From the NCBI GenBank assembly GCA_000002445.1, contig AE017150.2:800001-864000 (forward strand): a stretch of DNA of 64,000 nt. Direction: 5' to 3'. Numbering within the stretch: the first letter of the stretch is position 1; each line of letters opens with the position of its first letter. Both the position numbers and the translations under genes were made by a program. The notes beneath the pieces are model-generated. The model did no database searches. It was not told the origin of the DNA and was given only the letters and a program-made list of their open reading frames with translations. Positions 1-64,000 of this stretch are shown here, one piece after another. This DNA comes from Trypanosoma brucei (taxonomy: Eukaryota).

Positions 1-382
1 CAAAATCCTCTGAGCGGGCCCTTTTCTGTGCTTGCACGCTGACATTTCCGCGGTGCCGTTGCTGAATGAAGGTTTTAAACAATTCTACGGCAACACTCGT
101 GGTGAACTGCGCACAAAGTGGGTCCTTCACGGTGTCTCTATACTTCACGACAGCCGTATAAGGGGAAACAAAGGCTGGGGGTAGATTAGCCAGTGGGACG
201 GAGCAAGTGGACTTAACTTGTGCGGGAGCTGCGGCTGTAACGGTAGTTGACGGAGAGGGCAATGAAGAAGAGGGCGCAAGTGCCGCAGTGGTCGATGATG
301 ACTGTGGTGTCACAACGGGCTCTTCCGCTGCGGCTTTCCGCGACTTCAAAGCCTCAATTTTCTTTCTTAACAACTCAGCCAT
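1..382 (-). CDS. Partial CDS covering the N-terminal ~127 codons of a hypothetical protein that continues beyond the window start
   Basis: Hand translation of the minus strand from the ATG at 382-380 gives MAELLRKKIEALKSRKAAAEEPVVTPQSSSTTAALAPSS... and I saw no stop codon before coordinate 1. It is in the same orientation as all neighbouring genes, and a T-rich (coding-strand) tract lies at ~570-640 upstream. It is absent from the ORF track, presumably because it is truncated by the window edge. Confidence 0.4.
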   Translation of the reverse strand, partial: MAELLRKKIEALKSRKAAAEEPVVTPQSSSTTAALAPSSSLPSPSTTVTAAAPAQVKSTCSVPLANLPPAFVSPYTAVVKYRDTVKDPLCAQFTTSVAVELFKTFIQQRHRGNVSVQAQKRARSEDF

Positions 383-1492
383 ACTGGACGAGTTCGTAGT
401 GAAGGCACAACCCGACCAGACAAGTTGTTGGATCGTCGACGGAGTCCTTTTGTGATCTTTATTTAAAACTCTTCCTCTCCTCCTCCTCCTCTTATTGCCG
501 TTTCTGCTAACTCTTCTGCTTTCGTTCGCAGTCACTCGTCCCCTCTCCCCTCCCCTCTACGAACTCCACAAGACAGCTAAGTAGGAAAATACACGTTAAA
601 CAACAATAACAAAGAAAAAGGACGCACGGTAATATAACAATAATAAAAGTAACAGTCATGCCAGCTACAATATTAACACCGATAACTAATTACAGAGACT
701 GAAGTAGTGTTACCGTTCGACAGCATTGCCATCAACAATAAACAACATTACTGGACAGGGGAAAGAGATATGCACCAGGAAACTATACCGTTGACGTACA
801 AGTGCATGCATGTATATATATATACATTTCTATATGTTCAATCGTACTGTGCAAACACATACAAACCCAGAGGCATAAATTGGGGGAAAATAAACGAAAA
901 ATGACAAAGACGGCACACTCATTTGATGCGTTGACCGTTCAGCCATCAATCAATTGCATAGAGAAATTCTACAAAACGTGCACAAGCGTAATCAGTTAGC
1001 CTCCGAAGGTGGCATGCAGTAAAGGGGGATGTGTCAACAATCTAAAAAAATTAAATTTGAATGCACGTGGTAAGGAACAAGCCACGAAAGTCATTTCACC
1101 AGAACCCGCGATGCAAAACCAGATAGATCAATAGTAAATTGCAGGAAAACATGAAATTGACAGAATTCAACAGCAGAGAAAGAACACAAGTCATGTACTC
1201 CATACATCTGCTTGGCATACAGCAGACACGAAAGTGCATTGCGCAAAACAACGTTGGATGCCACTAGTGATTTTAACTCCTATTCCATCTTACCTTGCCC
1301 CCCATACTCAGCGCCTCTCAGACATAACTTGGTATCACTTTTCGTTTTCGCTTTCTCATTTTTTTTTCTTTTGGTTCCGTATCACACGCACCTAGGCACA
1401 GAGAAGGCTGAGACCTTACCTTCAAGTAATTTGCTCACATCTTCTTGGCTGTGCACCGCATTGTTCCCCCCTCATTAACAGGAAGATATCTT

Positions 1493-4400
1493 TCAAATCT
1501 CCGTTCGCCGCTTGTAGTCGAAGAGCTTATCCGCTAACGCTGCCACCGGATCCTCGGGACGCAACCGCACCACCTCCGCCATGAGTGGAGTCAAACTGGG
1601 AAGTACATAGCGCATCAAATATAACTCCGACGGAAGATCTTCCAAACCAGCTATTTCTGTAAACATCTCCTTTGCTTCAAAGTATCGCAGTACACAGCGC
1701 TCCTCTTCTACAAGCGCCTTCTCTCTAGAGCTGTCGATGCGAAGGAAGGTCTTGAAACCTCGCTTCAGATGGGAAAGCGCGCCAGATTCGCGCTCTAGAC
1801 TTCGATGCAAACTCCTCTCACTTTTCGTTTCCTCCATTATTGATTCAATCACTTCACCGCAAGTGGATAATCCAATGTTGTTGAGGACCCTTTCGCGGAG
1901 AACGTTGCAGTATTCAACAAAACCATCTTCTATTACAACCTGTCCACCCCCTTCTTCGCAATCCGTCTGAACCGCGCTTTCGGGGGTAAACATGGGAGCG
2001 AATACAATAGATGCGGAACGAGGAGGTCTCTCCCCACCGATCGGCTCCTCTCCATCCCAACCACCTCCAGCTGGAGCATCTTCCCCCTCCTCCGGTTTCT
2101 CCACAACTACGGTTTGATACCAGGAAAGAAGCGACTCAGTTGGTGGGGCATCCAAACGATAATTCGTAAGAAAATGCGTCAACTCTTCATGGGGATCCTT
2201 GTGGTCACCACCTTCAGCTATATCCTGCTTCAGCTCAGACACCTCCGCCTCCGCAATATCCCGGCTGGCCTGAATGAAAATGAAGCAGTCCGGGAAAAGA
2301 GCATCATTCGTCGGGGCAAGCGCATCATCTGATTGGAGAAAGGACTTTCCATCCATGGCGTTCAGCATTTCGCGCCGCCGTCCGTCATCCAACTCCTCAA
2401 GGGATGGTAGTGGGAACGCAAAATCACATGGCTTCGGTGGCTGTGCCCGTTCCGCACTGTTTCGGTACAACTTGGGTCGCTGTTGCTCCTTCTGCTCGGG
2501 GGTATAAGCGAGAAACACGAGTCGAGCCTGGCGAACAGTTCGTGGGAAGTTTTCGAGGATGTAACCCTGGTTCTTGCAGTCAGCTTGGCGTAACCTCCAG
2601 CGAACCATTACAGCGAGTGCTTCGTCAAAGTAGCGAATGGTGGGTGGAGGATCTGGGGATGTGTTAACCGCTGTCTTGCTCTTCGACTTTCGCCGACCCC
2701 TGCGATTCACTTCCACTTCCTCTTCCTCTTCCTCTTCTTCTTCTTCCTCATCAGATTTGGGGATTTGAGGGAACTCACCATTCAAGAGACGCAGGTTCAG
2801 CAACTTCGTGCAAAAGCGGTACTCCTCCCTCAGGGTAGCAATCTCAAATCGCTCCTGCTCATCCACTTGTTGTGCCAGTTGCCGCGCCTTCGTATCTGCG
2901 TTTGAGTCAGTTTCACTTTCCTCCTCGTCTTCCTCCTCCTCATCCTGCCCGTTCAGTAGCTGATGCTCTGGAATTATGTTTTCATCACCGTCGAGCTTAG
3001 GGGAAGGAGAAACAAGTCCTCCACCAGGTATACCTTGACCCTCTTCCCCTTCTTCATCGTCCAACTGTGTCGCTGCACCCTCCTCACTCTCTTCCTCTTC
3101 AAAATCTTCTTCCTCTTCCTCCTCATTTTCTTCTTCTTCCTCTTCTTCTTCGCCTTCCTCGTCATCATCATCATCCTCACCATTACCTCCCCTAGCGGCT
3201 TCCCTTTTGGCTCGGAGTCTCTCCTTCCGCTCCAGTAGCCGCCGCTGACGTTCGCGGCGGATCCGTTCCTCACGTGCAGCCTGTCTACGTGCCCGGCGCC
3301 GCAATAATATGGTCACCATTTGCTCCCTTACCTTCGCCACATGGGCCTCGAATGCAATTATTATGTCCTCGATTGTAAGATGAACAACATCAAATAAATT
3401 CGCCAATATGCGGGAAATCTCTGGTACCCTACCAAATGGGGGACCGGCGATAACAAGACGCATGGGGCAAAGTAAGCGTTCCGATTTGAACTCCTGCACA
3501 ACCTTGTCCACGTTGGCGACAAAACCACCGAGTGAAACCCAATCACTTTCCCCAAGCAGTTGTAAAGCAGCCCCAGACTCACAACGAACATTCAGGGCGC
3601 TGAACCAGTTGCCCAAGCCATGCGGCTCGTCAATGTACAGCCGTATGTCTGCCATCGCTATTTCCGGCGCCGCTACTTTGTTATCATATTCTTCGACGTT
3701 TCCCTTCACGAGGAGACCAATCTTATCCTTTTCCCTCACCTGCTGATCTAGAGACCGCAACCTATTGTATTCGGTAACTAAATCCCTCTCGAACTCCTTT
3801 TGTGAGAGCTCCATCTTTAAATATATCATTTTTAGTTCTATACCCTCCACAGCGCATTCGTGAGAGTTCAGTTCCTCTTTTTCCCGGTTGATCTTCTCCT
3901 CACCATCCGTGCAGCGCTTCGCATTCATAATGGACTTATACATTGAACGCTGTTTCGCAGCCTCTTCCAGTTCCCTTTTTCTCTTCAGGGAGATCGCCTT
4001 CTCTCGTGCAAGAGTGTCTAACTCCTCCATGTAGTTTTTGATACTTTCGTTAATCGACTCCTCTCTTCGTTTGAGTTCCTCCGACGTTTTTCGCTCCTCA
4101 ATCTCGTCAAGCACCTGCTTGTCGCGGTCGATGACGGGCTCTGTCACCTCAATTTCACCCCCAATGTAGGCCCGTATACCGTCAAGAATCTCCTTTTGGG
4201 TGTTATTTCCCTGATCGACGACAAACATGTAACGATCTTCCAGCGTGTCATAGGAAGAGCCAACGAGAAAAATGATACGTGAAAGATCCTTTACATGGAC
4301 GGTGGGAACGTAATTAGACCCGTCGCCATATTGAGTAATCGGCTGATGCCGCCACGCCGATAAGAAATGATCACGAAGCAAATCCTCACCGGCGCCATAG

Positions 4401-5278
4401 GGAAGTCCAGCCCAAAGCACATATGTGTGGAGGGTTTCAGAGTTTGCTTGCTTTACGGCGTGCTCCAGCGCCCGCCATCCGTGGTAGCGTGTGTCAGGGT
4501 ACCGGCGGCGATACTCCTCATCGCTCCAAACTTTCACTTCTAACTGCTCTTCCTCCTCTTCTTCTTCCTCCTCTTCCTCAGTCTCATCACCGTCTTCAGT
4601 GGACTGCTCCCTGTTGGCACGCTCCTGCTCCCGCTGGAGGCGCGCAGCTTCACGCGCGGCACGGCGCTCTGCTCTCCTATTTTCCAACTCGCGCATATCT
4701 GTTTGTGCCCATGTGAAAACATTCGAAACGAGTACGAATGTCTTTTCTACATTGTAATGTGTGCCTTTTAATATTTTAATCGCGCACTCCGCTTCAAAAG
4801 CATTTTCCTCGAGAACGGCAATGATTATGTCGTAGGTCAGCAACTGTGAGCGGAACTCCTCATCATTGATCTCACCGTGTCGCGGCACTACGGCGTTCAG
4901 GTACGGCCTCATATCATTAACATAGTGATGCACTGACTCTTTACCAGCAGCGCTGTCTGCGCCAGATGCGACGGTGGCATCGGGTGGGCACCCATTGAGT
5001 AGCCTAACGGTTGGGACCACTTCATTAATGCCGGTCGAGTTTGTTTCCTGAAATTGTACCTCGGTAGTGCCGCATAACCCAGAGCTCTGGCTCCGTGTTG
5101 CTCCCAGCTCCTCCATCTTGGGCGGCGTTGGTGCTTCTGTTGTGGATTGATGATGGTAAAACGTACCGTCGACAAGGTACTCCTTCGCATCATAAAATTG
5201 ACGGCACACATGCCTTCCAACAAAAGAGTCTACATTGAGCACGAGAACACGCTTCATTATTTCTTCTCTTGTTTTCAC
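1493..5278 (-). CDS. Large (1261 aa) hypothetical protein with poly-Glu/acidic low-complexity tracts and coiled-coil/Arg-Glu-rich segments. There may be an AK7-like N-terminal NAD(P)-binding-like domain and a degenerate adenylate-kinase-like segment (RLVIAGPPFGRVPEI)
   Basis: This is the longest ORF in the region and has coding-like composition. EEEEE runs are encoded by gaa/gag repeats. The N-terminus (KRVLVLNVDSFVGRHV) resembles a Rossmann-type beta-strand start. The AK7-like call rests on weak motif resemblance only. Confidence 0.6.
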   Translation of the reverse strand: MKTREEIMKRVLVLNVDSFVGRHVCRQFYDAKEYLVDGTFYHHQSTTEAPTPPKMEELGATRSQSSGLCGTTEVQFQETNSTGINEVVPTVRLLNGCPPDATVASGADSAAGKESVHHYVNDMRPYLNAVVPRHGEINDEEFRSQLLTYDIIIAVLEENAFEAECAIKILKGTHYNVEKTFVLVSNVFTWAQTDMRELENRRAERRAAREAARLQREQERANREQSTEDGDETEEEEEEEEEEEQLEVKVWSDEEYRRRYPDTRYHGWRALEHAVKQANSETLHTYVLWAGLPYGAGEDLLRDHFLSAWRHQPITQYGDGSNYVPTVHVKDLSRIIFLVGSSYDTLEDRYMFVVDQGNNTQKEILDGIRAYIGGEIEVTEPVIDRDKQVLDEIEERKTSEELKRREESINESIKNYMEELDTLAREKAISLKRKRELEEAAKQRSMYKSIMNAKRCTDGEEKINREKEELNSHECAVEGIELKMIYLKMELSQKEFERDLVTEYNRLRSLDQQVREKDKIGLLVKGNVEEYDNKVAAPEIAMADIRLYIDEPHGLGNWFSALNVRCESGAALQLLGESDWVSLGGFVANVDKVVQEFKSERLLCPMRLVIAGPPFGRVPEISRILANLFDVVHLTIEDIIIAFEAHVAKVREQMVTILLRRRARRQAAREERIRRERQRRLLERKERLRAKREAARGGNGEDDDDDEEGEEEEEEEENEEEEEEDFEEEESEEGAATQLDDEEGEEGQGIPGGGLVSPSPKLDGDENIIPEHQLLNGQDEEEEDEEESETDSNADTKARQLAQQVDEQERFEIATLREEYRFCTKLLNLRLLNGEFPQIPKSDEEEEEEEEEEEVEVNRRGRRKSKSKTAVNTSPDPPPTIRYFDEALAVMVRWRLRQADCKNQGYILENFPRTVRQARLVFLAYTPEQKEQQRPKLYRNSAERAQPPKPCDFAFPLPSLEELDDGRRREMLNAMDGKSFLQSDDALAPTNDALFPDCFIFIQASRDIAEAEVSELKQDIAEGGDHKDPHEELTHFLTNYRLDAPPTESLLSWYQTVVVEKPEEGEDAPAGGGWDGEEPIGGERPPRSASIVFAPMFTPESAVQTDCEEGGGQVVIEDGFVEYCNVLRERVLNNIGLSTCGEVIESIMEETKSERSLHRSLERESGALSHLKRGFKTFLRIDSSREKALVEEERCVLRYFEAKEMFTEIAGLEDLPSELYLMRYVLPSLTPLMAEVVRLRPEDPVAALADKLFDYKRRTEI

Positions 5279-5280
5279 AC

Positions 5281-5372
5281 GGAAGCAAGTAAGTAAGTGT
5301 CAAGGAAGTAATAATGATTGTTATGAAAAGGAAAAGGGAAAGGGAAAGGAATGAAAGGGGAAAGAATTCGTA
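5281..5372 (-). promoter_or_regulatory. Polypyrimidine tract / probable trans-splice acceptor region on the coding (minus) strand, upstream of the 1261-aa gene
   Basis: The + strand is strongly purine-rich here (ggaagcaagtaagtaagtgtcaaggaag...gaaaagggaaagggaaaggaatgaaagggg), which is CT-rich on the minus strand directly 5' of the ATG at 5278. In trypanosomatids the SL acceptor AG follows a polyY tract. Confidence 0.35.
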
Positions 5373-6088
5373 TATCAATTCAACTAGGTAATCGATGCAC
5401 AAGAAGGAGCGACGCCATACGCCCCCTATTGTAAATAATAATTCATTTGTTATTTTGACCTTCCACTAACCAATATCTATTTTCCTTTCTTTTCACACCT
5501 CTCAAAGCAAAACCAAACGCAGTTGATAAGCAGAAAATTGTAGACGGGGTACATATATATATGTATATTTATATATAACGGGTAAAAGGTAACGAACAGA
5601 TTAATAAAAAAATTACCAGAGAGCGAAAGAGAGGAAACTCGTCAAAACCACAACACGAGAAGCGGCAAACAAGACGAAGAAAAAAGTGAAAAGCCGTGAT
5701 AGATAAAGGCTCATTCAGCGCGCACAAAAAAGTAAAAGTCCTTGAAGCAAGCGACAGAGCAAAACGCGTCCACCGATAAGTGAATGGAACCAAGTGATGA
5801 AAGGCAGACGTTCAACTCTGCTGCACCTCAAAAAACTTCATGTGCTTCCTCATCAAAAAGAAAAACTCTTCCCCCAGATTCCCCTGGTTAATCACAAATT
5901 GACAAACAACCAGCAGCACACGGACTCACTCTCTCCAAGTCACACACACACACACATACATACAAAAAAAAAACATCACAGCTCCCTTTTCAACAGCCCT
6001 TTATCCCAACAGTTTCATTAGGAGCACATCACCTTCAAAAAACAACCGGAACTAAAGGCGTCTCTTCTCATAAGCCAGCAACCGAAAC

Positions 6089-6802
6089 CTAGGAATGACC
6101 ACCCGACACATTGTCACCTGTTGCAAAGGCACGTGGCGCGCTTGGTGCCGCAGTGTCATCCGGAAGCGCCGGACCGCCTTGCCGCCGTCTACGCGCAGCG
6201 CTCTCCTCTTGCGCTTCAACGGCAGTTTCTAAAAGTTGCTTGCGGCGACGCCGCGCCTCTCCAGCAGCCGCCATTGACGTGTCGACGCTTCCTGCACCCT
6301 CACGGCCATCCGGACTGGCACACAAACCAGAACCACCTTCAGTGGCCTGCGCGGCATCTAACATGTCTGACGTGAGCTGCACAAGCAACATATCAGGGTT
6401 CCACGGTACGTCCTCGTCGTCGAGTTGTTGTGAGAGACACGCAGTGAGTGCGGACATGTCGTAGTCCTCATGAACCGCCTGAAGAAAATCGTTCCATATG
6501 TTTGATATGTCAAGGGCCGCCAATTTGGGCAAAGTTGCTGCATAACCGATGGGAGCCTCGGCGACCAGCTCAACGAGGCGTTTGACTTCCTCCTTTTGCC
6601 TGCTCTCAGCCTGGTGACGATTTTCCTCATCAACACCGTCGTCGAGGCTGCGAAGGTTGCTTTTGGCAACGACCTCATCTTTTGGCCTTGGCCGGTGGTG
6701 CTTTGTGCCAGTCGCGAAACCCATCAGCGATTTGAGGGACGTCTCCGATTCCCCCGCCTTCTTCATCATGTTGGCACGCCGACCAAACTTCGGAGATTGC
6801 AT
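6089..6802 (-). CDS. Hypothetical protein (237 aa), no recognisable domain
   Basis: Complete ORF on the same strand as its neighbours, GC-rich and coding-like. No motif recognised. Confidence 0.5.
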   Translation of the reverse strand: MQSPKFGRRANMMKKAGESETSLKSLMGFATGTKHHRPRPKDEVVAKSNLRSLDDGVDEENRHQAESRQKEEVKRLVELVAEAPIGYAATLPKLAALDISNIWNDFLQAVHEDYDMSALTACLSQQLDDEDVPWNPDMLLVQLTSDMLDAAQATEGGSGLCASPDGREGAGSVDTSMAAAGEARRRRKQLLETAVEAQEESAARRRRQGGPALPDDTAAPSAPRAFATGDNVSGGHS

Positions 6803-7577
6803 CTTCGAGATTGTGTTTTTTTCTTGTAATTCCCCTTCACACCTCCTCTCTATGTTTATGAAAATTCCAATTTGTCAACAAAAAAGGAAGCGGAACCATT
6901 AAGCAGCACAGCAAGCACCAGCACACAGTAACTATTAGTGTGACAGCAGCGGGACAACAACATATGAGTAACAATTTCGCAACAGACAGCGAATGCAGGC
7001 TCGCAAATAATTGACACGTCGGGCGCCACGACCATTATTCTGCACTTCCCCTCATGCACTCAAGCACATGGTTAGTGGGATATAAGAGCCAAAACACGAA
7101 ATAAAAAAACGGAAAAACGTCTACCTTCAACAACATCCCTCCTCAGCACGCAGCTTAACAATCACAAAGGGGAAGGGAGGAAAGAGAGAGAGAAAGAAAG
7201 AAAGAGATGAACCTGAACAACGTCGCACGAATAAAGAGAAGCCTATGTCTAACTTAATCTTCCCACTTCACCCCTCCCATTAACACCATTTTCTTGCTTG
7301 TGCCCCACCCGTTTTTCAGTTTCTTTATTTGATCTTTAAACATCAATCGGTGTGCGCCACGACTTGCCTGTCACACAACTGTGTGCACGCCACTGTGAAA
7401 GAGAAACCACGGTGGCGGTGCAGCGCCATCCAACAACAACAAAGAAATATTCAACAAGTCATGCAAAAACATCCCCGAACAATCCTCGGTATGAAAAATA
7501 AGACAAAACAAACGTAGGGGCAGATACAGAGATAAATAAAGAAAGGACAGGGGATGGGGATGGTAAAAGGATCCCAC

Positions 7578-7907
7578 TCAATCGCGTTTCCGCTTGGCTC
7601 CAGCTAACTTCTCCCGAGTTGCGCTCTCAAAGTTTGCTGGTTGTGCCTTATCTTCGCTGACGTTATCCTTCAGAACGGAGACAGCCACAACATATTCACC
7701 ACGTAGTAAAATCATGCCTAATTTACGTTGTGGGCTGATACCTGCATCTTTCATCTTTTTTGTCTCTTTACGAGTCTCCACCGTGTCAGCCAACACAACA
7801 TTCATGAACTTATCAAAGAGGAGCATCTTCCCCGTCATCTCTCTGCCGTCCACAAGTGTTACCCGCAGCGTGCGGTTGATGTTGTGAAGCATATTTTGGT
7901 GGCCCAT
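7578..7907 (-). CDS. SmB: Sm core protein SmB (Sm fold)
   Basis: The 109-aa protein carries the Sm1/Sm2 pattern RVTLVDGREMTGKMLLFDKFMNVVLADTVE...RKLGMILLRGEYVV. It has the SmB-like layout with a Lys-rich insert between Sm1 and Sm2 and a short C-terminal tail. Confidence 0.8.
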   Translation of the reverse strand: MGHQNMLHNINRTLRVTLVDGREMTGKMLLFDKFMNVVLADTVETRKETKKMKDAGISPQRKLGMILLRGEYVVAVSVLKDNVSEDKAQPANFESATREKLAGAKRKRD

Positions 7908-8635
7908 CGCTAGTGAAAGCGCCTTTCTCCCTTTTTTAGTACTTAGTTATCTGTGTCAATCCCAATTGTTAACAACTTTAGTCCCCAGTTGTGTATATTC
8001 CTCCGCTAACGAAGCTGGAAGATATGGCAAGATCCTTGAAGGAACAGGAAAGAAGAAACTTGAAGTTCTTTCGTTTTCTGCTGTAGGGTGTGAGCGGCGG
8101 GGGGGTCTGCCTTCCTTTTTTTTTCCTTGTTTTACTTTACTTTCTCTAAACCAAATGAATAGAGTGAGTACGGCATTTGCAAAACCAATAGAAGAGAAAA
8201 AATAAAGGGAAAGAAAAGAAAAAAGAAGCAATAATCGAAGCAAATTAAAATAATTTTCATTAGTTGAGTGGGTACAGTTGTGAACGACGATTTCGGAGGA
8301 AATCAAAGATTAGAGATGTTGAATGGGGACTCCTCTCTTTTTTTCTTTTTGTTTCGCTCCTTTTTCCACCTCTCTCCGGGTAATCCTTATCGGGTCACCA
8401 CTATTAGTGTTCAGTTTGCACTTTAAAAAAAAATGTTCCCTCAGTTTCTTTTCTTAACTTTAACTCGGTTACTTCGTTCACCTTTCCCTTAAAGCAGTGC
8501 TAATACATCACACAACTGCACACTCCCTTAAAAGGTTTAAACGTACGGGACAAAAAGCGTTTGTTCAACTCAGAGGTTGGTACATTATATCATACCCCTC
8601 CAACTATTAACAAAACGAGCCACTACACAACGACA

Positions 8636-11353
8636 TCACTTACGCCTCTTCGCACGTTGTTTGTCGCGCCGCAACTCGCCCATCTTCTTGCGATCGAGTG
8701 GACCGTTTTTACGTCGACCTCCATTACCCTTTACCGCCTGCGATCGCATGAGCTTTCGTACGCTGAGGTTATTGGCCTTTTCACGCGTACGCGGATCCAC
8801 CTTTCCGCGCTCAATAAGACCACGAAGCATTCGCTGCGCACGGCGCCGCTTACGTTGAACGGCCTCCATCACCTTTTTACCCGGACGCGCGTTCATTTCG
8901 CGGAAGCGAGCACGCTGTGCCTCAACCTCCTCCGCCGTGACAGGTAGTACAACGCGGCAGTTGCGCTGCTCATCTTTCAAAAACCAATCTGGAAGATCTT
9001 CATCATCGTTGAAGGTGTAGCGGTTGATAGATGCATCAAGAATTTCACGACGGCCACGCGGGTCAAGCATCTTTGTGGCGATAGCAAGAGTGCGGGCACG
9101 TACCTCCGGGTCTGTAAGAGCGACGGGAACCTCCTCAAACTCGGTGTCTTTGCTGTTGCCACTGTTGCCCCTCTGACGGCGCTTCTCAGCATTCTCCTTT
9201 AGTGTCTGTTTTCGCTGCTGCCGTACGAGCTCTTGCGTGGTTAGCTTGCCAATGTCTGGTACAATGGCACGCTTGCGACGTGAATCTACACGACCAACAT
9301 TCACCTCAAGATCGCTCCGGTCGTCACTAAAGCGACCATCAGAGAGGTCAGAAACACTGTTCATGTCATCATCGTCATCATCCACACGGGCATCAAAGCG
9401 CATCTTCTTTCTGGTGGATGTGCTACTACCGGCGGTATCATCCCGAAGGGGGCCTGGCGCGCTCATTTCCACTCGGTCCTCCTCAAGACGTTTACTTTTC
9501 TTGCGTCTGTTGCCACTATCACTTCGTGGCATGGGAAATGTATCCCGGAGAACCTTCTCGATGTTGACGTGGTGACGCAACCACTTACTCTGCTTACCTG
9601 CAGCATCAAGAGTAGTTTGGTGCCTTTCCCTCTTGTGACGTGTGGCATCATCTTCACCTTCGTCTTCCCCTTCACTTTCATCTTCCTCAGCACCAGGCTT
9701 GCTAAGGCCCTCTTCGTACAATGCAACGCGGGCCGAACGTTTAGCGGGGATGTAGTTGCCGTAGTTGTCAACATCCACACCATCTTCCTCACCCTCAACA
9801 AGCTGTATGGAGCGGACGAGTCGGCCACTGCCGTCATACTGCTCATCGTCGCCACCTTCCTTCTCATCGCTTCCCACGTCCCAGTCCTTCTCCAAGTTAA
9901 GATTGGCGTTCATAACAGGATTGAGTGGATCATTAAGTCGCTCATCCGGCTCTTCCCAGTGCTTGTCGAGTATGTTAGCAACGTCTGCCTCATCGACGGC
10001 AGCCAGCTTTCCAACAGTGAATCCCTCATCGTCTTCGCCATCCTCGCTAGAGTCTTCTTCACCAACATCACTTCCCTCAACTCCATCTGCATCGTGCGTA
10101 AAACCATCCGCATCTGTCATGTGCTCTGCGCTGGTATTTGGATCATAGTTGATGAGACCTTTGATCTGTTTGAGTTTTCTGTCAACAATCTTTTTCTGCT
10201 TCTTCTTCATTTCCTTGGACTGCTTCTTGCGTAACTCAAGAAGCTCCCTCGCTATCTTTGCAACGCCCTCCGCACTGTCAAAATCAAATTTATCGTCGTC
10301 CTTCTCTTCTTCTTCGTCTTCCTCCGCGATGTCCCCGGCGTTCGCATCACTCGCGGCGCGTTGCTTAAGTTCCCGGGCCTGCTCCCGCAGCAGTTGTTCA
10401 CGCCAGCGTACAAGTCGTCGCAAATCCGCATCCCCAACCTGCTGTAAGTCCCCACAGAGGTACACCAACTCCTTTTTGGAGTGTTTAGACTTTAAAAAGG
10501 CCTTCTCCTCCGGGGTGGTAAAACGCAGCTCGTGGTGGGAACGAAGGAATGCCTTTGGATCACTGCTACTCATAAACTCTGAAAAGGACGCCACGTGTTG
10601 TTGCACCGTAGCAAACTCCTCGTACCCTGCAGGCACATTAGACCTGGGCACCACAAGAGCCCCGGATGGGGTGAGTATTTTTTCCTCCTCCACATCAGAA
10701 AATACCTTCTGCGGATTAAACATCGCAGGGTCCAATTGCTTGGGGGCCTTGTAACCCGCACAAGTCACGAAAATCTCAGCAGACTCCATACGTGAGGCCA
10801 GTGGCTTTGTGGCCTCCACCTTATCAAACAACTGTTTCATCACCCACATGAGCTTATGGAAATCTTGTGACCGAAACACCTTTGTGACGAACCAACCACC
10901 TGGCCGTAACAGTTTGCTAGCCAACTTCGCGGCGTGTAGAACAAGCGAGTTCTGTTCAAACAGATCTCGCGACCACACACCACCAACATTGGGGGCACCA
11001 TCGTGAATAACGCAGTCCACTGGCTCACGTTTGAGATAAGTCATTATAATTTTCTTCGTTTTTTCCTCAGTAATATCGCCCACAAATGTCTTCACGCCTC
11101 GAATGGGTGCAATGGGTACTAAATCCACACCGACTATCTTTGAACCAACGGGCATATGTTTTGCTGCTACTTGGCACCAGCTACCCGGAGCCGCGCAGAG
11201 ATCAACGAGTACGCGACATTTTGAAAGGAAATCATACTTGCGGTTCAGTTGCACAAGTTTGAAGGCGGAACGCGCACGGAAACCCTGATCCTTGGCGAGG
11301 CGGTAATACGCGTCAAGGCGGGTCTTAGCCTTCTTTTTAGATTTGGTACCCAT
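8636..11353 (-). CDS. SPB1: AdoMet-dependent rRNA 2'-O-methyltransferase SPB1/FTSJ3
   Basis: The N-terminal FtsJ domain reads GFRARSAFKLVQLNRKYDFL...VDLCAAPGSWCQVA...HDGAPNVGG...FVTKVFRS. It is followed by a long acidic/Lys-rich SPB1-type C-terminal region, and the 905 aa length is typical of SPB1. Confidence 0.85.
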   Translation of the reverse strand: MGTKSKKKAKTRLDAYYRLAKDQGFRARSAFKLVQLNRKYDFLSKCRVLVDLCAAPGSWCQVAAKHMPVGSKIVGVDLVPIAPIRGVKTFVGDITEEKTKKIIMTYLKREPVDCVIHDGAPNVGGVWSRDLFEQNSLVLHAAKLASKLLRPGGWFVTKVFRSQDFHKLMWVMKQLFDKVEATKPLASRMESAEIFVTCAGYKAPKQLDPAMFNPQKVFSDVEEEKILTPSGALVVPRSNVPAGYEEFATVQQHVASFSEFMSSSDPKAFLRSHHELRFTTPEEKAFLKSKHSKKELVYLCGDLQQVGDADLRRLVRWREQLLREQARELKQRAASDANAGDIAEEDEEEEKDDDKFDFDSAEGVAKIARELLELRKKQSKEMKKKQKKIVDRKLKQIKGLINYDPNTSAEHMTDADGFTHDADGVEGSDVGEEDSSEDGEDDEGFTVGKLAAVDEADVANILDKHWEEPDERLNDPLNPVMNANLNLEKDWDVGSDEKEGGDDEQYDGSGRLVRSIQLVEGEEDGVDVDNYGNYIPAKRSARVALYEEGLSKPGAEEDESEGEDEGEDDATRHKRERHQTTLDAAGKQSKWLRHHVNIEKVLRDTFPMPRSDSGNRRKKSKRLEEDRVEMSAPGPLRDDTAGSSTSTRKKMRFDARVDDDDDDMNSVSDLSDGRFSDDRSDLEVNVGRVDSRRKRAIVPDIGKLTTQELVRQQRKQTLKENAEKRRQRGNSGNSKDTEFEEVPVALTDPEVRARTLAIATKMLDPRGRREILDASINRYTFNDDEDLPDWFLKDEQRNCRVVLPVTAEEVEAQRARFREMNARPGKKVMEAVQRKRRRAQRMLRGLIERGKVDPRTREKANNLSVRKLMRSQAVKGNGGRRKNGPLDRKKMGELRRDKQRAKRRK

Positions 11354-12050
11354 GTCTTAATTTATTTCTCGTTACCGCTGGCTCCCTTTCTCTCCTCTAA
11401 CCTAAATACAGCAGGTGGCCCAACCTCCCTCTTCGTTTGGGTGATTTTACACCTCGCTATCTCTGCTGCAAAAATAATTTTATGAAGTATGCAGCAACCG
11501 CAATATGCTCTCAAATGAGGAAATGAAGAACAACAGATTCAGAGGAAATTAGGTGCAACATGGAAAAAAAAACAGAATAGCAAAAACATTGATGTTTCTC
11601 GAACAAAAAACATCAACAAGAATGAGGCTTCGCAATAGGAAATACAAAAAGAAATGTACAACGAGTAACGTGCATATACGTAAATATATACGCTGGGGAT
11701 GAATCGTTGCGTCATCAAGAGAGTGGCAACCATTTTAAGCATTATTATGGCGTCGACGTCTCACCGTTACGCAACAAATAGAATATATATATGAAACAGA
11801 ACGTATCATAAGAAGATGTCCCTCGAGTGTCTCTTACGCGGCACCAGACACTGACATAGTGATGGGAGGATGGGGAAGTAACAATGTATCGCGAAGGACC
11901 AACCAAATCCATCACGTCAGTGAATTCGTAATGAATAACCCCGCACTATCGACGTTAAAAACAAAAAAATCTTCACTACAAGCGCATACATGCGGCAAGC
12001 GACAGAGGAACCGACGGTCATGATCCGCACGAACTGAAGGTGACTATTAA

Positions 12051-13823
12051 TTACGCAAGCATGCTTGGCGGATGCCCCTTGTAAAACTGCCACGCCTCCG
12101 CGACCAGATTTTCTAACCAGCCTTGACTGCATTTACTCTCGTCGTCAGGAATGTGCTGCAGCTGCAATGATCGCGTGCCTAATGGGTCTTTCAAAAAATT
12201 CAATATCACATCCACCGGTTGTCCAATTACATTGTCGCGTACGCGCGTGAGCAGCACTGCGCAAACATACGCATGGAAATCATGAACAGTCTCACTATTC
12301 AGCACAGCCATGTACTTTTCCCACAGAAGGACCACCAGACGTAGCGGGAGTTCTCGAGCAAGCAAACAGTGTAGCCACTGGAAGCAACAATCCATAAGAG
12401 TAATGCCTTGTGATGTGATGGCATCGAGCACACCGGGGTCCAACACTATAAGAACCCTTTCCATGAGCGCCAAGGTTCTTCGAATGCCCGGTTGACCCTC
12501 CACAAAGTTATCCTGCAACCACGAAAGGAAGAAAGCCCCACAAAGATATGCATCAGCCTCCGCAGTCCTGAGCACCTCCACTGGAAGTCTCTCCATCGCC
12601 TCCCCAAACTTAGCCACGTCATCAGTGTATACAACAGATGGAGATATGCATGCCCGGAAAGTATTTATTCCACTCCCCCTTACACTCTTCTTAACCGTAT
12701 GCTCGTCACCAGCATAACCACCACCACCACCATAACCGCCGTTCCCAACTTTGTCGCCATCGATCTTTATGCGATCATCAGTATGAATATGTTTTCCGCC
12801 ATGTTCATTACGAGGCAGCTGCTCTTCGCACAACACGCGGCCACCATCACAGCAACAGCAGCAAGCGTTGAATTCCACCACGGCTCCCTCCAGAAATACG
12901 GAGAAAAACACTACCATAATGTCATCAATGCCCTGTACGTATCCCACAGCAGGGTAACGCCGGGACCAGAAGAAAAGACAGCGAGCCAACGCAGACACGG
13001 TTTTTGTATGGCGAAAGACAGCTTGCGTGTGTCTTGGAATGTCTGACGCAATCTGCGAGAGGTTTTTGCGATCGTCAGGCGACAAATGCATCTCCATTAA
13101 AGAGCCACCGCCTTGCTGGCTCCAGTCACTCTGCGAGGCACGCCCACGGGGTTGGAGAAAGTCGGTAATTGTTATGGGACAGCACTTGGCCATGACGTAT
13201 TCGTATTCTTCCCGCTTGCGCCGCAGCTCCGTCTGTTGCCGTCCTGCAGAAGCTGGCGCTGGGGGTACGCAGTCGCAAAGCAGGCGCCAAACGGTGGAGC
13301 GGACGGTTCGATCAATAGAGCCACTCCACGCAAGGTCCCGCACTGTCACACGCCCGTCATCGGCTCTACGTACCGCCACATCTCCCAAAGGCGTGTCCAA
13401 CATTGCCCTAACGGCATCTTCATACAAACTACGGGAGGGAGATTCGTCATATTCATTTATATGAGTGCCCCCATCATGACAAGAGGGATGGGTCGACCCG
13501 CTACTACCGCACGTGGATGTTTCATTCGTATTTCTATTAACAATGTACACCGTTCCCCTTTCGACGGCATGGGAGGCGGCGGTACTCGTCACATCCGCGG
13601 AGGGATTAGTTGTACCGATGGCCGAACTACCATTAGCAGGCACGACCACAAAACCGTAAACGCGGTATAATGTTCCGAGTGGTGCCCGCACAGCAGTGCC
13701 GGGACCTTTCGTTACAACCTTTTGTCGACCTGTTAACATGCGCTCAAATTGTGCAACAAATGCTTTCCTTTTATCTTGCTTTACAGTCACAGTTTCACCG
13801 TCCCCTCCACTTTGGTTCGCCAA
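12051..13823 (-). CDS. Rab GTPase-activating protein with a TBC domain
   Basis: The arginine-finger motif IASDIPRHT (IxxDxxR) and the glutamine-finger motif YVQGIDDI (YxQ) are both present. The C-terminal TBC helices follow (LALMERVLIVLDPGV...FQWLHCLLARELPLRLVVLLWEKYM). Confidence 0.7.
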   Translation of the reverse strand: MANQSGGDGETVTVKQDKRKAFVAQFERMLTGRQKVVTKGPGTAVRAPLGTLYRVYGFVVVPANGSSAIGTTNPSADVTSTAASHAVERGTVYIVNRNTNETSTCGSSGSTHPSCHDGGTHINEYDESPSRSLYEDAVRAMLDTPLGDVAVRRADDGRVTVRDLAWSGSIDRTVRSTVWRLLCDCVPPAPASAGRQQTELRRKREEYEYVMAKCCPITITDFLQPRGRASQSDWSQQGGGSLMEMHLSPDDRKNLSQIASDIPRHTQAVFRHTKTVSALARCLFFWSRRYPAVGYVQGIDDIMVVFFSVFLEGAVVEFNACCCCCDGGRVLCEEQLPRNEHGGKHIHTDDRIKIDGDKVGNGGYGGGGGYAGDEHTVKKSVRGSGINTFRACISPSVVYTDDVAKFGEAMERLPVEVLRTAEADAYLCGAFFLSWLQDNFVEGQPGIRRTLALMERVLIVLDPGVLDAITSQGITLMDCCFQWLHCLLARELPLRLVVLLWEKYMAVLNSETVHDFHAYVCAVLLTRVRDNVIGQPVDVILNFLKDPLGTRSLQLQHIPDDESKCSQGWLENLVAEAWQFYKGHPPSMLA

Positions 13824-14715
13824 ACCTTGATGGAGTTATTTAGCCTGACTCTTGCAACGACACTAGAGGCGAATGAACAAAAACAAATAAATACAGCCTC
13901 CGATAGAAGGTGTACAAATATGCAGATATAGGTAGGTGTGAGGGGCCAATAAAATAAACTGAGCGAAAATGCAGCACCTGAATGAAGCGCCGGACGGTCG
14001 ATAAGTTCGCTAACGGGCCTAAAACACCTTACACCGTTGGCCTACAAGATTTGTAAGCATACCATACCATAATGTAATGTGAATATGCATACATGCATTG
14101 AGGTCGCAGAAATTTCAAGGGTTGTGGTAATAGGAAAAAAAAGAAGAGTAAACAAGGAGCATAGGAAGTGAAGAGTGGAGGCAAATCGTCAAGCAAACGT
14201 ATACAAATACATGTACTCAAAATATATATATATATAGAGAGAGAGAGAGGAAGAGAGATGTAGATATAGATATAAGGAGAGTTCGCGGAACACAAGTCAC
14301 AGCAACAGGAAGATATCACCATTGACCACAACAATTAAATAAATAAATATATTCGAACTCCTGGCTTTAGGTGGAGAGAGAAAGTGGATATGAGCATATA
14401 AGAGCCTCCCGTACAGGTAACAGTTTAAGGAGTACGAGAAAGAAAATAAAGCTGATGATGATTATGATAAGCGTGGAGACACGGAAATAAGCCAGCGCAT
14501 AGCATTAACACACATAAACTGCAACACCGAAAAAAAAAAAGTGAAGCATCTCTCATTTCCAGTTACTGCCAAAAAAAAAAAGGAAAAGGGGGAAAAGAAG
14601 AAACCAACCATGCTACAGCGACTTTGAGAAACATAGAAAGGATAACACACCCAAAATATGCCCCTTTCCCTTTCTTTATGTAATTGAATGCAAAAAAGAA
14701 AACATGTACACACAC

Positions 14716-14722
<7 letters not shown>

Positions 14723-14751
<29 letters not shown>

Positions 14752-14752
14752 G
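14723..14752. repeat. (TA)n microsatellite
   Basis: atatatatatatatatatatatatat read directly. Similar (TA)n runs occur at ~15362-15386, 17171-17188, 35979-36000 and 50056-50070. Confidence 0.9.
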
Positions 14753-15787
14753 CATATATACATGCACCACCTTCATCTAATTTTATTGCTGGCGCGTCCC
14801 TTCATATCCTCCGCTTCACCTTCCTTTCCTTCCTTATTTCCCTTCTCTGATGCATCCATCCGTCCGTTCGTTCATTCATCCATGCACTCACTCACACATT
14901 TTGACACAAAATGTATATATAAATATATATATTTATATATACATGTACAAGCACCTGCACATATTTACAAATGCGTTGATATACACATATATACGTAGGC
15001 ATATGCATTACATTATCCATAAATGTATGTGCACCTGTGCACACAAATCAGAAACTACCGTTTCAGCAACTAAAACTTTCGTGCTTCTTTTTTTTTTAAT
15101 TTTTTTTTTTGCTGTTCAATAAAAGCAATAATAATAACAATAATAACAATAGTAAACGCCATCGCTATCCCGTTGCTTCAACACAATCGCCCCGTGATCG
15201 CTACGACCAGAACCATCACGGGGGTTTTAATCTCTCATCTGCTTTCCATAAATTTCTTTAGCACCGTCATACATCATCATCTCTTCTCCTAATCAACCCA
15301 AACTCCTCTTATCCACTACATTTACATCGTGCACATCAGCTCATTTCCATTTACTCCTCCCATATATATATATATATATATATATACAAACACACACGCA
15401 CGCATGCACCTCACCCCTTATTTCATCCCCTCCTTTCCTTCTAATAAAGATATAAACCAAGGAAAAAAAAACAATCAACTCTGAAAGTAGTGATCCTTCA
15501 ACTTCCTCCTTTTCCTTTTTACTTTGTCTTATTATTTCATTTATCGCTTCATTTCTACTTATCTCGCTCATATATATATATATACTCACATACGTACAGA
15601 GGCAATCTTCTTCATGACAATCATCACAGTAACAAAAAAAAATGGTTATAATTAATATATAAACAAAGCAAAGCCCGTTCAGAACGGAAAGAAGACGACA
15701 AATAGGAATAATAAAAGTGGGAAAACAAAAGGAAAACGGAAGGAATATCACCATGTGACAAATAAGAACAAAAAGGAGGAGACGAAC

Positions 15788-16390
15788 TTATTTAGTGAAT
15801 TCCTCCTCTGGTGCACTGTAGTCATAAAATGCCCTGTTGTGCATAATGAGTCGCCCATCAGCGAAGTAAAAACTGTCGCTCGTCATCTCATTGGTGCCCT
15901 TCTCTATTGCCTCGAGCCATTCTGCATTGAATTGCGGCACATCATACACCGCCTCCCATGTATTGCGGGAGTGTGGGATGCAGAAGCCAAATTTAAAATC
16001 AAATGTCTTTACGAGGGTGTTGCGGAAGTAATGTCGTTCAATCATACGAAGATCCGGCACCGGTTTATCGCCGTTGACGCCAAATAAAAGGGTGGCAGAC
16101 ACGCGCTGCTTTCGGAGCATTGATGGCGGGAAGCGGTAAAATATGGTCCGTGCCGCCTGTTGTTGCTCTTCTGGGAGTTGAGCGAGGGATGCCACAGAGG
16201 GATATGTGCTGGCATCTCGCTCTACTTCAAACATAACTTGTTTGGTGTCCGCGTCGCGAACAACGAAGGAATAAAACTCAATATTGTACGTGTTAGCTGT
16301 GATTGGGCAAAGGAACCCAGTGCTCGGTGCCGTCAGCTGCAGCACATGTTCGGGAGTGACCTCGGTCGTCGCAGCCATGATGATAAACAA
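15788..16390 (-). CDS. UNC119: UNC119/HRG4-like lipid-binding protein (GMP-PDE delta fold)
   Basis: ERHYFRNTLVKTFDFKFGFCIPHSRNTWEAVYDVPQFN...SDSFYFADGRLIMHNRAFYDY matches the conserved UNC119 core (HYFR..L.K.FDF.FGFCIP.S.NT.E..Y..P....SDSFYF.D..L.MHN.A.Y). Confidence 0.8.
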   Translation of the reverse strand: MFIIMAATTEVTPEHVLQLTAPSTGFLCPITANTYNIEFYSFVVRDADTKQVMFEVERDASTYPSVASLAQLPEEQQQAARTIFYRFPPSMLRKQRVSATLLFGVNGDKPVPDLRMIERHYFRNTLVKTFDFKFGFCIPHSRNTWEAVYDVPQFNAEWLEAIEKGTNEMTSDSFYFADGRLIMHNRAFYDYSAPEEEFTK

Positions 16391-18320
16391 ATCAAATAGG
16401 TTTTAAGCAGCAATAAAACGGTATAAGTATAATAAGTGTGACAAAACTAATCACAGCACACCCACAATAAAATCGAAAAGAAACTCAGGATTTGGAGGGA
16501 AATAATGAAATAAAAATGAAGGACAGAACAAAAAAAAAGGAGTGCAATAAAAATATCCAGACAGAATTTTTTTGTTCCTCTTTATATTTCTTCAAGTTAC
16601 TCCCTTCCTTCTTTGTTACCTTTTTCTCAAGAATGAGAAATAGGAATACTTTTTGCGTTTAGTTTCGTGTTATTATGGTTGGGTTCCCTGTTGTTGTTTT
16701 TGTTGTTTTCGTCCGTGATGTAGAACTTGATTATTATCTTCTTTTTTTTTCTTTTTACCTTGGCAAACGGTAAATAACAAAACGAAACAATCACCTAAAC
16801 AACTGCGAACAGAAAAGAAAAGAGGGCACAAATTAATGGAAATTAAGTAGAAAGCGCCACCTCCCTATTCACGTGCTGCTTCAATGTTCCGCGTCACGCC
16901 GTGGTTGATTTCTTCCTTTTTCTTTTGGTTTCTTTTCCGCTTGAGTATTATTTTTCTTTTTTGTGATAACAACAACACTCTTTCCTTTCCCTTCCCACTT
17001 TCTTGTCTTTTTTTTAAAATCTGTTTTTTTTGTGTGTGTGCTAGTTCGCTTCCTTTCTGTTCGTTATTTTGGTATACTTCTATTAAACAAAAGCAAAAAC
17101 AAAATAATTGGAAAGAAAGTGAGGAGGTGCGGATAAATGAGCGGATGTAAAAAATATTCAAGAAACGGATATATATATATATATTTATTTATTTATTCAT
17201 TCATTCATCAATATGCCACCAACTGACATAAACAGTTGGAAACGTGATAATACGAAATTTTATTTTAAAAAAACTTTTTTTCGTCTTCAAACAATAGAGA
17301 CGGATTCAAATTAAACACACACAGCAAAGGGGGGCGAGAGAAATAGAAGGTTGGGAAAAGATCACAAGAAAGAAATAAAAAAGGACACGAGGCGCGCCAC
17401 AACAAATTTCCTTCCATCTCTCCCAAACAACAAAAACAAAAAAGGTGGAAATTAAAGTGGAATAATAAAGTAAAACGGAATGGAGAAAACACATGAACGG
17501 AAAGCCTACGTGCGCACAGTACAGTTGTGCGAAAAAAACAACATAACAAACATATAAACCTATAAATAAAGATTTATTTCTGCTGTTATTGCTTTTATAT
17601 TTTTTCCTCCTTCTTTCTCCCATTCATCCCTTCCTTTTCCTCCTCCTCCTCCTAAGCCATAAACGCTATTTAACAAAAATGGAGAAAGAAGAACAAGCAA
17701 AAACACAAAAGAAAAAAAAAGTAATAAGAAAAGAGACAAACAACACAAACTTCATCACCAACAAGAGCAAATCACAAAAAGGAAAAAGAAAATCAATTGC
17801 CCTGTCTCTTGTAGTTTTGTCACTTGCCCTTCTCCCTGTATTTTATTCGAATATACTCATCCTTCCCTTCTTATATACATATACATATTTCTCATTCCTC
17901 CTGTCAGAAAAATCCGCAAATTTTAAGACAAAAAGTAGAGAAAAGTAACCGTAAAAACGTATATGTTGATTAATCAATCATTAACCTATATTTAAATACA
18001 GATATATGCTTCAAGACCTTTTCAAAGCCACCAAAGGTAAACAAAAGGTCATTATATAAAAAAAGAACGGAAGCGACACCAAGGGAGGAAAAGCACTCCA
18101 TGAATTATTTAAATAAATGTAAGTAGAGACAAAAAAGATCGTCAAGCTTCCTACCACAACTTTTTACAAAAAAGATACAACAATAGAGGATCCCCGACCA
18201 TTTCTATTTTATCTCCAGTGTGCAATTACCCCGCCCCTTTTCATTCCCTTGTAAATGTGACCAAGCCTAAAATACCCACAAGTGCATTTCCTTCCGTAAC
18301 CACTTATTGTCTCCCGTTGC

Positions 18321-19538
18321 TTAAGAAGTGGTACCAACAATGCGTGACCACTCATGTTCCACATCACCATATTGAATATCTGTAATCGCCTTTAGAACCC
18401 GATGTGTGAGCGAAGCCCCTGGAGCCGGGCATGGAACATTAAGCAACTCTCCCTTATATGACAGTGCTTCCACAGGGGACACAATAGCAGCCGTCCCACA
18501 GCCAAAGCACTCAAGCACACGTTTCTCCCGTAGCGCAGCAGTGAGCTCGTGAATGGTAAAGGAGCGTTCAGATACACGTGCCTCACCCCACTGCCGCACC
18601 AGCGACAAAATGGAATCTCGCGTCACACCGGGGAGGATCGTGCCATCCAACGGCGCAGTTACAAGTTCCACTTCATTTGAATTTGCAGAAGGACGCCAAA
18701 GACACATGAAATTCATTGCTCCCACTTCTTGCACTTCTTCTCCAGCGCCCAGCCATAACACTTGCTGAAAGCCAAGCTCAGACGCTTCCCGCTGCACCAG
18801 CATAGGCGCAGCGTAGTTCGCGCCAAGCTTCACGTTGCCGACCCCACCAGGCCAGGCACGGCGCCGCTCCTCCTCCACATGAAGTCTCACAGGTTTCATC
18901 CCAGAGGGATAATATGGTCCAACAGGTGAAGCAATCACGAATAACTTCGCTGCAGAACCTGCCACTGCGGAGAGTGTGCTTCCAGTCCCAATTACAGTGG
19001 GTCTCAAGTATAGAGAGTAACCACGCTCACTTGGGACGTAATCACGTTCCACTTTCACAAACTCCTCAATTAACTTTTGCAGTTCGTCAGGGTCAAATCC
19101 AGGGAGACATAAGCGTCGTGTGCTGTCCAGTAGCCGTCGACAGTTACGATCCGGGCGGAAGAGTCGGATATTGCCGTGACTGTCGCGATACGCCTTCATG
19201 CCCTCGAAGCATTGAATGGCATAATGTAAGCAAGCAGTCTGCGGCGGCAATGAAAGGTTCTCAAAGGGAACAATACGTGGTTTGCCCCATTTCCCATTCC
19301 CATCTGCATCAATTACCAACATATGTGGGCTGAAAAGAGTACCAAACATAACTCCCTGCAGTGAAGGAAGTGGCGGTGGATTTGCCACGCGTTGAACAGT
19401 GAGGTCCTTGGCGAGGAAAGTCATAATAAACTGTTGTATTTGCCTGTGGTTCCCAAATATCGAAGTTTCTTTTATCAATAAGTTGTTTATCACTGTCGTC
19501 TGTGTTAGGAATGATAATGATAATAGTAAAGTGAGCAA
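18321..19538 (-). CDS. BCAT: Branched-chain amino acid aminotransferase (class IV PLP aminotransferase), tandem copy 1
   Basis: The BCAT hallmarks are present: FGTLFSPHMLV, GKWGKPRIVPF, LHYAIQCFEGMKAYR, IRLFRPDRNCRRL, SLYLRPTVIGT, SPVGPYY. The first 38 codons upstream of an internal Met (MTFLAK) may be a targeting peptide or a 5' over-extension. Confidence 0.85.
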   Translation of the reverse strand: MLTLLLSLSFLTQTTVINNLLIKETSIFGNHRQIQQFIMTFLAKDLTVQRVANPPPLPSLQGVMFGTLFSPHMLVIDADGNGKWGKPRIVPFENLSLPPQTACLHYAIQCFEGMKAYRDSHGNIRLFRPDRNCRRLLDSTRRLCLPGFDPDELQKLIEEFVKVERDYVPSERGYSLYLRPTVIGTGSTLSAVAGSAAKLFVIASPVGPYYPSGMKPVRLHVEEERRRAWPGGVGNVKLGANYAAPMLVQREASELGFQQVLWLGAGEEVQEVGAMNFMCLWRPSANSNEVELVTAPLDGTILPGVTRDSILSLVRQWGEARVSERSFTIHELTAALREKRVLECFGCGTAAIVSPVEALSYKGELLNVPCPAPGASLTHRVLKAITDIQYGDVEHEWSRIVGTTS

Positions 19539-20159
19539 AATAATGAAAGGTTATCATACAACGGTGCACACAAAACAACATGGGTGACGAACCACTGCAT
19601 AAAAACAAAACGACTTAACAAGGTAGTACTAACAAAATAAAAGAAGGACGCCACTAGCAAAAACGTACGCACAGATACTATACACTGCAGTACGGGCAGT
19701 AATTTTGTTAACGATATATCAGGCAATGTGTAACTGTATAATTTTACATGTGGAGTGTAGAGGTGGTAACGGTCGTACTTGCTTCGTTTCAGCATTTAAC
19801 AATGAAATACAATAAAACCAAGCAGCACAACCGGACTTTGCTGAACGGGAACACAAACATATTATACGAGAAAGTACGCACCACATATACTAGCAGGATA
19901 GCTTGTATGGTATCCAAATGAGTTTGCGATATGGCAAAAATTAAAAATAAAATCCGTATCAGAAACAAAAAAATAGATCAACTTAATGGTTGTGAGTAAC
20001 ATGAATTGCCATTCACAGAAACGTTTTTCAAGTCACTTCAATCCAGAATCTAGTTCGTTTTCTTTTACTTCACAATGTTTCATTCCCTTGTAAATGTGAC
20101 GAAGCCTAAAATACCCACAAGCGCATTTCCTTCCGTAACCACTTATTGTCTCCCGTTGC

Positions 20160-21377
20160 TTAAGAAGTGGTACCAACAATGCGTGACCACTCATGTTCCA
20201 CATCACCATATTGAATATCTGTAATCGCCTTTAGAACCCGATGTGTGAGCGAAGCCCCTGGAGCCGGGCATGGAACATTAAGCAACTCTCCCTTATATGA
20301 CAGTGCTTCCACAGGGGACACAATAGCAGCCGTCCCACAGCCAAAGCACTCAAGCACACGTTTCTCCCGTAGCGCAGCAGTGAGCTCGTGAATGGTAAAG
20401 GAGCGTTCAGATACACGTGCCTCACCCCACTGCCGCACCAGCGACAAAATGGAATCTCGCGTCACACCGGGGAGGATCGTGCCATCCAACGGCGCAGTTA
20501 CAAGTTCCACTTCATTTGAATTTGCAGAAGGACGCCAAAGACACATGAAATTCATTGCTCCCACTTCTTGCACTTCTTCTCCAGCGCCCAGCCATAACAC
20601 TTGCTGAAAGCCAAGCTCAGACGCTTCCTGCTGCACCAGCATAGGCGCAGCGTAGTTCGCGCCAAGCTTCACGTTGCCGACCCCACCAGGCCAGGCACGG
20701 CGCCGCTCCTCCTCCACATGAAGTCTCACAGGTTTCATCCCAGAGGGATAATATGGTCCAACAGGTGAAGCAATCACGAATAACTTCGCTGCAGAACCTG
20801 CCACTGCGGAGAGTTTGCTTCCAGTCCCAATTACAGTGGGTCTCAAGTATAGAGAGTAACCACGCTCACTTGGGACGTAATCACGTTCCACTTTCACAAA
20901 CTCCTCAATTAACTTTTGCAGTTCGTCAGGGTCAAATCCAGGGAGACATAAGCGTCGTGTGCTGTCCAGTAGCCGTCGACAGTTACGATCCGGGCGGAAG
21001 AGTCGGATATTGCCGTGACTGTCGCGATACGCCTTCATGCCCTCGAAGCATTGAATGGCATAATGTAAGCAAGCAGTCTGCGGCGGCAATGAAAGGTTCT
21101 CAAAGGGAACAATACGTGGTTTGCCCCATTTCCCATTCCCATCTGCATCAATTACCAACATATGTGGGCTGAAAAGAGTACCAAACATAACTCCCTGCAG
21201 TGAAGGAAGTGGCGGTGGATTTGCCACGCGTTGAACAAAAATTTTTTTGGCGAGGAAAGTCATAATAAACTGTTGTATTTGCCTGTGGTTCCCAAATATC
21301 GAAGTTTCTTTTATCAATAAGTTGTTTATCACTGTCGTCTGTGTTAGGAATGATAATGATAATAGTAAAGTGAGCAA
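20160..21377 (-). CDS. BCAT: Branched-chain amino acid aminotransferase, tandem copy 2
   Basis: This 405-aa ORF is near-identical to copy 1 (period 1839 bp) and differs at only a few residues (KKIFV vs KDLTV; GSKLSAV vs GSTLSAV; VQQE vs VQRE). Confidence 0.85.
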   Translation of the reverse strand: MLTLLLSLSFLTQTTVINNLLIKETSIFGNHRQIQQFIMTFLAKKIFVQRVANPPPLPSLQGVMFGTLFSPHMLVIDADGNGKWGKPRIVPFENLSLPPQTACLHYAIQCFEGMKAYRDSHGNIRLFRPDRNCRRLLDSTRRLCLPGFDPDELQKLIEEFVKVERDYVPSERGYSLYLRPTVIGTGSKLSAVAGSAAKLFVIASPVGPYYPSGMKPVRLHVEEERRRAWPGGVGNVKLGANYAAPMLVQQEASELGFQQVLWLGAGEEVQEVGAMNFMCLWRPSANSNEVELVTAPLDGTILPGVTRDSILSLVRQWGEARVSERSFTIHELTAALREKRVLECFGCGTAAIVSPVEALSYKGELLNVPCPAPGASLTHRVLKAITDIQYGDVEHEWSRIVGTTS

Positions 21378-22035
21378 AATAATGAAAGGTTATCATACAA
21401 CGGTGCACACAAAACAACATGGGTGACGAACCACTGCATAAAAACAAAACGACTTAACAAGGTAGTACTAACAAAATAAAAGAAGGACGCCACTAGCAAA
21501 AACGTGCGCACAGATACTATACACTGCAGTGCAACGAACAACAAGTAATTCTTTTCATAGAGAATGGTGGTGAACTCAAACGTGGGACGAAATAGGATAG
21601 TGGTATATAATGTTAGACCAAATCAGCAAGAAGAAAAACACTCTTCTCTCTCCAGTACCATTTACAACGGCACCTTTATCGTATATATATATATGCTTGT
21701 TTTTTTGTTTTTAATGATTCAACTCCTGCTATATTTTTTACTTATCCTTTAGTTTCGGTCTCCATTTACCGCATTCCACTGCAATAATATGTAATTCCCA
21801 CCCTTGGGCATCTAGAAAAAAATGTTTGCCATTTACTTTTTTATTCGCCCCCTTAAGCTCTTCATCAGGCGAAACACTCGATCAAATGGGGCACGATTTC
21901 CTCTGCTATCCCTCTCGTGAAGCCGCTGCTTTTCCGAACAGTGGTGGTATGCTTAATAAATTGTATGTAACGGGTGTGATGATATTGCAACGGTCACAGT
22001 GACACATGCATGTAACAAATCTTTTAACATATTAA

Positions 22036-22674
22036 TTATGATTTCGAGAAAAAGTATTTCCTCAGTGACGAGACGATTGTCGCCCTCTTACCCGACTGGT
22101 CTGCAGGCAGCTTCGTGCCTTGAGGGGGTCGTAGCATTTGCAGTCCATCAGAAATGCCACATGGTCCTACCTCCACTGAGAGAATTAGCCCTGTGGGCAC
22201 AAGCCATAACATGATCATGAAGACAAACATATTCCCGTAACCAACCACCTCAGACGGCGCGTCTAAAGATACCAGGAGGTGCAGCCACAATACGGACTCT
22301 AAGAGAACAAAGAACCCCATGAACCATGTGAAGGGTTGTAGCAGCGGAAGGAGCGGGAAATGGCGCAAAGCGCGAAGGTACAGCCCATTTGTGATGCAAC
22401 TAACGAGTGAACATAAAAAGTTCATCCGGTCCACTACCATAATGAAGACATGAGCACCCATCACGGCAACCACCAGCACACGGAGGACCTTACCTGCTCG
22501 TGTTGGGAACTCTTCTGCCAAGTCAGAAATCAAATTCATGGCACAGAAGAAACTGAACAAAGCAAAGCAAAACAGTATTCCAGTCATCACCAGCGTTACG
22601 AGATGAAAGGCACCGAAGCCTATTGGTTGCGATAACGAAGAGTAGTCGCGTTCATAAACATCGGGATAAGGCAT
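22036..22674 (-). CDS. Multi-pass transmembrane protein (212 aa, ~5 predicted hydrophobic helices), family unknown
   Basis: Hydrophobic segments (LVTLVMTGILFCFALFSFF; VLVVAVMGAHVFIMVV; FTWFMGFFVLLESVLWLHLLV; MFVFMIMLWLVPTGLIL) lie in a complete ORF on the polycistron strand. Confidence 0.5.
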   Translation of the reverse strand: MPYPDVYERDYSSLSQPIGFGAFHLVTLVMTGILFCFALFSFFCAMNLISDLAEEFPTRAGKVLRVLVVAVMGAHVFIMVVDRMNFLCSLVSCITNGLYLRALRHFPLLPLLQPFTWFMGFFVLLESVLWLHLLVSLDAPSEVVGYGNMFVFMIMLWLVPTGLILSVEVGPCGISDGLQMLRPPQGTKLPADQSGKRATIVSSLRKYFFSKS

Positions 22675-22927
22675 TCACTTCCCTTGGTCACACACAAGGC
22701 GCACAAGCACAGATATGATAGAAGGCACAGTTTCACTCTCCTTCTCCTTCACACTCGGCAAGAAACTGCCGGTATTTTAATAACACAAGTTTGACAGGCT
22801 CTCACAAACTTTAACACCGTTTTTGCCCTCCTTTGTCTTGCGGCGTTACCTTTCTAATCACTTTGGTTGAAAGAAGAAGAGGGGAGGTGGAGGGAAATGA
22901 ATGCAGCGGAAAAGAAAAGGATGGACG

Positions 22928-22962
22928 AGAGAGAGAGACACACACACACACACACACACAAA
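22928..22962. repeat. (GA)n(CA)n compound microsatellite
   Basis: gagagagagacacacacacacacacacacaca read directly. Confidence 0.85.
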
Positions 22963-23489
22963 CAATCAAACAAACAAGCATATTATGTATGTAAAAGGAT
23001 AAAGAAAAGAGACACCACGAGACAAAAAAGGGAGTGAATACACAACATGGAGCCAGCCAGTAGTGCAGTGAGAGCATCTGGTAGACTGCTTAAAACTTTT
23101 TTAAAAAAAATCTATGCACCACTTCCCACCGTATCACCTGCAACCTTTGCTTCAAAACTTTCGACCGCAACACACAAACACATTTTTGTGGTAACCGTCA
23201 GCCCTCAGCGACCCTGTAAATTAGCATTTTTTTTTTTTCACTTCTTGGTCGCACATGTTGCATGCAGCGTGTGAGCACATGCATTTTTGAAGAAACTTCC
23301 CCATGGGCACCGAGAAGCACATACATACATATATGTATACGTGCTTACCTAAAGATTATCACCTCCCTTATCACCGCGGAACACATTTCCAAAAATCATC
23401 AGCACGAGACTCCCATGAAGTGTCTTTCCATCACATCTCACAATAGAACTACCATTATTTGCATCACTGCATTACGCCTCCATGTACAC

Positions 23490-24251
23490 TCAACCACCCC
23501 ATAAGGAAGATTCCTCCTCCACAATATCCACCTCATCACCTGCTACGCAGAGCTTAAATACACCACTAAACGGGACAGGTTGGCGCGCCGCCATGCATTG
23601 CACCGTTCCGGGTTCAATTGCAAGAACTACTTTACTCCCAACAGCAATTGAATCCTCCCTGAAGCAACGCGCCGTCAATTGTGCGTGACGAGTTGCCCGC
23701 GGGGGGTTTCCTCCGGGAGTGGAAACCCACGGCGGGCGCTCACAAGAAACCTGCACGACCCTCGTGTCCATATATTTTACCTCCTCCACTACGCCGACGA
23801 GCATTCCGTAGTGAACATTTGCAAGTGTTCCCACCACCGTAGAGCGCAGGCGCACACCCCCTTTATAACTAAACTCCTGCACGGACTCGGGGTGAATTGT
23901 TAGCGATTCCACATGAACAATAAGGCGGGGAGTTTTATCACCGGCATGTCCACTGGACGATCGAGCGGCTGCTGTACTTGCTGATGGCGAATCCGTCTCC
24001 CCAGCCTGAACGGGTTGAGGACGGTACAAAACACTCCGTAGAACAATGTCATAAATGGAGACACGATTCTGCAGTTGCTGCAAGGGAACGGCGACGTAAA
24101 AGTCAAATGACACGGTCTCGGGTGCGTACACATATCCGCGGCAGAGATGTAAGAACGGCTTCTGTGGTTGGTAGTACACGGGTTCTTCCTTTTTTTTCCG
24201 CACCGTCCTCTTCACACCCGTCCCTCTTGCCATCTTTGCCCGAATCGCCAT
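23490..24251 (-). CDS. Hypothetical protein (253 aa) with a Lys/Arg-rich N-terminus
   Basis: Complete co-oriented ORF. No confident motif recognised. Confidence 0.5.
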   Translation of the reverse strand: MAIRAKMARGTGVKRTVRKKKEEPVYYQPQKPFLHLCRGYVYAPETVSFDFYVAVPLQQLQNRVSIYDIVLRSVLYRPQPVQAGETDSPSASTAAARSSSGHAGDKTPRLIVHVESLTIHPESVQEFSYKGGVRLRSTVVGTLANVHYGMLVGVVEEVKYMDTRVVQVSCERPPWVSTPGGNPPRATRHAQLTARCFREDSIAVGSKVVLAIEPGTVQCMAARQPVPFSGVFKLCVAGDEVDIVEEESSLWGG

Positions 24252-25687
24252 TTTCTGTGCGCAAACTACTAAATTATGTGGGTACCTCTCCTATTTGTAC
24301 CTACCATACGGTTTTAGAATCATTTTTTTTTTTTAAAAGAAAAGGAAAGAAATACAAAGAAGACAAAATGGACAAAAAAAGAAGAAAAGTGTTAACACGA
24401 AAATTATACGACGTCTCCCCTCCCCCTCCCATATATAAATATATTTTTTTGTCGGTTTACTTTTCTTGCCTCTTTGTTCATTGTATTTATTTCTCTAAAT
24501 AAACAAACGTATAACTAACTTGCAGTTCCCTTTCGCTTTGCGCTTCTTCTCTTTTTTTTCCTTGTCACCTCCTTATTACCAGCAATGCGAAAACGAAGGG
24601 AGGAATACAAAAAGAAAAAGAAAGGAGGATGTTCTTTTGTTTTGCTTAAATGATAAATAAATGCATTGCCTCAAAGATGTTCAACATTATTAATTACACT
24701 TGGTATGAATAAAAAGATAATGAGGCACCGAAGGAAGATGGAACCCCCACTGAGGAAGTTCCACAACAAAAATGAAGGGAAAATGCCGACAGGTCTTAAC
24801 TTGCCAGATTTTCGTTAACGATATCCGCTTCATATCTAAACATTCATTTATTTACTCCTCTCCCCCCTCATAGATTTTATTTACGTTTAAGTGGCGACAC
24901 TGAAAGGCGTTGACTGCCGCTTACAACATCTTCAAACAACCTTCCACACAAATCATCAATAATGTGCAAACCATAGCAAAAGGAAAAATAACGAAATGGA
25001 AAACAGGGGAAGCAGTACAAAAGCAAAAAAAAAATCAAAAAGACAAAACAAAACAAAACAATTTAAGAAAACAAATATTAAGAAGAAAAAGAAAAAGGGC
25101 CAGAGGAACACAGAATCCAGTGAAAGCATACCGGTACTCTCATGTGTAGCAATAAAACAAAAATCGTAAAAAAGATGAATAAAGAAAAGGGAGAGAGAAA
25201 AAAAATTTACGTGAAATCCCCCATCATTTCTGCTCTTTTTCATTCGCATCCGTTCATCGCACCAATCAGTGTGTGATTAGCCTTCATAACAAATACAATT
25301 ACCGGTATCAATAACTTCCTCCCCCTCAGACTTCATGACAGTAAAAAAAAAAAAATCGACCTCACACCATAACATTATGTTTCTTTTCTTCAGGCACCAA
25401 CACCGTCAACATTTCCAAACAAAAACAAAACCACACATCCATTTCCTTAATTCAACTATGTTAAAAACGACAGTACGACCACGAAAACACAAAGGCCAAC
25501 ACATCCCCATGTTTTTTTTTTGCGCAGCGCGTGTTCGCGACGACTCATTCGTTCCCGATGCTTTCACTCCGTGTGGGGTCGAGGTAAAATAAAATTTTGA
25601 AAATTTTTGTAATTAAAAGCAAAATTTAAAGTCAAACGTAAGAGTCAAAGGTATAAAAAAAAAGAAAGAAGAAAAAAATGAACGTAA

Positions 25688-26851
25688 CTACACGTCAGCG
25701 ATGGCTTCAGGTAACTCAACTCGGCCGTCTGGGGTCGCGAGCCATGACTTCAGCTTTCGATGGTAATAACGACGTTGGACGGGATCCCAAAACGCATCTA
25801 ACTTGAAACTGTAAAAGAAATCACTTTTTGAGTCATAAACCCAATCATCTGCACCTTCAATCTTAATACCCAAAGATGCAGCGGTGAGATATTGATCGTT
25901 TAATGCTTCCGAGGCCTCCGGTGCTTCAGCAGAGCTGGCCGGTGCTTCCGACTGTACCGTTCCATTATGTCGCTGCGTGACACGATTTTGTAGTCCGGCA
26001 TTATACGAGAGGAGGCAAATACAAGTTAACATAGCAACCAAATCAAGTATAAGTGCCGCAACATACAAGCCGTATCCCCAACCGTAAGCAACAGTGCACT
26101 GAGGTGGTGCAAGGTGATGCGCAACGCAGCCTTTTTTCTCACATTTTGTGCGAAGGTAGAAGAGACCTAGAATGCACGCAGACAATAAAATACCAATGAC
26201 TACCAAACCCATGACAACAGCGTGCAAACACGAACGAGTAGGCCGGCAAGAGATTCGAAGCATTACGGCAAGCGCCAACAAATTCAAACACAATTGCAGC
26301 CCACTCAGGGCCCACATGGAGGTGGTCAGCCGCGCTACATCAGTGGGGGACATTTCACAGACAACTCTTCCACTCAAGGCATCAATCAAGTTGAGATGGA
26401 CATTCGAATATCCATGCTCCACACACACGTTAACAATGGACAAAAAACAAGTGGTGATTATCCCCACTGCACGATGGTTTTTGGGGCGGGCAGTAACAAT
26501 CCACTCCGACGTTAAAAAGCTCAACATACGGAGAAATAAAGAGGGAATTAATATAAAGAAAAGGAGAATGATAAACCTGTCGAAACGATTTACACGGTAA
26601 TATTTTCGTTCCTTGCGAAGCGCCACCTGTTCCGCTTCCCTCCGACAGCGTCGTTGTCCGTCTGTCAGCTGAATTGGTTCTGTTCCCAAGAGATGCGGGA
26701 CAGCTACAGCCGATGGAACAACATCAGAAGATTCTTCATCATATTTTTGCCGTTCCCGCCTCTGATGCTGTTTTCTGTTTTCCCTTGCATTTTCTCGTGG
26801 TTCCATGTCAACAGCGTCATTTCTCCCAGTTACTCTCTTGTTTGACTCCAT
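25688..26851 (-). CDS. Hypothetical membrane protein (387 aa) with a basic/acidic N-terminal region followed by ~5 hydrophobic helices
   Basis: Complete ORF on the polycistron strand. Hydrophobic stretches include IILLFFILIPSLFLRMLSF, LVVIGILLSACILGLFYL and LYVAALILDLVAMLTCICLL. Confidence 0.5.
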   Translation of the reverse strand: MESNKRVTGRNDAVDMEPRENARENRKQHQRRERQKYDEESSDVVPSAVAVPHLLGTEPIQLTDGQRRCRREAEQVALRKERKYYRVNRFDRFIILLFFILIPSLFLRMLSFLTSEWIVTARPKNHRAVGIITTCFLSIVNVCVEHGYSNVHLNLIDALSGRVVCEMSPTDVARLTTSMWALSGLQLCLNLLALAVMLRISCRPTRSCLHAVVMGLVVIGILLSACILGLFYLRTKCEKKGCVAHHLAPPQCTVAYGWGYGLYVAALILDLVAMLTCICLLSYNAGLQNRVTQRHNGTVQSEAPASSAEAPEASEALNDQYLTAASLGIKIEGADDWVYDSKSDFFYSFKLDAFWDPVQRRYYHRKLKSWLATPDGRVELPEAIADV

Positions 26852-26984
26852 TAATGATAGTTACTTCTTTACTGAAGAGTCGCGAAGCCGCGAAACCTTC
26901 TTCTTTTTTTTTTTGTGTGTGTATTTGTGAAGTACAATCTCCTTGGTGATGTTAGTAGCCTTTTGTAGATTGAAACTGTTGTTA

Positions 26985-26989
<5 letters not shown>

Positions 26990-27020
<31 letters not shown>
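26990..27020. repeat. (TTA)n microsatellite
   Basis: ttattattattattattattattattattact read directly. Confidence 0.9.
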
Positions 27021-27021
<1 letters not shown>

Positions 27022-27921
27022 TGCCAATATCTATTATTAAAAGTAGCGACCGCCTGAAACAGGAGGGTATCTAACAGGGAAAGAGAATGAAAGAAAGTGT
27101 CACACACACACAAAAAAAAAATAAATAAATAAACAGAATGCTGCAACAATAAGTTAAAACAACGGCAACGATGGGGGCGCAACCAATCCAATGTGTAGAA
27201 ACTTAACAAATAAAAAATTAAAATAAAATAATCCAACACATCCGTTTCGCCATGGGGGATGGGAGAAACGGACAAAATAAACAAAATAAGGAGACAAAAC
27301 AACAATAACAAATAATTTTTAAAAAGCCAATAGACACCGTGACGATATTGGCAGAAGGAGGAAACTCAGGAAAACTAAAGTACAGTTAACTGTAAGTAGC
27401 AACAACATACTGAACGAACAGAAAAATATAATGAATGAATCAACCGACACACTAAAAGTATCCAGTGCGTATATATACGTGTTTATGTGTCTGTATATTC
27501 ATTTATTCACCTGTTTTTTTTTCATTTTTTAAAAGAAAAATTGAAAAACAAAGCGTAGGCGAGAAGGGGAGGTTTAAAACATTTTGGAAATGGCAAGAAG
27601 GTTTGTATAATTCGAAAGAGAAAAATATTAAAACACGAGGAACATCCCCCCCCCTTCCCCGCCGCCTTGGCGTAGAGCACAGCCAAACACATACACACAC
27701 GTATTAACCGAATGGTCAGACGTCTGTCTTGCTGTGCCATGCACATAAAGTTATTTCCTTCTGATGATGACGATTATGATGCCAACGGCACCTCATGAAA
27801 CGCACACAAATATCCCTCCGCTCCTCCCTTCCACAACTTCTCTTCCCCCTTTTTTGCTTCTTTTTTGGCATGTTTTAATATTGTAACAAACAAAAATCTG
27901 TTTGAGTCTTCCATAACGGGC

Positions 27922-29157
27922 TCACCTCCTCTCTGTTATTTGTAGGTAATGAGTAGACAAAAGTGAAAAGGCTTCAATGACGATGGATTGAGGCACAGCG
28001 GCAGAGACTGATGCTGCGACTGGTCCATGGCCACTATGCTGAGGGGGAAACAACCCATTATCTCCGAGAGGGAACCTTTCATCACTGCACAATAAAAGCA
28101 AAAGTAAGTCCCACTCCTGCAGGAGATAGAAAAGGATGTGTTCACCCTCCGCTCGCTCTTCATCGTTTAGCGCATTTGGCGGCACGGCCCTCAACGACAT
28201 GCAGGAAATAACCTCATGCAGAAGGTAGAAAAGATGCTTAGCAAGTGCGGGGAGAACATCAACCACTGCACTTGAATCTGCAGCGCGGTGATCCCCAGTT
28301 GAGTTAGTCCGCCAGCGTGCCGCTCCGACAAGGTTATGAAGGGAACGAAGTATGGGAAGTAACAAGCTAACAAGGGACTCAACAACAGTTCCAGCGGCTG
28401 AAGCATGGGAACTTTTTTCACATACATGCGGATTCGTAGGAACCGGGCTAAACCGCTCGTGTATCCAACTGGCGGTTAACCGCAGCAAATAGTCGGGCGC
28501 GAGGTGACACAGAGGTTCCCCACTTTTCCAACTGTCAAACATGTCCCCCTCCCCCCCACTCCATCCAGAGGTTAATCCAAATGCATTTGTATCATGATTG
28601 GCCGCTACCATGTTGAGTGGCTTGTGAGAAGAGCTGTTGGCGCCAGCGTCCTGCTTTCGGTATTCACCCGCCCATTTTTGTTCACCCCCTCTCTCCTCAT
28701 TTTCCTTCTGTCTAACTGGAAACTGAGCAGTAGTGGCGCAGGGTGTAATTTCCTCATGCATGGCACCAGTTCCACCCAGTAATGGCAATTGCTGGGTGGT
28801 ATAACCAAACGCATTAATGCCTAACCCCTCCAAGAAGCTGGGCTCAAGAGGAAAAAAACGTCTGCGGAGTTTTTCTGCTTCGGCTGCGAGCGCCCGGGCG
28901 TTGGCTTCATGGAAGACAAACCACTCCCGCTGCCGGCTGACGTTGGCGTAGATGCGGAAAAGTTGCAATTGCAGCTGTGCTGTTATTTCCGAACCGCAGC
29001 CGCCTTCAGTCACAACAGATGTCAACTGCTTTTCTCGGATGCGTGGACAAACCATGGAGGCGCCTTTGTTGTTTTGTGGTTGCTTTTGTTGCTTTTGATA
29101 CGGTTCCTCACCCACATTGGTGCTATAACGGAGAGCCTGGAAGAATCCCGAGGGCAT
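27922..29157 (-). CDS. Hypothetical protein (411 aa)
   Basis: Complete co-oriented ORF with coding-like composition. No motif recognised. Confidence 0.45.
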   Translation of the reverse strand: MPSGFFQALRYSTNVGEEPYQKQQKQPQNNKGASMVCPRIREKQLTSVVTEGGCGSEITAQLQLQLFRIYANVSRQREWFVFHEANARALAAEAEKLRRRFFPLEPSFLEGLGINAFGYTTQQLPLLGGTGAMHEEITPCATTAQFPVRQKENEERGGEQKWAGEYRKQDAGANSSSHKPLNMVAANHDTNAFGLTSGWSGGEGDMFDSWKSGEPLCHLAPDYLLRLTASWIHERFSPVPTNPHVCEKSSHASAAGTVVESLVSLLLPILRSLHNLVGAARWRTNSTGDHRAADSSAVVDVLPALAKHLFYLLHEVISCMSLRAVPPNALNDEERAEGEHILFYLLQEWDLLLLLLCSDERFPLGDNGLFPPQHSGHGPVAASVSAAVPQSIVIEAFSLLSTHYLQITERR

Positions 29158-30665
29158 CAGTAATAACTAATACGCATCCATGCACGCAAACGAAGAGCGG
29201 AGAGAGGTAGAGGTAGAGAACAGAGGTAGAAAACAATCACAAGCAGAATCGAAGCAATGAGCTGGTAGAAGCATGTGTGCGCGTAATTGAAACATGAGGA
29301 ACTAAACGAACAAAACGGATCAACTCAAAACATCTTCTTTATCTTTATCCTTATTCTTTTTCTTCCCCTTCAACAAGGGTTATGAAAACAATACAGATGG
29401 ACACAGTCACATTTATAGGGAGCCGCTATCTCTCAATCTCTCAATCTCTCTCTCTCTCTTTCTCTTTCTTTCTTTCTGCCTCTTTCCCCCCTTTTTCCTC
29501 CACAATATTGTCTCAATATAAAGATGAAGTGTGAGTCTCACTTTACTTTCCTCCACCTCTTTCCTTCAGAAAACCACACGATAAAGGTGAGGGCAGGAGG
29601 AGGGGGAAAAGTAAAGTGCATCGACGAACTGTGAAATAGAGGGAAAAAAAGATGAAAAGAAAAAAAAAAGTCACAACTTACCAACTGAAGAACACGAACC
29701 ACTAGTTTACAACGTTTTCTCGTTTTCGTTTGTTTGTTTGTTTGGTTTGGTTTGGTTTGGTTTTTTTCTACATTTTAATATGCTCTTTCGGTAATGACAA
29801 AATAATAATAATAATAATAATGATAGAAAATACCTCACTTCAGGGAATCAAAACCTATCTCTCATCCTCCCACTTGCTTGCGATATAATAATAAACCTCA
29901 TTATATGTGAGGAAGACTTCAAATGTAAATAAACCGTAGAAGTTACTGGAAAGCGGAGGAGAAGAAGAAGAATCGCGAAACAGAGGAAAAAGGAGGAAAC
30001 AACACACAGAAGCACACACAAACCTTAACAAGGTATTGGGAAAAGAAAATACAATAGGAAAAGAAGAAAAAAAAAAAGAGGTATGTGCATAATCAACGAA
30101 TCAGCCGATGAGTAAAAACGTCGGCTCTTAAGTGCCTCTTGCACAAGGAAAGTAAAAAAAAAGGAGGAACGAAAAAGAACCGCCACATCACCAATGAATA
30201 CGAAGCAAATACTACCGATCATTTGTTGTTGTTGTTTTTTCCCCACCCCCTCTGTTTTTTCTTTTTTTTTTTTAATAAAAAGGAGGGAAATTCCTTTAAT
30301 GCGTTCACTACACAAGATGATGATGATGATGATGATAATGATAATAATGATAATAATAATAATAACTATGAAGTAGAGGAGTTAAACACTCGATACTGCA
30401 AGGTAGTTTAGCGGGCTGCATACGATGCTTTGTTCTGATACACTGTTCGAAAACGGCTGCGGTTCACCATGCTAAAAGATGAGATGAAGCAACGAGTGGA
30501 CATATGCTTCAGAAGAAAAAAAAAAATAAAATAAAAGAGAAATTGAATACGTCGAGGCGAAACTAAGACAAAAAAAACAAATCAAGGGAGTCACATGGGA
30601 TTTCTAACCACTGTTACTTCACCTCCTCGATGTTGTTATTTTTGTTTCTTTTTTTTTTTATTGTG

Positions 30666-30666
<1 letters not shown>

Positions 30667-30697
<31 letters not shown>
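30667..30697. repeat. (GTT)n microsatellite
   Basis: gttgttgttgttgttgttgttgttgttgtt read directly. Confidence 0.9.
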
Positions 30698-31154
30698 CCA
30701 TGGTGGAAGCAAAACATTATTAATCTACGTTGCGCCAGCCTATTATTCAGAGTGTTGCACAAAACAAAACAACAAAACAAAACAACAAAAAAAAAAGGGC
30801 GCCAAATGAATCCCAATACTCAAAAAAAAAAAAACACTTTCTTCTGAGTGTTGTACGGCCCGATTCCTCATCTTCTCTTTTATTTCGCATTCCCCCTTCA
30901 CTACTTTATAATTGTATTTTTTTTTATTTTGTTTTTTTTTTAATGATCACACCCAGTAAGTAAAATCCTTCACACTCACACCTTCATAAAAACTGTAGGA
31001 GAGGAGGGGAAAATTGAGGTTCATCCCAAAAAACAAAAAAAAGAAAGAAAGAGAAAGAGAGAGAGAGAGAGAGGGAGAGAGGGAGGGGAAAAAAAAAGAA
31101 AAAAAACCTAAAATGAAAATGAATATAAAAATAAAAATAAAAAAAATGAACAAA

Positions 31155-31619
31155 TCAAGCGGTAGCGCATTCCTCATTATTGCCTTTTAGTTGCTGCGGC
31201 AATCTGTCGTGCGGGTGTGCTGCATGCCATGAATTTCCATCCATCTGCGAGTAATCCCAGTGCTTAGCGCATTCCTTTGCCCACCAGACGCGGCGCATCA
31301 TCGACGTCTCCCGGTTGCTAGCGACATTTGGATATATAATTGGTGAGAGGGTTGCGCCAAGGCAAAACCCGAGGACGGTAAAACCAGTGAAGGTACTGAA
31401 CACCACAAAACCGGTATTGCGCCGCCGCCTCACGTATCCGATTCCCAACAAAGTTGAAAACGCAGCAGCCCCAACTGCCAGCGTCAGTTGTTGACGGCGC
31501 ACACGATATTGTTGACCCCATACACCACCTTCTTTTTCAAAACGCAAAAGGTCCTTCGGGTACATCATGGGAAGGTCAGCGACCAGTACTTTTCCATCTT
31601 TTCCTGTCATGATTCTCAA
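31155..31619 (-). CDS. Small hypothetical membrane protein (154 aa, two hydrophobic segments)
   Basis: Co-oriented ORF flanked by long AT-rich intergenic regions. Hydrophobic segments are AVGAAAFSTLLGIGYV and FVVFSTFTGFTVLGFCLG. Confidence 0.45.
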   Translation of the reverse strand: MRIMTGKDGKVLVADLPMMYPKDLLRFEKEGGVWGQQYRVRRQQLTLAVGAAAFSTLLGIGYVRRRRNTGFVVFSTFTGFTVLGFCLGATLSPIIYPNVASNRETSMMRRVWWAKECAKHWDYSQMDGNSWHAAHPHDRLPQQLKGNNEECATA

Positions 31620-33214
31620 GCAAATGCCAACTCGTAGGTAGTTTCTCTTGTTTTCTTTTTTTACTTTTTCTTTTCTCCTTTTATGTAACAGTAAAAATGT
31701 ATATATATGCGTGTGTGTCTCTCTCCTCTCTTCTCCCCTTTATTGCTACCGGTATAGTTATTTTTTTAACCCTCACTTGCTTTTCGTTCCTTCAGTAGTT
31801 TTCTTTCAACAAAAAAAGAGGAAAAAAAGTCAAAAACTGGGTTCACTAACTTCTCTCCTAATGCTCCTACACTACAACTACTTTTAGTTACTTTTTTTTT
31901 TTTCAGCCACCTGAATCACGCCAATAGTTTAAACGCCTAATTTTTGCAGCTCCGTATGGACCTATTTAAATGTGCTGGGAAGTTTTAGTCTGATCTACTT
32001 TGATATCACACGAAATTAAAATGACAAAAATGTAACTTGCTTTTCCTACTTTTTTTTTTCAAATGTATGTTTGTTTGTGTGTGTGTGTGTGTGTATGTGT
32101 ATGTTTATTATATGGTTTTTATTAATTTTATTTTTTGAAATACGGTAGCGAAAACAAAATAAAATAAAACAACACCAAAAAAGAAAATAATAAGAGGAAA
32201 GAGTAAAATATATATATATATGTTAGAAAAAGGGGTATGAAATGAGAAAACAAAAAGTTAGGCAAGCGGAACGCATGGAAGGGGGAAAAAGAGAAAAAAA
32301 AGTCACTCGAACCCCTCCTCTTCCTCCTCCTCCTTAAAGGGGAAGCTCATATATTATATTATATTATATTTATTTGTATTTGTATTTGTATTTGTATCTT
32401 TATGTTTACACACTGACACCTCCCGCATAAGTTTCCTTCCTTCCATTTACTCGGCTCCCATTTTTCTCATATGCCTCCATGCATGCACACACTTACTGAG
32501 GGCGAAGCGGGAGTGGTGGAAAAGGAGGGAGTGCCAAATGTTTGGAAGACGTGAAAAGAAAAAAGGAAATAAAAAAACAAACATAAACATAAACAAATAC
32601 AAATACAAATACAAATGAACACACGTCATTGAAAAAAAAAGAAAAGGGAGAACAAAAGGCGAAATTGTTCCTTTTCCGTGCGCAATAGACTGGCCGCGTA
32701 TTCTTCGAGCGGTTTCAGTAGCACAAATGATTCCTTCTTTTTCCTTTGTTTCTAATTTTTTTTTTCTGTTCGTTATATTCCTCTTCCTACTTTCATTTCT
32801 TTTTTCTCTTCCTCTCTTCCACCTCCCCTCCGTCCATACCACATTATACCCTTCCTCTTTTCAGATAAACCAATTCTGCAGCTTAACTACTATAGTCTTA
32901 CTAGATTAATATATATATATGATTAAATAATTGCATGTTTCTCGGCCTTTTTTGTCTTTTGTCTGTCCGTTTTTCCCTTTTTTTTTTTTTCCTCCCTCTT
33001 CTTTCCTTCTTTTTCCTTCTATACTTTCTCGTGTAGCCCTGTTATGGTTGCTGTTTGGATCCTTTAGACCCTCCGACACGTCTCTCAGCTTTTTTTTTCC
33101 TCCTGCCGCTCCGCCCCACCCCCTTTTCCGCCACGACTGCCTTCTTTAAAACTTCTCCATCTTTTTCCCCCTCGTCTCTCATCATTGCTTTTTGTTCTGC
33201 CCTTTCATTACCGA

Positions 33215-33223
<9 letters not shown>

Positions 33224-33245
<22 letters not shown>

Positions 33246-33246
33246 G
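33224..33246. repeat. (ATT)n microsatellite. It is the inverted partner of the (AAT)n run at 33445-33492
   Basis: attattattattattattattatt read directly. Confidence 0.85.
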
Positions 33247-33444
33247 GTGTTGTTGTTTCTGATGCTGCTGCTGCGTTCATTTTCCGCCCCCTCAATCCCA
33301 TTCTCTCATAAAATACACGTAAATGTAAGTGTCCCCCAACGAAACTCCACTAGCCATTTTTTTTTCTTTTCTTTTCTTTTTGTTTTTCGTGTATTTTGTC
33401 CTCTGTTCTCATTGTTTCTCGAGATGATGTCAACACGAGGTGCA

Positions 33445-33492
33445 AATAATAATAATAATAATAATAATAACAACAACAATAATAATAATAAC
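33445..33492. repeat. (AAT)n microsatellite with AAC interruptions
   Basis: aataataataataataataataacaacaacaataataataataa read directly. It produces a spurious poly-Asn ORF on the + strand. Confidence 0.85.
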
Positions 33493-34115
33493 ACCCATCA
33501 AGATCATTTGAACAGATTCCAATCGTTAGCTTCTTCTCTCCCCTGCCCTTTTGATTCACTGGCACTCACCTTCCGGTTACCATCATTGGTTTGAAAACAG
33601 TTATTGCGGCAACGGTAAATATGTCATAACGCCTTCTCTCTCTTAACTGCATCTCCGTGGTAAGAAATTATAGCGTGATCAATTGGACGGAGAGGGGTTT
33701 TAAAAAAAAAAAAAGAAAGAAACATGAGAAGAACAAAACCAAATAGCAACCGAATAGGAAGATGGGTGAGTCAGAGAAGAAATCAAGGACAAAAGGTAGA
33801 GGTAATGGGACAGGAAAGAGAAAAAGGAGATATGGGCTTCAGAAAGAGGGTTCCATCAACACAACGATACCTTGCTCACCGTTACCATGTCACACCACTA
33901 CTCTTGTTGATTTTTTTTTTAAAGAAAAGGGAAAGGGAAAAAAAAACGAAGCATTGTTAACGTTATTTCTTTTTCCTGGTTCATTTGGACTACTACACCT
34001 TATTATAGCGCTGTGAAGGGGATTTAAAAAAAAAAAAGAAACAACAACAATAATAATAATAATAACCCCCGGCACAGTCGCGTGCCGAACACTACAATTT
34101 TTCAGAATTTGGGCT

Positions 34116-35441
34116 TCAGTCCCTTACGCGGTCGTCACGCACGCGGGGCCGCTCCCCCTCACGCGGGTACCTTCGGCGTGATGGACTGCGACTTCGGTCA
34201 CGGCCCCGTTCCCGCTCCCGTGTGAATCGCTTGGGACTGCGACTGCGAGTTCGACTGCGACTGCGGCTGCGGCTGCGGCGTCGGTGCCGGCGTTCGTACG
34301 AGGGTGAGCGGGACCGGGAACGGGGCCGCCTCCTGTCGTATTCACCACCCACACGACGGTCATTGTAAGGAGGCCTTCTGCCAACATCCCCTCGTCTGTC
34401 ACCACCCATAGGACCCATGTAATAACCACCAGGAGGTGCATGTCCCATACGTCCCATTGCGCCCATATTACCCCCACGGTTGCGGTCGTACGAGCCGGGC
34501 TGCATGCGACAATCCCTCGCCATGTGACCCGGACGACCGCAGGTGCGGCAGGTTGGCTCACCACGGCACTGAGTGGCAACGTGACCCTCTTTATTACATT
34601 TGAAGCACCGTTGTCGCTGACGCCTCTCAATCTGCACACGGTGCCCATCCATCTCCGTACCGTCCATCTGAATGGCAGCCGCACAGGCACTTTCGTCTGC
34701 GAAACCAACAAAGGCGAACATCTTCCTTTCATGAATAAAAATATCCACCGGCTCGCCAACTGCCGCGAAAAAATTGCGAATAGAGTTCTCTGTTACATCT
34801 GGTGGAAGGTTCTTGACGACGACCTTCATCTCCAGTTGACTCTCCCGACTCACTGTCCGCTTGAGCTCGACATTAATGATGGTGCCGTTGAGTTCTGTGC
34901 CGGTCATTTTTAGAGCAGCTTCAACAGCTTCGCGGCTGTCAAACCCAACAAAGGCGTAGCGACGACGGGGTTCCAGAAAGAAATCCAAAATAGTACCTGC
35001 GCTTTGAAACATATTCCGTAGTTGCTGTTCCGTTGCGTCATCAGGAAGGTGACGTACAGCAACCTTGTAGTCGTCACGAAAGCGTTTCTGCTTATTGCTT
35101 TCCTCTGTATTTCCCGTATCCGACAGGCCATCACGATTTGCCCCATTGGAGACCTCTCCCGCGGCATCCTCAGCAGAACCCGCCCCCGCGCCGTCTGCCT
35201 GCGGAACATCCTCCGTCGTCTTTTCCACGGCCTCCACTTTCAGTGTTACTCCAACATCGAATTCACAACCATCCATTCTTAGAGCTTCCGCGTAATCGTC
35301 TTGGTTCTTGTAGGAAACTGTCGCCTCCGTCCCAGCGACGCTGCATTCCGTCACTTCACCAAAGCGGGTAAAAAATTCACGAACCGCGTCGTCGGCGGTT
35401 CCGTCGGCAAGTCCAGCCACCCGAAGGGTATATTGTTGCAT
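34116..35441 (-). CDS. RRM1: SR-related nuclear RNA-binding protein with three RRM domains, two CCHC zinc knuckles and an RS/RG-rich C-terminal tail (TbRRM1-like architecture)
   Basis: Three RRM-like blocks each carry an RNP1-like motif (YAFVGFDSREAVEAA; MFAFVGFADESACAAA). The two zinc knuckles are CFKCNKEGHVATQC and CRTCGRPGHMARDC. The tail RSRSRSPSYERRHRRRSRSRSRSRTRSRSP is encoded by a (GCG/GCT/GAC)-type repeat at ~34200-34290. Confidence 0.8.
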   Translation of the reverse strand: MQQYTLRVAGLADGTADDAVREFFTRFGEVTECSVAGTEATVSYKNQDDYAEALRMDGCEFDVGVTLKVEAVEKTTEDVPQADGAGAGSAEDAAGEVSNGANRDGLSDTGNTEESNKQKRFRDDYKVAVRHLPDDATEQQLRNMFQSAGTILDFFLEPRRRYAFVGFDSREAVEAALKMTGTELNGTIINVELKRTVSRESQLEMKVVVKNLPPDVTENSIRNFFAAVGEPVDIFIHERKMFAFVGFADESACAAAIQMDGTEMDGHRVQIERRQRQRCFKCNKEGHVATQCRGEPTCRTCGRPGHMARDCRMQPGSYDRNRGGNMGAMGRMGHAPPGGYYMGPMGGDRRGDVGRRPPYNDRRVGGEYDRRRPRSRSRSPSYERRHRRRSRSRSRSRTRSRSPKRFTRERERGRDRSRSPSRRRYPREGERPRVRDDRVRD

Positions 35442-38136
35442 GCTGTTTTTTACCGTTGACTGCTTTTCTCCTGCCTACCACTTAATTACCCTTTCCCCCC
35501 TTCTTCTGAATGGTTTTCGTTACAGGTACCCACCACCTAACCACCTTCTTCGATTAAAATGGATATACCTCTCCAGCAAAGAGTAGCAATTATCTACTCT
35601 TTTTCTTTTTTTTAAAAAAAAAGTTTGTTTTTCCCTTTTTTAAATTTTTTTTCCTTTCCTGACGCAGTGTATATCTGTAAGATTACGCGTACCCCAGATA
35701 CCTTTCCTGCGTTTTATGTTTCCGCTTTGGTATCCGCCGTGTGAAGGAAAACGCGAAACGGCCTCGTTCTTTGAGTTCCTTTTTTGGGGTGGGAGGGGAA
35801 AGCTTCTTTCCCTTTCGTCTTCTTCCTTTCTGTTTTTGTCGCCGTCTCGAGACTCCTCCTCCGTTGCCTAATCAACAATATTGATAATAATGTTGTTCCT
35901 TCAGTAATAATGTCCGACAGACTAACGCACCTCTAAGCTTAGCTCTGCGCCAAATCAGAACTACTACGATACGGTTTTGTATATATATATATATATATAT
36001 GTAAATGTATATACATACATACAATTACGATATTGTTGTTGTTGTTGGAAAGGGTTAGTGTGTTGATACGCATGCATGAGGAAAGGAGCATAAAGACACA
36101 TCATAATACCCGGTGGTTATTGTTGCAGCAGTGATGACGGAGCTTCCAGTCAATCAGTCAGTCGTGAGTTCGGTTTCATTTTTAACGCATCCATGGGAGT
36201 CCTTCAAATTTCCCCACACTTCGGAACCTCACATCAGCACATATCGCGTAGAAACGAGCACACTTACACGAAACCACCATACAAACATGAGCCATTTCCC
36301 TCCCCTCATGCCTTTCATTCGCATTCAGTAAATTAGTTTAGTTCATTGAGTATTGTGTTGCCGTATTTGCTCATTGTTCTTATCTGATACATATACGTAT
36401 ACAGCTGCGTGCGAGTGAACGTTATGGTTTGGGTCGCAGCACACCTCACCAAATATCGCACACAAACGTTCACCCAACCACTCAGTCATACATAAATTCA
36501 CGTGCACAGGATATGTACAAGTAAAAACAACAACTACAAAAGAAAAAGCAACCATCGTGTACACGACCATTGTAAACAGTACCACGAAATACGCACGAAC
36601 TGACACGACATCACAGCGCAACATATGCAAACTAAAGCCTCTCCCTCATTGCTCCTTCCAACTCAAACAAACCCGCGTCACCACGACAACACGACACCAC
36701 CTCCCCTACCACCACCACAACAAAAAACATATACAACAAAAAATACATACGCGCATGATTTTTTTTTTTCATCATTCGTCCCCCCACCCGCACTAACCAG
36801 GAAATTACAGCGGGTGAAGGAGGTTTGAGAGTACACAGTCAAGTGGTAATTAGCTCACATAACCACAACATACGAATGGAAAGAGAAAGGGAAAAAGAAA
36901 GGTTAAGGTAAGGAAAGGTAAGGTCGAAAAAAAAAAACGGAAAAAAAAAAGAAATATAGCAACACATAAGCGAAATGAGATAGAGAAACCCACGCCTTCC
37001 CCCTCTCTTTCTCTTTATTCAACTGACTCCTCACCCTTTCAATTATCCATCAACAATGGTTCCCCATCACACTCCTCACCACTTCCTCTCCTCCCACCTT
37101 ACATGCATACCCTTTCGTGTCCACGCTCCCATTTGATTAGGTGTCCTGCACCTGAGACATGAAAATAAAATAAAAATAAAAAACAAACCCATTTATTGTG
37201 TGTGTGTGTGTTTCGTTTCTCCGTCACTTTAAATTTAACATATTTATTTATTTGATCGCTCTTCCCACACACACCTCCCGTCGCGCACCTGCTTGCCTCA
37301 TTGCTTGCCTGCTACTGCCTCAGATTGTATATACACAAACACACTAATTTATGTAAAGCAAAGGAAGCAACACCAACAAAAATATAATTGGAGGGATGAA
37401 GCAAATGAATAAACAAATAAATAAGTGAATGAATTAATGAATGAAGTAAGTAAGGAACTTCAAAGTGTTTGGAAACCCACGAGGGGGGAAAAGAAAAAGT
37501 AGTCATAACGGCAAAGAGGGGGAAACCAGTCAGTCTCCGCCACTGAATATCATGACACTCACAGGTCATTCCTACTTTCCCGAAGATTGGCAGTAGGAAG
37601 CATTAGGCGCCGGTATTAGAATCAGAATAAAAACTTATAAGGTATGGAAAGTAGTCTTCATGAGCCGCCCTATTCGCAACGGCGAGGCATCAAATAATAA
37701 ATGGAGGGATGGAAAACGCTAGTATTTAAAGAATGAAAACAGGAAATAAGGGAGATACATTCCCTCATTTCCTGATGGTACCTTCACAGCACTGCAATTG
37801 TTTGCCATCACAGATTCGAGCACACAAACACGCGAGGACACGTACCACAGAGATCAAGTGCCGACACATAAAGTGGCATCCTTTCCACAAAAATTTAAAA
37901 AAATAGAAGACAAAAGACAGTAAAGTCGAGAAAGGAAAAAAAAAAAGAAAGGGGACAACACGAAATGAAACACAGAAGACAAAAATTTTCCAACGTGTGT
38001 TAAATTAGAGAGCGGGCAACAATATAAACAATTTTACAAAATATATTTATTAATAGGCATATATTTATTCGCCAAAGACAAGTGGCGCACGTGCTAAGTG
38101 CACGCGCAGCTCTGAAAGCAGGTAAGGACACGTGCC

Positions 38137-40413
38137 TCAACATCGTGGACCAAGGGCAATAAGGAAAGGTTTTCCCTCCGGGTCCGCCTGGTCCGCAACC
38201 TCATGTCGTTTCCGCAACCAAAACAACTGCATAAGCCGCAATTTGAGCATATGCAGTCTATTGGACTCATGCACGACTGCGATTTCATTGTACTCCCCGT
38301 GCTTGCGGTGAAGCTCCCGCTGCGAGTACCGCGAAATCACGTAATCTATGCCTTCAGAGTTGTACAAGTCATTAGTTTCGTCAAATCGTATTTCTTCCTT
38401 AATGTATTGCATCTCCAGCCCGCGTCTCTGAAGCAATATCGAAAGACTGAAGGCATCTGATACCTCTGTGCGGCTGCTATCGCCACCACTAACAACAGCG
38501 GGGGATGGCACATTGCCCGTCCCAAACAATTCTTCATCATGAAGCCCAGTGTCGCCAACAACTATTGATCGTCCGACACTCATTAGCGCGCGGAAAGGAA
38601 ATGTCAAAAGTTTAACAAAGCGATCCGACACCTGCTGTGAAGCGCCAGCGGTTGCAAATGTGCTATTTGTGGGGTTCCGCCTCTGTATTTTATGCACCTT
38701 CTGGAAGCGGCTGATTCCAGTCATTGCTGCATAGGCGTCAATGAAGACAGAAATAGAGTTGCTCCTGTTCGTTCTTGTGGTTAGGCGCCGACTTAGGCAC
38801 GAGGACGAGTTCCTAACATCTTTTTCTACAGCGTGGTGAAGACGTCGTAGAGCCTCGGACCCCGGGTAATTATCAGCGCTCAAGTACACAGAAAGCAAAA
38901 CGGTCGCGAGCTGCACAGTGTACAAGAGGACTATCAAAGATGCGATGACAGAGCGCCGGGTTAAGCAAGCAAGAAACCACCTCGGCCTGACATTAAAACC
39001 ACCCTTCCCATCTCCTCTGCTGCGCAGGTTTGCACCCTCATTCCTCCACTTTACTAGCGTAGCACGCCCCTGTACAATTCCCTTTCCTTTTGTCACCTCC
39101 AATGTGCAAGATGACAGTGGCCGCGCGAAACACTCGTCCCATAGGCGTGTACCAGCCGCCGCTAGGGGCACCAGCAACCAGGGAAACACAATCATCAAAA
39201 ACCGAACTTCCTTGTGGGGAAGCAAACTGTACAATACGATGAAGAGACTTGACGGTACCAATAAGTCAGCGTACCGCTCGCTGGTGTCCAGAAACACCCA
39301 AAGCGCACAGTGGGCTGCAGCAGGTGATGGTTCTTCACTAGTTGTTCCTTCTCTTCTGCCCGCGCCCGACAACCTATGCAATGCAAAATATATGTTCCCC
39401 CACCCCATGCACACTAAAGTAAGCCACAATGGATACAGAAAGAGCAAGCTGCGCGGCAGTGCCACCAGCACGTACCAATATACGGGCAGCCTTCCCCACC
39501 TCCACGATTGATTCTCTGCGGTGTTAAACAGGAGAACCACGGCTTCCGGCCACACCAACCTCCCCCACAAGTAGCTATCCATCCCAATACTGAAGATAAC
39601 GACAGCAGCCACCGAACAGATGCCCGCCGCGACGCCACGCAGCAACGTGATGTCACCTCTCAACAACAAGAATAAAGAGTAAGGTGCCAGCAAGACCAGA
39701 ACATCACATCGAAACAACGCTGAGGTAGCGCTGAGCAGTGCAATTGCCCAATAGTATTTGCCACGGCAAGTAGCACCACATGCTAGAGTACACATTATAA
39801 GTCCGTACGTGTTGGGCAACGGCCGCGTTGCATAAAATACCAAATGAAATTGCGACAGGCACAACAAGTAAAACACACTCGAAACATGCCGCATACTGAC
39901 AGGGCACCTGGCTGCGGCAACACGTGAAGATGTGCTCTTGAATTTTTCCCATTTCGCAGCGCTGTCAATACCACAACCAACATAACCGAGAGCACAGCAG
40001 GTGACGACGCCCAAGGTCACCCGACACATGTTAGAAGCAAGCATTGGAAACAACGCAAACAACTCCTCAGAAGAACCCACAAGACCAACATCCTCCACCA
40101 GTCGAACAAACCATGCAACATCTCCCGCAACAACATACTTCAATGGTTCCAATAGGAACCTTACGACATAATTCACATCACAGAGAAACGGCAACATCGC
40201 CAACGACGCAACAAACCAAGGTCCAGTAAACGTTCGAGGAACCACCCCAGGCGAGCTTAAATGGTCAAAACATGCTCTTTTACCACAAAGCAAAAAATCA
40301 TGCATCGCCTGCATACCGAAGCTCTCCTCCACTTTCGTATAAGGGCAAACTATTTCAACAGAAATGACACAAGCCAACAAAAATAAAAAACTAAAAAACG
40401 ATAAAACAGTCAT
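38137..40413 (-). CDS. ALG12: Dol-P-Man-dependent alpha-1,6-mannosyltransferase of the ALG12 type (GT22 family), carrying a ~270-aa C-terminal extension
   Basis: The N-terminus CPYTKVEESFGMQAMHDFL...FDHLSSPGVVPRTFTGP matches the GT22/ALG12 signature (PYTKVEESFNLQATHD...FPGVVPRTF). About ten hydrophobic helices follow over ~470 aa, and the remaining ~270 aa are hydrophilic. Confidence 0.75.
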   Translation of the reverse strand: MTVLSFFSFLFLLACVISVEIVCPYTKVEESFGMQAMHDFLLCGKRACFDHLSSPGVVPRTFTGPWFVASLAMLPFLCDVNYVVRFLLEPLKYVVAGDVAWFVRLVEDVGLVGSSEELFALFPMLASNMCRVTLGVVTCCALGYVGCGIDSAAKWEKFKSTSSRVAAARCPVSMRHVSSVFYLLCLSQFHLVFYATRPLPNTYGLIMCTLACGATCRGKYYWAIALLSATSALFRCDVLVLLAPYSLFLLLRGDITLLRGVAAGICSVAAVVIFSIGMDSYLWGRLVWPEAVVLLFNTAENQSWRWGRLPVYWYVLVALPRSLLFLYPLWLTLVCMGWGNIYFALHRLSGAGRREGTTSEEPSPAAAHCALWVFLDTSERYADLLVPSSLFIVLYSLLPHKEVRFLMIVFPWLLVPLAAAGTRLWDECFARPLSSCTLEVTKGKGIVQGRATLVKWRNEGANLRSRGDGKGGFNVRPRWFLACLTRRSVIASLIVLLYTVQLATVLLSVYLSADNYPGSEALRRLHHAVEKDVRNSSSCLSRRLTTRTNRSNSISVFIDAYAAMTGISRFQKVHKIQRRNPTNSTFATAGASQQVSDRFVKLLTFPFRALMSVGRSIVVGDTGLHDEELFGTGNVPSPAVVSGGDSSRTEVSDAFSLSILLQRRGLEMQYIKEEIRFDETNDLYNSEGIDYVISRYSQRELHRKHGEYNEIAVVHESNRLHMLKLRLMQLFWLRKRHEVADQADPEGKPFLIALGPRC

Positions 40414-40507
40414 TTACAGATAAGACTACGTGAAAAGGAAAAGAAAAAAAATAGAAATTTAAAAACTGCACTCACTCACAGAGAATATACATTACACGTC
40501 ACAAGCA

Positions 40508-40880
40508 TTCAAATACAGCACAAAAATAAGGTTGACAACGAGCTTCCGGTGCACACACCAACCCGTAAACGAATAACAAAGCACATCAAAAACACAAAAC
40601 TACCAAGACAATCGATAAGGTAACTGTATGCCACGCCAACCAGTTGCAGCGCAATGCTCATACTGGCAAACGTGGCACACGCTGCGCCAAGGCTCACAGT
40701 ATCAACAGTGATGTAATCGACAGAGCGTTACCAAATACATCACCACGACAGGACATAGCACACTACGGAACCTGCAACATTACGATATAGCTGCAAAACA
40801 AAACAACAGGAAAAACAATTACTGTATATCCACAACACCGGTCACAGCTGCGCCCCATCACGCGTCCAGTACACCTCCCC
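40508..40880. repeat. Copy A of an exact ~370-bp direct repeat (copy B is at 63630-64000). It contains the last ~12 codons of the uL11 gene plus ~335 bp of its 3' flank
   Basis: Identical 62-aa ORFs appear at 40509..40697 and 63632..63820 in the track. Direct comparison shows base-for-base identity from ttcaaatacagcacaaaaataagg through ...cgcgtccagtacacctc. Confidence 0.9.
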
Positions 40881-41870
40881 ACTCATTGCAGCCTCGTCCA
40901 TCTGCTTCCGCTTCTCACCTTCAGGGAGTCGGTAATTCATAAAAACAATACGCATCTCCTCTGGCGTCATGTCCTTCACCCAACCTCGTGCATTCAAGTA
41001 ACGTCGAGCAAGTTCCCGCTCCCTCAAATCACGATGATAAGGGCTCAGTGGGTGGCTCGCTCTCCACAGGGTATCCAGTAAACAGGGGTCACGCAAACCC
41101 TCCTCAATCTGTTCATCCGTCAGTGGTGACATATTGGGCCGGTGCAACCGCTCAATCAGTGGTGCCTCTTCAAGTTCACGCTGCCTCAACGTAGTATATT
41201 GTTCCATGTGTATACGCCTGTACCTTTCGCATTCCTCCGTGTACTGCTGCTCAGTCATATCTTTCACGGGGGAACTGTAAGGTGTATCTACGCCAATGAA
41301 ACAAACACCCATCCGCCTGGCTTGCCCAACAACGCGTCGTACACGGGTCTCCAGTAACGGGTACTCTGGACGTCCCCAACACAACGGTTTCATTTTCGCT
41401 ATTTCGTATGCCATCTCCAATGTCATCAGAGCACAGTAGTGCCCTCGCAGCGGCACAGGTCCCGTCTCCCGCCGCTTCTTCCGAAGTGCACGCAGAATGA
41501 ACCACGCAGTAGGTGGCGGTTCAATTGTAAAAAGATACGATTTGTCAAAGTACACTTGGATGCGAACAATCAGCTCGACATCTTCCTTGAAGTGTGGCTT
41601 CGTCCGGTCATTGAACACCTTCGCAAAATCCATCGCCTTCAGCCCAAGTTTCGAAAACTCTTGTCCCACGGGAGGACCCGTCGCCGCCTTCCCAGCCTTA
41701 ATAAAGAAACGCCAGTTGTGCAATACACGCTTCCCAGGAAATTCAGGTCGCCCAAATATATCCCTCGCCTTCTCAACCACCAAAGCTTCAGGCAGTCGGT
41801 TTGAACCAGGTTCTACACACACCGTCTTGGGCCGTGCCCTTAGTTGAAGGACGCCACACGCGCGGAGCAT
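40842..41870 (-). CDS. Mitochondrial ribosomal protein uL11 with a long C-terminal extension
   Basis: The uL11 N-terminal domain motif AGKAATGPPVGQEFSKLGLKAMDFAKVFNDRTK...VELIVRIQVYFDKSYLFTIEPPP is present. The 342 aa length is far above the ~140-aa bacterial uL11, as is usual for kinetoplastid mitoribosomal proteins. Confidence 0.75.
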   Translation of the reverse strand: MLRACGVLQLRARPKTVCVEPGSNRLPEALVVEKARDIFGRPEFPGKRVLHNWRFFIKAGKAATGPPVGQEFSKLGLKAMDFAKVFNDRTKPHFKEDVELIVRIQVYFDKSYLFTIEPPPTAWFILRALRKKRRETGPVPLRGHYCALMTLEMAYEIAKMKPLCWGRPEYPLLETRVRRVVGQARRMGVCFIGVDTPYSSPVKDMTEQQYTEECERYRRIHMEQYTTLRQRELEEAPLIERLHRPNMSPLTDEQIEEGLRDPCLLDTLWRASHPLSPYHRDLRERELARRYLNARGWVKDMTPEEMRIVFMNYRLPEGEKRKQMDEAAMSGEVYWTRDGAQL

Positions 41871-42412
41871 CAGTCAACTGTCACTAAATGGCTTACACAC
41901 AATTACTAGTTGTAAGTCCTTATATACAGTTGCGTACCAGAAGAGAAGAGGGAAGAGATAGTAACAGCAAGCATCCAAAGAAATGGGCGAGACGGTATAC
42001 AGGAAACATGTGTATGCATGTAGGCAGTAAGTAGAGCCCGTGCAGCAAGCAAAGGAAATGGTGAAACAGCACAATTACCGTATAGTGAAGAGAAGCTTCA
42101 GAAACACAAATACAACAAAATGTAAAGGGAAGGGAAGGAATAATACTGAGACCACACACACACGCACACAGAAAGAGAGAGAGAGAGAGACGTACAGACA
42201 AACAAGGAGAAAAAACTCCTCACGATGATTCACATTCCAACACGCGGCATACGACAGTTCCTACCGCAACCGCGTCGCGCCATATTAACGCACACACTCA
42301 CTCCATAAATGAATCAAATGTTCAGCACCCGCATCGATCACATCCTAAGCAATGCATTACTCAGTGCATGGCCAAGGGGAGAGTGCACATCCCAACAAGC
42401 TATAATAGCATC

Positions 42413-43393
42413 CTACTCAATTATACCACACAGAAACGACAAGAATAACAGGATACAACAAACAGGAAACGGCACCTTGTACAGAAGGAACACACTCAAT
42501 AGTGAGTACATCTCCCTCCCAGAATCAGGTGCAATAACATTCGTCATTCTGCTTGCCTCGCCGACAGCTGCTTCATACCCATTACTGCACCGACCGCTAG
42601 GAACAGTACCTGAAGCACAGTTAACAGGAGAATAAACCAATGGAGAAGCCGAAGCAGCAGTCTGATCCCCAGCACCCTTTGGGGAGTGACGGCTCCTCAA
42701 CGCTGTCGAAGGTGGAGACACCTCTCCTCCAGCATTCCTTACAGCTGAACCTAACTGTGGCTGTGCTGCCGGAGCTTTCTCCACAGCCGCAGTCTCACAA
42801 CCTTCCACAAGTCCTTCCACCTTTCCATGACTTCGCTTCATCACAAGGCTATCCGGAACACCCAACTCCCCATAAATACAGCGAAGTGCACACCGAACAG
42901 CATTCCGCTCCCTCGCCTGCACACGTCCACGTTGCTTCCAAAATGCAGCAGCGACGTCCGGACCGCTAGGGCCCTTGCTACTACAGTCACCTCCAAAGAA
43001 ACCACTCACAGACTCATACGGTGCCATAACTTCCCTCGGCACCACACATATATCCACGAACACCTCATCCCTTGTGCCAGCGTCTGGCAACTCCACAGCT
43101 CCTTCCTCCACGCCACCACGCCTCGCTGCGAGACGACGGAGCCTACGGATGTCAAGCATAAACTTCACCCTCACACATTCACCAGCAAATATCAGTCCAA
43201 CAGATGGTTGAACACCATAGCGATTGCGTACAGCACTGAGAACTTTGAACGCCACAACATTCTCACAAGGGTCCTCAGTACGTACAAGTAGACTACTTAA
43301 CTCGATAATATTCTCAATACTGGCATCCGTCAGAGGAGAAGGAAAGTACAGGCACTCCTGTGAAAAACAAACAATGCCCCCACCACCCTTCAT
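42413..43393 (-). CDS. Hypothetical protein (326 aa)
   Basis: Complete co-oriented ORF. No confident motif recognised. Confidence 0.5.
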   Translation of the reverse strand: MKGGGGIVCFSQECLYFPSPLTDASIENIIELSSLLVRTEDPCENVVAFKVLSAVRNRYGVQPSVGLIFAGECVRVKFMLDIRRLRRLAARRGGVEEGAVELPDAGTRDEVFVDICVVPREVMAPYESVSGFFGGDCSSKGPSGPDVAAAFWKQRGRVQARERNAVRCALRCIYGELGVPDSLVMKRSHGKVEGLVEGCETAAVEKAPAAQPQLGSAVRNAGGEVSPPSTALRSRHSPKGAGDQTAASASPLVYSPVNCASGTVPSGRCSNGYEAAVGEASRMTNVIAPDSGREMYSLLSVFLLYKVPFPVCCILLFLSFLCGIIE

Positions 43394-43893
43394 CGTGGAT
43401 GAAAGATACGAAACACTAATTACTCACCCGTAAGAAAGGACAGATACGAAATAGAGAAGAAAAACATAAACACATTCCCGGGAAGTAATGACAGTCACAG
43501 ATACAACAAGTATGAAAAAGAAGATATTACACCAATAATAAAATAGCAAAACACCAACCTCTAATACGGTCGAATAAATATAAACATATAACATGTCCGC
43601 TACGCAACAATTAAGCGAAACAAAAAACAATGAAAGGATAGAAAAAATACAGCGCAAACTTCGTTGGGTTGTCAAACAATTCAAAAACACAGATTATGTG
43701 GTTGCCCACAGCGCCAACAAATCATATAACCATGCCAAATAACGAGCTGAAAGCACTCCCCACTACGGTGTCATCCTCATGGTCATACCAATAAAGTAAA
43801 ATACAGAGCAAAAAAATGATCATACATACCATTCGAACGTATCATAGTACAATGAAAGAGTGACAAACATTTATGCAGCCACGCAACTCAACA

Positions 43894-44082
43894 TTACAAC
43901 ATATATATACAAACAGTATTAGGCATGGAGAAATACTCCTTCACATTAACAATCACGCGTCCATCATCACCATCAGCAGCAGTCACATGCAGCGAACACA
44001 CGGCAGTTAGCAATAATAAAATACCGCACAGGAGAGCAGCACGCGTAAAACCAAAATTCACCATACGGGTGTCCATGCTCAT
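43894..44082 (-). pseudogene. Truncated duplicate of the 5' end of the surface glycoprotein gene at 44902..45999. It keeps the signal peptide plus ~17 further residues and then diverges to a stop
   Basis: The first 53 aa (MSMDTRMVNFGFTRAALLCGILLLLTAVCSLHVTAADGDDGRVIVNVKEYFSM) are identical to the full gene. Nucleotide identity extends ~230 bp into the 5' flank (43900-44310 vs 45820-46230). Downstream the reading frame decays into AT-rich non-coding sequence. Confidence 0.55.
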
Positions 44083-44901
44083 TGTCAGTGTTGCTTCCTT
44101 ATGACTTTATCAAATACACACATATGCGGGAAAGAGGGAAGAGCGTGTGAGTAAAGGGGAAATGCAACAGTGACAATAGAAAAAGGAGTTACACAAGATA
44201 TCAAATAATCACACATACACTCGAGGATAATAAACAAGAAATATGAAAAGGATAACACAAATAATAATGGAAGAGAGCAGCCATATCACATATCCCAACA
44301 AATTGGTTAGTGAGACACAGGTACTCAAAACATTTATTATCATAATGGGCCAAGTATAACTCAGGGATTGAACACTATGGAACTCTCATTTAATACAACC
44401 TCATATAGATTGTTAAAATAATTAAGTGCTGCAAGTTACACGTATAGCAATACATCACACGTAACAGGGAGGACCTACAAGCCTCCCACATATACATGGA
44501 AGTAAAACATGAAATAACGCGAACTAAACATGACACCCACACACGAAATAAATAATCAACACCAACAACAACGAAACAATGGGACATCAAACAGTAAAGA
44601 TGGTTCAATGGGTCACACACTAAAAGAGCAATGATGTGGTCGGAGGGAAGTGATGCCACACATCGGAAGTCCCTCGCAGAGCCAACATGGTACAAGGAGA
44701 TCGTTAATATTAGGAACATAAAAGTAATAATTACATAAGAGAGTATTGAGCACTACTGAAAGTAATAATAGGAAGTGAAACAATACACGAAGCTAGAAAT
44801 TTTGACGGTCCGTAACGTAGGATGAAAGCGGCACAGTATTCATTACTCCACTTGATCCTAAACATCACTCAACCACCACCCATGTGATACACGATGTGAC
44901 G

Positions 44902-45999
44902 CTAATACGATTGACCGGTCATCATTTGGTTATAATATTGCAGGGCTAAGGGAGGAGCAGCAAAACCCTCTGGGGGAACAAAAGGTGTTGGCTCCAGGAC
45001 AAACAACGGCTCTCCAACAACTTCACGCAGCGTCATGGGAATGATCTCCTTTTTAACATTATAATCACAGAACCAACGTAAAAGGAAAAGCAGCAACACA
45101 ATGAGGGAAACAACAGAAATTAGAGCTATAAGAATAATGAGCAAATCAATCCTCTCTTCCAATGACACAGTTGTCACAGTAACTTCTTCATCCTTTGTCA
45201 CAGTTGGTTCCGGTACTTCGCCAGAGGCAGGTGCAGTTGTAGTTGTAGTGGTAGTTGTTGTGGTTGTCGTCGTGCTGATAGAATCATGGACCTCGCAAAC
45301 AACAACGTAGTCTTGAGACTTTGTTTCAAAGTTCTGACTTGTCCAACGAATAGTCCCAGAAGCCTCCCTGCCATCATACCAGGTAGTCACATCATCATCT
45401 TCATGGTACCATGAAAGGGTATACAACTGACCATGCTTGGGATATTCACTACCCCAAAAGGATGGGTAACCATTCATTGGAGCCGCAAAAGCGTATTTGA
45501 CATATGAACCACGCCAGAACGCCACCCCGTGACCATCAGGCAAAGCCTTTGCAAACAATCCCTTATTCCAACGATACACACAATGACGTGAAGATGCCGC
45601 GTCTCCAGGCTTACAACGCTTATCAGCCACAATGGCCCCGCCACTACTGTACACAGCATCTCCACCAAGGTAGCTGAAAGCATCCGAACCCGTTAACACA
45701 TCTTTCATTGCATCCTGCAAACTTTGGTGTGCCGCCTCCGTTTGATCGGCAGGAAGCACAGCGCCATTGTCGCGGCAATATGCTTCAGCATTGTTGTAAC
45801 TAACAAAGTACTTCCCATGACGACTAAATGCAAAATTGTCCATAGAGAAATACTCCTTCACATTAACAATCACGCGTCCATCATCACCATCAGCAGCAGT
45901 CACATGCAGCGAACACACGGCAGTTAGCAATAATAAAATACCGCACAGGAGAGCAGCACGCGTAAAACCAAAATTCACCATACGGGTGTCCATGCTCAT
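44902..45999 (-). CDS. Type-I membrane glycoprotein. It has a signal peptide, an ectodomain with a possible C-type-lectin-like fold, a poly-Thr (T13) stalk, one TM helix and a short cytoplasmic tail
   Basis: The N-terminal hydrophobic signal is AALLCGILLLLTAV and the cysteine spacing is consistent with a CTLD (YCRDNGAVLP...; ...YVVVCEV). TTTTTTTTTTTTT is encoded at ~45225-45280, and a TM segment LLIILIALISVVSLIVLLLFLL precedes the tail RWFCDYNVKKE. The CTLD assignment is tentative. Confidence 0.6.
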   Translation of the reverse strand: MSMDTRMVNFGFTRAALLCGILLLLTAVCSLHVTAADGDDGRVIVNVKEYFSMDNFAFSRHGKYFVSYNNAEAYCRDNGAVLPADQTEAAHQSLQDAMKDVLTGSDAFSYLGGDAVYSSGGAIVADKRCKPGDAASSRHCVYRWNKGLFAKALPDGHGVAFWRGSYVKYAFAAPMNGYPSFWGSEYPKHGQLYTLSWYHEDDDVTTWYDGREASGTIRWTSQNFETKSQDYVVVCEVHDSISTTTTTTTTTTTTTAPASGEVPEPTVTKDEEVTVTTVSLEERIDLLIILIALISVVSLIVLLLFLLRWFCDYNVKKEIIPMTLREVVGEPLFVLEPTPFVPPEGFAAPPLALQYYNQMMTGQSY

Positions 46000-47103
46000 T
46001 GTCAGTGTTGTTTCCTTATGACTTTATCAAATACACACATATGCGGGAAAGAGGGAAGAGCGTGTGAGTAAAGGGGAAATGCAACAGTGACAATAGAAAA
46101 AGGAGTTACACAAGATATCAAATAATCACACATACACTCGAGGATAATAAACAAGAAATATGAAAAGGATAACACAAATAATAATGGAAGAGAGCAGCCA
46201 TATCACATATCCCAACAAATTGGTTAGTGAGGCACAGGTACACGTCGTATTTGATACAATAGTGGAGAAACTAAAGCAGAAAGAATATACATTATTCAAC
46301 TCTTGTTTGGTACAACCCTACTGTGCGAGGTCACCCGGAGCATTCGAGAGTGATGAAAACCAAATCCTCGCCTATTCATTATCCACGTTAGTTGAGGGGC
46401 GGAAGTGCTGCGTACATCAACGCGCGGTAAGAAGCGAGTGAAAACCGACTTACATTTGTCGCGACCTTCTTCAGGTGACGTCCGTAGGTGTGCCTGATCA
46501 GGATACGGCCATCTAGTATGAGAAGTAACCGGCGACGCCGATCTATCCGAACAAATACTACAACAAACAGCATAGACACGGAAGCGGAGTGGGAAAGCAT
46601 CACCAGCTCAGTTGTACTCAGTGTGCCAATAGGGTGGTTTTTTTTCTGCTATAAAAAAAGAACTTGAAGCATAAAGAAACGATGGTCCGCCTCCAGCTGC
46701 GTACCGGCGCACAGCGGAACCCCCATTGAATTTAAAACATCGTGCAGGTGGAGGTGCGGCAAGTTTACTCCCTCCCTTCCCTTCATTGTCTTCTTGGGTA
46801 CCTCGCGCATGTCCCAACAAACCACACAATCTCCAACCCGAGGACAACCGATAACGGGCATACGCTTTGTCTCCCCGCAAAGTCTCCAAGCGCGCACGTA
46901 TTCACATCACTATCGCAGCCTGTCATATTGCATACAAGTCGCTGTGGCCTTGCGAAAAAAAGCTCCCAGCTAGCGTAAACTAAACTCTCTCCAAGCACCA
47001 GGAGACAGAGTTGCAAATGCACACCACCACTCAGTCCCAACCTCGCTTCTTCGATCTGTTCATCTGTCAACACCAGCTCTCCCAAGTCCGTTCATCCATT
47101 GTG

Positions 47104-49926
47104 TTACCTCCCGGGGCGTACATCCCATTGCACAGCCTCCAGTCCATCCACAAGCAGCACCGCGCGTCCACAAAACCCCCTCACCAACGGCACCTCGCCA
47201 ACAAACACGGTGCACGCATCATCGACAACGTCCAACCTCGTGACGTCGGATGACACGAACGTTGAATAACCGTCCGCTATAAGCGCTACCTCCACGCGGG
47301 GGCATTTTGAGGAATCTGTGAGGTCCCGCAAGCGGGAATACTCCCGTCGCAACATCTTTAACCGCCTTGAACGAGCTGCGCTACGGCGGCACACCAGCAC
47401 CAGCTCTTCCTCCGCGTCGCTTACTGCGTCCTGTCGCTCTGACACCCTGTCTCTCAGTTCGTTAACTTTCTGTTGCAAGGCATCCTCCTGTCTCTTCAGA
47501 TTCGCGAGTTCTTTACCCCGGCGGCGCACCATATTTTTCTGAAGAGCAGCGATTTCCTGTTGAAGAGTCTCTATCCCTTCCTTCTCCTCCTCTTGGGCCT
47601 CCGCCAACTCTTCCTTGGCTCGCCGAATCTGTTCTTTCAATTGGGACTGGCTGCTCTCTCGCTGCTCCTGATGCATGGCACGCTCCTCTCTGTAGAGGTG
47701 GGTGGAGATGGTGTCCACAGCGCAGCGCAAGTGATCGTTGCGCGGAACTCTTACGGCAACACGCTGTGTGTGGTTGAGTGTTGTCCACACTCCACAAAGC
47801 GGTTCGATCAGAGTTGCACCACGTTGTTGAAATTCGTTCATGATGAGCGGCCAGCCGCAAGGTTCCTCGGTCTGATCGATGGGGCAGGCACACCGCAACT
47901 GAAGTAGTGCAGATGGCAAACGTACCACAGGCCCATCGGCCGGCACTTGATGCAACCCCGGCTGATGGCAATGGTGGTGTTGTTGATACCGCACCAAAGA
48001 ACCGTAGTTTTGCTCAGGTTGAACAAGGGAGCACTGATTCGTGGGTGTCACGCGTATGCAACCTACATTTCTGAATGGCTCAACGGCGCCCAACCCCCGT
48101 GGACGTTCAAATATGTGCACGAGTAGTGGTTGAGATGACCACCGCATTCGAGCAGAGCGGACATCTAAAAGAATTTCCACCTCATTCAAGTCGTCAAGTC
48201 TTCGTTGAACGAGAATCAACTCCTTGTCTAAAAGGGGAACCATGGGCACAGGGTCCAAGGTTGACGTCGCCGTTGCCGAAATGTCAACATCGCACATGCA
48301 CGCTCGAACAACTACACGTACAACATGTTGGTTCCTGTCAGCAAAAATGGGGTGAGAAGTTGGTTCGACCACCTCCACAAACAGCGAAGATTGCAACTGT
48401 ACAACGACACGGCCACTCAGCAACTCCTTCTTTCTTGATTGACTCTGAGGAGAATCATCACCATTCTGGTTGTTGTTGTTGCTATTTATAATGCGATGGA
48501 TTTGAGGGAGTGAAAAGTCCCGTTGCTCATGGATCAGGCTAAGTTCTTCGAAATTTGTTGCTAGCAATAGCGTCAAACTCACCCTACCATCAGGAGCACG
48601 CACCCAGCCACACCCCAAAAGACGACCATCTTTCCAAAGAAGTGGGTTGCGAATTGATCCTGCGGGAAATTCGTAAGCCTCGGCATTGACGTTGGGTGCC
48701 AAAAGAAGGAACTCTGGTAGTCTCTGTGCGAGGAGCATTTGCAACACCATTTTTCGTGGTGTGAAAGCATTACACATCTGAATTCCACGAAGTGCCCCAG
48801 ACAAGTGACCGTACTTTCCGTACACACTTACAGTCGTTTGCTTCAGTGATTCGCTTTCCTCCGCAAGAGCGAGGAGAGATTGATCCATACGTTGGGCCCC
48901 CGTTTGTGAAAGGCTAAGTGAAGGATATGAGTTCCGGCCACTGTTAAAATGGCCTTGCCTCCGTTCCATATCATCACTGTCCCCATCCGTGCCGCACTCA
49001 CTACTCCCCTTGTAGCTATCACTGCTCCCTTCACCCGACAGCCCTGCGGACAACTTTGCCATGCTGTTAGTGTGTTCACTCAACTCGCTCATGGCGCAAG
49101 TCGTGCTAGTGGGCACCTGCGATCCTTTTACGGTGCTTTCCGTACTGGCTCGAACCCGCCTCATCCCCTTCTTCGGCGGCGACCCATGAGGCCTTTCTGC
49201 TGCCGCAACAACACCCAACACGCTCTGATGTCCGTTACTTACGTCTCGTGCAGCAAGGGTCAAACTACGGCTGTACTCCAGTAAAGGTACTGATTCCGCT
49301 TGCATCAACCATTGAGCGCAGTTCAGAATTAGGGTCGCGCCCTCCGTTGCCCACATGCATGAGCGCTCGACGTACCGCTTTCTCTCTTCAGCCTCCTTTA
49401 TCTGGCTCTTAAACTCCTCACTCATCCGCATTATGGCTCGCTGCCGCCTATCCAAGTAGTCGTCATCAATCAACGACGATCCTCTCCGCTTTCGTATGTT
49501 GGCGCGTCGTAACTTCTTGGCTCGCTCAGCGTCCTCGTGGTTCCATCGCTCCCTCATGTCGAGCTGTGCATCATTCCAGTCCTTTTTCAGCGATGCGATG
49601 GATTCCTCTAGTGCATTGTGCTCTTGCTTAAAATCCTGAATATACACCTTCAATTGTTCGAGCGTCATCTCTGGGCAGCACTGCGTCTTCGGATCAGCAC
49701 GAACGTAAGGATAACCAACGGTAGCTTCCTCCCGTAAGATATCCGCGTAACGTGCGGGGTCGCGGCGGAGTTCATTCACCTCGACAACAATTTCCCTCTC
49801 GAACTTGCTGTATTCATCTTCCTTCGACATGACTGCCCTGCGAAGTTCACCTGTGCTCGTGAAGTTATGCAGCTGACGGTAAGGGCCCAGAGGCTGCGCA
49901 CTCATAGTGTCAACTGTGATGGACAT
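47104..49926 (-). CDS. Large hypothetical protein (940 aa) with a C-terminal coiled coil and an Asn-rich low-complexity patch
   Basis: Long complete ORF on the polycistron strand. It contains heptad-like Glu/Lys/Arg-rich segments (QLKEQIRRAKEELAEAQEEEKEGIETLQQEIAALQK). No enzymatic motif recognised. Confidence 0.55.
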   Translation of the reverse strand: MSITVDTMSAQPLGPYRQLHNFTSTGELRRAVMSKEDEYSKFEREIVVEVNELRRDPARYADILREEATVGYPYVRADPKTQCCPEMTLEQLKVYIQDFKQEHNALEESIASLKKDWNDAQLDMRERWNHEDAERAKKLRRANIRKRRGSSLIDDDYLDRRQRAIMRMSEEFKSQIKEAEERKRYVERSCMWATEGATLILNCAQWLMQAESVPLLEYSRSLTLAARDVSNGHQSVLGVVAAAERPHGSPPKKGMRRVRASTESTVKGSQVPTSTTCAMSELSEHTNSMAKLSAGLSGEGSSDSYKGSSECGTDGDSDDMERRQGHFNSGRNSYPSLSLSQTGAQRMDQSLLALAEESESLKQTTVSVYGKYGHLSGALRGIQMCNAFTPRKMVLQMLLAQRLPEFLLLAPNVNAEAYEFPAGSIRNPLLWKDGRLLGCGWVRAPDGRVSLTLLLATNFEELSLIHEQRDFSLPQIHRIINSNNNNQNGDDSPQSQSRKKELLSGRVVVQLQSSLFVEVVEPTSHPIFADRNQHVVRVVVRACMCDVDISATATSTLDPVPMVPLLDKELILVQRRLDDLNEVEILLDVRSARMRWSSQPLLVHIFERPRGLGAVEPFRNVGCIRVTPTNQCSLVQPEQNYGSLVRYQQHHHCHQPGLHQVPADGPVVRLPSALLQLRCACPIDQTEEPCGWPLIMNEFQQRGATLIEPLCGVWTTLNHTQRVAVRVPRNDHLRCAVDTISTHLYREERAMHQEQRESSQSQLKEQIRRAKEELAEAQEEEKEGIETLQQEIAALQKNMVRRRGKELANLKRQEDALQQKVNELRDRVSERQDAVSDAEEELVLVCRRSAARSRRLKMLRREYSRLRDLTDSSKCPRVEVALIADGYSTFVSSDVTRLDVVDDACTVFVGEVPLVRGFCGRAVLLVDGLEAVQWDVRPGR

Positions 49927-51133
49927 TAAGATCCTCTCTGAGTGCGTGTGGTTAAATTGCTTCTACCCGAAGTCAAGCTTTACAGGCCGCGTCGTATAAA
50001 CAAGAGACAAACTACAGCGTTTGGTCCCCGTCTCTATACACACGGCACTCTAAGAATATATATATATATATAATCTTAACCTCTTTTGGTTTGCCTCTTC
50101 TCTACTACAAAACAGAAAATATAGAAAGTGGTATTGCTCCCTTCTTCTTTTTTTTTTCGGAGAAGGGGTTTGAATATTAAATTCCTGTGTCTTCGACCTG
50201 CGGTAAGACAGGCGTTATGGGTGGCTAATGTAGCTGCCGCCTTCCCGATCACGTACCACCATAAAGAGATATAAGCACGTATGATACGTAAGTGCACAGG
50301 GAAGGGCGAAAGGGGGAAAAACAGAACGAAGTATATTAAGAGGAAGGGAGAGTTGAAGAGAAAGAGAAAAGAGGTATCTGCGCAAAGGATAGAACATGTT
50401 GTTGAAAGCCGAAAACAGTTCATGGAAATGCGTGAGACAATCAGCACACTAATTGGAGGGAAAGTAAAAAGGTGTTGCACAGGTATTGCTAATGACGTAT
50501 CGCTACGAACTCCTTTACGACCACTTTTTGCCCAACTGCTGCCCATCATACCGCTCGGCCATTGACTGCCAGTTTTGCTTCGCACCGTCTTGATTAACGA
50601 GCATTGCGAGAGCAGCGGAAAAACAACAAAATACGAGTCCGTAGCGACGCATCCCTGACTGGTAGGTTGTCCAAGAGGCCATTTGAATGGAGAATACGCA
50701 ACAGTGGGTGAGGAACCGGAGCCGATGTCAAAAGAGAAAGCAGCAGTAGAAGTCCGCAGCCAAACCGTTTCAATAATTTAGCGCAGCGACAGCCGAACTG
50801 TATGCTTGTACGTGGACGCGAGTCAAGGTACTTTTGTGTTTAAAACTACTGCAAAGAGCTTTTGTCGTTCCGTAACGGGGAGCAGAAACAAATCGTTTAG
50901 GAGGAAATGACACAACGGGAGAAGAACAAAAAAAAACAAAGGAGGGGGGAAAGCGAAGCGAGTGCAGGAACTGGAAGAGCGATTCGTAGCAGCGGATACA
51001 CACGCACAAGTACCAACTCCCAGCTGAAATGGTAACGGAGGGGGAGGGGTTTGAAAATAACAAAGAGAAAGGTTTTGCCAACAGTAATGGGGACGGTACT
51101 CAGTGAGTCACTATAAGGCGCGAGGCCACTCCC

Positions 51134-52210
51134 CTATTCATTATTCAGCAACCGATTCGCCTCCATGACCCGAACAGTCATTGATTCCTGCTCGGGTGCG
51201 CCCAACTTGGGCACACCACGAACGTACAAGTAATCTCCCTCTTCAATCGGGCACAGAGCACGTAGTGCGAAGAAGGCGCCCGCTCCCTGCTCCTGAGCAA
51301 GGCACCTTCGTCGCAGCTCCCTCATTTCATTCGTCCCCCCTTCCGATAAAACCAAATCTTTGCACTGCTTCAAAAGCGTCTCCTCGTCACTGAAAGGAAA
51401 GTATTCTACCGCAGTATTGTGCAGACCGTCCTCCAGCTGTGGCACCGCGTCGATGAGCGGCATGAGCGTCGGTACAAACATTTCATCCACTTTAGCTTTG
51501 AAAAAGTTTGTACCTGGAAGAAACAGTCGAATAGCAGCGGACTCAATGGGCACCGCACGCAGGTGCAGTGCAGCGAAACTTCGGAACAAATTCTCAAGGA
51601 ACTCTTCGGGATCTTCGCACGCGTCTGTAGCCATCTCTGAGAAGTAATGATCCACCAGCCCGCTTTCTTCACCCCTTTCTCTCGAAACGCCGTTGGCAAC
51701 GCCGTCGCGCCCGCGTGTGTCTTCTAGCAGCCAATGAATGTATGGAGTGAAACGACTCTCCTCTAGTGAGGCTATACGGCACATCCAACCGGCCGTGGTG
51801 AGTTCCGACATACTGGCACTGCGCAAGAAGCTACACCGCTCGTCGTAATTCATCCAATTCACCTCGAGAGGAAAGTTATGCGATACGGTCCCACCCTTGC
51901 CGCTAACACCGTACATCTCCTTGGCAACAACGAGAAAGTTGAAGCAGGCGGTGTGTGGAAGGGTGATGATCGCCTGCCCGGGCCGCAAATGTCTTGCAGC
52001 ACGAAGGCATCGGGCGTAGTGCATGGTGGACACAACCTTCACGTTCCCGCTACCACGCACGTTGTTGGCCTTGCACCATGCACGAAACGACTCCACAGTC
52101 TCCCGTTTGTACAGCCACGAACCCACCTCCTTTACCAAACGCGGTGTTTTTGTCGTGTCACGGTGTACCGGAAATGCAACGCGGCATAGGGACGACGGAC
52201 GTAACATCAC
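51134..52210 (-). CDS. Hypothetical protein, possibly a SET-domain lysine methyltransferase of the SETD6/Rubisco-LSMT-like type
   Basis: There is weak resemblance to the SETD-family N-SET start (GLRAARHLRPGQAIITLPHTACF), the core (MPLIDAVPQLEDGLHNTAVEYF, cf. VPLADMLNHS) and the post-SET region (IEEGDYLYVRG). The call is motif-level only. Confidence 0.4.
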   Translation of the reverse strand: MMLRPSSLCRVAFPVHRDTTKTPRLVKEVGSWLYKRETVESFRAWCKANNVRGSGNVKVVSTMHYARCLRAARHLRPGQAIITLPHTACFNFLVVAKEMYGVSGKGGTVSHNFPLEVNWMNYDERCSFLRSASMSELTTAGWMCRIASLEESRFTPYIHWLLEDTRGRDGVANGVSRERGEESGLVDHYFSEMATDACEDPEEFLENLFRSFAALHLRAVPIESAAIRLFLPGTNFFKAKVDEMFVPTLMPLIDAVPQLEDGLHNTAVEYFPFSDEETLLKQCKDLVLSEGGTNEMRELRRRCLAQEQGAGAFFALRALCPIEEGDYLYVRGVPKLGAPEQESMTVRVMEANRLLNNE

Positions 52211-53039
52211 CTACACGTCCACAACGCTTCGAAAATGGACGCCCTTCCGCAATCCCGTTTTCCCCTTCCCCACACTGTAGCGGTTACCACAAACATCACG
52301 GGTGGAAAGACAATAAAACATGGGCGGCCGTGTTGGGTTGGGAGGTAAAACAAAAGAAAAACAATAGAAAAAGCAGAAATAGAAAAGGTCACGCCAGTCA
52401 GATAGTGCAAGACGCGTGATGTTAGGCAACAGGCGGGTCACAGATGTTGTAAACACAAGGGAACGTGTAAGGAGGATTGAAAGATAGGGGGTGGAATTAA
52501 GTTTAAAAGAAAAAAACCTTCTGTATCCAAACCGTACCTATACCCAGTTGTTCTCCCTTCCCCCTCTCTTTCTAAAGAATCATTCTTTTTTTTTTAAGAG
52601 TGTAACGAAGAAGAGAGGAAGAAAGCGAATGTAAGAAAATCACAGCAGTCTATTTCGATCTAGCTTTTCTCCCCATTTGTTCGTGTTTCCCCTCTCCCTT
52701 TCCATTTCCATTTCCCTTTCCCCTCCCCCACATTTGACTCTTCCGAAAGTTTCAAATCCAAAGACACTGCTATACATACAATGTGAAATACATGAATCAC
52801 GCCACACCATCGCTGTAGCACAGAATCTCCCTCACGTCTCAACTACATAATCAGCATAACCCATTGGCAACATCATGCACAACGCTTTCCTGCACAATCC
52901 TCACACACAGAGAGATGGAGGCAATATGCACAACAACAAGAACAGCAAAAAGATTGGAAAACGGAGCGGTCAAACAGTACTTGAAAAAACTAAAGTCAGC
53001 GAAAAGGGATAGAGGGGGTAATAAGTAAGTAACAACAGA

Positions 53040-56000
53040 CTACACAAGTGGGGGGAGCGAGACAATGGCCGATTTGGGGGGAGCGAGTGATGCCAACATC
53101 TGCTGTAGTGATTCGACATGATCACGTATGGATTTCAATGCCTTGCGGTTTTCCTCCAACTCCCACAGCAACTCCGGTCGCTTCACACCAGCCAGTCCCG
53201 TTGGTAGAGCAACCCGACCTGGAGGGCCTTGTTTGCCGCGCTCCTCTAACATGGCGTGCCGCTTACCCTCGTCCGCCACAGTTACTGACACATTGCGGAG
53301 ATCTGCAAGTTCAGCTCGGAGTTCATGAATTTCACGGATAAGTGTAAGATTCTCCATCATCATTGCTGAAACCTCGCAGCGGTGCTGCTCCTGGTCCGCC
53401 TCACATTTGCGGCTCAGCGCCTCCACAGAAGTACTAAGGTATTCCACCTGTGATTTGAACTCGTCCTTTATCTCCTGGCCCACCTGTGCTGCCCGCTGGC
53501 CGTCTCGCGCTACCACGTGCCGTTGATACAACCGCTCAACCACGTCACGCAGCATTGCGGCATCTTGCATGGCTGGGGCAATCTCACCTATATCCCTCTT
53601 CACACGGGATTTGTATGTCTCAAAATCCTTCATGTGGCTGAGTGTTTGCTTGATTTGCTGCTGCTGCTGCGCCAGTTCGGCCTTGAGTTCCTCAATGTTC
53701 TGGCGAAGAGCAATGTTGTTCCCGTGCAGATTGTCTAGCTCAACATTTCGTTCACTAATGCGCTGGTGCTCCCGAGCAATCTCCCGTTGTCTTGGCTCCA
53801 TCTGCGACTTAAGCTGTCGGATACGATAGTCCAGAACGAACTTGTGCTTCTCCAGCTCCTGGTTCAATTTCTTTAGATCATATATTTTTCGCTCCTTCTC
53901 ACCGATAATAGCATCACGCTCATCAATATCTTGATGCAGTTGAGCCATCGTTTCATTCAACTCGCTCAACTGTTCTGTTAGCGTTGCCTTTGCGTTATCG
54001 AGCACCTGCAATTCACTGTTGTGTACGTCTGTTTCCTTTTGCATGCGAAGAGTATTTTTCCGCATAATAGCACCTTCACCCTTCATACGCAAGTACCGTT
54101 CACGGATGGCATTCAACTCCGCCTGATTTTGTTTCTCTACGTTCATAACTTCGGCATCCGTGTCAAGTTCAAGACGTTGACGCACCTCCGCGTTGTTTGC
54201 CTTTGTCCTTTGCACCTGTTGCTCGAGTTTCTGAAGCCCCTTCTCTCGCTTTGACACAACATCCTTGAAGCGGTCATGATCTTCCTCTTGATGCCGCTGG
54301 ATCTCTGCCAGTAGATCCTCTACTTCTCGTTCATACACAAACGTACTTTGATCGAGCTTGTGTTGCAGCTCAGCGCAGAGGTCCTCCAAACGCTGCACCT
54401 CTGCCTGCCCTTCGCGCTCTAATCCTTCGAGCTGTGGGGCTGACTCGCCCTCTTTTTCTAACTTAACCGCCACGAACGCCCGCTCCTGCTCCGCTTTTGC
54501 ATTAAGCAGTGCCTCATACTCTGCATCTAGTGTGTCCAGTTCATTCTTGAACTCATCCGCGCGCTCACGCAGACGGGTGTTCTGCTCGTGATTACGTCGC
54601 TTCTCGTCACTCTCAATATCTGTACGTAGTTTCTCCGTTGTGTGACGCAGACTCTCAATGGTAATGTCATGATCCTCCACTTCACTTGCGAGAACAAGCA
54701 CATCATCACTGAAGTATCCCAAGTCTCGCTGGAGCGGTCGACCATCCTCGCGGGCATCAAATATGAAGAGCGTTCCATCAGAGCTAATGGTGTAGAGGGT
54801 GCTCTCATCATGCGAAAGTACCATACGCCCCACCGGACCCATGTGCGCAACAATAGGAACTTCCTGCACACCTACCTGAAGTGGAAAAGACATAAACTTA
54901 ACGGAACCATCGTCCATACCACCAAACAGCATACGTTGTTTTGGTGCGATCAGTAGTGACGTAACTTTGCTTTCCACAAATTCGTACTCCGTGACGGCCG
55001 CGTTCGCAGCAATGTCAGAGGTAGTGTACCGGTCCATCTCGTGAAGTGTGGACTTCCACTGCACATCCATGGCAATCGACGTCGGCTCACTAACGGCCCA
55101 CAAGGTTCTATCATCGGCTGTGATATAGCGAAACTGGTGTTTTTTGTCAGCATACTCCGTTTCCTTACGCATCTCGCTTATATTCCAGTTGATGACGATC
55201 CCATCAAGTGAAGATGAAATGATCGAGTTGTCGGTTGGATATGGTGAAGTGGCGCACCACTGAAAACAGTTGATTTTCTGCGGATGACCGCGTAACTGCC
55301 CATGCACATCGCAAGTAAGTGAATTGTACAAATGAATAATATTACCGTGAGCAACGGCGAAGTAACTTCCACCAACTGAGTATTTTACGTCTGTAGTGTT
55401 GCGCAAGTTGATGACCCGCCGCTCACGCAAACCGTTCCAAAGGATGCTCAAGACACGTACCTTATCAGGAAAGCACACGACCAGGTACAGACCATTGGGA
55501 TGAATGGCTAACGCGCCGGGTTGGGAGGTGAAGTACTCACACGTTTCCAAGCGGTGGGTGCTGGTATTCCATATGCGGACGCTCTGGTCAACACCACTTG
55601 TAGCGAGATAGGGCTTCTTCACACTGCAGTCCAGGCCAATAATCCCACCAATGTGAAATGGTTGACAAACGTGCAAGACCGTGGGTGGCTCCTCCGCAGA
55701 AACCTTCGACCAATCGCTTGCAAAGTTGAAGGCGAGGATTTGTCCGCCGTGAGTCACCATTGCCACGGTTTCTTCTGTCTGATCAATACAAAGGTGCACT
55801 ACGCTGTTGTCCTTCCGGGGCTCGGGTCGTCCAGCTTCCAAGCGCAGTTGTGCTGGTCGAATTCCCTTTCCACTCACAGTTGGTGAACTTTCGGTGGTTG
55901 AGGAAATTTTACCCTGCGTTACGTCATTTATAACAAAAAGCGGTTTTGCGGGTGCGTCCTGACCTCCTTCACCTTCGGTTTGCCCATCGCTTATAATGGA

Positions 56001-57062
56001 AGCTCGCAGCTTGTTAGTCGCTACCGGCCGGGAGGCAACACCAAGATCATCACTCTTCACCTCACCTGGCTTCTCCGACGGCACAGGTACATTGTACACA
56101 ATGGCGTAGCTCTCATTTGCAGATCCGATAGTTTCATAAATGGCAACCGTACCCTGATCGCTTCCAGCAATAAAACCATTCCTTGTCGGTACAATGGCCA
56201 ACACTGCCGGATTCACAGCACCCTCGGTGGTGGAGGGTGGAACAGGAAGAATACGCCTAAAGACACCGGCTTCAATCAACAACAACTCACCATTCTGCGT
56301 CGAAGCAACTACACGATCTCTCCCAACCCAAGAATGAGTTAAAAAGTTCGACGTCCGTTCCCGCGCGAAAGATATATGAGGCTGAATCCTCAGTACGCCC
56401 TCCTGATAGCGGTAAAAATACATGAACCCGAATCCCGACACGCCGATCAGTAGCGGATCACTGGGACAAACGGTCACACATGTCACGTGAGACATCGACG
56501 TGGTGGAGCTCTGCGCGGCAGTGGTACGGGCCCCGGATGACAAAGATCCAGGAGCGGCATCACTTTCATTATGTGCTTCACATATCTCCTGCAACCCAAA
56601 ATCAGCCACTACGGATGTGGAAGCCAGAGGCTTCGACCGCTCCCAGTTCCAGAAGAACAGTCGCCACTGGGGGGCACCACCCTGCGTGACGAGGTGGCGA
56701 CCATCGGCACTGAAGTCTAGGGCGGTGAAGCGATCACCTTCAAGGTCAGGAACAGTCAACACCTTCCGCCGTTTCCGGGTAACAGTGTCAAAAACCTGAA
56801 CTTGTGGTGCTGCACCGCTTTCTGCCATGGCAATGAATTTCTTATTTGCACTTACCGCAAGCGCCGTGATGCCTCCGCTCCGCTGACTTGTTTCAAAGAA
56901 GCGCTGAGTGTTCGTATTGAGGTTGTGCATCGCGGCCGTCTTTCCGATTGGGTAGAGAAGTGTTCCCTCTTCAACCCAACAAACGCAACCAGAGACGTCA
57001 GCCTTCACGCCGAAAGCATGGCGCTTCACAAGCGTTCGATCGTGACCTTTCCTCTCCTCCAT
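53040..57062 (-). CDS. WD40-repeat plus long coiled-coil protein, CFAP57/WDR65-like (cilia/flagella-associated)
   Basis: The N-terminus HAFGVKADVSGCVCWVEEGTLLYPIGKTAAMHNLNTNTQRFFETSQRSGGITALAVSANKKFIAMAE follows the CFAP57 N-terminal pattern (H.FG.K.DV.G.VC...E.T...P.G......N..T...QRF...S..S...TALA.S.N.....AE). Multiple WD-like repeats span the first ~800 aa, and a ~500-aa heptad-rich coiled coil follows. Confidence 0.65.
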   Translation of the reverse strand: MEERKGHDRTLVKRHAFGVKADVSGCVCWVEEGTLLYPIGKTAAMHNLNTNTQRFFETSQRSGGITALAVSANKKFIAMAESGAAPQVQVFDTVTRKRRKVLTVPDLEGDRFTALDFSADGRHLVTQGGAPQWRLFFWNWERSKPLASTSVVADFGLQEICEAHNESDAAPGSLSSGARTTAAQSSTTSMSHVTCVTVCPSDPLLIGVSGFGFMYFYRYQEGVLRIQPHISFARERTSNFLTHSWVGRDRVVASTQNGELLLIEAGVFRRILPVPPSTTEGAVNPAVLAIVPTRNGFIAGSDQGTVAIYETIGSANESYAIVYNVPVPSEKPGEVKSDDLGVASRPVATNKLRASIISDGQTEGEGGQDAPAKPLFVINDVTQGKISSTTESSPTVSGKGIRPAQLRLEAGRPEPRKDNSVVHLCIDQTEETVAMVTHGGQILAFNFASDWSKVSAEEPPTVLHVCQPFHIGGIIGLDCSVKKPYLATSGVDQSVRIWNTSTHRLETCEYFTSQPGALAIHPNGLYLVVCFPDKVRVLSILWNGLRERRVINLRNTTDVKYSVGGSYFAVAHGNIIHLYNSLTCDVHGQLRGHPQKINCFQWCATSPYPTDNSIISSSLDGIVINWNISEMRKETEYADKKHQFRYITADDRTLWAVSEPTSIAMDVQWKSTLHEMDRYTTSDIAANAAVTEYEFVESKVTSLLIAPKQRMLFGGMDDGSVKFMSFPLQVGVQEVPIVAHMGPVGRMVLSHDESTLYTISSDGTLFIFDAREDGRPLQRDLGYFSDDVLVLASEVEDHDITIESLRHTTEKLRTDIESDEKRRNHEQNTRLRERADEFKNELDTLDAEYEALLNAKAEQERAFVAVKLEKEGESAPQLEGLEREGQAEVQRLEDLCAELQHKLDQSTFVYEREVEDLLAEIQRHQEEDHDRFKDVVSKREKGLQKLEQQVQRTKANNAEVRQRLELDTDAEVMNVEKQNQAELNAIRERYLRMKGEGAIMRKNTLRMQKETDVHNSELQVLDNAKATLTEQLSELNETMAQLHQDIDERDAIIGEKERKIYDLKKLNQELEKHKFVLDYRIRQLKSQMEPRQREIAREHQRISERNVELDNLHGNNIALRQNIEELKAELAQQQQQIKQTLSHMKDFETYKSRVKRDIGEIAPAMQDAAMLRDVVERLYQRHVVARDGQRAAQVGQEIKDEFKSQVEYLSTSVEALSRKCEADQEQHRCEVSAMMMENLTLIREIHELRAELADLRNVSVTVADEGKRHAMLEERGKQGPPGRVALPTGLAGVKRPELLWELEENRKALKSIRDHVESLQQMLASLAPPKSAIVSLPPLV

Positions 57063-58278
57063 TTTGTAAACCTAATATATGTTTACGCTATATGCTTGTG
57101 GGTAAGGATGAGACAAGTTGAGTTTCTCTCCTTCAGCTGAAAAAGACCAACACGGCCCACTCCTGAGTCCCAGGCTCCTTTTTCTGCTCTCTAATTTTTG
57201 TACTGATTTTAACTTGCAGGGGACGCATCAAAGAGGGAAGCAGAGATAGATTAAAAACACACGGTAGAGAAGGTCCAATGGGGCAAAAACATTGTGCAAT
57301 GGCAACAAAAACACCGGCAACATCACGCGAAGCGATGTCCGTTTGTGACTAGTAGGAGAGAACCCTTCGTCTTATCTCTTATCCGTCAAACACCCTGCAT
57401 ACACTAACAGAAATGACGATATATCATTCTGCTCTTCGTTGTTCCAGCACCAGATTTGAATTATAAATTACCACATCTCAAACATGTTAGCGTCTTCATC
57501 CATCTTTCTCAGTGGTTGCTGGTTCAAATAATCTGTGAGCCGGCGGGAACAGGCGGCCCATTAGCCATTACCAGTTTCTTTAACCGCTCATTCCCCTTCC
57601 CCCCTCAGAAAAGGAAAAAAAGAATCAGCACACTACCAACTGCATGATTACGATCTAAGTGACAAACCAGTGGTACACCAGCAACCAGAAACCTCTCCGG
57701 AAATGGCGGTACCACGTCCCGTATTGTGGAGGAAGAGAACGCTTAACTCAAAAAGGATGAAAGCAACCTCATTGAGTGGTAGCATTACTGTGTTAAAGGT
57801 AGAAACAAACGAAACCGAAAGAATCATTGTTCATGGAAAGGTTTACGACAATGACTAGGCATGTACGAGGCACACGCGCATATTGCATACAGTTGGCTTG
57901 CATACGGGTGTGATGGCTACAGTGCCTTTAAAAGAAAAAGAGAGTTAATGCACACGGTGCGATACCAGAACGTCACTTCCCCCTCTTATGGTTGGAATGT
58001 ACCATTTCACTTTCCACCTTCGTCTAACGCCATGAGCAACGAGCTCCACCATCATAACTACTTCGTTTTCCCTCCCCTCCCCATAGGCACAACCTGCAAG
58101 ACACCGTGACACATACACACCCGAGTCCCCAAAAAGCAACCTTCTTAGCGGCATTGCTACTGTCCAAGCACACACACTACGAACATTTTCCCGACCCCTC
58201 TATTTTCTGCTGATGTCACGCCCGCTTTCTCCAACGCAACACTGCAAAAATGCACACACGAATAGAGCTACGTGGCAC

Positions 58279-59289
58279 TCAAGAAGCGCTACTGTGCTTG
58301 TACTTCTCACCAATGAAGTAAAACACCCCACGCGCCAACTCATCAGGCAGCTGCCGGAAGGCCAAATGGCACGGTATTTCCTTGATGTCCTTGTTGCGCC
58401 GCTTCGCATCCGCGAGGTACTCCTTCACAGGCAGTCCTGACTCATGTAAATCTTGAATAATCGCCTTGAGTGTACGCAGCGCATTGTCGTTCGATGGGTA
58501 GTCCTTCCCCGTATCCATATACTCAGCACGAATAAAGTCATCTACAAGGATGGCATTAGCATTGCAATTTCGGACGCTCAGCGGCCGGTTTTCAACGATA
58601 AGTGTGTCCTCCAGCGGGCGTTTCAACCATAAAATGTTCTTCTCGTAATAGTTGTCACCCGTAAACCAATCTCTGTTGCGGACGATACATTGCGACACCC
58701 GTATACCCGACGGGTCGATCACGTTCAGCACCTGTTGCATGTACCGTTCGCTGCATGCTGACCACAGCACAACCTCCGCATCTATGAACGAAAGATAATC
58801 CAACAACTCCGCCAAGTAGGGTCGTGGTACCAAACCAGCCTTCATGCGGAACGCCTTGTCCCCGTACGATACAATTGTCTCATCAACATCCAGTACGACG
58901 GTGAGCCGACTTCGATAGTTTTTTTTCTTCGGGCCTATAAGCCCTAATAATCTCTTCTGCTTCTCCTGCAACGACCACAACTTCGAGCCAGCCAACATAA
59001 TTGCCACAAGGGTGGCCAACACGTAATAGCGAGCCCCACGATCATACATCATGCGTACCCAGTACTCTTTCATCCGCTTTGCACCATAGAAGCGATCGTC
59101 CGTGTAATCCTTCCACGCATTCTCCTTATTGGCATACATGTGAATAGGAGAGGCACTACGTGTAAAAATGTGTGCATCCGTATTTGTCCCTCCTTTTGTG
59201 CTGGTGCCCTGCGGGAAGGCCGACTGCCACTGACGACCCAATACGCCGGGCGCGCTGCGGGAAAGCCGGTGCAGACAGCGGCCATACAT
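58279..59289 (-). CDS. NIF/FCP1-like HAD-family phosphatase (CTD small phosphatase-like), possibly a TIM50-type protein, with an N-terminal TM segment
   Basis: The catalytic DxDxT motif sits in LTVVLDVDETIVSY, and the NIF domain continues (VPRPYLAELLDYLSFIDAEVVLWSACSERYMQQVLNVIDPSG...LEDTLIVENRPLS...NAILVDDF). A hydrophobic helix YVLATLVAIMLAGSKLW lies before the domain. Confidence 0.75.
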   Translation of the reverse strand: MYGRCLHRLSRSAPGVLGRQWQSAFPQGTSTKGGTNTDAHIFTRSASPIHMYANKENAWKDYTDDRFYGAKRMKEYWVRMMYDRGARYYVLATLVAIMLAGSKLWSLQEKQKRLLGLIGPKKKNYRSRLTVVLDVDETIVSYGDKAFRMKAGLVPRPYLAELLDYLSFIDAEVVLWSACSERYMQQVLNVIDPSGIRVSQCIVRNRDWFTGDNYYEKNILWLKRPLEDTLIVENRPLSVRNCNANAILVDDFIRAEYMDTGKDYPSNDNALRTLKAIIQDLHESGLPVKEYLADAKRRNKDIKEIPCHLAFRQLPDELARGVFYFIGEKYKHSSAS

Positions 59290-59869
59290 GGCTGTAGCCG
59301 GAGGTCGTTAGCAACTTTGTGTAGTGACAGAGTAGCCTCTCTTCACCGCCTTCCCTCCCTTCCTTTTTAGAGGGTGGTAAATCATCAGGCGGTAAATAAT
59401 AATAATAAGAACGAATAAAAAAGTCAAGATACAGAATAACGTTTGTACGTGCTCACACGTGTGTGACAGGGAGGAAAAATGTATTCTCTATAATAATTTA
59501 ACTACTCCAGAAGACGGACGACCCTTCAAAATCAGCCTCCGCGCACGCACGCTACCAACAACAAACTTTCGTGCAAATGATGCGGCGTGTACTTTAACAC
59601 ACAGACACACACCAACTTTTGGCGGCATTTGCAGGAAAGAAGGAAAACTAATGAACTTCACACATATATGCACAACAAAAGTGGAAATCAGCAGCTCAAA
59701 CAACAGCCCCAATGCCCTCACTCAAGAGGACAAAGCACTTTTTCATTACCGCGGGGAAGTAAGCCCACCAGTTTGAAGGGTGCGGATCTGAATGAGTAAT
59801 AAAGAATATATATATGTATATATAAGTAATGGATTGATATCGCTTGGCCTACCACTTTCTACAACCGCC

Positions 59870-60310
59870 TCAATCGACATGAACCCGACCAGTCTGACTC
59901 CTCCACCGCACCGCCAGGGCAAACGTGATAAAGTTGATCGCATACATTGAGCAGCAAACCACACATAAATCTTTCAAAATAAACACCAAAACAAATAGCA
60001 ACACAACCGATAAGACACAGCTACACGCACTTAACCACAATAAGAGAAGAGAACACCTGCATGCCATCAACTCTATCATATAGAAAGCGATACCCAACAA
60101 TGCGTTTGACACTTCCGGTAATCCAACCAGCCGGGAAATGGAGCGGTACTCGGAGGTGAAAACACGGGTGCATGAAAACATCCCGACATCGCAGTAGGCA
60201 CGGTACGTATCACCATATCTTTGCGCCCTATTTGCTTGCAACTCCACGTAGTAAGCATAGCATGACAACAATAAGTTGGTCATGATGAGGAAAGGCGGAA
60301 GAAGTAGCAT
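59870..60310 (-). CDS. VKOR: Vitamin K epoxide reductase (VKOR) family protein
   Basis: The loop cysteine pair and flanking residues CDVGMFSCTRVFTSEY (human VKORC1: CDVGTAISCSRVFSS) are present. The active-site CxxC plus TYA motif reads CVVCCSMYAINF (human: CIVCITTYAINV). Four hydrophobic helices fill a 146-aa protein. Confidence 0.7.
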   Translation of the reverse strand: MLLLPPFLIMTNLLLSCYAYYVELQANRAQRYGDTYRAYCDVGMFSCTRVFTSEYRSISRLVGLPEVSNALLGIAFYMIELMACRCSLLLLWLSACSCVLSVVLLFVLVFILKDLCVVCCSMYAINFITFALAVRWRSQTGRVHVD

Positions 60311-61374
60311 TGTGAAGTTTGTGCAGAATCAGTTACAGCAGCTCTATGCTCCGGCGAACCTTTCGTTTACTTTGTTCCGCTCACAACCTTTCGATTAATG
60401 TACAACTGCAAACGTTTCCTCACCACACCTTCTCCTTCGGTTTCAGTTTTCGTTCAGTTTAATGCCTTCAGTTTCTTATCGTGATACCACTTCACTTTTA
60501 TGTGATTACAACACACACACAAGCATGCGAATGACACCGATAGAGCTTCGATCGCTTTAGAGATTACCTAAACCAACGAACAGTCAGATAAAATTGAGGG
60601 TGAAGGCGCTAAAAAAAAAAAAGAACGTAGCAAAGGAGATTTATGGCAACAACCACGTCACACAAGTAGGGTAACCAGAGAGAAAAAAAAGAACAAAGCA
60701 CAGAGCAGGAAAGACGCAAAACGAATGGCAAAAAAAAAACATATTGTGACCAATGGTACTGAGGCAGACAACAATTATTAACGTTTAAAGGGAAGGAAAA
60801 CGCTAACATATCCGTGCGACATTGACGCCACCCCCATGTTGTACAGCTCTCATGCGCGCATACCCTTCACTTGAATTCTTCACGGCAGGTTGTCACCACC
60901 TACACACACACATAGTCGCTTAGGAGCGTACGCATGACACCAGCTCTAAAAAAGAAAAACGCTTCCCACACATGTGAAAGTGCACAGAGGTACCGATCTC
61001 ACGACGGCAAGAGGGCAGGACGCAAACAATCATCAGGATATTGGAAGGAGTACACAACAGCAACTGCAACGTCCCCTTAGCAGTGTAGTGGGAGAATGGA
61101 TGGGAAGAAGCGGTATGCAAATAAACAGTAAAGACGTAAATAGAAAACAGGCGACATCCACACCGGTGACCGTGGCAGAGTTTCACGTTTTCTGTGGACG
61201 GCTTGACCGCCCCTTCGATTACCTCACTTCATTTTCCTTTATGTCACTACCGTCGGCATTTCCCTCCCCAGTGGTTACGGTATGGAAGCGCTCCATGAAT
61301 TCTTCTACCCTACTTTTTGTCCATGCATTTCCCTGCGGGACAATGCCCTCATCACTACCACTGGGCGCACACGG

Positions 61375-62133
61375 TTATTCGCATTCCTCCTGCTTACAGT
61401 TAACTGCACGTAGGATGCGCTCACCGAGGAGTTCCTTGTCCAGCAGGCCATCTTCGCCTATGCAGCCCTCAAAACCGTAAATACGGTCGACTGCAACGTC
61501 GTTATGAAATAGCACGCAGCAAGGCAACGTTTTAATATGCAACCGCTCAACAAGAAAGGGTGATTTCTCTGCGTCGATCTTCACAAACTTCACGCTTAAC
61601 ATCATCCGCGAAAGTTCAAGCAGGCGGCTGTCCATTACACGGCATGTTTCAAAGTCCTTGTGATAGAAGTGCACGCAGACGTCATCACTCCCGCCCTTCT
61701 CTCGCACAACAATGCTAAAGAACTCATCTTGCGATATCTCACGGTATTGTCCATGTTGCTTCTGCCGCCACTCTGCCACCTTTGCGTGATGTTGCTGCAT
61801 TTGGGCCATGCGTCGCTTGCGGAGCTCCTCCAACTCCCCATCATCGTCGCTGTCATTTCTGTCTTCTATGTGCGTCTGACCGCGTTCCTTTCGTTCTTTT
61901 TCCTTTTCTGCCGCTGGATCGTACGCGGGGAGTCCGACCTTGCCATTGTTGTTATTACCTTTATTCATCATGGCCTCCACCTGACGACGGTGTGTTGGTA
62001 CCACGTCATTGAGGTCACGGTTGCGGATGTACTCTTTCGTGTTCATTTCCTCAATGGCGCTTGTCAGGTTCTGGTTCGCCTTGAGGTTTGAGGCCTCATT
62101 GACCACACCGCTGCTTTTTCCTGAGCCGAGCAT
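61375..62133 (-). CDS. Phosducin-like protein 3 / TXNDC9-like thioredoxin-fold protein
   Basis: The C-terminal thioredoxin-like domain VCVHFYHKDFETCRVMDSRLLELSRMMLSVKFVKIDAEKSPFLVERLHIKTLPCCVLFHNDVAVDRIYGFEG matches the PhLP3 pattern (V.HFY...F.RCKI.D.HL..L......TKF.K...EK.PFL.ERL.IK..P). The N-terminal half is charged and helical. Confidence 0.75.
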   Translation of the reverse strand: MLGSGKSSGVVNEASNLKANQNLTSAIEEMNTKEYIRNRDLNDVVPTHRRQVEAMMNKGNNNNGKVGLPAYDPAAEKEKERKERGQTHIEDRNDSDDDGELEELRKRRMAQMQQHHAKVAEWRQKQHGQYREISQDEFFSIVVREKGGSDDVCVHFYHKDFETCRVMDSRLLELSRMMLSVKFVKIDAEKSPFLVERLHIKTLPCCVLFHNDVAVDRIYGFEGCIGEDGLLDKELLGERILRAVNCKQEECE

Positions 62134-62653
62134 AGCCTTCGCCGAAACCGAGATTTCAGTTGTAACTGCGGTCTAATGCTTCACAACGAGACTCCTTCTT
62201 GTTCCTTCTCGTCCTTGATCACGAAGGATTGCTTTCTTTCTTTCAAGACCCTCCTCACTTTTCACAATATTTCCTTATCTGCTGTAGCGGCGGTTATGTC
62301 ACTCCCCTACAGTGAGTACGTGAGGCGTTGCAAATTCACCCCAAACCAGTTTGCACAAGCGGGCACAAAATAATGACAGCAGGAATAATGCAAAGGATAG
62401 GAAAAAAAAAATAATGCACACAGCAATAGCGCCCATCAGTCCGTCAGGGATATGAACTTAGCAGTAGAGGCCTAAGTCATAAATAAAAAAGAAAGTTCCC
62501 TCCCGATAACACCAACAGCGAAGGGAAACTAACACCGAAGTCTCGTAAACAAGGGAGAAAAATGAGTAGTGAATGAGAGCCACATAAAGCCCTGCTGTGG
62601 GGCGTAAGTTGTATTTTAAATCTTTTCTTAAAAAAATCTGCGCAACAAATTGG

Positions 62654-63562
62654 TCACGCAACACCCAAATCACGCTGGTATTTCTTCAACTGCTGCCGGA
62701 ATCCCGCATTTGGGGAGGCAACAGGCCGTTTACGCTGGATAAGTGCGATTACACTGTCCGCTGGCATACGCAACTTTCTAATAAGATATGCGGCAGCAAT
62801 TGTTGGAGCACGGGATATACCGGCCCCGCAATGTACAAGCACAGAGGAGCATTGCCCCACAATCGCTGACTCAATAAAGTTATACGTCTTCTCGAAAAAA
62901 ATTGAAATGTTGTAATTAGGTGCATCCTGCGCAGGGACCGTCATGTATTTGAAATCATTGGGGAATCGTGGAAGTACATCAATACAACAAAGTATATGCG
63001 TCACTCCTCGCTGCTGCAGAAGAATTTTGTTTGACGCTGGGTGATAGGAACCAATAAATAAACCTGGCACAACCTCATGCATGCTCTGCACTTGGTACAT
63101 GTTGCCCTGCAGGAAGAGCGGTTGTTCAGCACCAGGGGAGAGCGGAATTTTTGTACCACACTCCCATAGCGCATTCACTTCAGCAGCCCTATCCGCATAG
63201 GCCTCTAGCATAACATTCCGAAGATCTGAACGCGTGCTTTCTACTAAATCCAACTGCACAGGTACGTTAGTGACAGCCATACGATATCGCTCTAATGCCT
63301 GGTCGACAGTGGATGATAAAAGAGCATTAGAGGAATCCAATGCGCCCTTTTTCGCAGCCATTGAACGTTCTTCACCCACACTAATATTGCAACTAACAGA
63401 TGGCACGGCTTCTGAAGAACTGTGTTGCGAAATAAAGCGTATAACCGCAAAAACCTTTTCAACATCAACCATCGAAACCCCGAATCCCTTTCCAAGCTCA
63501 GGAGACGTTCCGGACACCCCCGGTCGCTGGCGGTTCATTGCAGATGCACCCCGTCTCACCAT
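62654..63562 (-). CDS. Dual-specificity protein phosphatase
   Basis: The catalytic signature VLVHCGAGISRAPTIAAAYLI (HCxxGxxR P-loop) is present, with an upstream general-acid region (ILCCIDVLPRFPNDFKYMTVPAQDAP). Confidence 0.8.
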   Translation of the reverse strand: MVRRGASAMNRQRPGVSGTSPELGKGFGVSMVDVEKVFAVIRFISQHSSSEAVPSVSCNISVGEERSMAAKKGALDSSNALLSSTVDQALERYRMAVTNVPVQLDLVESTRSDLRNVMLEAYADRAAEVNALWECGTKIPLSPGAEQPLFLQGNMYQVQSMHEVVPGLFIGSYHPASNKILLQQRGVTHILCCIDVLPRFPNDFKYMTVPAQDAPNYNISIFFEKTYNFIESAIVGQCSSVLVHCGAGISRAPTIAAAYLIRKLRMPADSVIALIQRKRPVASPNAGFRQQLKKYQRDLGVA

Positions 63563-63629
63563 ACTTAAACTGATAAAAAAACAGCCTTAACTACAAAAGG
63601 GATATGCCTAAAAAAAACCTAAATAAAAG

Positions 63630-64000
63630 ATTCAAATACAGCACAAAAATAAGGTTGACAACGAGCTTCCGGTGCACACACCAACCCGTAAACGAATAAC
63701 AAAGCACATCAAAAACACAAAACTACCAAGACAATCGATAAGGTAACTGTATGCCACGCCAACCAGTTGCAGCGCAATGCTCATACTGGCAAACGTGGCA
63801 CACGCTGCGCCAAGGCTCACAGTATCAACAGTGATGTAATCGACAGAGCGTTACCAAATACATCACCACGACAGGACATAGCACACTACGGAACCTGCAA
63901 CATTACGATATAGCTGCAAAACAAAACAACAGGAAAAACAATTACTGTATATCCACAACACCGGTCACAGCTGCGCCCCATCACGCGTCCAGTACACCTC
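63630..64000. repeat. Copy B of the ~370-bp direct repeat, running to the window edge. It ends inside a sequence identical to the uL11 C-terminal codons (VYWTRDGAQL*)
   Basis: Same evidence as copy A. The repeat may continue beyond coordinate 64000. Confidence 0.9.

What the first reader, a model, noticed from the sequence alone, without database searches (positions are those of the whole stretch)
40508..40880. Exact 370-bp direct repeat carrying the 3' end of the uL11 gene, with its second copy 23 kb away at the window edge
The sequence 40508-40880 (the last ~12 codons of the mitochondrial uL11 gene plus ~335 bp of 3' flank) recurs base-for-base at 63630-64000, immediately upstream of the dual-specificity phosphatase gene and running off the window end. 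Because the second copy ends inside sequence identical to the uL11 C-terminal codons (…EVYWTRDGAQL*), a second uL11-like gene, or a larger duplicated block, very likely begins just beyond coordinate 64000. Direct repeats of this length in one polycistron are substrates for homologous recombination, which could delete or amplify the intervening ~23 kb. The shared 3' flank would also give both genes the same 3' UTR regulatory sequence.
Basis: seen in the sequence. Interest (0 to 1): 0.5.

Follow-up and report, generated by a model that had tools for sequence, protein, structure and literature searches.

The report
Edge of a three-gene segmental duplication
The exact 371-bp repeat is the visible end of an already-annotated 5.9-kb, three-gene duplication on Trypanosoma brucei chromosome 2, whose two copies, each carrying a mitochondrial ribosomal protein uL11 gene, are kept almost identical by recombination between them.

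Summary
Window 40507-40877 equals 63630-64000 base for base: 371 nt, direct, 23,123 bp apart.

The repeat holds the last 11 codons plus stop of the uL11m gene (40842-41870, minus strand; identical to PDB 6HIV chain AK) and 335 nt of 3' flank.

The window is T. b. brucei TREU927 chromosome 2. The repeat is only the downstream end of a 5,898-bp block (40507-46404) containing IGP40, an IGP40 5' remnant, a 326-aa MSP-like gene and uL11m. The second copy lies mostly beyond 64000. Two other T. brucei-group assemblies show it in full. TREU927 has two identical uL11m GenBank proteins (AAQ15932.1, AAQ15947.1).

Synteny suggests the two uL11m positions are old. One lies before the phosphatase gene and one before ALG12. 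T. cruzi has both, 96% identical. T. vivax and T. theileri keep one copy plus a remnant. Leishmania has only the phosphatase-side copy.

Within a genome the copies are near-identical and share strain-specific variants, which indicates concerted evolution by gene conversion.

This is ordinary trypanosome genome biology and already annotated. Interest is low.

The parts
40507..40877 (-). Copy A of the exact 371-nt repeat: 335 nt of uL11m 3' flank plus the stop codon and last 11 codons.
   Evidence: 371/371 identical to 63630-64000.
63630..64000 (-). Copy B of the repeat, cut by the window end. It is the downstream tip of block B, which would span about 63630-69527 in window-equivalent coordinates.
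   Evidence: The extension is seen in L001/L002/L008.
40507..46404 (-). The full duplicated block, copy A (5,898 bp): IGP40, IGP40 5' remnant, 326-aa MSP-like gene, uL11m and its 3' flank.
   Evidence: blastn of L001/L002/L008 against the window. Both boundaries are sharp.
40842..41870 (-). uL11m gene, copy A (342 aa).
   Evidence: 100% identical to PDB 6hiv_AK. Pfam PF03946 and PF00298.
42413..43393 (-). 326-aa conserved hypothetical gene with a weak MSP (major sperm protein) domain match; equals AAQ15933.1.
   Evidence: T. cruzi and T. theileri relatives carry PF00635.
43924..44324 (-). 401-bp remnant of an IGP40 5' end, a copy of 45841-46241. It is present in both blocks and also in both T. 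vivax loci.
   Evidence: (family D9).
44902..45999 (-). IGP40-subfamily invariant glycoprotein gene (365 aa, DUF5075). This is the most diverged part of the block.
   Evidence: Pfam PF16825. The published IGP40 primer matches it. A versus B is 90.7% at the amino-acid level, and nucleotide mismatches cluster here.
40414..40506 (-). Unique 93-nt spacer after block A: a pyrimidine-rich tract upstream of the ALG12 ATG, the presumed trans-splicing signal.
   Evidence: The function is inferred.
63563..63629 (-). Unique 67-nt spacer after block B: a pyrimidine-rich tract upstream of the phosphatase ATG.
   Evidence: The function is inferred.
38137..40413 (-). ALG12-type mannosyltransferase (GT22, 758 aa), the gene downstream of copy A.
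62654..63562 (-). Dual-specificity phosphatase (302 aa), the gene downstream of copy B.

Best explanation
The 371-bp repeat is the downstream end of a 5.9-kb direct segmental duplication inside one polycistronic transcription unit of T. brucei chromosome 2.

Each copy is a self-contained cassette. It starts about 400 nt upstream of the IGP40 ATG, so it includes that gene's pyrimidine tract. It runs through the IGP40 remnant, the 326-aa MSP-like gene and uL11m. It stops at the end of the uL11m 3' flank, exactly where the pyrimidine tract of the next gene begins (ALG12 for copy A, the phosphatase for copy B).

The genome therefore carries two identical uL11m genes with the same 3' flank.

Having uL11m at both positions appears ancestral to the genus Trypanosoma. 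The copies stay nearly identical because non-reciprocal recombination (gene conversion) between them keeps homogenising them. In the African-trypanosome lineage the homogenised tract was remodelled from GDSL lipase-p202-uL11m to IGP-MSP-uL11m.

Shown here: the repeat, the block, the second gene, the synteny, and the variant-sharing patterns. Inferred: gene conversion as the mechanism, the age of the duplication, doubled dosage, and identical 3' UTRs.
For: Repeat and block.

Second uL11m gene next to the phosphatase.

The window is TREU927, and TREU927 has paired accessions for uL11m and the 326-aa protein.

Synteny:
- T. cruzi has both loci on one contig, 96.0% identical over 3,497 bp and about 28.5 kb apart.
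- T. vivax has uL11m before ALG12. Before the phosphatase it has a decayed, internally deleted remnant: 97.7% identity up to nt 19 of the CDS, then 69.6% over 92 nt.
- T. theileri has uL11m before ALG12 and only a GDSL 5' remnant at the other site.
- Leishmania has uL11m before the phosphatase.

Concerted evolution:
- The uL11m CDS differs at 0-3 of 1,026 nt between paralogues in T. brucei and at 12 of 1,023 in T. cruzi. Third-position differences between species are 39-60%.
- In the 3.8 kb from 44300 to 40507, seven sites carry strain-specific alleles shared by both copies of IVM-t1 or of DAL972. Only three sites separate A from B, and all three lie in a microsatellite at 42166-42175.
- The window's own bases at 40773, 40699 and 40546 are shared by its copies A and B.
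- The 326-aa protein has V95/S138/I314 in both TREU927 copies and M95/R138/V314 in both copies of the other two strains.
Against: The DNA of copy B in TREU927 beyond 64000 could not be fetched. For that genome the evidence is the 371 bp in the window plus the deposited protein sequences.

The gene content of the block differs between T. cruzi (GDSL-p202-uL11m) and T. brucei/T. vivax (IGP-MSP-uL11m). At least one secondary re-copying event is therefore required, and part of the present identity could date from that event rather than from continuous conversion.

T. congolense and deeper outgroups could not be examined.

The IGP40 part of the block is only about 90% identical at the protein level, so homogenisation is not uniform.

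No conversion event was observed directly.
Confidence: 0.85

Rival explanations
1. Recent, lineage-specific duplication: the block was copied once, shortly before T. brucei strains diverged, and the copies are alike simply because they are young. No gene conversion is needed.
For: The copies are near-identical. The block's gene content differs from the T. cruzi block, so some copying did occur after the two lineages split.
Against: T. vivax has the same IGP remnant-MSP block at both positions, with a uL11m remnant at the phosphatase side. T. cruzi also has uL11m at both positions. Strain-specific variants are shared by both copies in three T. brucei-group strains. A single old copying event cannot produce that pattern without later exchange between the copies.
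Confidence: 0.1
2. Assembly artefact: one locus was placed twice, or reads from one copy were used to polish the other, which would create the exact identity.
For: Perfect identity over 371 bp. The copies cannot be separated by short reads: the short-read (Logan) contigs that carry these genes are only about 1.1-1.3 kb long.
Against: Both copies have different unique flanks in three independent assemblies of T. brucei-group strains. Copy-specific differences exist, namely the microsatellite sites and a diverged IGP40. The same two-locus synteny holds in T. cruzi on a single contig.
Confidence: 0.03
3. Mobile element: the repeat belongs to a retroposon or other dispersed repeat family that happens to sit at two places.
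For: The repeat has sharp boundaries.
Against: There are only two copies in 64 kb. The block consists of three ordinary cellular genes with conserved synteny. No transposon-type domain was found, and Rfam gives no match.
Confidence: 0.02

Closest known systems
Tandem and segmental gene duplications of T. brucei that evolve in concert (Jackson 2007, PMC1855330; Jackson et al. 2010, PMC2854126)
   Same: These are multi-gene repeat units inside polycistronic units. Copies are homogenised by gene conversion, variants are shared between copies within a strain, and UTRs and coding regions show different degrees of homogenisation.
   Different: Here there are two dispersed copies 23 kb apart with about eight unrelated genes between them, not a head-to-tail array. 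I found no paper that names this block.
IGP40 invariant glycoprotein family on chromosome 2 (Allison et al. 2014, PMC4497807)
   Same: The first gene of the block is an IGP40 member. The published IGP40 primer matches it exactly, and it has the DUF5075 domain. The family is known for lineage-specific expansions.
   Different: The paper treats the family as a whole. It does not describe these two IGP40 copies as parts of a duplicated cassette with uL11m.
uL11m of the T. brucei mitoribosome (PDB 6HIV/6HIX, 6YXX/6YXY)
   Same: The window protein is identical in sequence to 6hiv_AK.
   Different: The structures say nothing about gene copy number. Two loci encode the same chain.

Membership tests
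Segmental (dispersed, direct) duplication | Two copies in the same orientation with different unique flanking sequence. | tested here: met
   Copy A lies between the 940-aa gene and ALG12. Copy B lies between the GDSL lipase and the phosphatase. Both boundaries are sharp.
Segmental (dispersed, direct) duplication | Both copies present in independent assemblies, so not an artefact. | tested here: met
   DAL972 (L001, L015), T. b. equiperdum CM010673.1 (L008, L009), and the paired TREU927 accessions. Read depth is not testable here.
Segmental (dispersed, direct) duplication | Copy B present as DNA in the window's own genome beyond 64000. | not testable with these tools
   TREU927 DNA is not in the contig index. 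Only the 371 bp in the window and the deposited proteins AAQ15947.1 and AAQ15948.1 are available.
uL11m (mitochondrial large-subunit ribosomal protein uL11) | L11 N-terminal and RNA-binding domains. | tested here: met
   PF03946 at 54 bits and PF00298 at 32.1 bits, both above their cut-offs.
uL11m (mitochondrial large-subunit ribosomal protein uL11) | The protein is physically part of the mitoribosome. | tested here: met
   Identical to chain AK of 6HIV/6HIX, which the depositors named uL11m.
Concerted evolution by gene conversion | The duplication predates speciation, yet paralogues group by species. | tested here: met
   Two-locus synteny in T. cruzi, T. brucei and T. vivax (remnant). Paralogues differ at 0-12 nt, orthologues at 205-372 nt.
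Concerted evolution by gene conversion | Strain-specific variants shared by both copies. | tested here: met
Concerted evolution by gene conversion | Direct observation of a conversion tract arising. | not testable with these tools
   This needs pedigrees, experimental evolution or induced breaks.
Retroposon / dispersed repeat element (ingi, RIME, SIDER type) | Many copies, element-encoded proteins or a poly(A) tail, and target-site duplications. | tested here: not met
   Two copies only, cellular genes only, and no shared sequence outside the sharp boundaries.

The most novel reading that the evidence does not exclude
The two uL11m-bearing blocks are a dispersed duplication as old as the genus Trypanosoma. 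They have been kept near-identical across 23-28 kb of unrelated genes by gene conversion ever since. The homogenised tract has shifted its content between lineages (GDSL-p202-uL11m in T. cruzi, IGP-MSP-uL11m in African trypanosomes). One copy has been lost independently in T. vivax and T. theileri, where the orphaned remnant then diverged freely. That would make the locus a clean natural system for measuring ectopic gene-conversion rates and tract limits in a polycistronic genome.
Probability: 0.6. Interest if true: 0.35.

Novelty: already known. Interest (0 to 1): 0.18.

Why it matters
There are three practical consequences. First, uL11m, the 326-aa gene and IGP40 are two-copy genes in T. brucei, so knock-outs need both loci removed (four alleles), and short reads cannot tell the copies apart. 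Second, RNAi and tagging reagents hit both copies. Third, the 5.9-kb direct repeats are potential substrates for deletion or amplification of a 17-kb stretch of housekeeping genes.

As evolution, the locus is a tidy example of long-term concerted evolution of dispersed duplicates with differential loss. The phenomenon itself is well established in trypanosomes.

Tried and rejected
- Exact-protein look-up of the window's 326-aa protein found nothing. TREU927 DNA is not in the contig index, so copy B of the window's own genome could not be read as DNA.
- Literature searches for gene identifiers recalled from memory (Tb927.2.4740/4890), for uL11m together with Tb927.2, and for chromosome II duplications found no paper describing this block. 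I therefore do not quote those identifiers as fact.
- The chromosome II paper (El-Sayed 2003) is not held in the library.
- T. congolense proteins were found, but without contigs, so that species could not be placed.
- An Rfam scan of the shared 3' flank found nothing.
- No remnant of the T. cruzi p202 gene or of GDSL was found at the T. brucei copy-A site, and no uL11m remnant at the T. theileri phosphatase site.
- The mobile-element and mis-assembly readings were considered and rejected (see the rival explanations).

Full report
**Observation**

A direct comparison shows that window 40507-40877 and 63630-64000 are identical at all 371 positions. The match does not extend leftwards, because bases 40506 and 63629 differ. 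On the right it is cut by the end of the window. The repeat finder reports the same pair (family D7, spacing 23,123) and no other copy in the window.

**What the repeat contains**

All long ORFs of the window lie on the minus strand, as expected for a trypanosomatid polycistronic unit. The ORF at 40842-41870 (minus strand, 342 aa) is 100% identical over its full length to chain AK (uL11m) of the T. brucei mitoribosome structures 6HIV/6HIX. It has both Pfam L11 domains.

The repeat therefore holds the stop codon and last 11 codons (40842-40877) plus 335 nt of 3' flank (40507-40841). Copy B ends 67 nt upstream of the ATG of a dual-specificity phosphatase gene (62654-63562). Copy A ends 93 nt upstream of the ATG of an ALG12-type GT22 mannosyltransferase (38137-40413).

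**Source of the window**

The window's 326-aa protein, ALG12, phosducin-like protein and 940-aa protein match exactly, and in three cases only, GenBank proteins of T. b. brucei TREU927 (AAQ15933.1, AAQ15930.1, AAQ15943.1, AAQ15936.1). These lie on a 1,193,948-bp record. The window is therefore TREU927 chromosome 2.

**What lies beyond 64000**

Exact-protein look-ups returned the phosphatase locus of T. b. gambiense DAL972 (L001, FN554965.1) and of T. b. equiperdum (L002/L008, CM010673.1). In both, the phosphatase gene is directly preceded by a complete 342-aa uL11m gene. Upstream of that lie a 326-aa gene and a DUF5075 gene.

blastn shows that this stretch (L001 4035-9935) matches window 46404-40503 at about 97.8%. 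The 371 bp are thus the downstream tip of a 5,898-bp duplicated block. Copy A is window 40507-46404. Copy B would be about 63630-69527.

Both boundaries are sharp. The upstream boundary (46404) lies about 400 nt before the ATG of the first gene and includes its pyrimidine-rich tract. The downstream boundary falls exactly where the pyrimidine tract of the next gene starts.

For TREU927 itself the uL11m sequence is deposited twice (AAQ15932.1 and AAQ15947.1), and so is the 326-aa protein (AAQ15933.1 and AAQ15948.1, one residue apart). The second members of each pair are numbered next to the phosphatase AAQ15945.1.

**Content of the block**

In the direction of transcription the block contains:
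- An IGP40-subfamily invariant glycoprotein gene at 44902-45999. It has PF16825, and the published IGP40 qPCR primer matches it exactly.
- A 401-bp remnant of an IGP40 5' end at 43924-44324.
- A 326-aa gene with a weak MSP-domain match at 42413-43393.
- uL11m.

Within one assembly (CM010673.1) copies A and B are almost identical from about 44850 to 40507. They are clearly more diverged across the IGP40 gene, where the A and B proteins are 90.7% identical.

**Is it an artefact?**

Three independent assemblies of T. brucei-group strains contain both copies with different unique flanks. Copy-specific differences exist. T. cruzi shows the same two-locus layout on a single contig. Read depth could not be examined, but a mis-assembly is very unlikely.

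**Evolutionary context**

- T. cruzi contig PRFC01000136.1 carries DZR protein-GDSL lipase-p202-uL11m-phosphatase-thioredoxin-like-VKOR-NIF-WD40 (L019). About 28.5 kb downstream it carries kinase-MSP350-GDSL lipase-p202-uL11m-ALG12-RRM protein (L016). The GDSL-p202-uL11m blocks are 96.0% identical over 3,497 bp.
- T. vivax has IGP array-IGP remnant-MSP293-uL11m-ALG12 (L011). At the other site it has IGP array-IGP remnant-MSP293-phosphatase (L014). The two blocks are 95.9% identical over 2,453 bp, up to nucleotide 19 of the uL11m CDS. L014 then retains only a 92-nt fragment that is 69.6% identical to codons about 143-173 (blastn E 8.5e-7; tblastn 51% over 35 aa). This is a decayed, internally deleted pseudogene.
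- T. theileri has GDSL-p205-uL11m-ALG12. At the phosphatase site it has only the first 62 codons of a GDSL gene and no uL11m.
- Leishmania has uL11m-phosphatase.

The simplest reading is that uL11m stood at both positions in the common ancestor of these trypanosomes. The phosphatase-side position is the older one, because it is shared with Leishmania. One copy was later lost in T. vivax and in T. theileri.

**Concerted evolution**

Despite that age, the paralogous uL11m coding sequences differ at only 0-3 of 1,026 nt in T. brucei strains and at 12 of 1,023 nt in T. cruzi. Between species, 39-60% of third codon positions differ.

In T. cruzi the phosphatase-side copy of one strain is closer to the ALG12-side copy of another strain (5 differences) than to the phosphatase-side copy of that other strain (13 differences).

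In T. brucei I compared window 44300-40507 across six block sequences:
- Seven sites carry an allele specific to one strain but shared by its two copies.
- Nineteen sites separate TREU927 and OVI from the other strains irrespective of copy.
- Only three sites separate A from B, and all three lie in a CA/GA microsatellite (42166-42175).

The three TREU927-type bases that fall inside the 371 bp (40773, 40699, 40546) are present in both window copies. The 326-aa protein shows the same pattern: V95/S138/I314 in both TREU927 copies, M95/R138/V314 in both copies of DAL972 and IVM-t1, and G104 in both IVM-t1 copies.

These are the classical signatures of gene conversion between paralogues. The T. vivax remnant supplies a natural control. 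Where homology was broken by the deletion, the sequence has drifted to about 70% identity, while the adjacent intact block stays at 96-98%.

**Mechanism and consequences (inference)**

The block behaves as a cassette that carries its own RNA-processing context. It includes the upstream pyrimidine tract of its first gene and the full 3' flank of its last gene. It stops just before the next gene's splice-acceptor region.

In trypanosomes, polyadenylation of a gene is coupled to trans-splicing of the next gene and occurs roughly 100-150 nt upstream of it (established knowledge, not tested here). Both uL11m mRNAs should therefore end inside the shared 335 nt and have essentially the same 3' UTR.

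Two identical genes in a promoter-less polycistron should double the template dose. T. vivax, T. theileri and Leishmania manage with one copy, so two copies are evidently not required.

The 5.9-kb direct repeats could also mediate deletion or amplification of the 17-kb interval. No assembly examined shows this. The spacing is 23.1 kb in TREU927, about 23.3 kb in IVM-t1, and 26.9 kb in DAL972, where the excess comes from an extra partial copy inside block A.

How IGP-MSP came to replace p202 upstream of uL11m at the phosphatase site in African trypanosomes is not resolved. It requires at least one long A-to-B copying event anchored in uL11m.

**Comparison with what is known**

Concerted evolution of duplicated genes in T. 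brucei, and segmental duplications containing several genes, are well documented (PMC1855330, PMC2854126). The IGP40 family and its lineage-specific expansions are described in PMC4497807. uL11m is part of the solved mitoribosome.

I found no paper that discusses this particular block or its history. Both gene copies are annotated in the reference genomes, however. The feature is therefore already known, and its behaviour is a further instance of a known kind.

**Verdict**

The feature is an ordinary, annotated segmental duplication seen at its edge. The one moderately interesting aspect is the apparent antiquity of the two-locus arrangement together with ongoing homogenisation and differential loss.

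Noticed in passing
window 18239-21377: Two tandem 405-aa class IV aminotransferase genes (18321-19538 and 20160-21377, minus strand). The repeat period is 1,839 bp, and the first 300 nt compared are 99% identical.
   Followed up: partly
window 43924-44324 and 45841-46241: A 401-bp copy of the IGP40 5' end (upstream region plus first codons) sits between IGP40 and the 326-aa gene. It looks like the stump of a lost tandem IGP40 copy. The same stump is present in block B, and in both T. vivax loci (L011 7767-8226, L014 4919-5365), so it is old.
   Followed up: partly
L015 4473-7937 (DAL972 copy A): The DAL972 assembly has an extra 3.5-kb piece inside block A. It repeats the 3' part of the 940-aa gene plus the IGP40 5' region, and yields a 733-aa 'LOW QUALITY PROTEIN' (CBH09533.1). 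It could be a real tandem duplication or an assembly problem.
   Followed up: no
L007 (T. equiperdum OVI, CZPT02000654.1) 7547-7947: In this assembly the 1,917-bp interval between the two 401-bp IGP40 5' repeats, which contains the IGP40 gene itself, is missing. This is either a collapse of the repeat in the assembly or a real deletion by recombination between the 401-bp repeats.
   Followed up: no
window 42124-42283: A CA/GA microsatellite lies in the spacer between the 326-aa gene and uL11m. It holds almost all the differences that distinguish copy A from copy B, including a 10-bp indel seen only in copy A of two strains.
   Followed up: partly
L011 367-7206 and L014 1133-5473 (T. vivax): T. 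vivax carries tandem arrays of 449-451-aa DUF5075 (IGP) genes upstream of both blocks. Units within one array match the other locus with identical scores, while the two arrays are only about 85% identical to each other. L014 reaches its contig end inside the array.
   Followed up: no
L001 8569-9597 and L015 10001-11029 (DAL972): The two DAL972 uL11m copies differ from each other at 3 nt, and all three changes are non-synonymous. TREU927 and IVM-t1 have no differences at all. These may be draft-sequence errors or real relaxed constraint on one copy.
   Followed up: no
one search hit list: No Leishmania, Crithidia or Leptomonas relative of the ALG12-type mannosyltransferase appeared at E <= 1e-40, although Bodo saltans did. 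This fits loss of this gene in the Leishmaniinae, and it means the ALG12-side position cannot be scored there.
   Followed up: no

What the first reader, a model, noticed from the sequence alone, without database searches (positions are those of the whole stretch)
43894..44310. Signal-peptide-only relic: truncated duplicate of the surface glycoprotein gene's 5' end with an intact upstream region
About 410 bp (43900-44310) duplicate the start of the 365-aa membrane glycoprotein gene (45820-46230). The copy spans ~230 bp of 5' flank and the first 53 codons (the signal peptide and the start of the ectodomain), then diverges into AT-rich sequence with a stop after 62 codons. Because the copied flank presumably includes the trans-splice acceptor, the fragment could still be processed into an mRNA encoding a short secreted or cleaved peptide, or act as a decoy processing site. 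It also marks a past partial tandem duplication (or a deletion within an older tandem array) of a surface-protein gene, a gene class prone to array expansion in trypanosomes.
Basis: seen in the sequence. Interest (0 to 1): 0.5.

Follow-up and report, generated by a model that had tools for sequence, protein, structure and literature searches.

The report
Leftover end-piece of IGP40 gene array
A 401-base copy of the start of a Trypanosoma brucei ER glycoprotein gene (IGP40) sits just downstream of that gene; it is the truncated last unit of a tandem gene array, it still carries working-looking RNA-processing signals, and its sister copy is known to yield a rare short transcript, so it is a real but ordinary genomic leftover.

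Summary
Window 43924-44324 repeats 45841-46241 (401 bp, 3 mismatches, both on the minus strand). It holds 242 bp of 5' flank plus the first 53 codons of the 365-aa gene, and then runs to a stop at codon 62.

The window is T. brucei chromosome 2, 800001-864000. The gene is an IGP40 "invariant glycoprotein" (Tb927.2.4760), a family reported as ER-localised, not surface.

The 1917-bp spacing equals the unit of the main IGP40 tandem array, so the fragment is the truncated terminal unit of an array. It is present at the same site in T. b. equiperdum and T. b. gambiense, and in the paralogous copy of a 5.9-kb segmental duplication. T. vivax has an analogous partial unit with a different breakpoint.

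By homology with mapped array genes, the fragment holds the poly(A) site of the upstream IGP40 mRNA, the polypyrimidine tract and the AG acceptor. The paralogous fragment gives a published 575-nt trans-spliced transcript (Tb2.NT.47, 0.59 RNA/cell) whose ORF starts at nt 23, as predicted. No peptide was detected and pN is about equal to pS.

Verdict: a real, transcribable array-end relic with no evidence of a protein function. Interest is low.

The parts
45841..46241 (-). R1: the upstream repeat copy. It holds 242 bp of 5' flank (polyY 46079-46045, AG 46023-46022, 22-nt 5'UTR) plus the first 53 codons of the intact IGP40 gene.
44902..45999 (-). Intact IGP40 gene (Tb927.2.4760), 365 aa: signal peptide, IGP C-type-lectin domain (residues 64-236), Thr-rich stretch and transmembrane segment.
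   Evidence: Pfam PF16825, E = 5.5e-84. The IGP40 qRT-PCR primers of PMC4497807 are present in the sequence. The gene ID comes from the coordinate offset and Table S2 of PMC4497807.
44325..44901 (-). Non-repeated part of the IGP40 3'UTR, from the stop codon to the start of the fragment.
   Evidence: The array gene Tb927.2.5320 has a mapped 3'UTR of 681 nt, which is longer than this 577-nt stretch.
43924..44324 (-). R2: the finding itself, the truncated terminal unit of the IGP40 tandem repeat (401 bp; 407 bp when measured against main-array-type units).
44232..44239 (-). Predicted poly(A) addition zone of the upstream IGP40 mRNA, at positions 86-93 inside the fragment. This is an inference.
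   Evidence: Transferred from the array genes: Tb927.2.5320 poly(A) site 950216 and Tb927.2.5330 splice site 950351, 135 nt apart. The zone is invariant in 15 repeat copies.
44128..44162 (-). Polypyrimidine tract TTTCCCCTTTACTCACACGCTCTTCCCTCTTTCCC.
   Evidence: invariant in all 15 copies compared
44105..44106 (-). AG trans-splice acceptor. The exon would start at 44104, giving a 22-nt 5'UTR.
   Evidence: It matches the ORF offset [23-208] of Tb2.NT.47 and the 22-nt 5'UTR of Tb927.2.5340. It is AC in the T. b. equiperdum relic.
43894..44082 (-). 62-codon ORF: 53 IGP40 codons (signal peptide plus about 20 residues) followed by 9 unrelated codons and a stop.
   Evidence: No Pfam hit. SignalP 'yes' is reported for the paralogous ORF.
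43530..44104 (-). Predicted fragment transcript (about 575 nt), transferred from the paralogous Tb2.NT.47. Not shown for this copy.
   Evidence: No Rfam match and no unusual fold.
43423..43464 (-). Own polypyrimidine tract (43464-43432) and AG (43424-43423) of the downstream MSP-domain gene Tb927.2.4750 (CDS 42413-43393).
   Evidence: The mapped splice site 843420-843422 equals window 43420-43422.
46242..46321 (-). About 80 nt upstream of R1 with 57% in-register identity to the end of the unit's 3'UTR. Probably a decayed remnant of a former upstream unit.
   Evidence: 33/60 in register against an off-register mean of 17.5, sd 3.4
40503..46404 (-). 5.9-kb segmental duplication unit (IGP40, fragment, MSP-domain gene, mitochondrial L11-like gene). 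Its other copy starts at 63627 and runs off the window.

Best explanation
The fragment is the truncated last unit of a head-to-tail IGP40 gene array on T. brucei chromosome 2. An older array next to the MSP-domain gene contracted to one intact unit plus the first 401-407 bp of the next one. That layout was then copied as part of a 5.9-kb segmental duplication.

The fragment stays about 99% identical to other IGP40 units because gene conversion keeps homogenising it.

Functionally it is the normal inter-unit RNA-processing module of the array. Its first ~90 nt are the end of the upstream IGP40 3'UTR, with the poly(A) site. Its polypyrimidine tract directs that polyadenylation and, coupled to it, spliced-leader addition at the AG 22 nt before the retained ATG.

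The by-product is a rare, short, capped and polyadenylated RNA carrying a 62-codon ORF. That ORF is most likely not a functional gene.

Shown: the repeat, its period, its conservation, and the signals in the sequence. Shown for homologous copies only: the splice site, the poly(A) site and the transcript. Inferred: use of these sites at this particular copy, and the absence of a peptide function.
For: - Repeat: 401 bp at 99.25% identity with a period of 1917 bp.
- Main array: the T. b. equiperdum IGP40 array (L002) has repeat copies at 4014, 5923, 7849, 9759, 11674 and 13580, spaced 1906-1926 bp, and ends with a 68-bp partial unit at 15502. TREU927 array splice sites are 1933 bp apart.
- Origin: the fragment follows main-array-type units 6 nt further than its own neighbour (CCTAAT, 'SMPN'), so it is not a fresh copy of that neighbour.
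- Conservation: the same fragment and junction occur in equiperdum L001, in gambiense L003 (the paralogous segment) and in L004. The paralogous 5.9-kb segments are collinear at 97.85%.
- T. vivax: the array is 2.44 units of 1886 bp. Its last unit stops after codon 149, directly upstream of the MSP-domain gene.
- Concerted evolution: a strain-specific substitution (Ser30) is shared by both window copies and by Tb2.NT.47_1 but by none of the equiperdum or gambiense copies. Variant patterns are mosaic.
- Processing signals: polyY 44162-44128 and AG 44106-44105. Kolev et al. list a 22-nt 5'UTR for Tb927.2.5340, and a Tb927.2.5320 poly(A) site 135 nt before the next unit's splice site.
- Transcript: Tb2.NT.47 lies at chr2 867227-866652, is 575 nt long, and its ORF starts at nt 23. 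Its 5' end corresponds to window 44104 + 23124 within 1 nt.
- Coupling of trans-splicing to upstream polyadenylation is stated in PMC2936537.
- Against a coding role: no MS peptides in three datasets, pN about equal to pS, and no Pfam domain.
Against: - No novel transcript was listed at this window's own fragment. Nothing is listed between 817 and 850 kb in Kolev Table S7. Short reads cannot separate the near-identical copies, so processing at this copy is inferred.
- The main array's last unit ends at repeat position 68, before the poly(A) zone. The last gene of an array can therefore use other downstream signals, and retention of the fragment need not be selected.
- The equiperdum relic has AG changed to AC at the acceptor, which suggests weak constraint.
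- Ribosome footprints are reported on Tb2.NT.47: 18.5 (bloodstream form) and 3.05 (procyclic form), covering 25-33% of the transcript. Translation is therefore not excluded.
- The deletion that removed the rest of the unit left no detectable trace, so the exact history cannot be reconstructed.
Confidence: 0.85

Rival explanations
1. The 62-codon ORF is a genuine small gene. The transcript is translated, the signal peptide takes the product into the ER, and a peptide of about 25 residues (or the signal peptide itself) has a function.
For: - A trans-spliced, polyadenylated transcript exists for the paralogous copy.
- The ORF is the first in the RNA, 22 nt from the 5' end, and is 62 codons long in all four relic copies seen.
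- SignalP is positive and one TM segment is predicted.
- Ribosome footprints are reported.
Against: - No peptides were found in three proteomic datasets.
- pN is about equal to pS, with 3-5 amino-acid changes among copies that differ by only ~2% in DNA.
- The 9-residue tail is simply read-through into unrelated sequence.
- Abundance is 0.59 RNA/cell.
- Footprints over the first 53 codons can come from cross-mapping of real IGP40 mRNAs.
- The equiperdum copy has lost the AG acceptor.
- The T. vivax counterpart breaks at codon 149, so the product is not conserved.
Confidence: 0.05
2. It is a recent, one-off partial duplication of the neighbouring gene's 5' end, or an assembly artefact from a collapsed array, with no older array history.
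For: - Identity to the neighbour is very high (3 mismatches).
- The T. b. gambiense assembly is visibly confused here: a 100-N gap inside a second repeat copy and a duplicated 3-kb stretch.
Against: - The fragment is present with the same junction in three independent assemblies and in both paralogous 5.9-kb segments.
- It matches main-array units better than its neighbour at diagnostic sites and for 6 nt beyond the neighbour's homology.
- Decayed homology continues about 80 nt upstream of the intact unit.
- A published transcript of the paralogous fragment crosses its junction.
Confidence: 0.04
3. The two direct repeats matter mainly as a recombination substrate. Crossing-over or single-strand annealing between them removes or re-amplifies the IGP40 gene, so the site acts as a copy-number switch.
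For: - The repeats are direct, 401 bp long, 99% identical and flank the whole gene.
- The IGP paper attributes copy-number plasticity to array expansion and contraction.
- One gambiense contig joins upstream flank, one chimeric repeat and the MSP-domain gene with no IGP40 body.
Against: - The gambiense contig is identical to its neighbour over the 3063 bp upstream, and all 7 differences lie in the repeat. An in-silico collapse would give the same pattern.
- All other assemblies keep exactly one gene at each site.
- This is a consequence of any direct repeat, not a demonstrated function.
Confidence: 0.06

Closest known systems
Tb2.NT.47, a 'novel transcript' of T. brucei chromosome 2 (Kolev et al. 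2010, PMC2936537; Ericson et al. 2014, PMC3942054)
   Same: It is the transcript of the paralogous fragment, 23.1 kb away. It has a 62-aa ORF differing at 2 residues, an identical second ORF in the post-fragment sequence, an ORF starting at nt 23 that fits the AG predicted here, and a length of 575 nt.
   Different: It lies outside the window (chr2 867227-866652). No transcript was listed for the window's own copy. The papers list it as a small-ORF candidate with hits in T. vivax and T. cruzi. The tables seen here do not label it as an IGP40 5' fragment.
IGP40 tandem array, Tb927.2.5290-5360 (Allison et al. 2014, PMC4497807)
   Same: It has the same repeat unit (about 1.9 kb), the same 5' flank, splice acceptor, 5'UTR and signal peptide. 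The fragment is 2-3 nt different from some array units of another subspecies.
   Different: Array units carry the full gene. The fragment stops after codon 53-55 and lies about 100 kb away at a solitary IGP40 site.
Terminal partial IGP unit in T. vivax (L005 4538-5365)
   Same: It occupies the same position (downstream end of an IGP array, directly upstream of the MSP-domain gene). It has the same make-up (5' flank plus the N-terminal coding part at 97.5% identity to full units, then read-through to a stop).
   Different: The break is after codon 149 (ORF 184 aa, including most of the lectin domain), and the array has two full units. The truncation events are probably independent.
Truncated gene copies at the ends of tandem arrays in general (my own knowledge, not tested here)
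   Same: A non-integer number of units, a sharp loss of homology at the array edge, and homogenisation of the retained part by gene conversion.
   Different: In trypanosomes the retained piece also carries the coupled polyadenylation and trans-splicing signals, so it can be processed into an RNA without needing a promoter.

Membership tests
IGP family (Pfam PF16825, IGP C-type lectin domain): parent gene | IGP lectin-like ectodomain | tested here: met
   The 365-aa ORF hits PF16825 at E = 5.5e-84, residues 64-236, covering the whole 173-position profile.
IGP family: parent gene, IGP40 subfamily | Sequence identity with the published IGP40 set, and gene ID | tested here: met
   Both IGP40 qRT-PCR primers occur in the gene. 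The N-terminus aligns with Tb927.2.5290. The coordinate offset makes the gene Tb927.2.4760, which is listed among the ten IGP40 genes.
IGP family: the 62-aa fragment product | IGP lectin-like ectodomain | tested here: not met
   The fragment ends at codon 53 of the parent, before the domain starts at residue 64. It has no Pfam hit. It is a gene fragment, not a family member.
Terminal partial unit of a tandem gene array | Spacing to the full copy equals the array's unit length, in head-to-tail orientation | tested here: met
   The period is 1917 bp in the window, 1906-1926 bp in the equiperdum array and 1933 bp between TREU927 array splice sites. All copies are direct repeats.
Terminal partial unit of a tandem gene array | Abrupt end of homology, with no remainder of the unit downstream | tested here: met
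   Identity drops to background after 43924. The 530 bp before the MSP-domain gene show no similarity to the rest of the unit above shuffled controls.
Processed (retro-copied) pseudogene | Copy limited to mature mRNA sequence, with a poly(A) remnant | tested here: not met
   The copy includes about 220 bp upstream of the splice acceptor, including the polypyrimidine tract, which is absent from mature mRNA. There is no A-run at the break.
Trypanosomatid trans-splicing / polyadenylation module | Polypyrimidine tract followed by an AG acceptor | tested here: met
   A 35-nt tract at 44162-44128 with the first AG 23 nt downstream, identical to the intact gene's and invariant in 15 copies.
Trypanosomatid trans-splicing / polyadenylation module | Experimentally mapped spliced-leader and poly(A) sites at this copy | not testable with these tools
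   Sites are mapped only at homologous copies: Tb2.NT.47, Tb927.2.5320, Tb927.2.5330 and Tb927.2.5340. None is listed for the window's copy.
Functional small-ORF (micropeptide) gene | Detected peptide | tested here: not met
   No mass-spectrometry peptides for Tb2.NT.47 in three datasets, according to the supplementary table of PMC3942054.
Functional small-ORF (micropeptide) gene | Purifying selection on the ORF | tested here: inconclusive
   pN is 0.021-0.035 against pS of 0-0.023 among four relic copies. There is no sign of constraint, but only 3-6 substitutions per pair.

The most novel reading that the evidence does not exclude
The fragment's RNA is translated. Its signal-peptide-bearing 62-residue product, or the act of targeting it to the ER, has a regulatory role for the IGP40 family. 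In that case the conserved 'array-end' architecture seen in both T. brucei and T. vivax is kept by selection rather than by accident. A weaker variant: array-end fragments are a general, unrecognised source of the 'novel transcripts' and 'small proteome' candidates catalogued in trypanosomes.
Probability: 0.06. Interest if true: 0.45.

Novelty: new member of a known kind. Interest (0 to 1): 0.2.

Why it matters
The value is mostly for annotation.

- It explains one catalogued 'conserved small ORF' transcript (Tb2.NT.47) as a 5' fragment of an IGP40 gene. The apparent conservation in other trypanosomes is then just similarity to IGP N-termini.
- It predicts an unannotated twin of that transcript at chr2 843.5-844.1 kb.
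- It shows concretely how, in an organism where mRNA ends are made by coupled trans-splicing and polyadenylation, a promoterless gene fragment left at the end of an array is automatically turned into an mRNA-like RNA.
- It also shows that this fragment contains the poly(A) site of the gene upstream.
- The IGP40 qRT-PCR forward primer used in the literature lies inside the repeat.
- Short-read expression or ribosome-profiling signal over the first 53 codons cannot be assigned to a particular copy.

None of this changes our understanding of trypanosome biology.

Tried and rejected
- Remains of the rest of the gene downstream of the fragment: none found. Sensitive BLAST and local alignment of 43394-43923 against the rest of the unit gave nothing above shuffled controls.
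- Structured or known non-coding RNA in the fragment transcript: no Rfam family in 43000-46600 apart from one chance-level hit on the other strand inside the MSP-domain gene. The fold z-score is +0.47.
- T. congolense synteny: the two contigs fetched (L006, L007) are short. Their called genes showed no MSP-domain, L11 or DSPc neighbour, so they were uninformative.
- Exact-sequence look-ups of the 365-aa and 62-aa proteins, and of the window's MSP-domain protein on contigs, found nothing. Loci had to be reached through homologues.
- The chromosome II sequence paper could not be retrieved.
- Reading the gambiense 'gene-less' contig as a real deletion allele: not accepted. The 3 kb upstream is identical to the neighbouring copy, and a software collapse of the two repeats would look the same.
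- First offset estimate of 800006, taken from the 'ATG pos.' column of Kolev Table S9: rejected in favour of 800000, which fits three independent mapped sites.

Full report
**Observation**

A self-comparison of the window finds three long repeats. One of them is 43924-44324 = 45841-46241: 401 bp, 3 mismatches, no gaps, spacing 1917 bp.

All genes in this part of the window are on the minus strand. Read on that strand, the upstream copy holds 242 bp of 5' flank plus the first 159 bp (53 codons) of a 365-aa ORF, 44902-45999(-). The downstream copy holds the same 242 bp plus 53 codons. It then diverges abruptly and reaches a stop after 62 codons, ORF 43894-44082(-).

Its coordinates are 14-24 bp off at their ends.

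**Identity of the locus**

The neighbouring 326-aa MSP-domain protein is identical to T. brucei TREU927 XP_951658.1.

Published processing sites fix the window as Tb927_02_v4:800001-864000:
- Tb2.NT.46 has its 5' end at 850869 with an ORF at [188-352]. That places its ATG at window 50682.
- The Tb927.2.4740 splice site at 841917 gives the listed ~47-nt 5'UTR.
- The Tb927.2.4750 splice site at 843420-843422 falls on the AG I had predicted at 43424-43423.

The 365-aa protein matches Pfam PF16825 ("IGP family C-type lectin domain") at E = 5.5e-84. It contains both IGP40 qRT-PCR primers of Allison et al. 2014. By position it is Tb927.2.4760, one of the ten IGP40 genes listed in that paper.

That paper reports IGP40 as an ER-localised type I glycoprotein encoded largely in tandem arrays (PMC4497807). 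The label "surface glycoprotein" is therefore not supported.

**What the fragment is**

The main IGP40 array, fetched from T. b. equiperdum (L002), has copies of the 401-bp element at 4014, 5923, 7849, 9759, 11674 and 13580. The unit is about 1.9 kb. The array ends with a 68-bp partial unit at 15502. In TREU927 the mapped splice sites of two consecutive array genes are 1933 bp apart.

The window's 1917-bp spacing is this same unit. The window therefore holds 1.21 units of the IGP40 tandem repeat: one intact unit and the beginning of the next.

The fragment is not a fresh copy of its neighbour:
- It follows main-array-type units for six more bases (CCTAAT, giving "SMPN" where the neighbour has "SMDN").
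- It shares other diagnostic bases with array units.

About 80 nt upstream of the intact unit still show 57% in-register identity to the end of the unit's 3'UTR. Over the first 60 nt this is 33/60, against an off-register mean of 17.5/60 with sd 3.4. This is best read as a decayed trace of a further unit upstream.

Downstream of the fragment, the 530 bp before the MSP-domain gene show no similarity to the rest of the unit. The remainder of the last unit was therefore deleted, not merely mutated.

**Age and conservation**

The same fragment, with the same junction and a 62-codon ORF, is present in:
- the orthologous site of T. b. equiperdum (L001 11675-12075);
- T. b. gambiense (L004 9069-9470);
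- the paralogous site in T. b. gambiense (L003 9070-9470).

The window's 46404-40503 segment (IGP40, fragment, MSP-domain gene, L11-like gene) is collinear with that paralogous segment at 97.85%. The window's last 374 bases (63627-64000) are the edge of the TREU927 paralogous copy. The truncation therefore predates this 5.9-kb segmental duplication.

In T. vivax the syntenic site carries an IGP array of 2.44 units (period 1886 bp). Its last unit keeps 367 bp of flank and 149 codons at 97.5% identity, then reads through to a stop at 184 aa, directly upstream of the MSP-domain gene. The architecture is the same but the breakpoint differs.

T. vivax and gene order also show which T. brucei copy sits in the ancestral position. 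It is the paralogous copy next to the DSPc phosphatase gene. The window's copy is the derived one.

**Concerted evolution**

The 15 copies of the element compared differ at 1-12 positions in a mosaic pattern. The codon for Ser30 is found in both window copies and in the TREU927 paralogous fragment (Tb2.NT.47_1). It is found in none of the equiperdum or gambiense copies, which all have Pro.

The sharp step from about 57% to 99% identity at the upstream edge is consistent with a gene-conversion tract boundary. This last point is inference.

**How it works**

The fragment contains a 35-nt polypyrimidine tract (44162-44128). The first AG downstream lies at 44106-44105, 22 nt before the ATG. This is identical to the intact gene's, and the tract is invariant in all 15 copies.

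Kolev et al. [quoted passage not shown] Their tables give:
- a 22-nt 5'UTR for the array gene Tb927.2.5340;
- a 681-nt 3'UTR for Tb927.2.5320, whose poly(A) site (950216) lies 135 nt before the next unit's splice site (950351).

Transferred to the window, the IGP40 mRNA of Tb927.2.4760 should be polyadenylated at about 44232-44239. That is 86-93 nt inside the fragment.

So the fragment's upstream part is the 3' end of the gene in front of it, not only a copied promoter-less flank. This step is inferred by homology. It has not been measured at this copy.

**Is the fragment itself processed?**

For the paralogous fragment, yes.
- Kolev Table S7 lists Tb2.NT.47 at chr2 867227-866652(-), 575 nt, 0.59 RNA/cell in procyclic cells.
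- Ericson et al. 2014 give its ORFs:
  - Tb2.NT.47_1 [23-208] = MSMDTRMVNFGFTRAALLCGLLYLLTAVCSLHVTAADGDDGRVIVNVKEYFSMPNTVCIYML, two residues different from the window's ORF;
  - Tb2.NT.47_2 [273-380], identical to window 43832-43722.
- The transcript's 5' end corresponds within 1 nt to the window's predicted exon start (44104 + 23124 = 67228).
- Its 3' end would map to about 43530, just upstream of the MSP-domain gene's own polypyrimidine tract.

No novel transcript is listed for the window's own copy. With near-identical copies and short reads, this absence is uninformative.

**Is it translated to something useful?**

- Ericson's table shows no mass-spectrometry peptide in three datasets, a positive SignalP call and one predicted TM segment.
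- Vasquez et al. 2014 list RNA at 34.5 (bloodstream form, BF) and 24.3 (procyclic form, PF), and ribosome footprints at 18.5 (BF) and 3.05 (PF). Footprints cover 25-33% of the transcript.
- The ORF is 32% of the transcript. However, its first 53 codons are almost identical to real IGP40 mRNAs, so cross-mapping cannot be excluded.
- Among four relic copies, pN (0.021-0.035) is not lower than pS (0-0.023).
- The equiperdum relic has AG changed to AC at the acceptor.
- The ORF has no Pfam domain.
- The predicted RNA matches no Rfam family and folds no better than shuffles.

I conclude that the RNA is a by-product of the processing signals and that a functional peptide is unlikely (about 5%).

**Comparison with what is known, and verdict**

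The closest known object is Tb2.NT.47 itself. It was catalogued as a small-ORF candidate "conserved" in T. vivax and T. cruzi. That conservation is explained by its being an IGP40 N-terminal fragment.

The kind of feature is well known: a truncated terminal unit of a tandem gene array, homogenised by gene conversion. The trypanosome-specific twist follows directly from established RNA-processing rules: the fragment becomes an mRNA-like RNA and hosts the poly(A) site of the upstream gene.

I classify it as a new member of a known kind. It is useful for annotation and of low general interest (0.2).

Noticed in passing
window 18239-19691 and 20078-21530: A second tandem duplication: 1453 bp at 99.2% identity, period 1839 bp. 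It holds two copies of a 405-aa ORF on the minus strand that matches Pfam Aminotran_4 (class IV aminotransferase, E = 5e-30). Like the IGP40 site, it has a non-integer number of units, about 1.8.
   Followed up: partly
window 40503-40877 and 63627-64000: A 375-bp repeat at 99.7% identity that runs off the end of the window. It is the downstream edge of a 5.9-kb segmental duplication (IGP40, fragment, MSP-domain gene, L11-like gene) whose second copy lies just beyond 64000.
   Followed up: yes
window 50515-50682 (-): A 55-aa ORF identical to Tb2.NT.46_1. This published unannotated small protein has mass-spectrometry peptides, a predicted signal peptide and TM segment, and homologues in T. cruzi and Leishmania. 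Its reported RNA level is 8.09 RNA/cell.
   Followed up: partly
L004 (T. b. gambiense DAL972, FN554965.1) 5538-9470: A 100-N gap sits inside a second copy of the repeat. After the gap come a re-started partial copy of the 940-aa gene, the upstream flank, one chimeric repeat and then the MSP-domain gene, with no IGP40 body. The 3063 bp upstream are identical to the first copy and all 7 differences lie in the repeat. This is either an assembly collapse or an allele that lost the gene by recombination between the repeats. The 41-aa stub before the gap is annotated as a 'fragment' (CBH09534.1).
   Followed up: partly
L001 11675-12075 (T. b. equiperdum relic): The AG splice acceptor of the fragment reads AC in this assembly. 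It is the only one of 15 copies to differ. The next AG is 5-6 nt downstream. This could be a real mutation or a sequencing error.
   Followed up: no
L002 4014-15569 (T. b. equiperdum main IGP40 array): Three of the six units have interrupted ORFs (262, 95 and 60 aa instead of about 360). Either several array members are pseudogenes in this strain or the assembly has indel errors.
   Followed up: no
window 44902-45999 (-): The exact 365-aa sequence is absent from the protein collection, although the neighbouring gene's product is present as a TREU927 entry. Homologues at this and the paralogous site are 351-365 aa long, mostly because the poly-threonine run varies in length.
   Followed up: no

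What the first reader, a model, noticed from the sequence alone, without database searches (positions are those of the whole stretch)
44902..45999. Surface-type membrane glycoprotein with a poly-Thr stalk and a possible C-type-lectin-like ectodomain
The architecture is signal peptide, ~200-aa cysteine-containing ectodomain, 13 consecutive Thr (a likely O-glycosylated mucin-like stalk), a single TM and a short tail. That is typical of a cell-surface or endosomal receptor. The ectodomain has cysteine and Trp spacing reminiscent of CTLDs (…AEAYCRDNGAVLPADQTEAAH…; WY.EDD…W…DYVVVCEV). CTLD proteins are unusual in kinetoplastids, so the fold assignment is worth testing. The T13 tract, encoded by an imperfect (ACN) repeat, is also a likely site of length polymorphism.
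Basis: partly seen in the sequence, partly recalled or inferred. Interest (0 to 1): 0.5.

Follow-up and report, generated by a model that had tools for sequence, protein, structure and literature searches.

The report
Known trypanosome IGP40 lectin-like protein
This gene is an ordinary copy of IGP40, a Trypanosoma brucei membrane protein family described in 2014 that carries a C-type-lectin-like domain and sits in the endoplasmic reticulum rather than on the cell surface.

The parts
44902..45999 (-). Complete IGP40 coding sequence (365 codons + stop), 40.4 kDa type I membrane protein
   Evidence: ORF list; mass and features; PF16825 E 5.5e-84; 98.4% identical to T. b. gambiense P0018 and 96.7% to the syntenic T. 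b. equiperdum P0001
45895..45999 (-). Predicted signal peptide, aa 1-35 (basic n-region, h-region AALLCGILLLLTAVC, cleavage about VTA|AD)
   Evidence: Hydropathy and -3/-1 rule. The family was originally recovered by a SignalP screen. The exact cleavage site is inferred.
45292..45810 (-). IGP-family C-type lectin-like domain (aa 64-236; the folded unit modelled was aa 40-242)
45427..45660 (-). Family-specific conserved insert within the CTLD 'long-loop' region (aa 114-191). It holds C129 and C140, CVYRWNxGLF and AFWRGS, and is poorly modelled.
   Evidence: Invariant columns in A1/A2; pLDDT <50 in both models
45235..45273 (-). Thr13 tract (aa 243-255), imperfect ACN codon run and length-polymorphic
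   Evidence: A 6-nt indel plus one ACT/GCT change separate it from the T. b. equiperdum orthologue. Tract lengths are 13, 10, 10, 10, 6, 10 and 8 across T. brucei IGP40 proteins.
45079..45144 (-). Transmembrane helix (aa 286-307, LLIILIALISVVSLIVLLLFLL)
   Evidence: Kyte-Doolittle 19-aa window up to 3.46; modelled as a helix at 282-313
44905..45078 (-). Cytoplasmic tail (aa 308-365) with the conserved PMxLRE and PFVPP motifs
   Evidence: Alignment A1. Domain swaps showed that the IGP40 TMD and tail carry no essential ER-retention signal.
45841..46241 (-). Upstream copy of a 401-nt direct repeat: ~240 nt of 5' flank (polypyrimidine tract plus AG, a candidate trans-splice acceptor) and codons 1-53
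   Evidence: the repeat finder; alignment; blastn; sequence. The splice-acceptor role is inferred.
43924..44324 (-). Downstream copy of the 401-nt repeat. It holds a truncated IGP40 5' remnant (62-codon ORF 43894-44082), the partial second unit of a 1.91-kb array repeat.
   Evidence: 99% identity; tblastn aa 1-55 at 98%; the same structure occurs in T. b. equiperdum; window 43918-46241 is 93% identical to each of six tandem units in L002

Best explanation
This is a dispersed, single-copy member of the IGP40 subfamily of trypanosomatid 'invariant glycoproteins', on Trypanosoma brucei-group chromosome 2.

Shown here: it is a type I membrane protein whose N-terminal domain is a divergent C-type lectin-like domain (Pfam PF16825). 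It lacks the canonical Ca2+/sugar-binding motifs and carries a ~45-residue family-specific conserved insert with an extra Cys pair. A Thr-rich spacer, one TM helix and a 58-aa tail follow.

Taken from published experiments on the close paralogue Tb927.2.5330: IGP40 resides in the ER and not at the surface. The lumenal domain retains it, not the TM helix or tail. It turns over fast (half-life ~30 min). Its mRNA rises in stumpy forms. Pan-subfamily RNAi slows bloodstream-form growth.

Inferred: the CTLD mediates retention through homo- or hetero-oligomerisation or ligand binding in the ER lumen, as shown for IGP48. It may act as a selective cargo- or folding-associated receptor. The Thr tract is mainly an extended spacer whose length drifts by 6-nt slippage.
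For: - Pfam PF16825 at E 5.5e-84 over the whole profile.
- Mass 40.4 kDa.
- IGP40 qRT-PCR primers F and R, and a third IGP40 primer, match the ORF exactly.
- 83-98% identity to T. brucei chromosome-2 IGP40 proteins.
- Gene order is syntenic with T. b. equiperdum, and the DNA is 99% identical over 18.8 kb.
- Table S2 of the paper lists dispersed chromosome-2 IGP genes (Tb927.2.4760, Tb927.2.4920) besides the array.
- ER location, lumenal-domain retention, half-life, RNAi and stumpy up-regulation come from PMC4497807.
Against: - All functional data come from a paralogue (Tb927.2.5330), not this locus. Array copies available here are only 83-86% identical.
- Localisation used C-terminally HA-tagged, ectopically expressed protein.
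- Oligomerisation was demonstrated for IGP48 only.
- The central third of the domain (aa 114-191) is modelled at pLDDT <50. Its structure and the register of the Ca2+-site residues are therefore uncertain.
- No Foldseek hit reached E<=0.001.
- No ligand is known.
Confidence: 0.88

Rival explanations
1. One reading: a cell-surface or endosomal receptor that presents a lectin domain on a heavily O-glycosylated mucin-like poly-Thr stalk.
For: The architecture (signal peptide, globular domain, Thr-rich stalk, TM, tail) is typical of surface receptors. Thr-rich stalks are conserved and much longer in the T. congolense and T. vivax homologues. When the lumenal domain is replaced, the IGP40 TM and tail do travel to endosomes and the surface. 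A GT60 polypeptide GlcNAc-transferase homologue (TbOGNT1) exists in T. brucei without a known substrate.
Against: IGP40-HA co-localises with BiP, and there was no evidence of surface IGP40 in non-permeabilised cells. IGP40-HA migrates close to its core polypeptide mass. [quoted passage not shown]
Confidence: 0.05
2. A genuine Ca2+-dependent carbohydrate-binding C-type lectin acting as an ER/Golgi glycoprotein cargo receptor. This is a functional analogue of ERGIC-53, as the 2014 authors proposed.
For: CTLD fold. ER location with possible Golgi cycling, and a growth defect without bulk glycosylation or trafficking defects, as with ERGIC-53.
Against: There is no EPN or QPD motif anywhere in the protein. 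The best candidate positions read YPK (186-188) and W-Y/F/R-D (207-209) across the family, so most Ca2+-site-2 ligands are missing. Only the alpha1-alpha2 half shows sequence similarity to Lectin_C. IGP48 knock-down gave no lectin-blot change. Many CTLDs bind proteins rather than sugars (own knowledge).
Confidence: 0.15
3. A decaying, non-functional dispersed copy left over from contraction or relocation of the IGP40 tandem array.
For: The locus holds only 1.2 array units, with a truncated second copy. The exact protein sequence is not in the 15-billion-protein collection.
Against: The ORF is intact, and all invariant family residues and the four Cys are conserved. Intact orthologues at 97-98% identity are kept in T. 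b. equiperdum and T. b. gambiense, the former at the syntenic site. The upstream polypyrimidine/AG region is intact.
Confidence: 0.04

Closest known systems
IGP40 subfamily of T. brucei invariant glycoproteins (e.g. Tb927.2.5330; Allison et al. 2014, PMC4497807)
   Same: Same Pfam domain, size (40 kDa), chromosome, topology, Thr tract, TM helix and tail motifs. Three published IGP40 primers match exactly. It shares 83-86% identity with array copies and 97-98% with orthologues in other T. brucei subspecies.
   Different: It is a solitary copy outside the main tandem array, flanked by a 401-nt direct repeat and a truncated second unit. Its T13 tract is the longest among the seven T. brucei sequences compared here. 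It has no N-glycosylation sequon.
IGP48 and IGP34 subfamilies (PF16825)
   Same: Same CTLD with the conserved GGDA...C...CVYRWNxGLF...AFWRGS core, type I topology, and ER residence (shown for IGP48).
   Different: Only 31-37% identity. IGP48 has an N-glycosylated DENTTV-type repeat 'TRIM' region in place of the short Thr stalk. IGP48 is long-lived (about 6 h) whereas IGP40 has a half-life of about 30 min.
Canonical metazoan C-type lectin-like domains (PF00059; e.g. mannose receptor CRD-4 1egg, tetranectin 1htn, CD93 8a59, collectins)
   Different: About 10-18% identity. A ~45-residue conserved insert lies in the long-loop region, with its own closely spaced Cys pair (129/140) in place of the canonical C2-C3 pair. 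There are no EPN/QPD or WND motifs. Pfam Lectin_C scores only E 0.1, below its cut-off.
ERGIC-53/LMAN1 (functional analogy proposed by the 2014 authors)
   Same: A type I membrane protein of the early secretory pathway with a lumenal lectin-type domain, stalk, TM helix and short tail. It is oligomeric, and its loss has selective rather than bulk effects.
   Different: No sequence relationship. ERGIC-53 has an L-type (legume-like) lectin domain, not a CTLD (own knowledge; the paper calls it C-type). ERGIC-53 sorting depends on cytoplasmic KKFF signals, whereas IGP40 retention maps to the lumenal domain.
T. cruzi mucins (TcMUC) with Thr-rich O-GlcNAc-glycosylated repeats
   Same: Runs of Thr, often with Pro/Ala/Lys interruptions in the T. 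congolense and T. vivax IGP40-like stalks.
   Different: TcMUC proteins are GPI-anchored surface coat proteins glycosylated in the Golgi. IGP40 is a TM protein of the ER with no evidence of O-glycans.

Membership tests
IGP family (Pfam PF16825 / DUF5075) | Significant full-length match to the PF16825 domain model | tested here: met
   E 5.5e-84, 280.5 bits against a cut-off of 22.6, profile 1-173/173, aa 64-236
IGP family (Pfam PF16825 / DUF5075) | Type I topology: N-terminal signal peptide, single TM helix, C-terminal cytoplasmic tail | tested here: met
   Two hydrophobic segments at aa 10-36 and 284-309. This rests on hydropathy only, because no SignalP or TMHMM was available.
IGP family (Pfam PF16825 / DUF5075) | Encoded in a housekeeping (non-telomeric, non-VSG) region of a kinetoplastid genome | tested here: met
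   Neighbours are mitoribosomal L11, an ALG9-like mannosyltransferase, an RRM protein, Spb1 and RabGAP, all on one strand. The window is 99% identical to T. b. equiperdum chromosome 2.
IGP family (Pfam PF16825 / DUF5075) | At least one N-glycosylation sequon (part of the rationale for the name 'glycoprotein') | tested here: not met
   There is no N-x-S/T sequon in the window protein or in 5 of 6 other T. brucei IGP40 sequences. This is a naming criterion, not a homology criterion.
IGP family (Pfam PF16825 / DUF5075) | ER localisation mediated by the lumenal domain | not testable with these tools
   Published for the paralogue Tb927.2.5330 only
IGP40 subfamily | Core polypeptide of about 40 kDa | tested here: met
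   40,388 Da for the full polypeptide, and about 36.6 kDa after signal-peptide removal
IGP40 subfamily | 85-100% identity within the subfamily, much lower to IGP48 and IGP34 | tested here: met
   98.4, 96.7, 89.3, 87.4, 86.0 and 82.6% to T. brucei chromosome-2 proteins (the lowest is just under the quoted range). Over the domain, identity is 37% to IGP48-type P0010 and to IGP34-type P0013.
IGP40 subfamily | Matches the published pan-IGP40 primers | tested here: met
   IGP40-RTF, IGP40-RTR and IGP40:FP match exactly inside the ORF. IGP40:RP, read from machine-read PDF text, was not found within 3 mismatches.
C-type lectin-like domain (CTLD) superfamily | CTLD fold (beta-alpha-alpha-beta core plus C-terminal beta-sheet) | tested here: met
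C-type lectin-like domain (CTLD) superfamily | Conserved Cys in alpha1 and in the last beta-strand (canonical C1-C4 disulfide) | tested here: inconclusive
   C75 and C235 are invariant or near-invariant, lie in the modelled alpha1 and last strand, and align with the collectin Cys in alpha1. The bond itself could not be measured because no coordinates were available.
Ca2+-dependent C-type lectin (carbohydrate-recognition domain sensu stricto) | EPN or QPD motif plus WND motif forming Ca2+ site 2 | tested here: not met
   No EPN or QPD motif is present. Candidate positions read YPK/YPQ/YPA/YPH and W-(Y/F/R)-D across the family. The alignment register to collectins is ambiguous in this half.
Ca2+-dependent C-type lectin (carbohydrate-recognition domain sensu stricto) | Pfam Lectin_C (PF00059) match above the gathering threshold | tested here: not met
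   E 0.1, 13.8 bits against a cut-off of 22.6, aa 67-104 only
Mucin-type O-glycoprotein | Ser/Thr-rich tract that is actually O-glycosylated | not testable with these tools
   The tract is present. Published data argue against heavy modification, and no such glycans are known in T. brucei.

The most novel reading that the evidence does not exclude
The conserved Thr-rich stalk of IGP40-type proteins (T6-T13 in T. brucei, 40-70 residues in T. congolense and T. vivax) could be the missing substrate of the orphan GT60 polypeptide alpha-GlcNAc-transferase TbOGNT1. IGP40 would then be the first mucin-type O-glycoprotein in African trypanosomes, modified while cycling through the Golgi. Tract length would tune glycan load or how far the CTLD stands off the membrane.
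Probability: 0.06. Interest if true: 0.55.

Novelty: already known. Interest (0 to 1): 0.12.

Why it matters
It matters little beyond correct annotation. The gene should be labelled IGP40 (invariant glycoprotein, PF16825, an ER-resident CTLD protein) rather than a surface lectin receptor.

Three small points may help specialists:
- Most T. brucei IGP40 copies lack any N-glycosylation sequon, so calling them glycoproteins rests on nothing measured.
- The domain lacks the canonical Ca2+/sugar-binding residues. It is therefore better called lectin-like, and a protein ligand or self-association is as plausible as a glycan.
- The Thr tract varies by 2-codon steps between isolates and could serve as a simple strain-typing marker.

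The biochemical function and ligand of the IGP family remain open.

Tried and rejected
1. Direct sequence search of the protein against PDB gave only noise (fibronectin, cadherin; E>0.7), driven by the Thr-rich and TM segments.
2. A full-length AlphaFold run on a 14-sequence alignment gave pLDDT 51.5, too poor to use. It was replaced by a domain-only run.
3. A profile search through the word-indexed protein database to deepen the alignment returned only 5 hits, 2 of them new fragments. The alignment for AF2 therefore stayed shallow and aa 114-191 stayed unmodelled.
The N-terminal half aligned well, but the two C-terminal registers conflict. I therefore do not claim residue-level equivalence for the Ca2+ site, only that no EPN/QPD/WND motif exists in either register.
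6. The afdb50 fold library was unavailable.
7. An exact-sequence look-up of TREU927 P0003 on contigs found nothing. The window protein itself is not in the collection.
8. I looked for other IGP copies in the 64-kb window and found only the 55-codon remnant.
9. I considered a pseudogene or array relic and rejected it, because the intact ORF is conserved in two other T. brucei-group genomes (T. b. equiperdum at the syntenic site, T. b. gambiense by sequence).

Full report
**Observation.** The coordinates 44902-45999 delimit a complete ORF, but on the minus strand. The plus-strand frame is full of stops. The product is 365 aa and 40.4 kDa.

Hydropathy gives an N-terminal hydrophobic segment (aa ~10-36, ending SLHVTA|AD) and a strongly hydrophobic helix at aa ~284-309. 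That leaves a 58-residue C-terminal tail. The intervening region has Cys at 75, 129, 140 and 235.

A run of exactly 13 Thr (aa 243-255, window 45235-45273) is encoded by a mixture of ACG, ACA, ACC and ACT codons. Tandem Repeats Finder sees only a weak period-6/12 signal there.

**Identity.** Pfam matches residues 64-236 to PF16825, 'IGP family C-type lectin domain' (DUF5075). The match has E 5.5e-84 and covers profile positions 1-173 of 173. The generic Lectin_C model PF00059 scores only E 0.1 over aa 67-104.

PF16825 was created for the 'invariant glycoprotein' family described by Allison, O'Reilly, Sternberg and Field (Microb Cell 2014, PMC4497807). They reported twenty type I membrane proteins in T. 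brucei TREU927, split into IGP34 (2 genes), IGP40 (10) and IGP48 (8).

Four results place the window protein in IGP40:
- Its core mass is 40.4 kDa.
- The paper's pan-IGP40 qRT-PCR primers match the ORF exactly, at 45892-45909 and 45412-45432. So does a third IGP40 primer, at 45562-45583. A fourth primer, taken from machine-read PDF text, was not found.
- The best database hits are T. brucei-group chromosome-2 proteins at 83-98% identity: T. b. gambiense P0018 at 98.4% and T. b. equiperdum P0001 at 96.7%.
- IGP48-type and IGP34-type proteins are only about 31-37% identical.

The T. b. equiperdum orthologue sits in the same gene order (357-aa, 940-aa, IGP, 326-aa, mitoribosomal L11, ALG9-like mannosyltransferase, RRM protein). 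The DNA is 99.0% identical over 18.8 kb. The paper's Table S2 already lists dispersed chromosome-2 IGP genes (Tb927.2.4760, Tb927.2.4920) as well as the 5330-5360 array. The gene is therefore an allele of a catalogued gene. Its exact protein sequence is not in the 15-billion-sequence collection, chiefly because of the Thr-tract length.

A full-length AlphaFold2 model on 14 homologues was poor (pLDDT 51.5). A domain-only model (aa 40-242, 16 sequences) reached pTM 0.65. It has a confident beta-alpha-alpha-beta N-terminal half and confident C-terminal strands. Residues 114-191 stayed below pLDDT 50.

There is sequence-level support as well:
- A profile of the domain searched against PDB sequences gave 15 hits, all collectin or mosquito CTLDs aligned in register over beta1-alpha1-alpha2 (best E 0.018).
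- A HMMER scan of 1.84 billion representative proteins with the family profile found only 56 proteins at E<=1e-3. Beyond PF16825 proteins, these include canonical multi-Lectin_C proteins, for example P0045 with seven PF00059 domains at E 4.7e-9.

The CTLD assignment therefore holds, as the 2014 authors and Pfam had already concluded.

**How it differs from a canonical C-type lectin.** The family's most conserved block is GGDA...C129...C140-VYRWNxGLF...AFWRGS...YP. It lies in what would be the long-loop region, is about 45 residues longer than in collectins, and is the part AlphaFold could not model.

There is no EPN or QPD motif and no WND motif. In the register suggested by the model, the corresponding positions read Y-P-K/Q/A/H and W-Y/F/R-D. 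It gave conflicting registers for the C-terminal half, so I do not claim residue equivalence. In neither register are the Ca2+-site-2 ligands conserved. 'Lectin-like' is justified, but 'lectin' is not demonstrated.

**Function and location.** This part rests on published experiments with the paralogue Tb927.2.5330:
- HA-tagged IGP40 co-localises with BiP. No surface signal was seen on non-permeabilised cells.
- Replacing the TM helix and tail with those of ISG65 leaves IGP40 in the ER. Replacing the lumenal domain with BiPN releases it to endosomes, the lysosome and the surface. Retention therefore maps to the lumenal domain.
- IGP40-HA has a half-life of about 30 min.
- IGP40 mRNA is up-regulated in stumpy forms.
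- Pan-IGP40 RNAi slows bloodstream-form proliferation.
- For IGP48 the lumenal domain forms high-order oligomers, and the authors propose retention by oligomerisation and an ERGIC-53-like role.

By inference the window protein works the same way, as an ER-resident CTLD protein held in place by lumenal interactions, with the Thr stalk as a spacer.

**The Thr stalk.** Length polymorphism is confirmed. The longest Thr run is 13 residues here. It is 10 in the T. b. gambiense and T. b. equiperdum orthologues and in two other copies, 8 in one TREU927 copy and 6 in another.

At the DNA level the window differs from the T. b. equiperdum orthologue by a 6-nt insertion and one ACT/GCT change. Three of the six amino-acid differences from the T. 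b. gambiense protein lie in the tract. T. congolense and T. vivax homologues have much longer Thr/Pro/Ala/Ser stalks.

O-glycosylation is unsupported. IGP40-HA migrates close to its predicted core mass. [quoted passage not shown] That orphan enzyme is the basis of the low-probability novel reading offered here.

**Locus structure.** A 401-nt direct repeat (45841-46241 and 43924-44324, 99% identical) duplicates about 240 nt of 5' flank plus the first 53 codons. This leaves a truncated 62-codon remnant 820 nt downstream of the stop codon. The start-to-start spacing of 1917 nt equals the unit length of the IGP40 tandem array.

Window 43918-46241 is 93% identical to each of six tandem units about 100 kb away on T. 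b. equiperdum chromosome 2. The same 1.2-unit structure exists at the orthologous T. b. equiperdum locus, so it is not an assembly artefact of this window.

**Verdict.** The surface-receptor and mucin readings are not supported. Novelty: already known. Interest: low.

Noticed in passing
window 43894-44324 (-) and 45841-46241 (-): A 401-nt direct repeat (99% identical) flanks the IGP40 gene. The downstream copy holds a truncated 62-codon IGP40 5' remnant that keeps the upstream polypyrimidine/AG region. The locus equals 1.2 units of the 1.91-kb IGP40 array repeat and is conserved in T. b. equiperdum. The remnant's retained splice-acceptor region could set the IGP40 polyadenylation site, or add a signal-peptide uORF to the downstream MSP-domain gene's mRNA (speculation).
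   Followed up: partly
window 44902-45999 (-) and homologues P0001, P0002, P0016, P0017, P0018: Six of seven T. brucei IGP40 proteins compared have no N-x-S/T sequon at all; only P0003 has two. [quoted passage not shown]
   Followed up: yes
window 40503-40877 and 63627-64000: A dispersed direct repeat of at least 375 nt at 99.7% identity, cut off by the window end. One copy overlaps the 3' end and downstream region of the mitoribosomal L11-like ORF. The other lies upstream of the dual-specificity phosphatase ORF.
   Followed up: no
window 18321-19538 (-) and 20160-21377 (-): Two tandem 405-aa ORFs, both class-IV aminotransferase (PF01063, branched-chain aminotransferase-like): a local gene duplication.
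   Followed up: no
window 1-64000: All 23 non-overlapping ORFs of at least 200 aa are on the minus strand, and GC skew is consistently negative. This fits a single kinetoplastid polycistronic transcription unit. Low-GC intergenic blocks lie at about 14-18 kb and 30-34 kb.
   Followed up: no
L002 4014-15569 (T. b. equiperdum CM010673.1): blastn shows six tandem IGP40 array units, but only three genes were called there. At least some units are probably uncalled or degenerate copies. The array lies next to RHS and trans-sialidase-like genes.
   Followed up: no
window 42413-43393 (-) and 22036-22674 (-): Other early-secretory-pathway genes share the same transcription unit: a weak MSP/VAP-like domain protein with a C-terminal hydrophobic tail, an Erv26-like cargo adaptor, and an ALG9-like mannosyltransferase (38137-40413). 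This is probably coincidental in a polycistronic genome.
   Followed up: no
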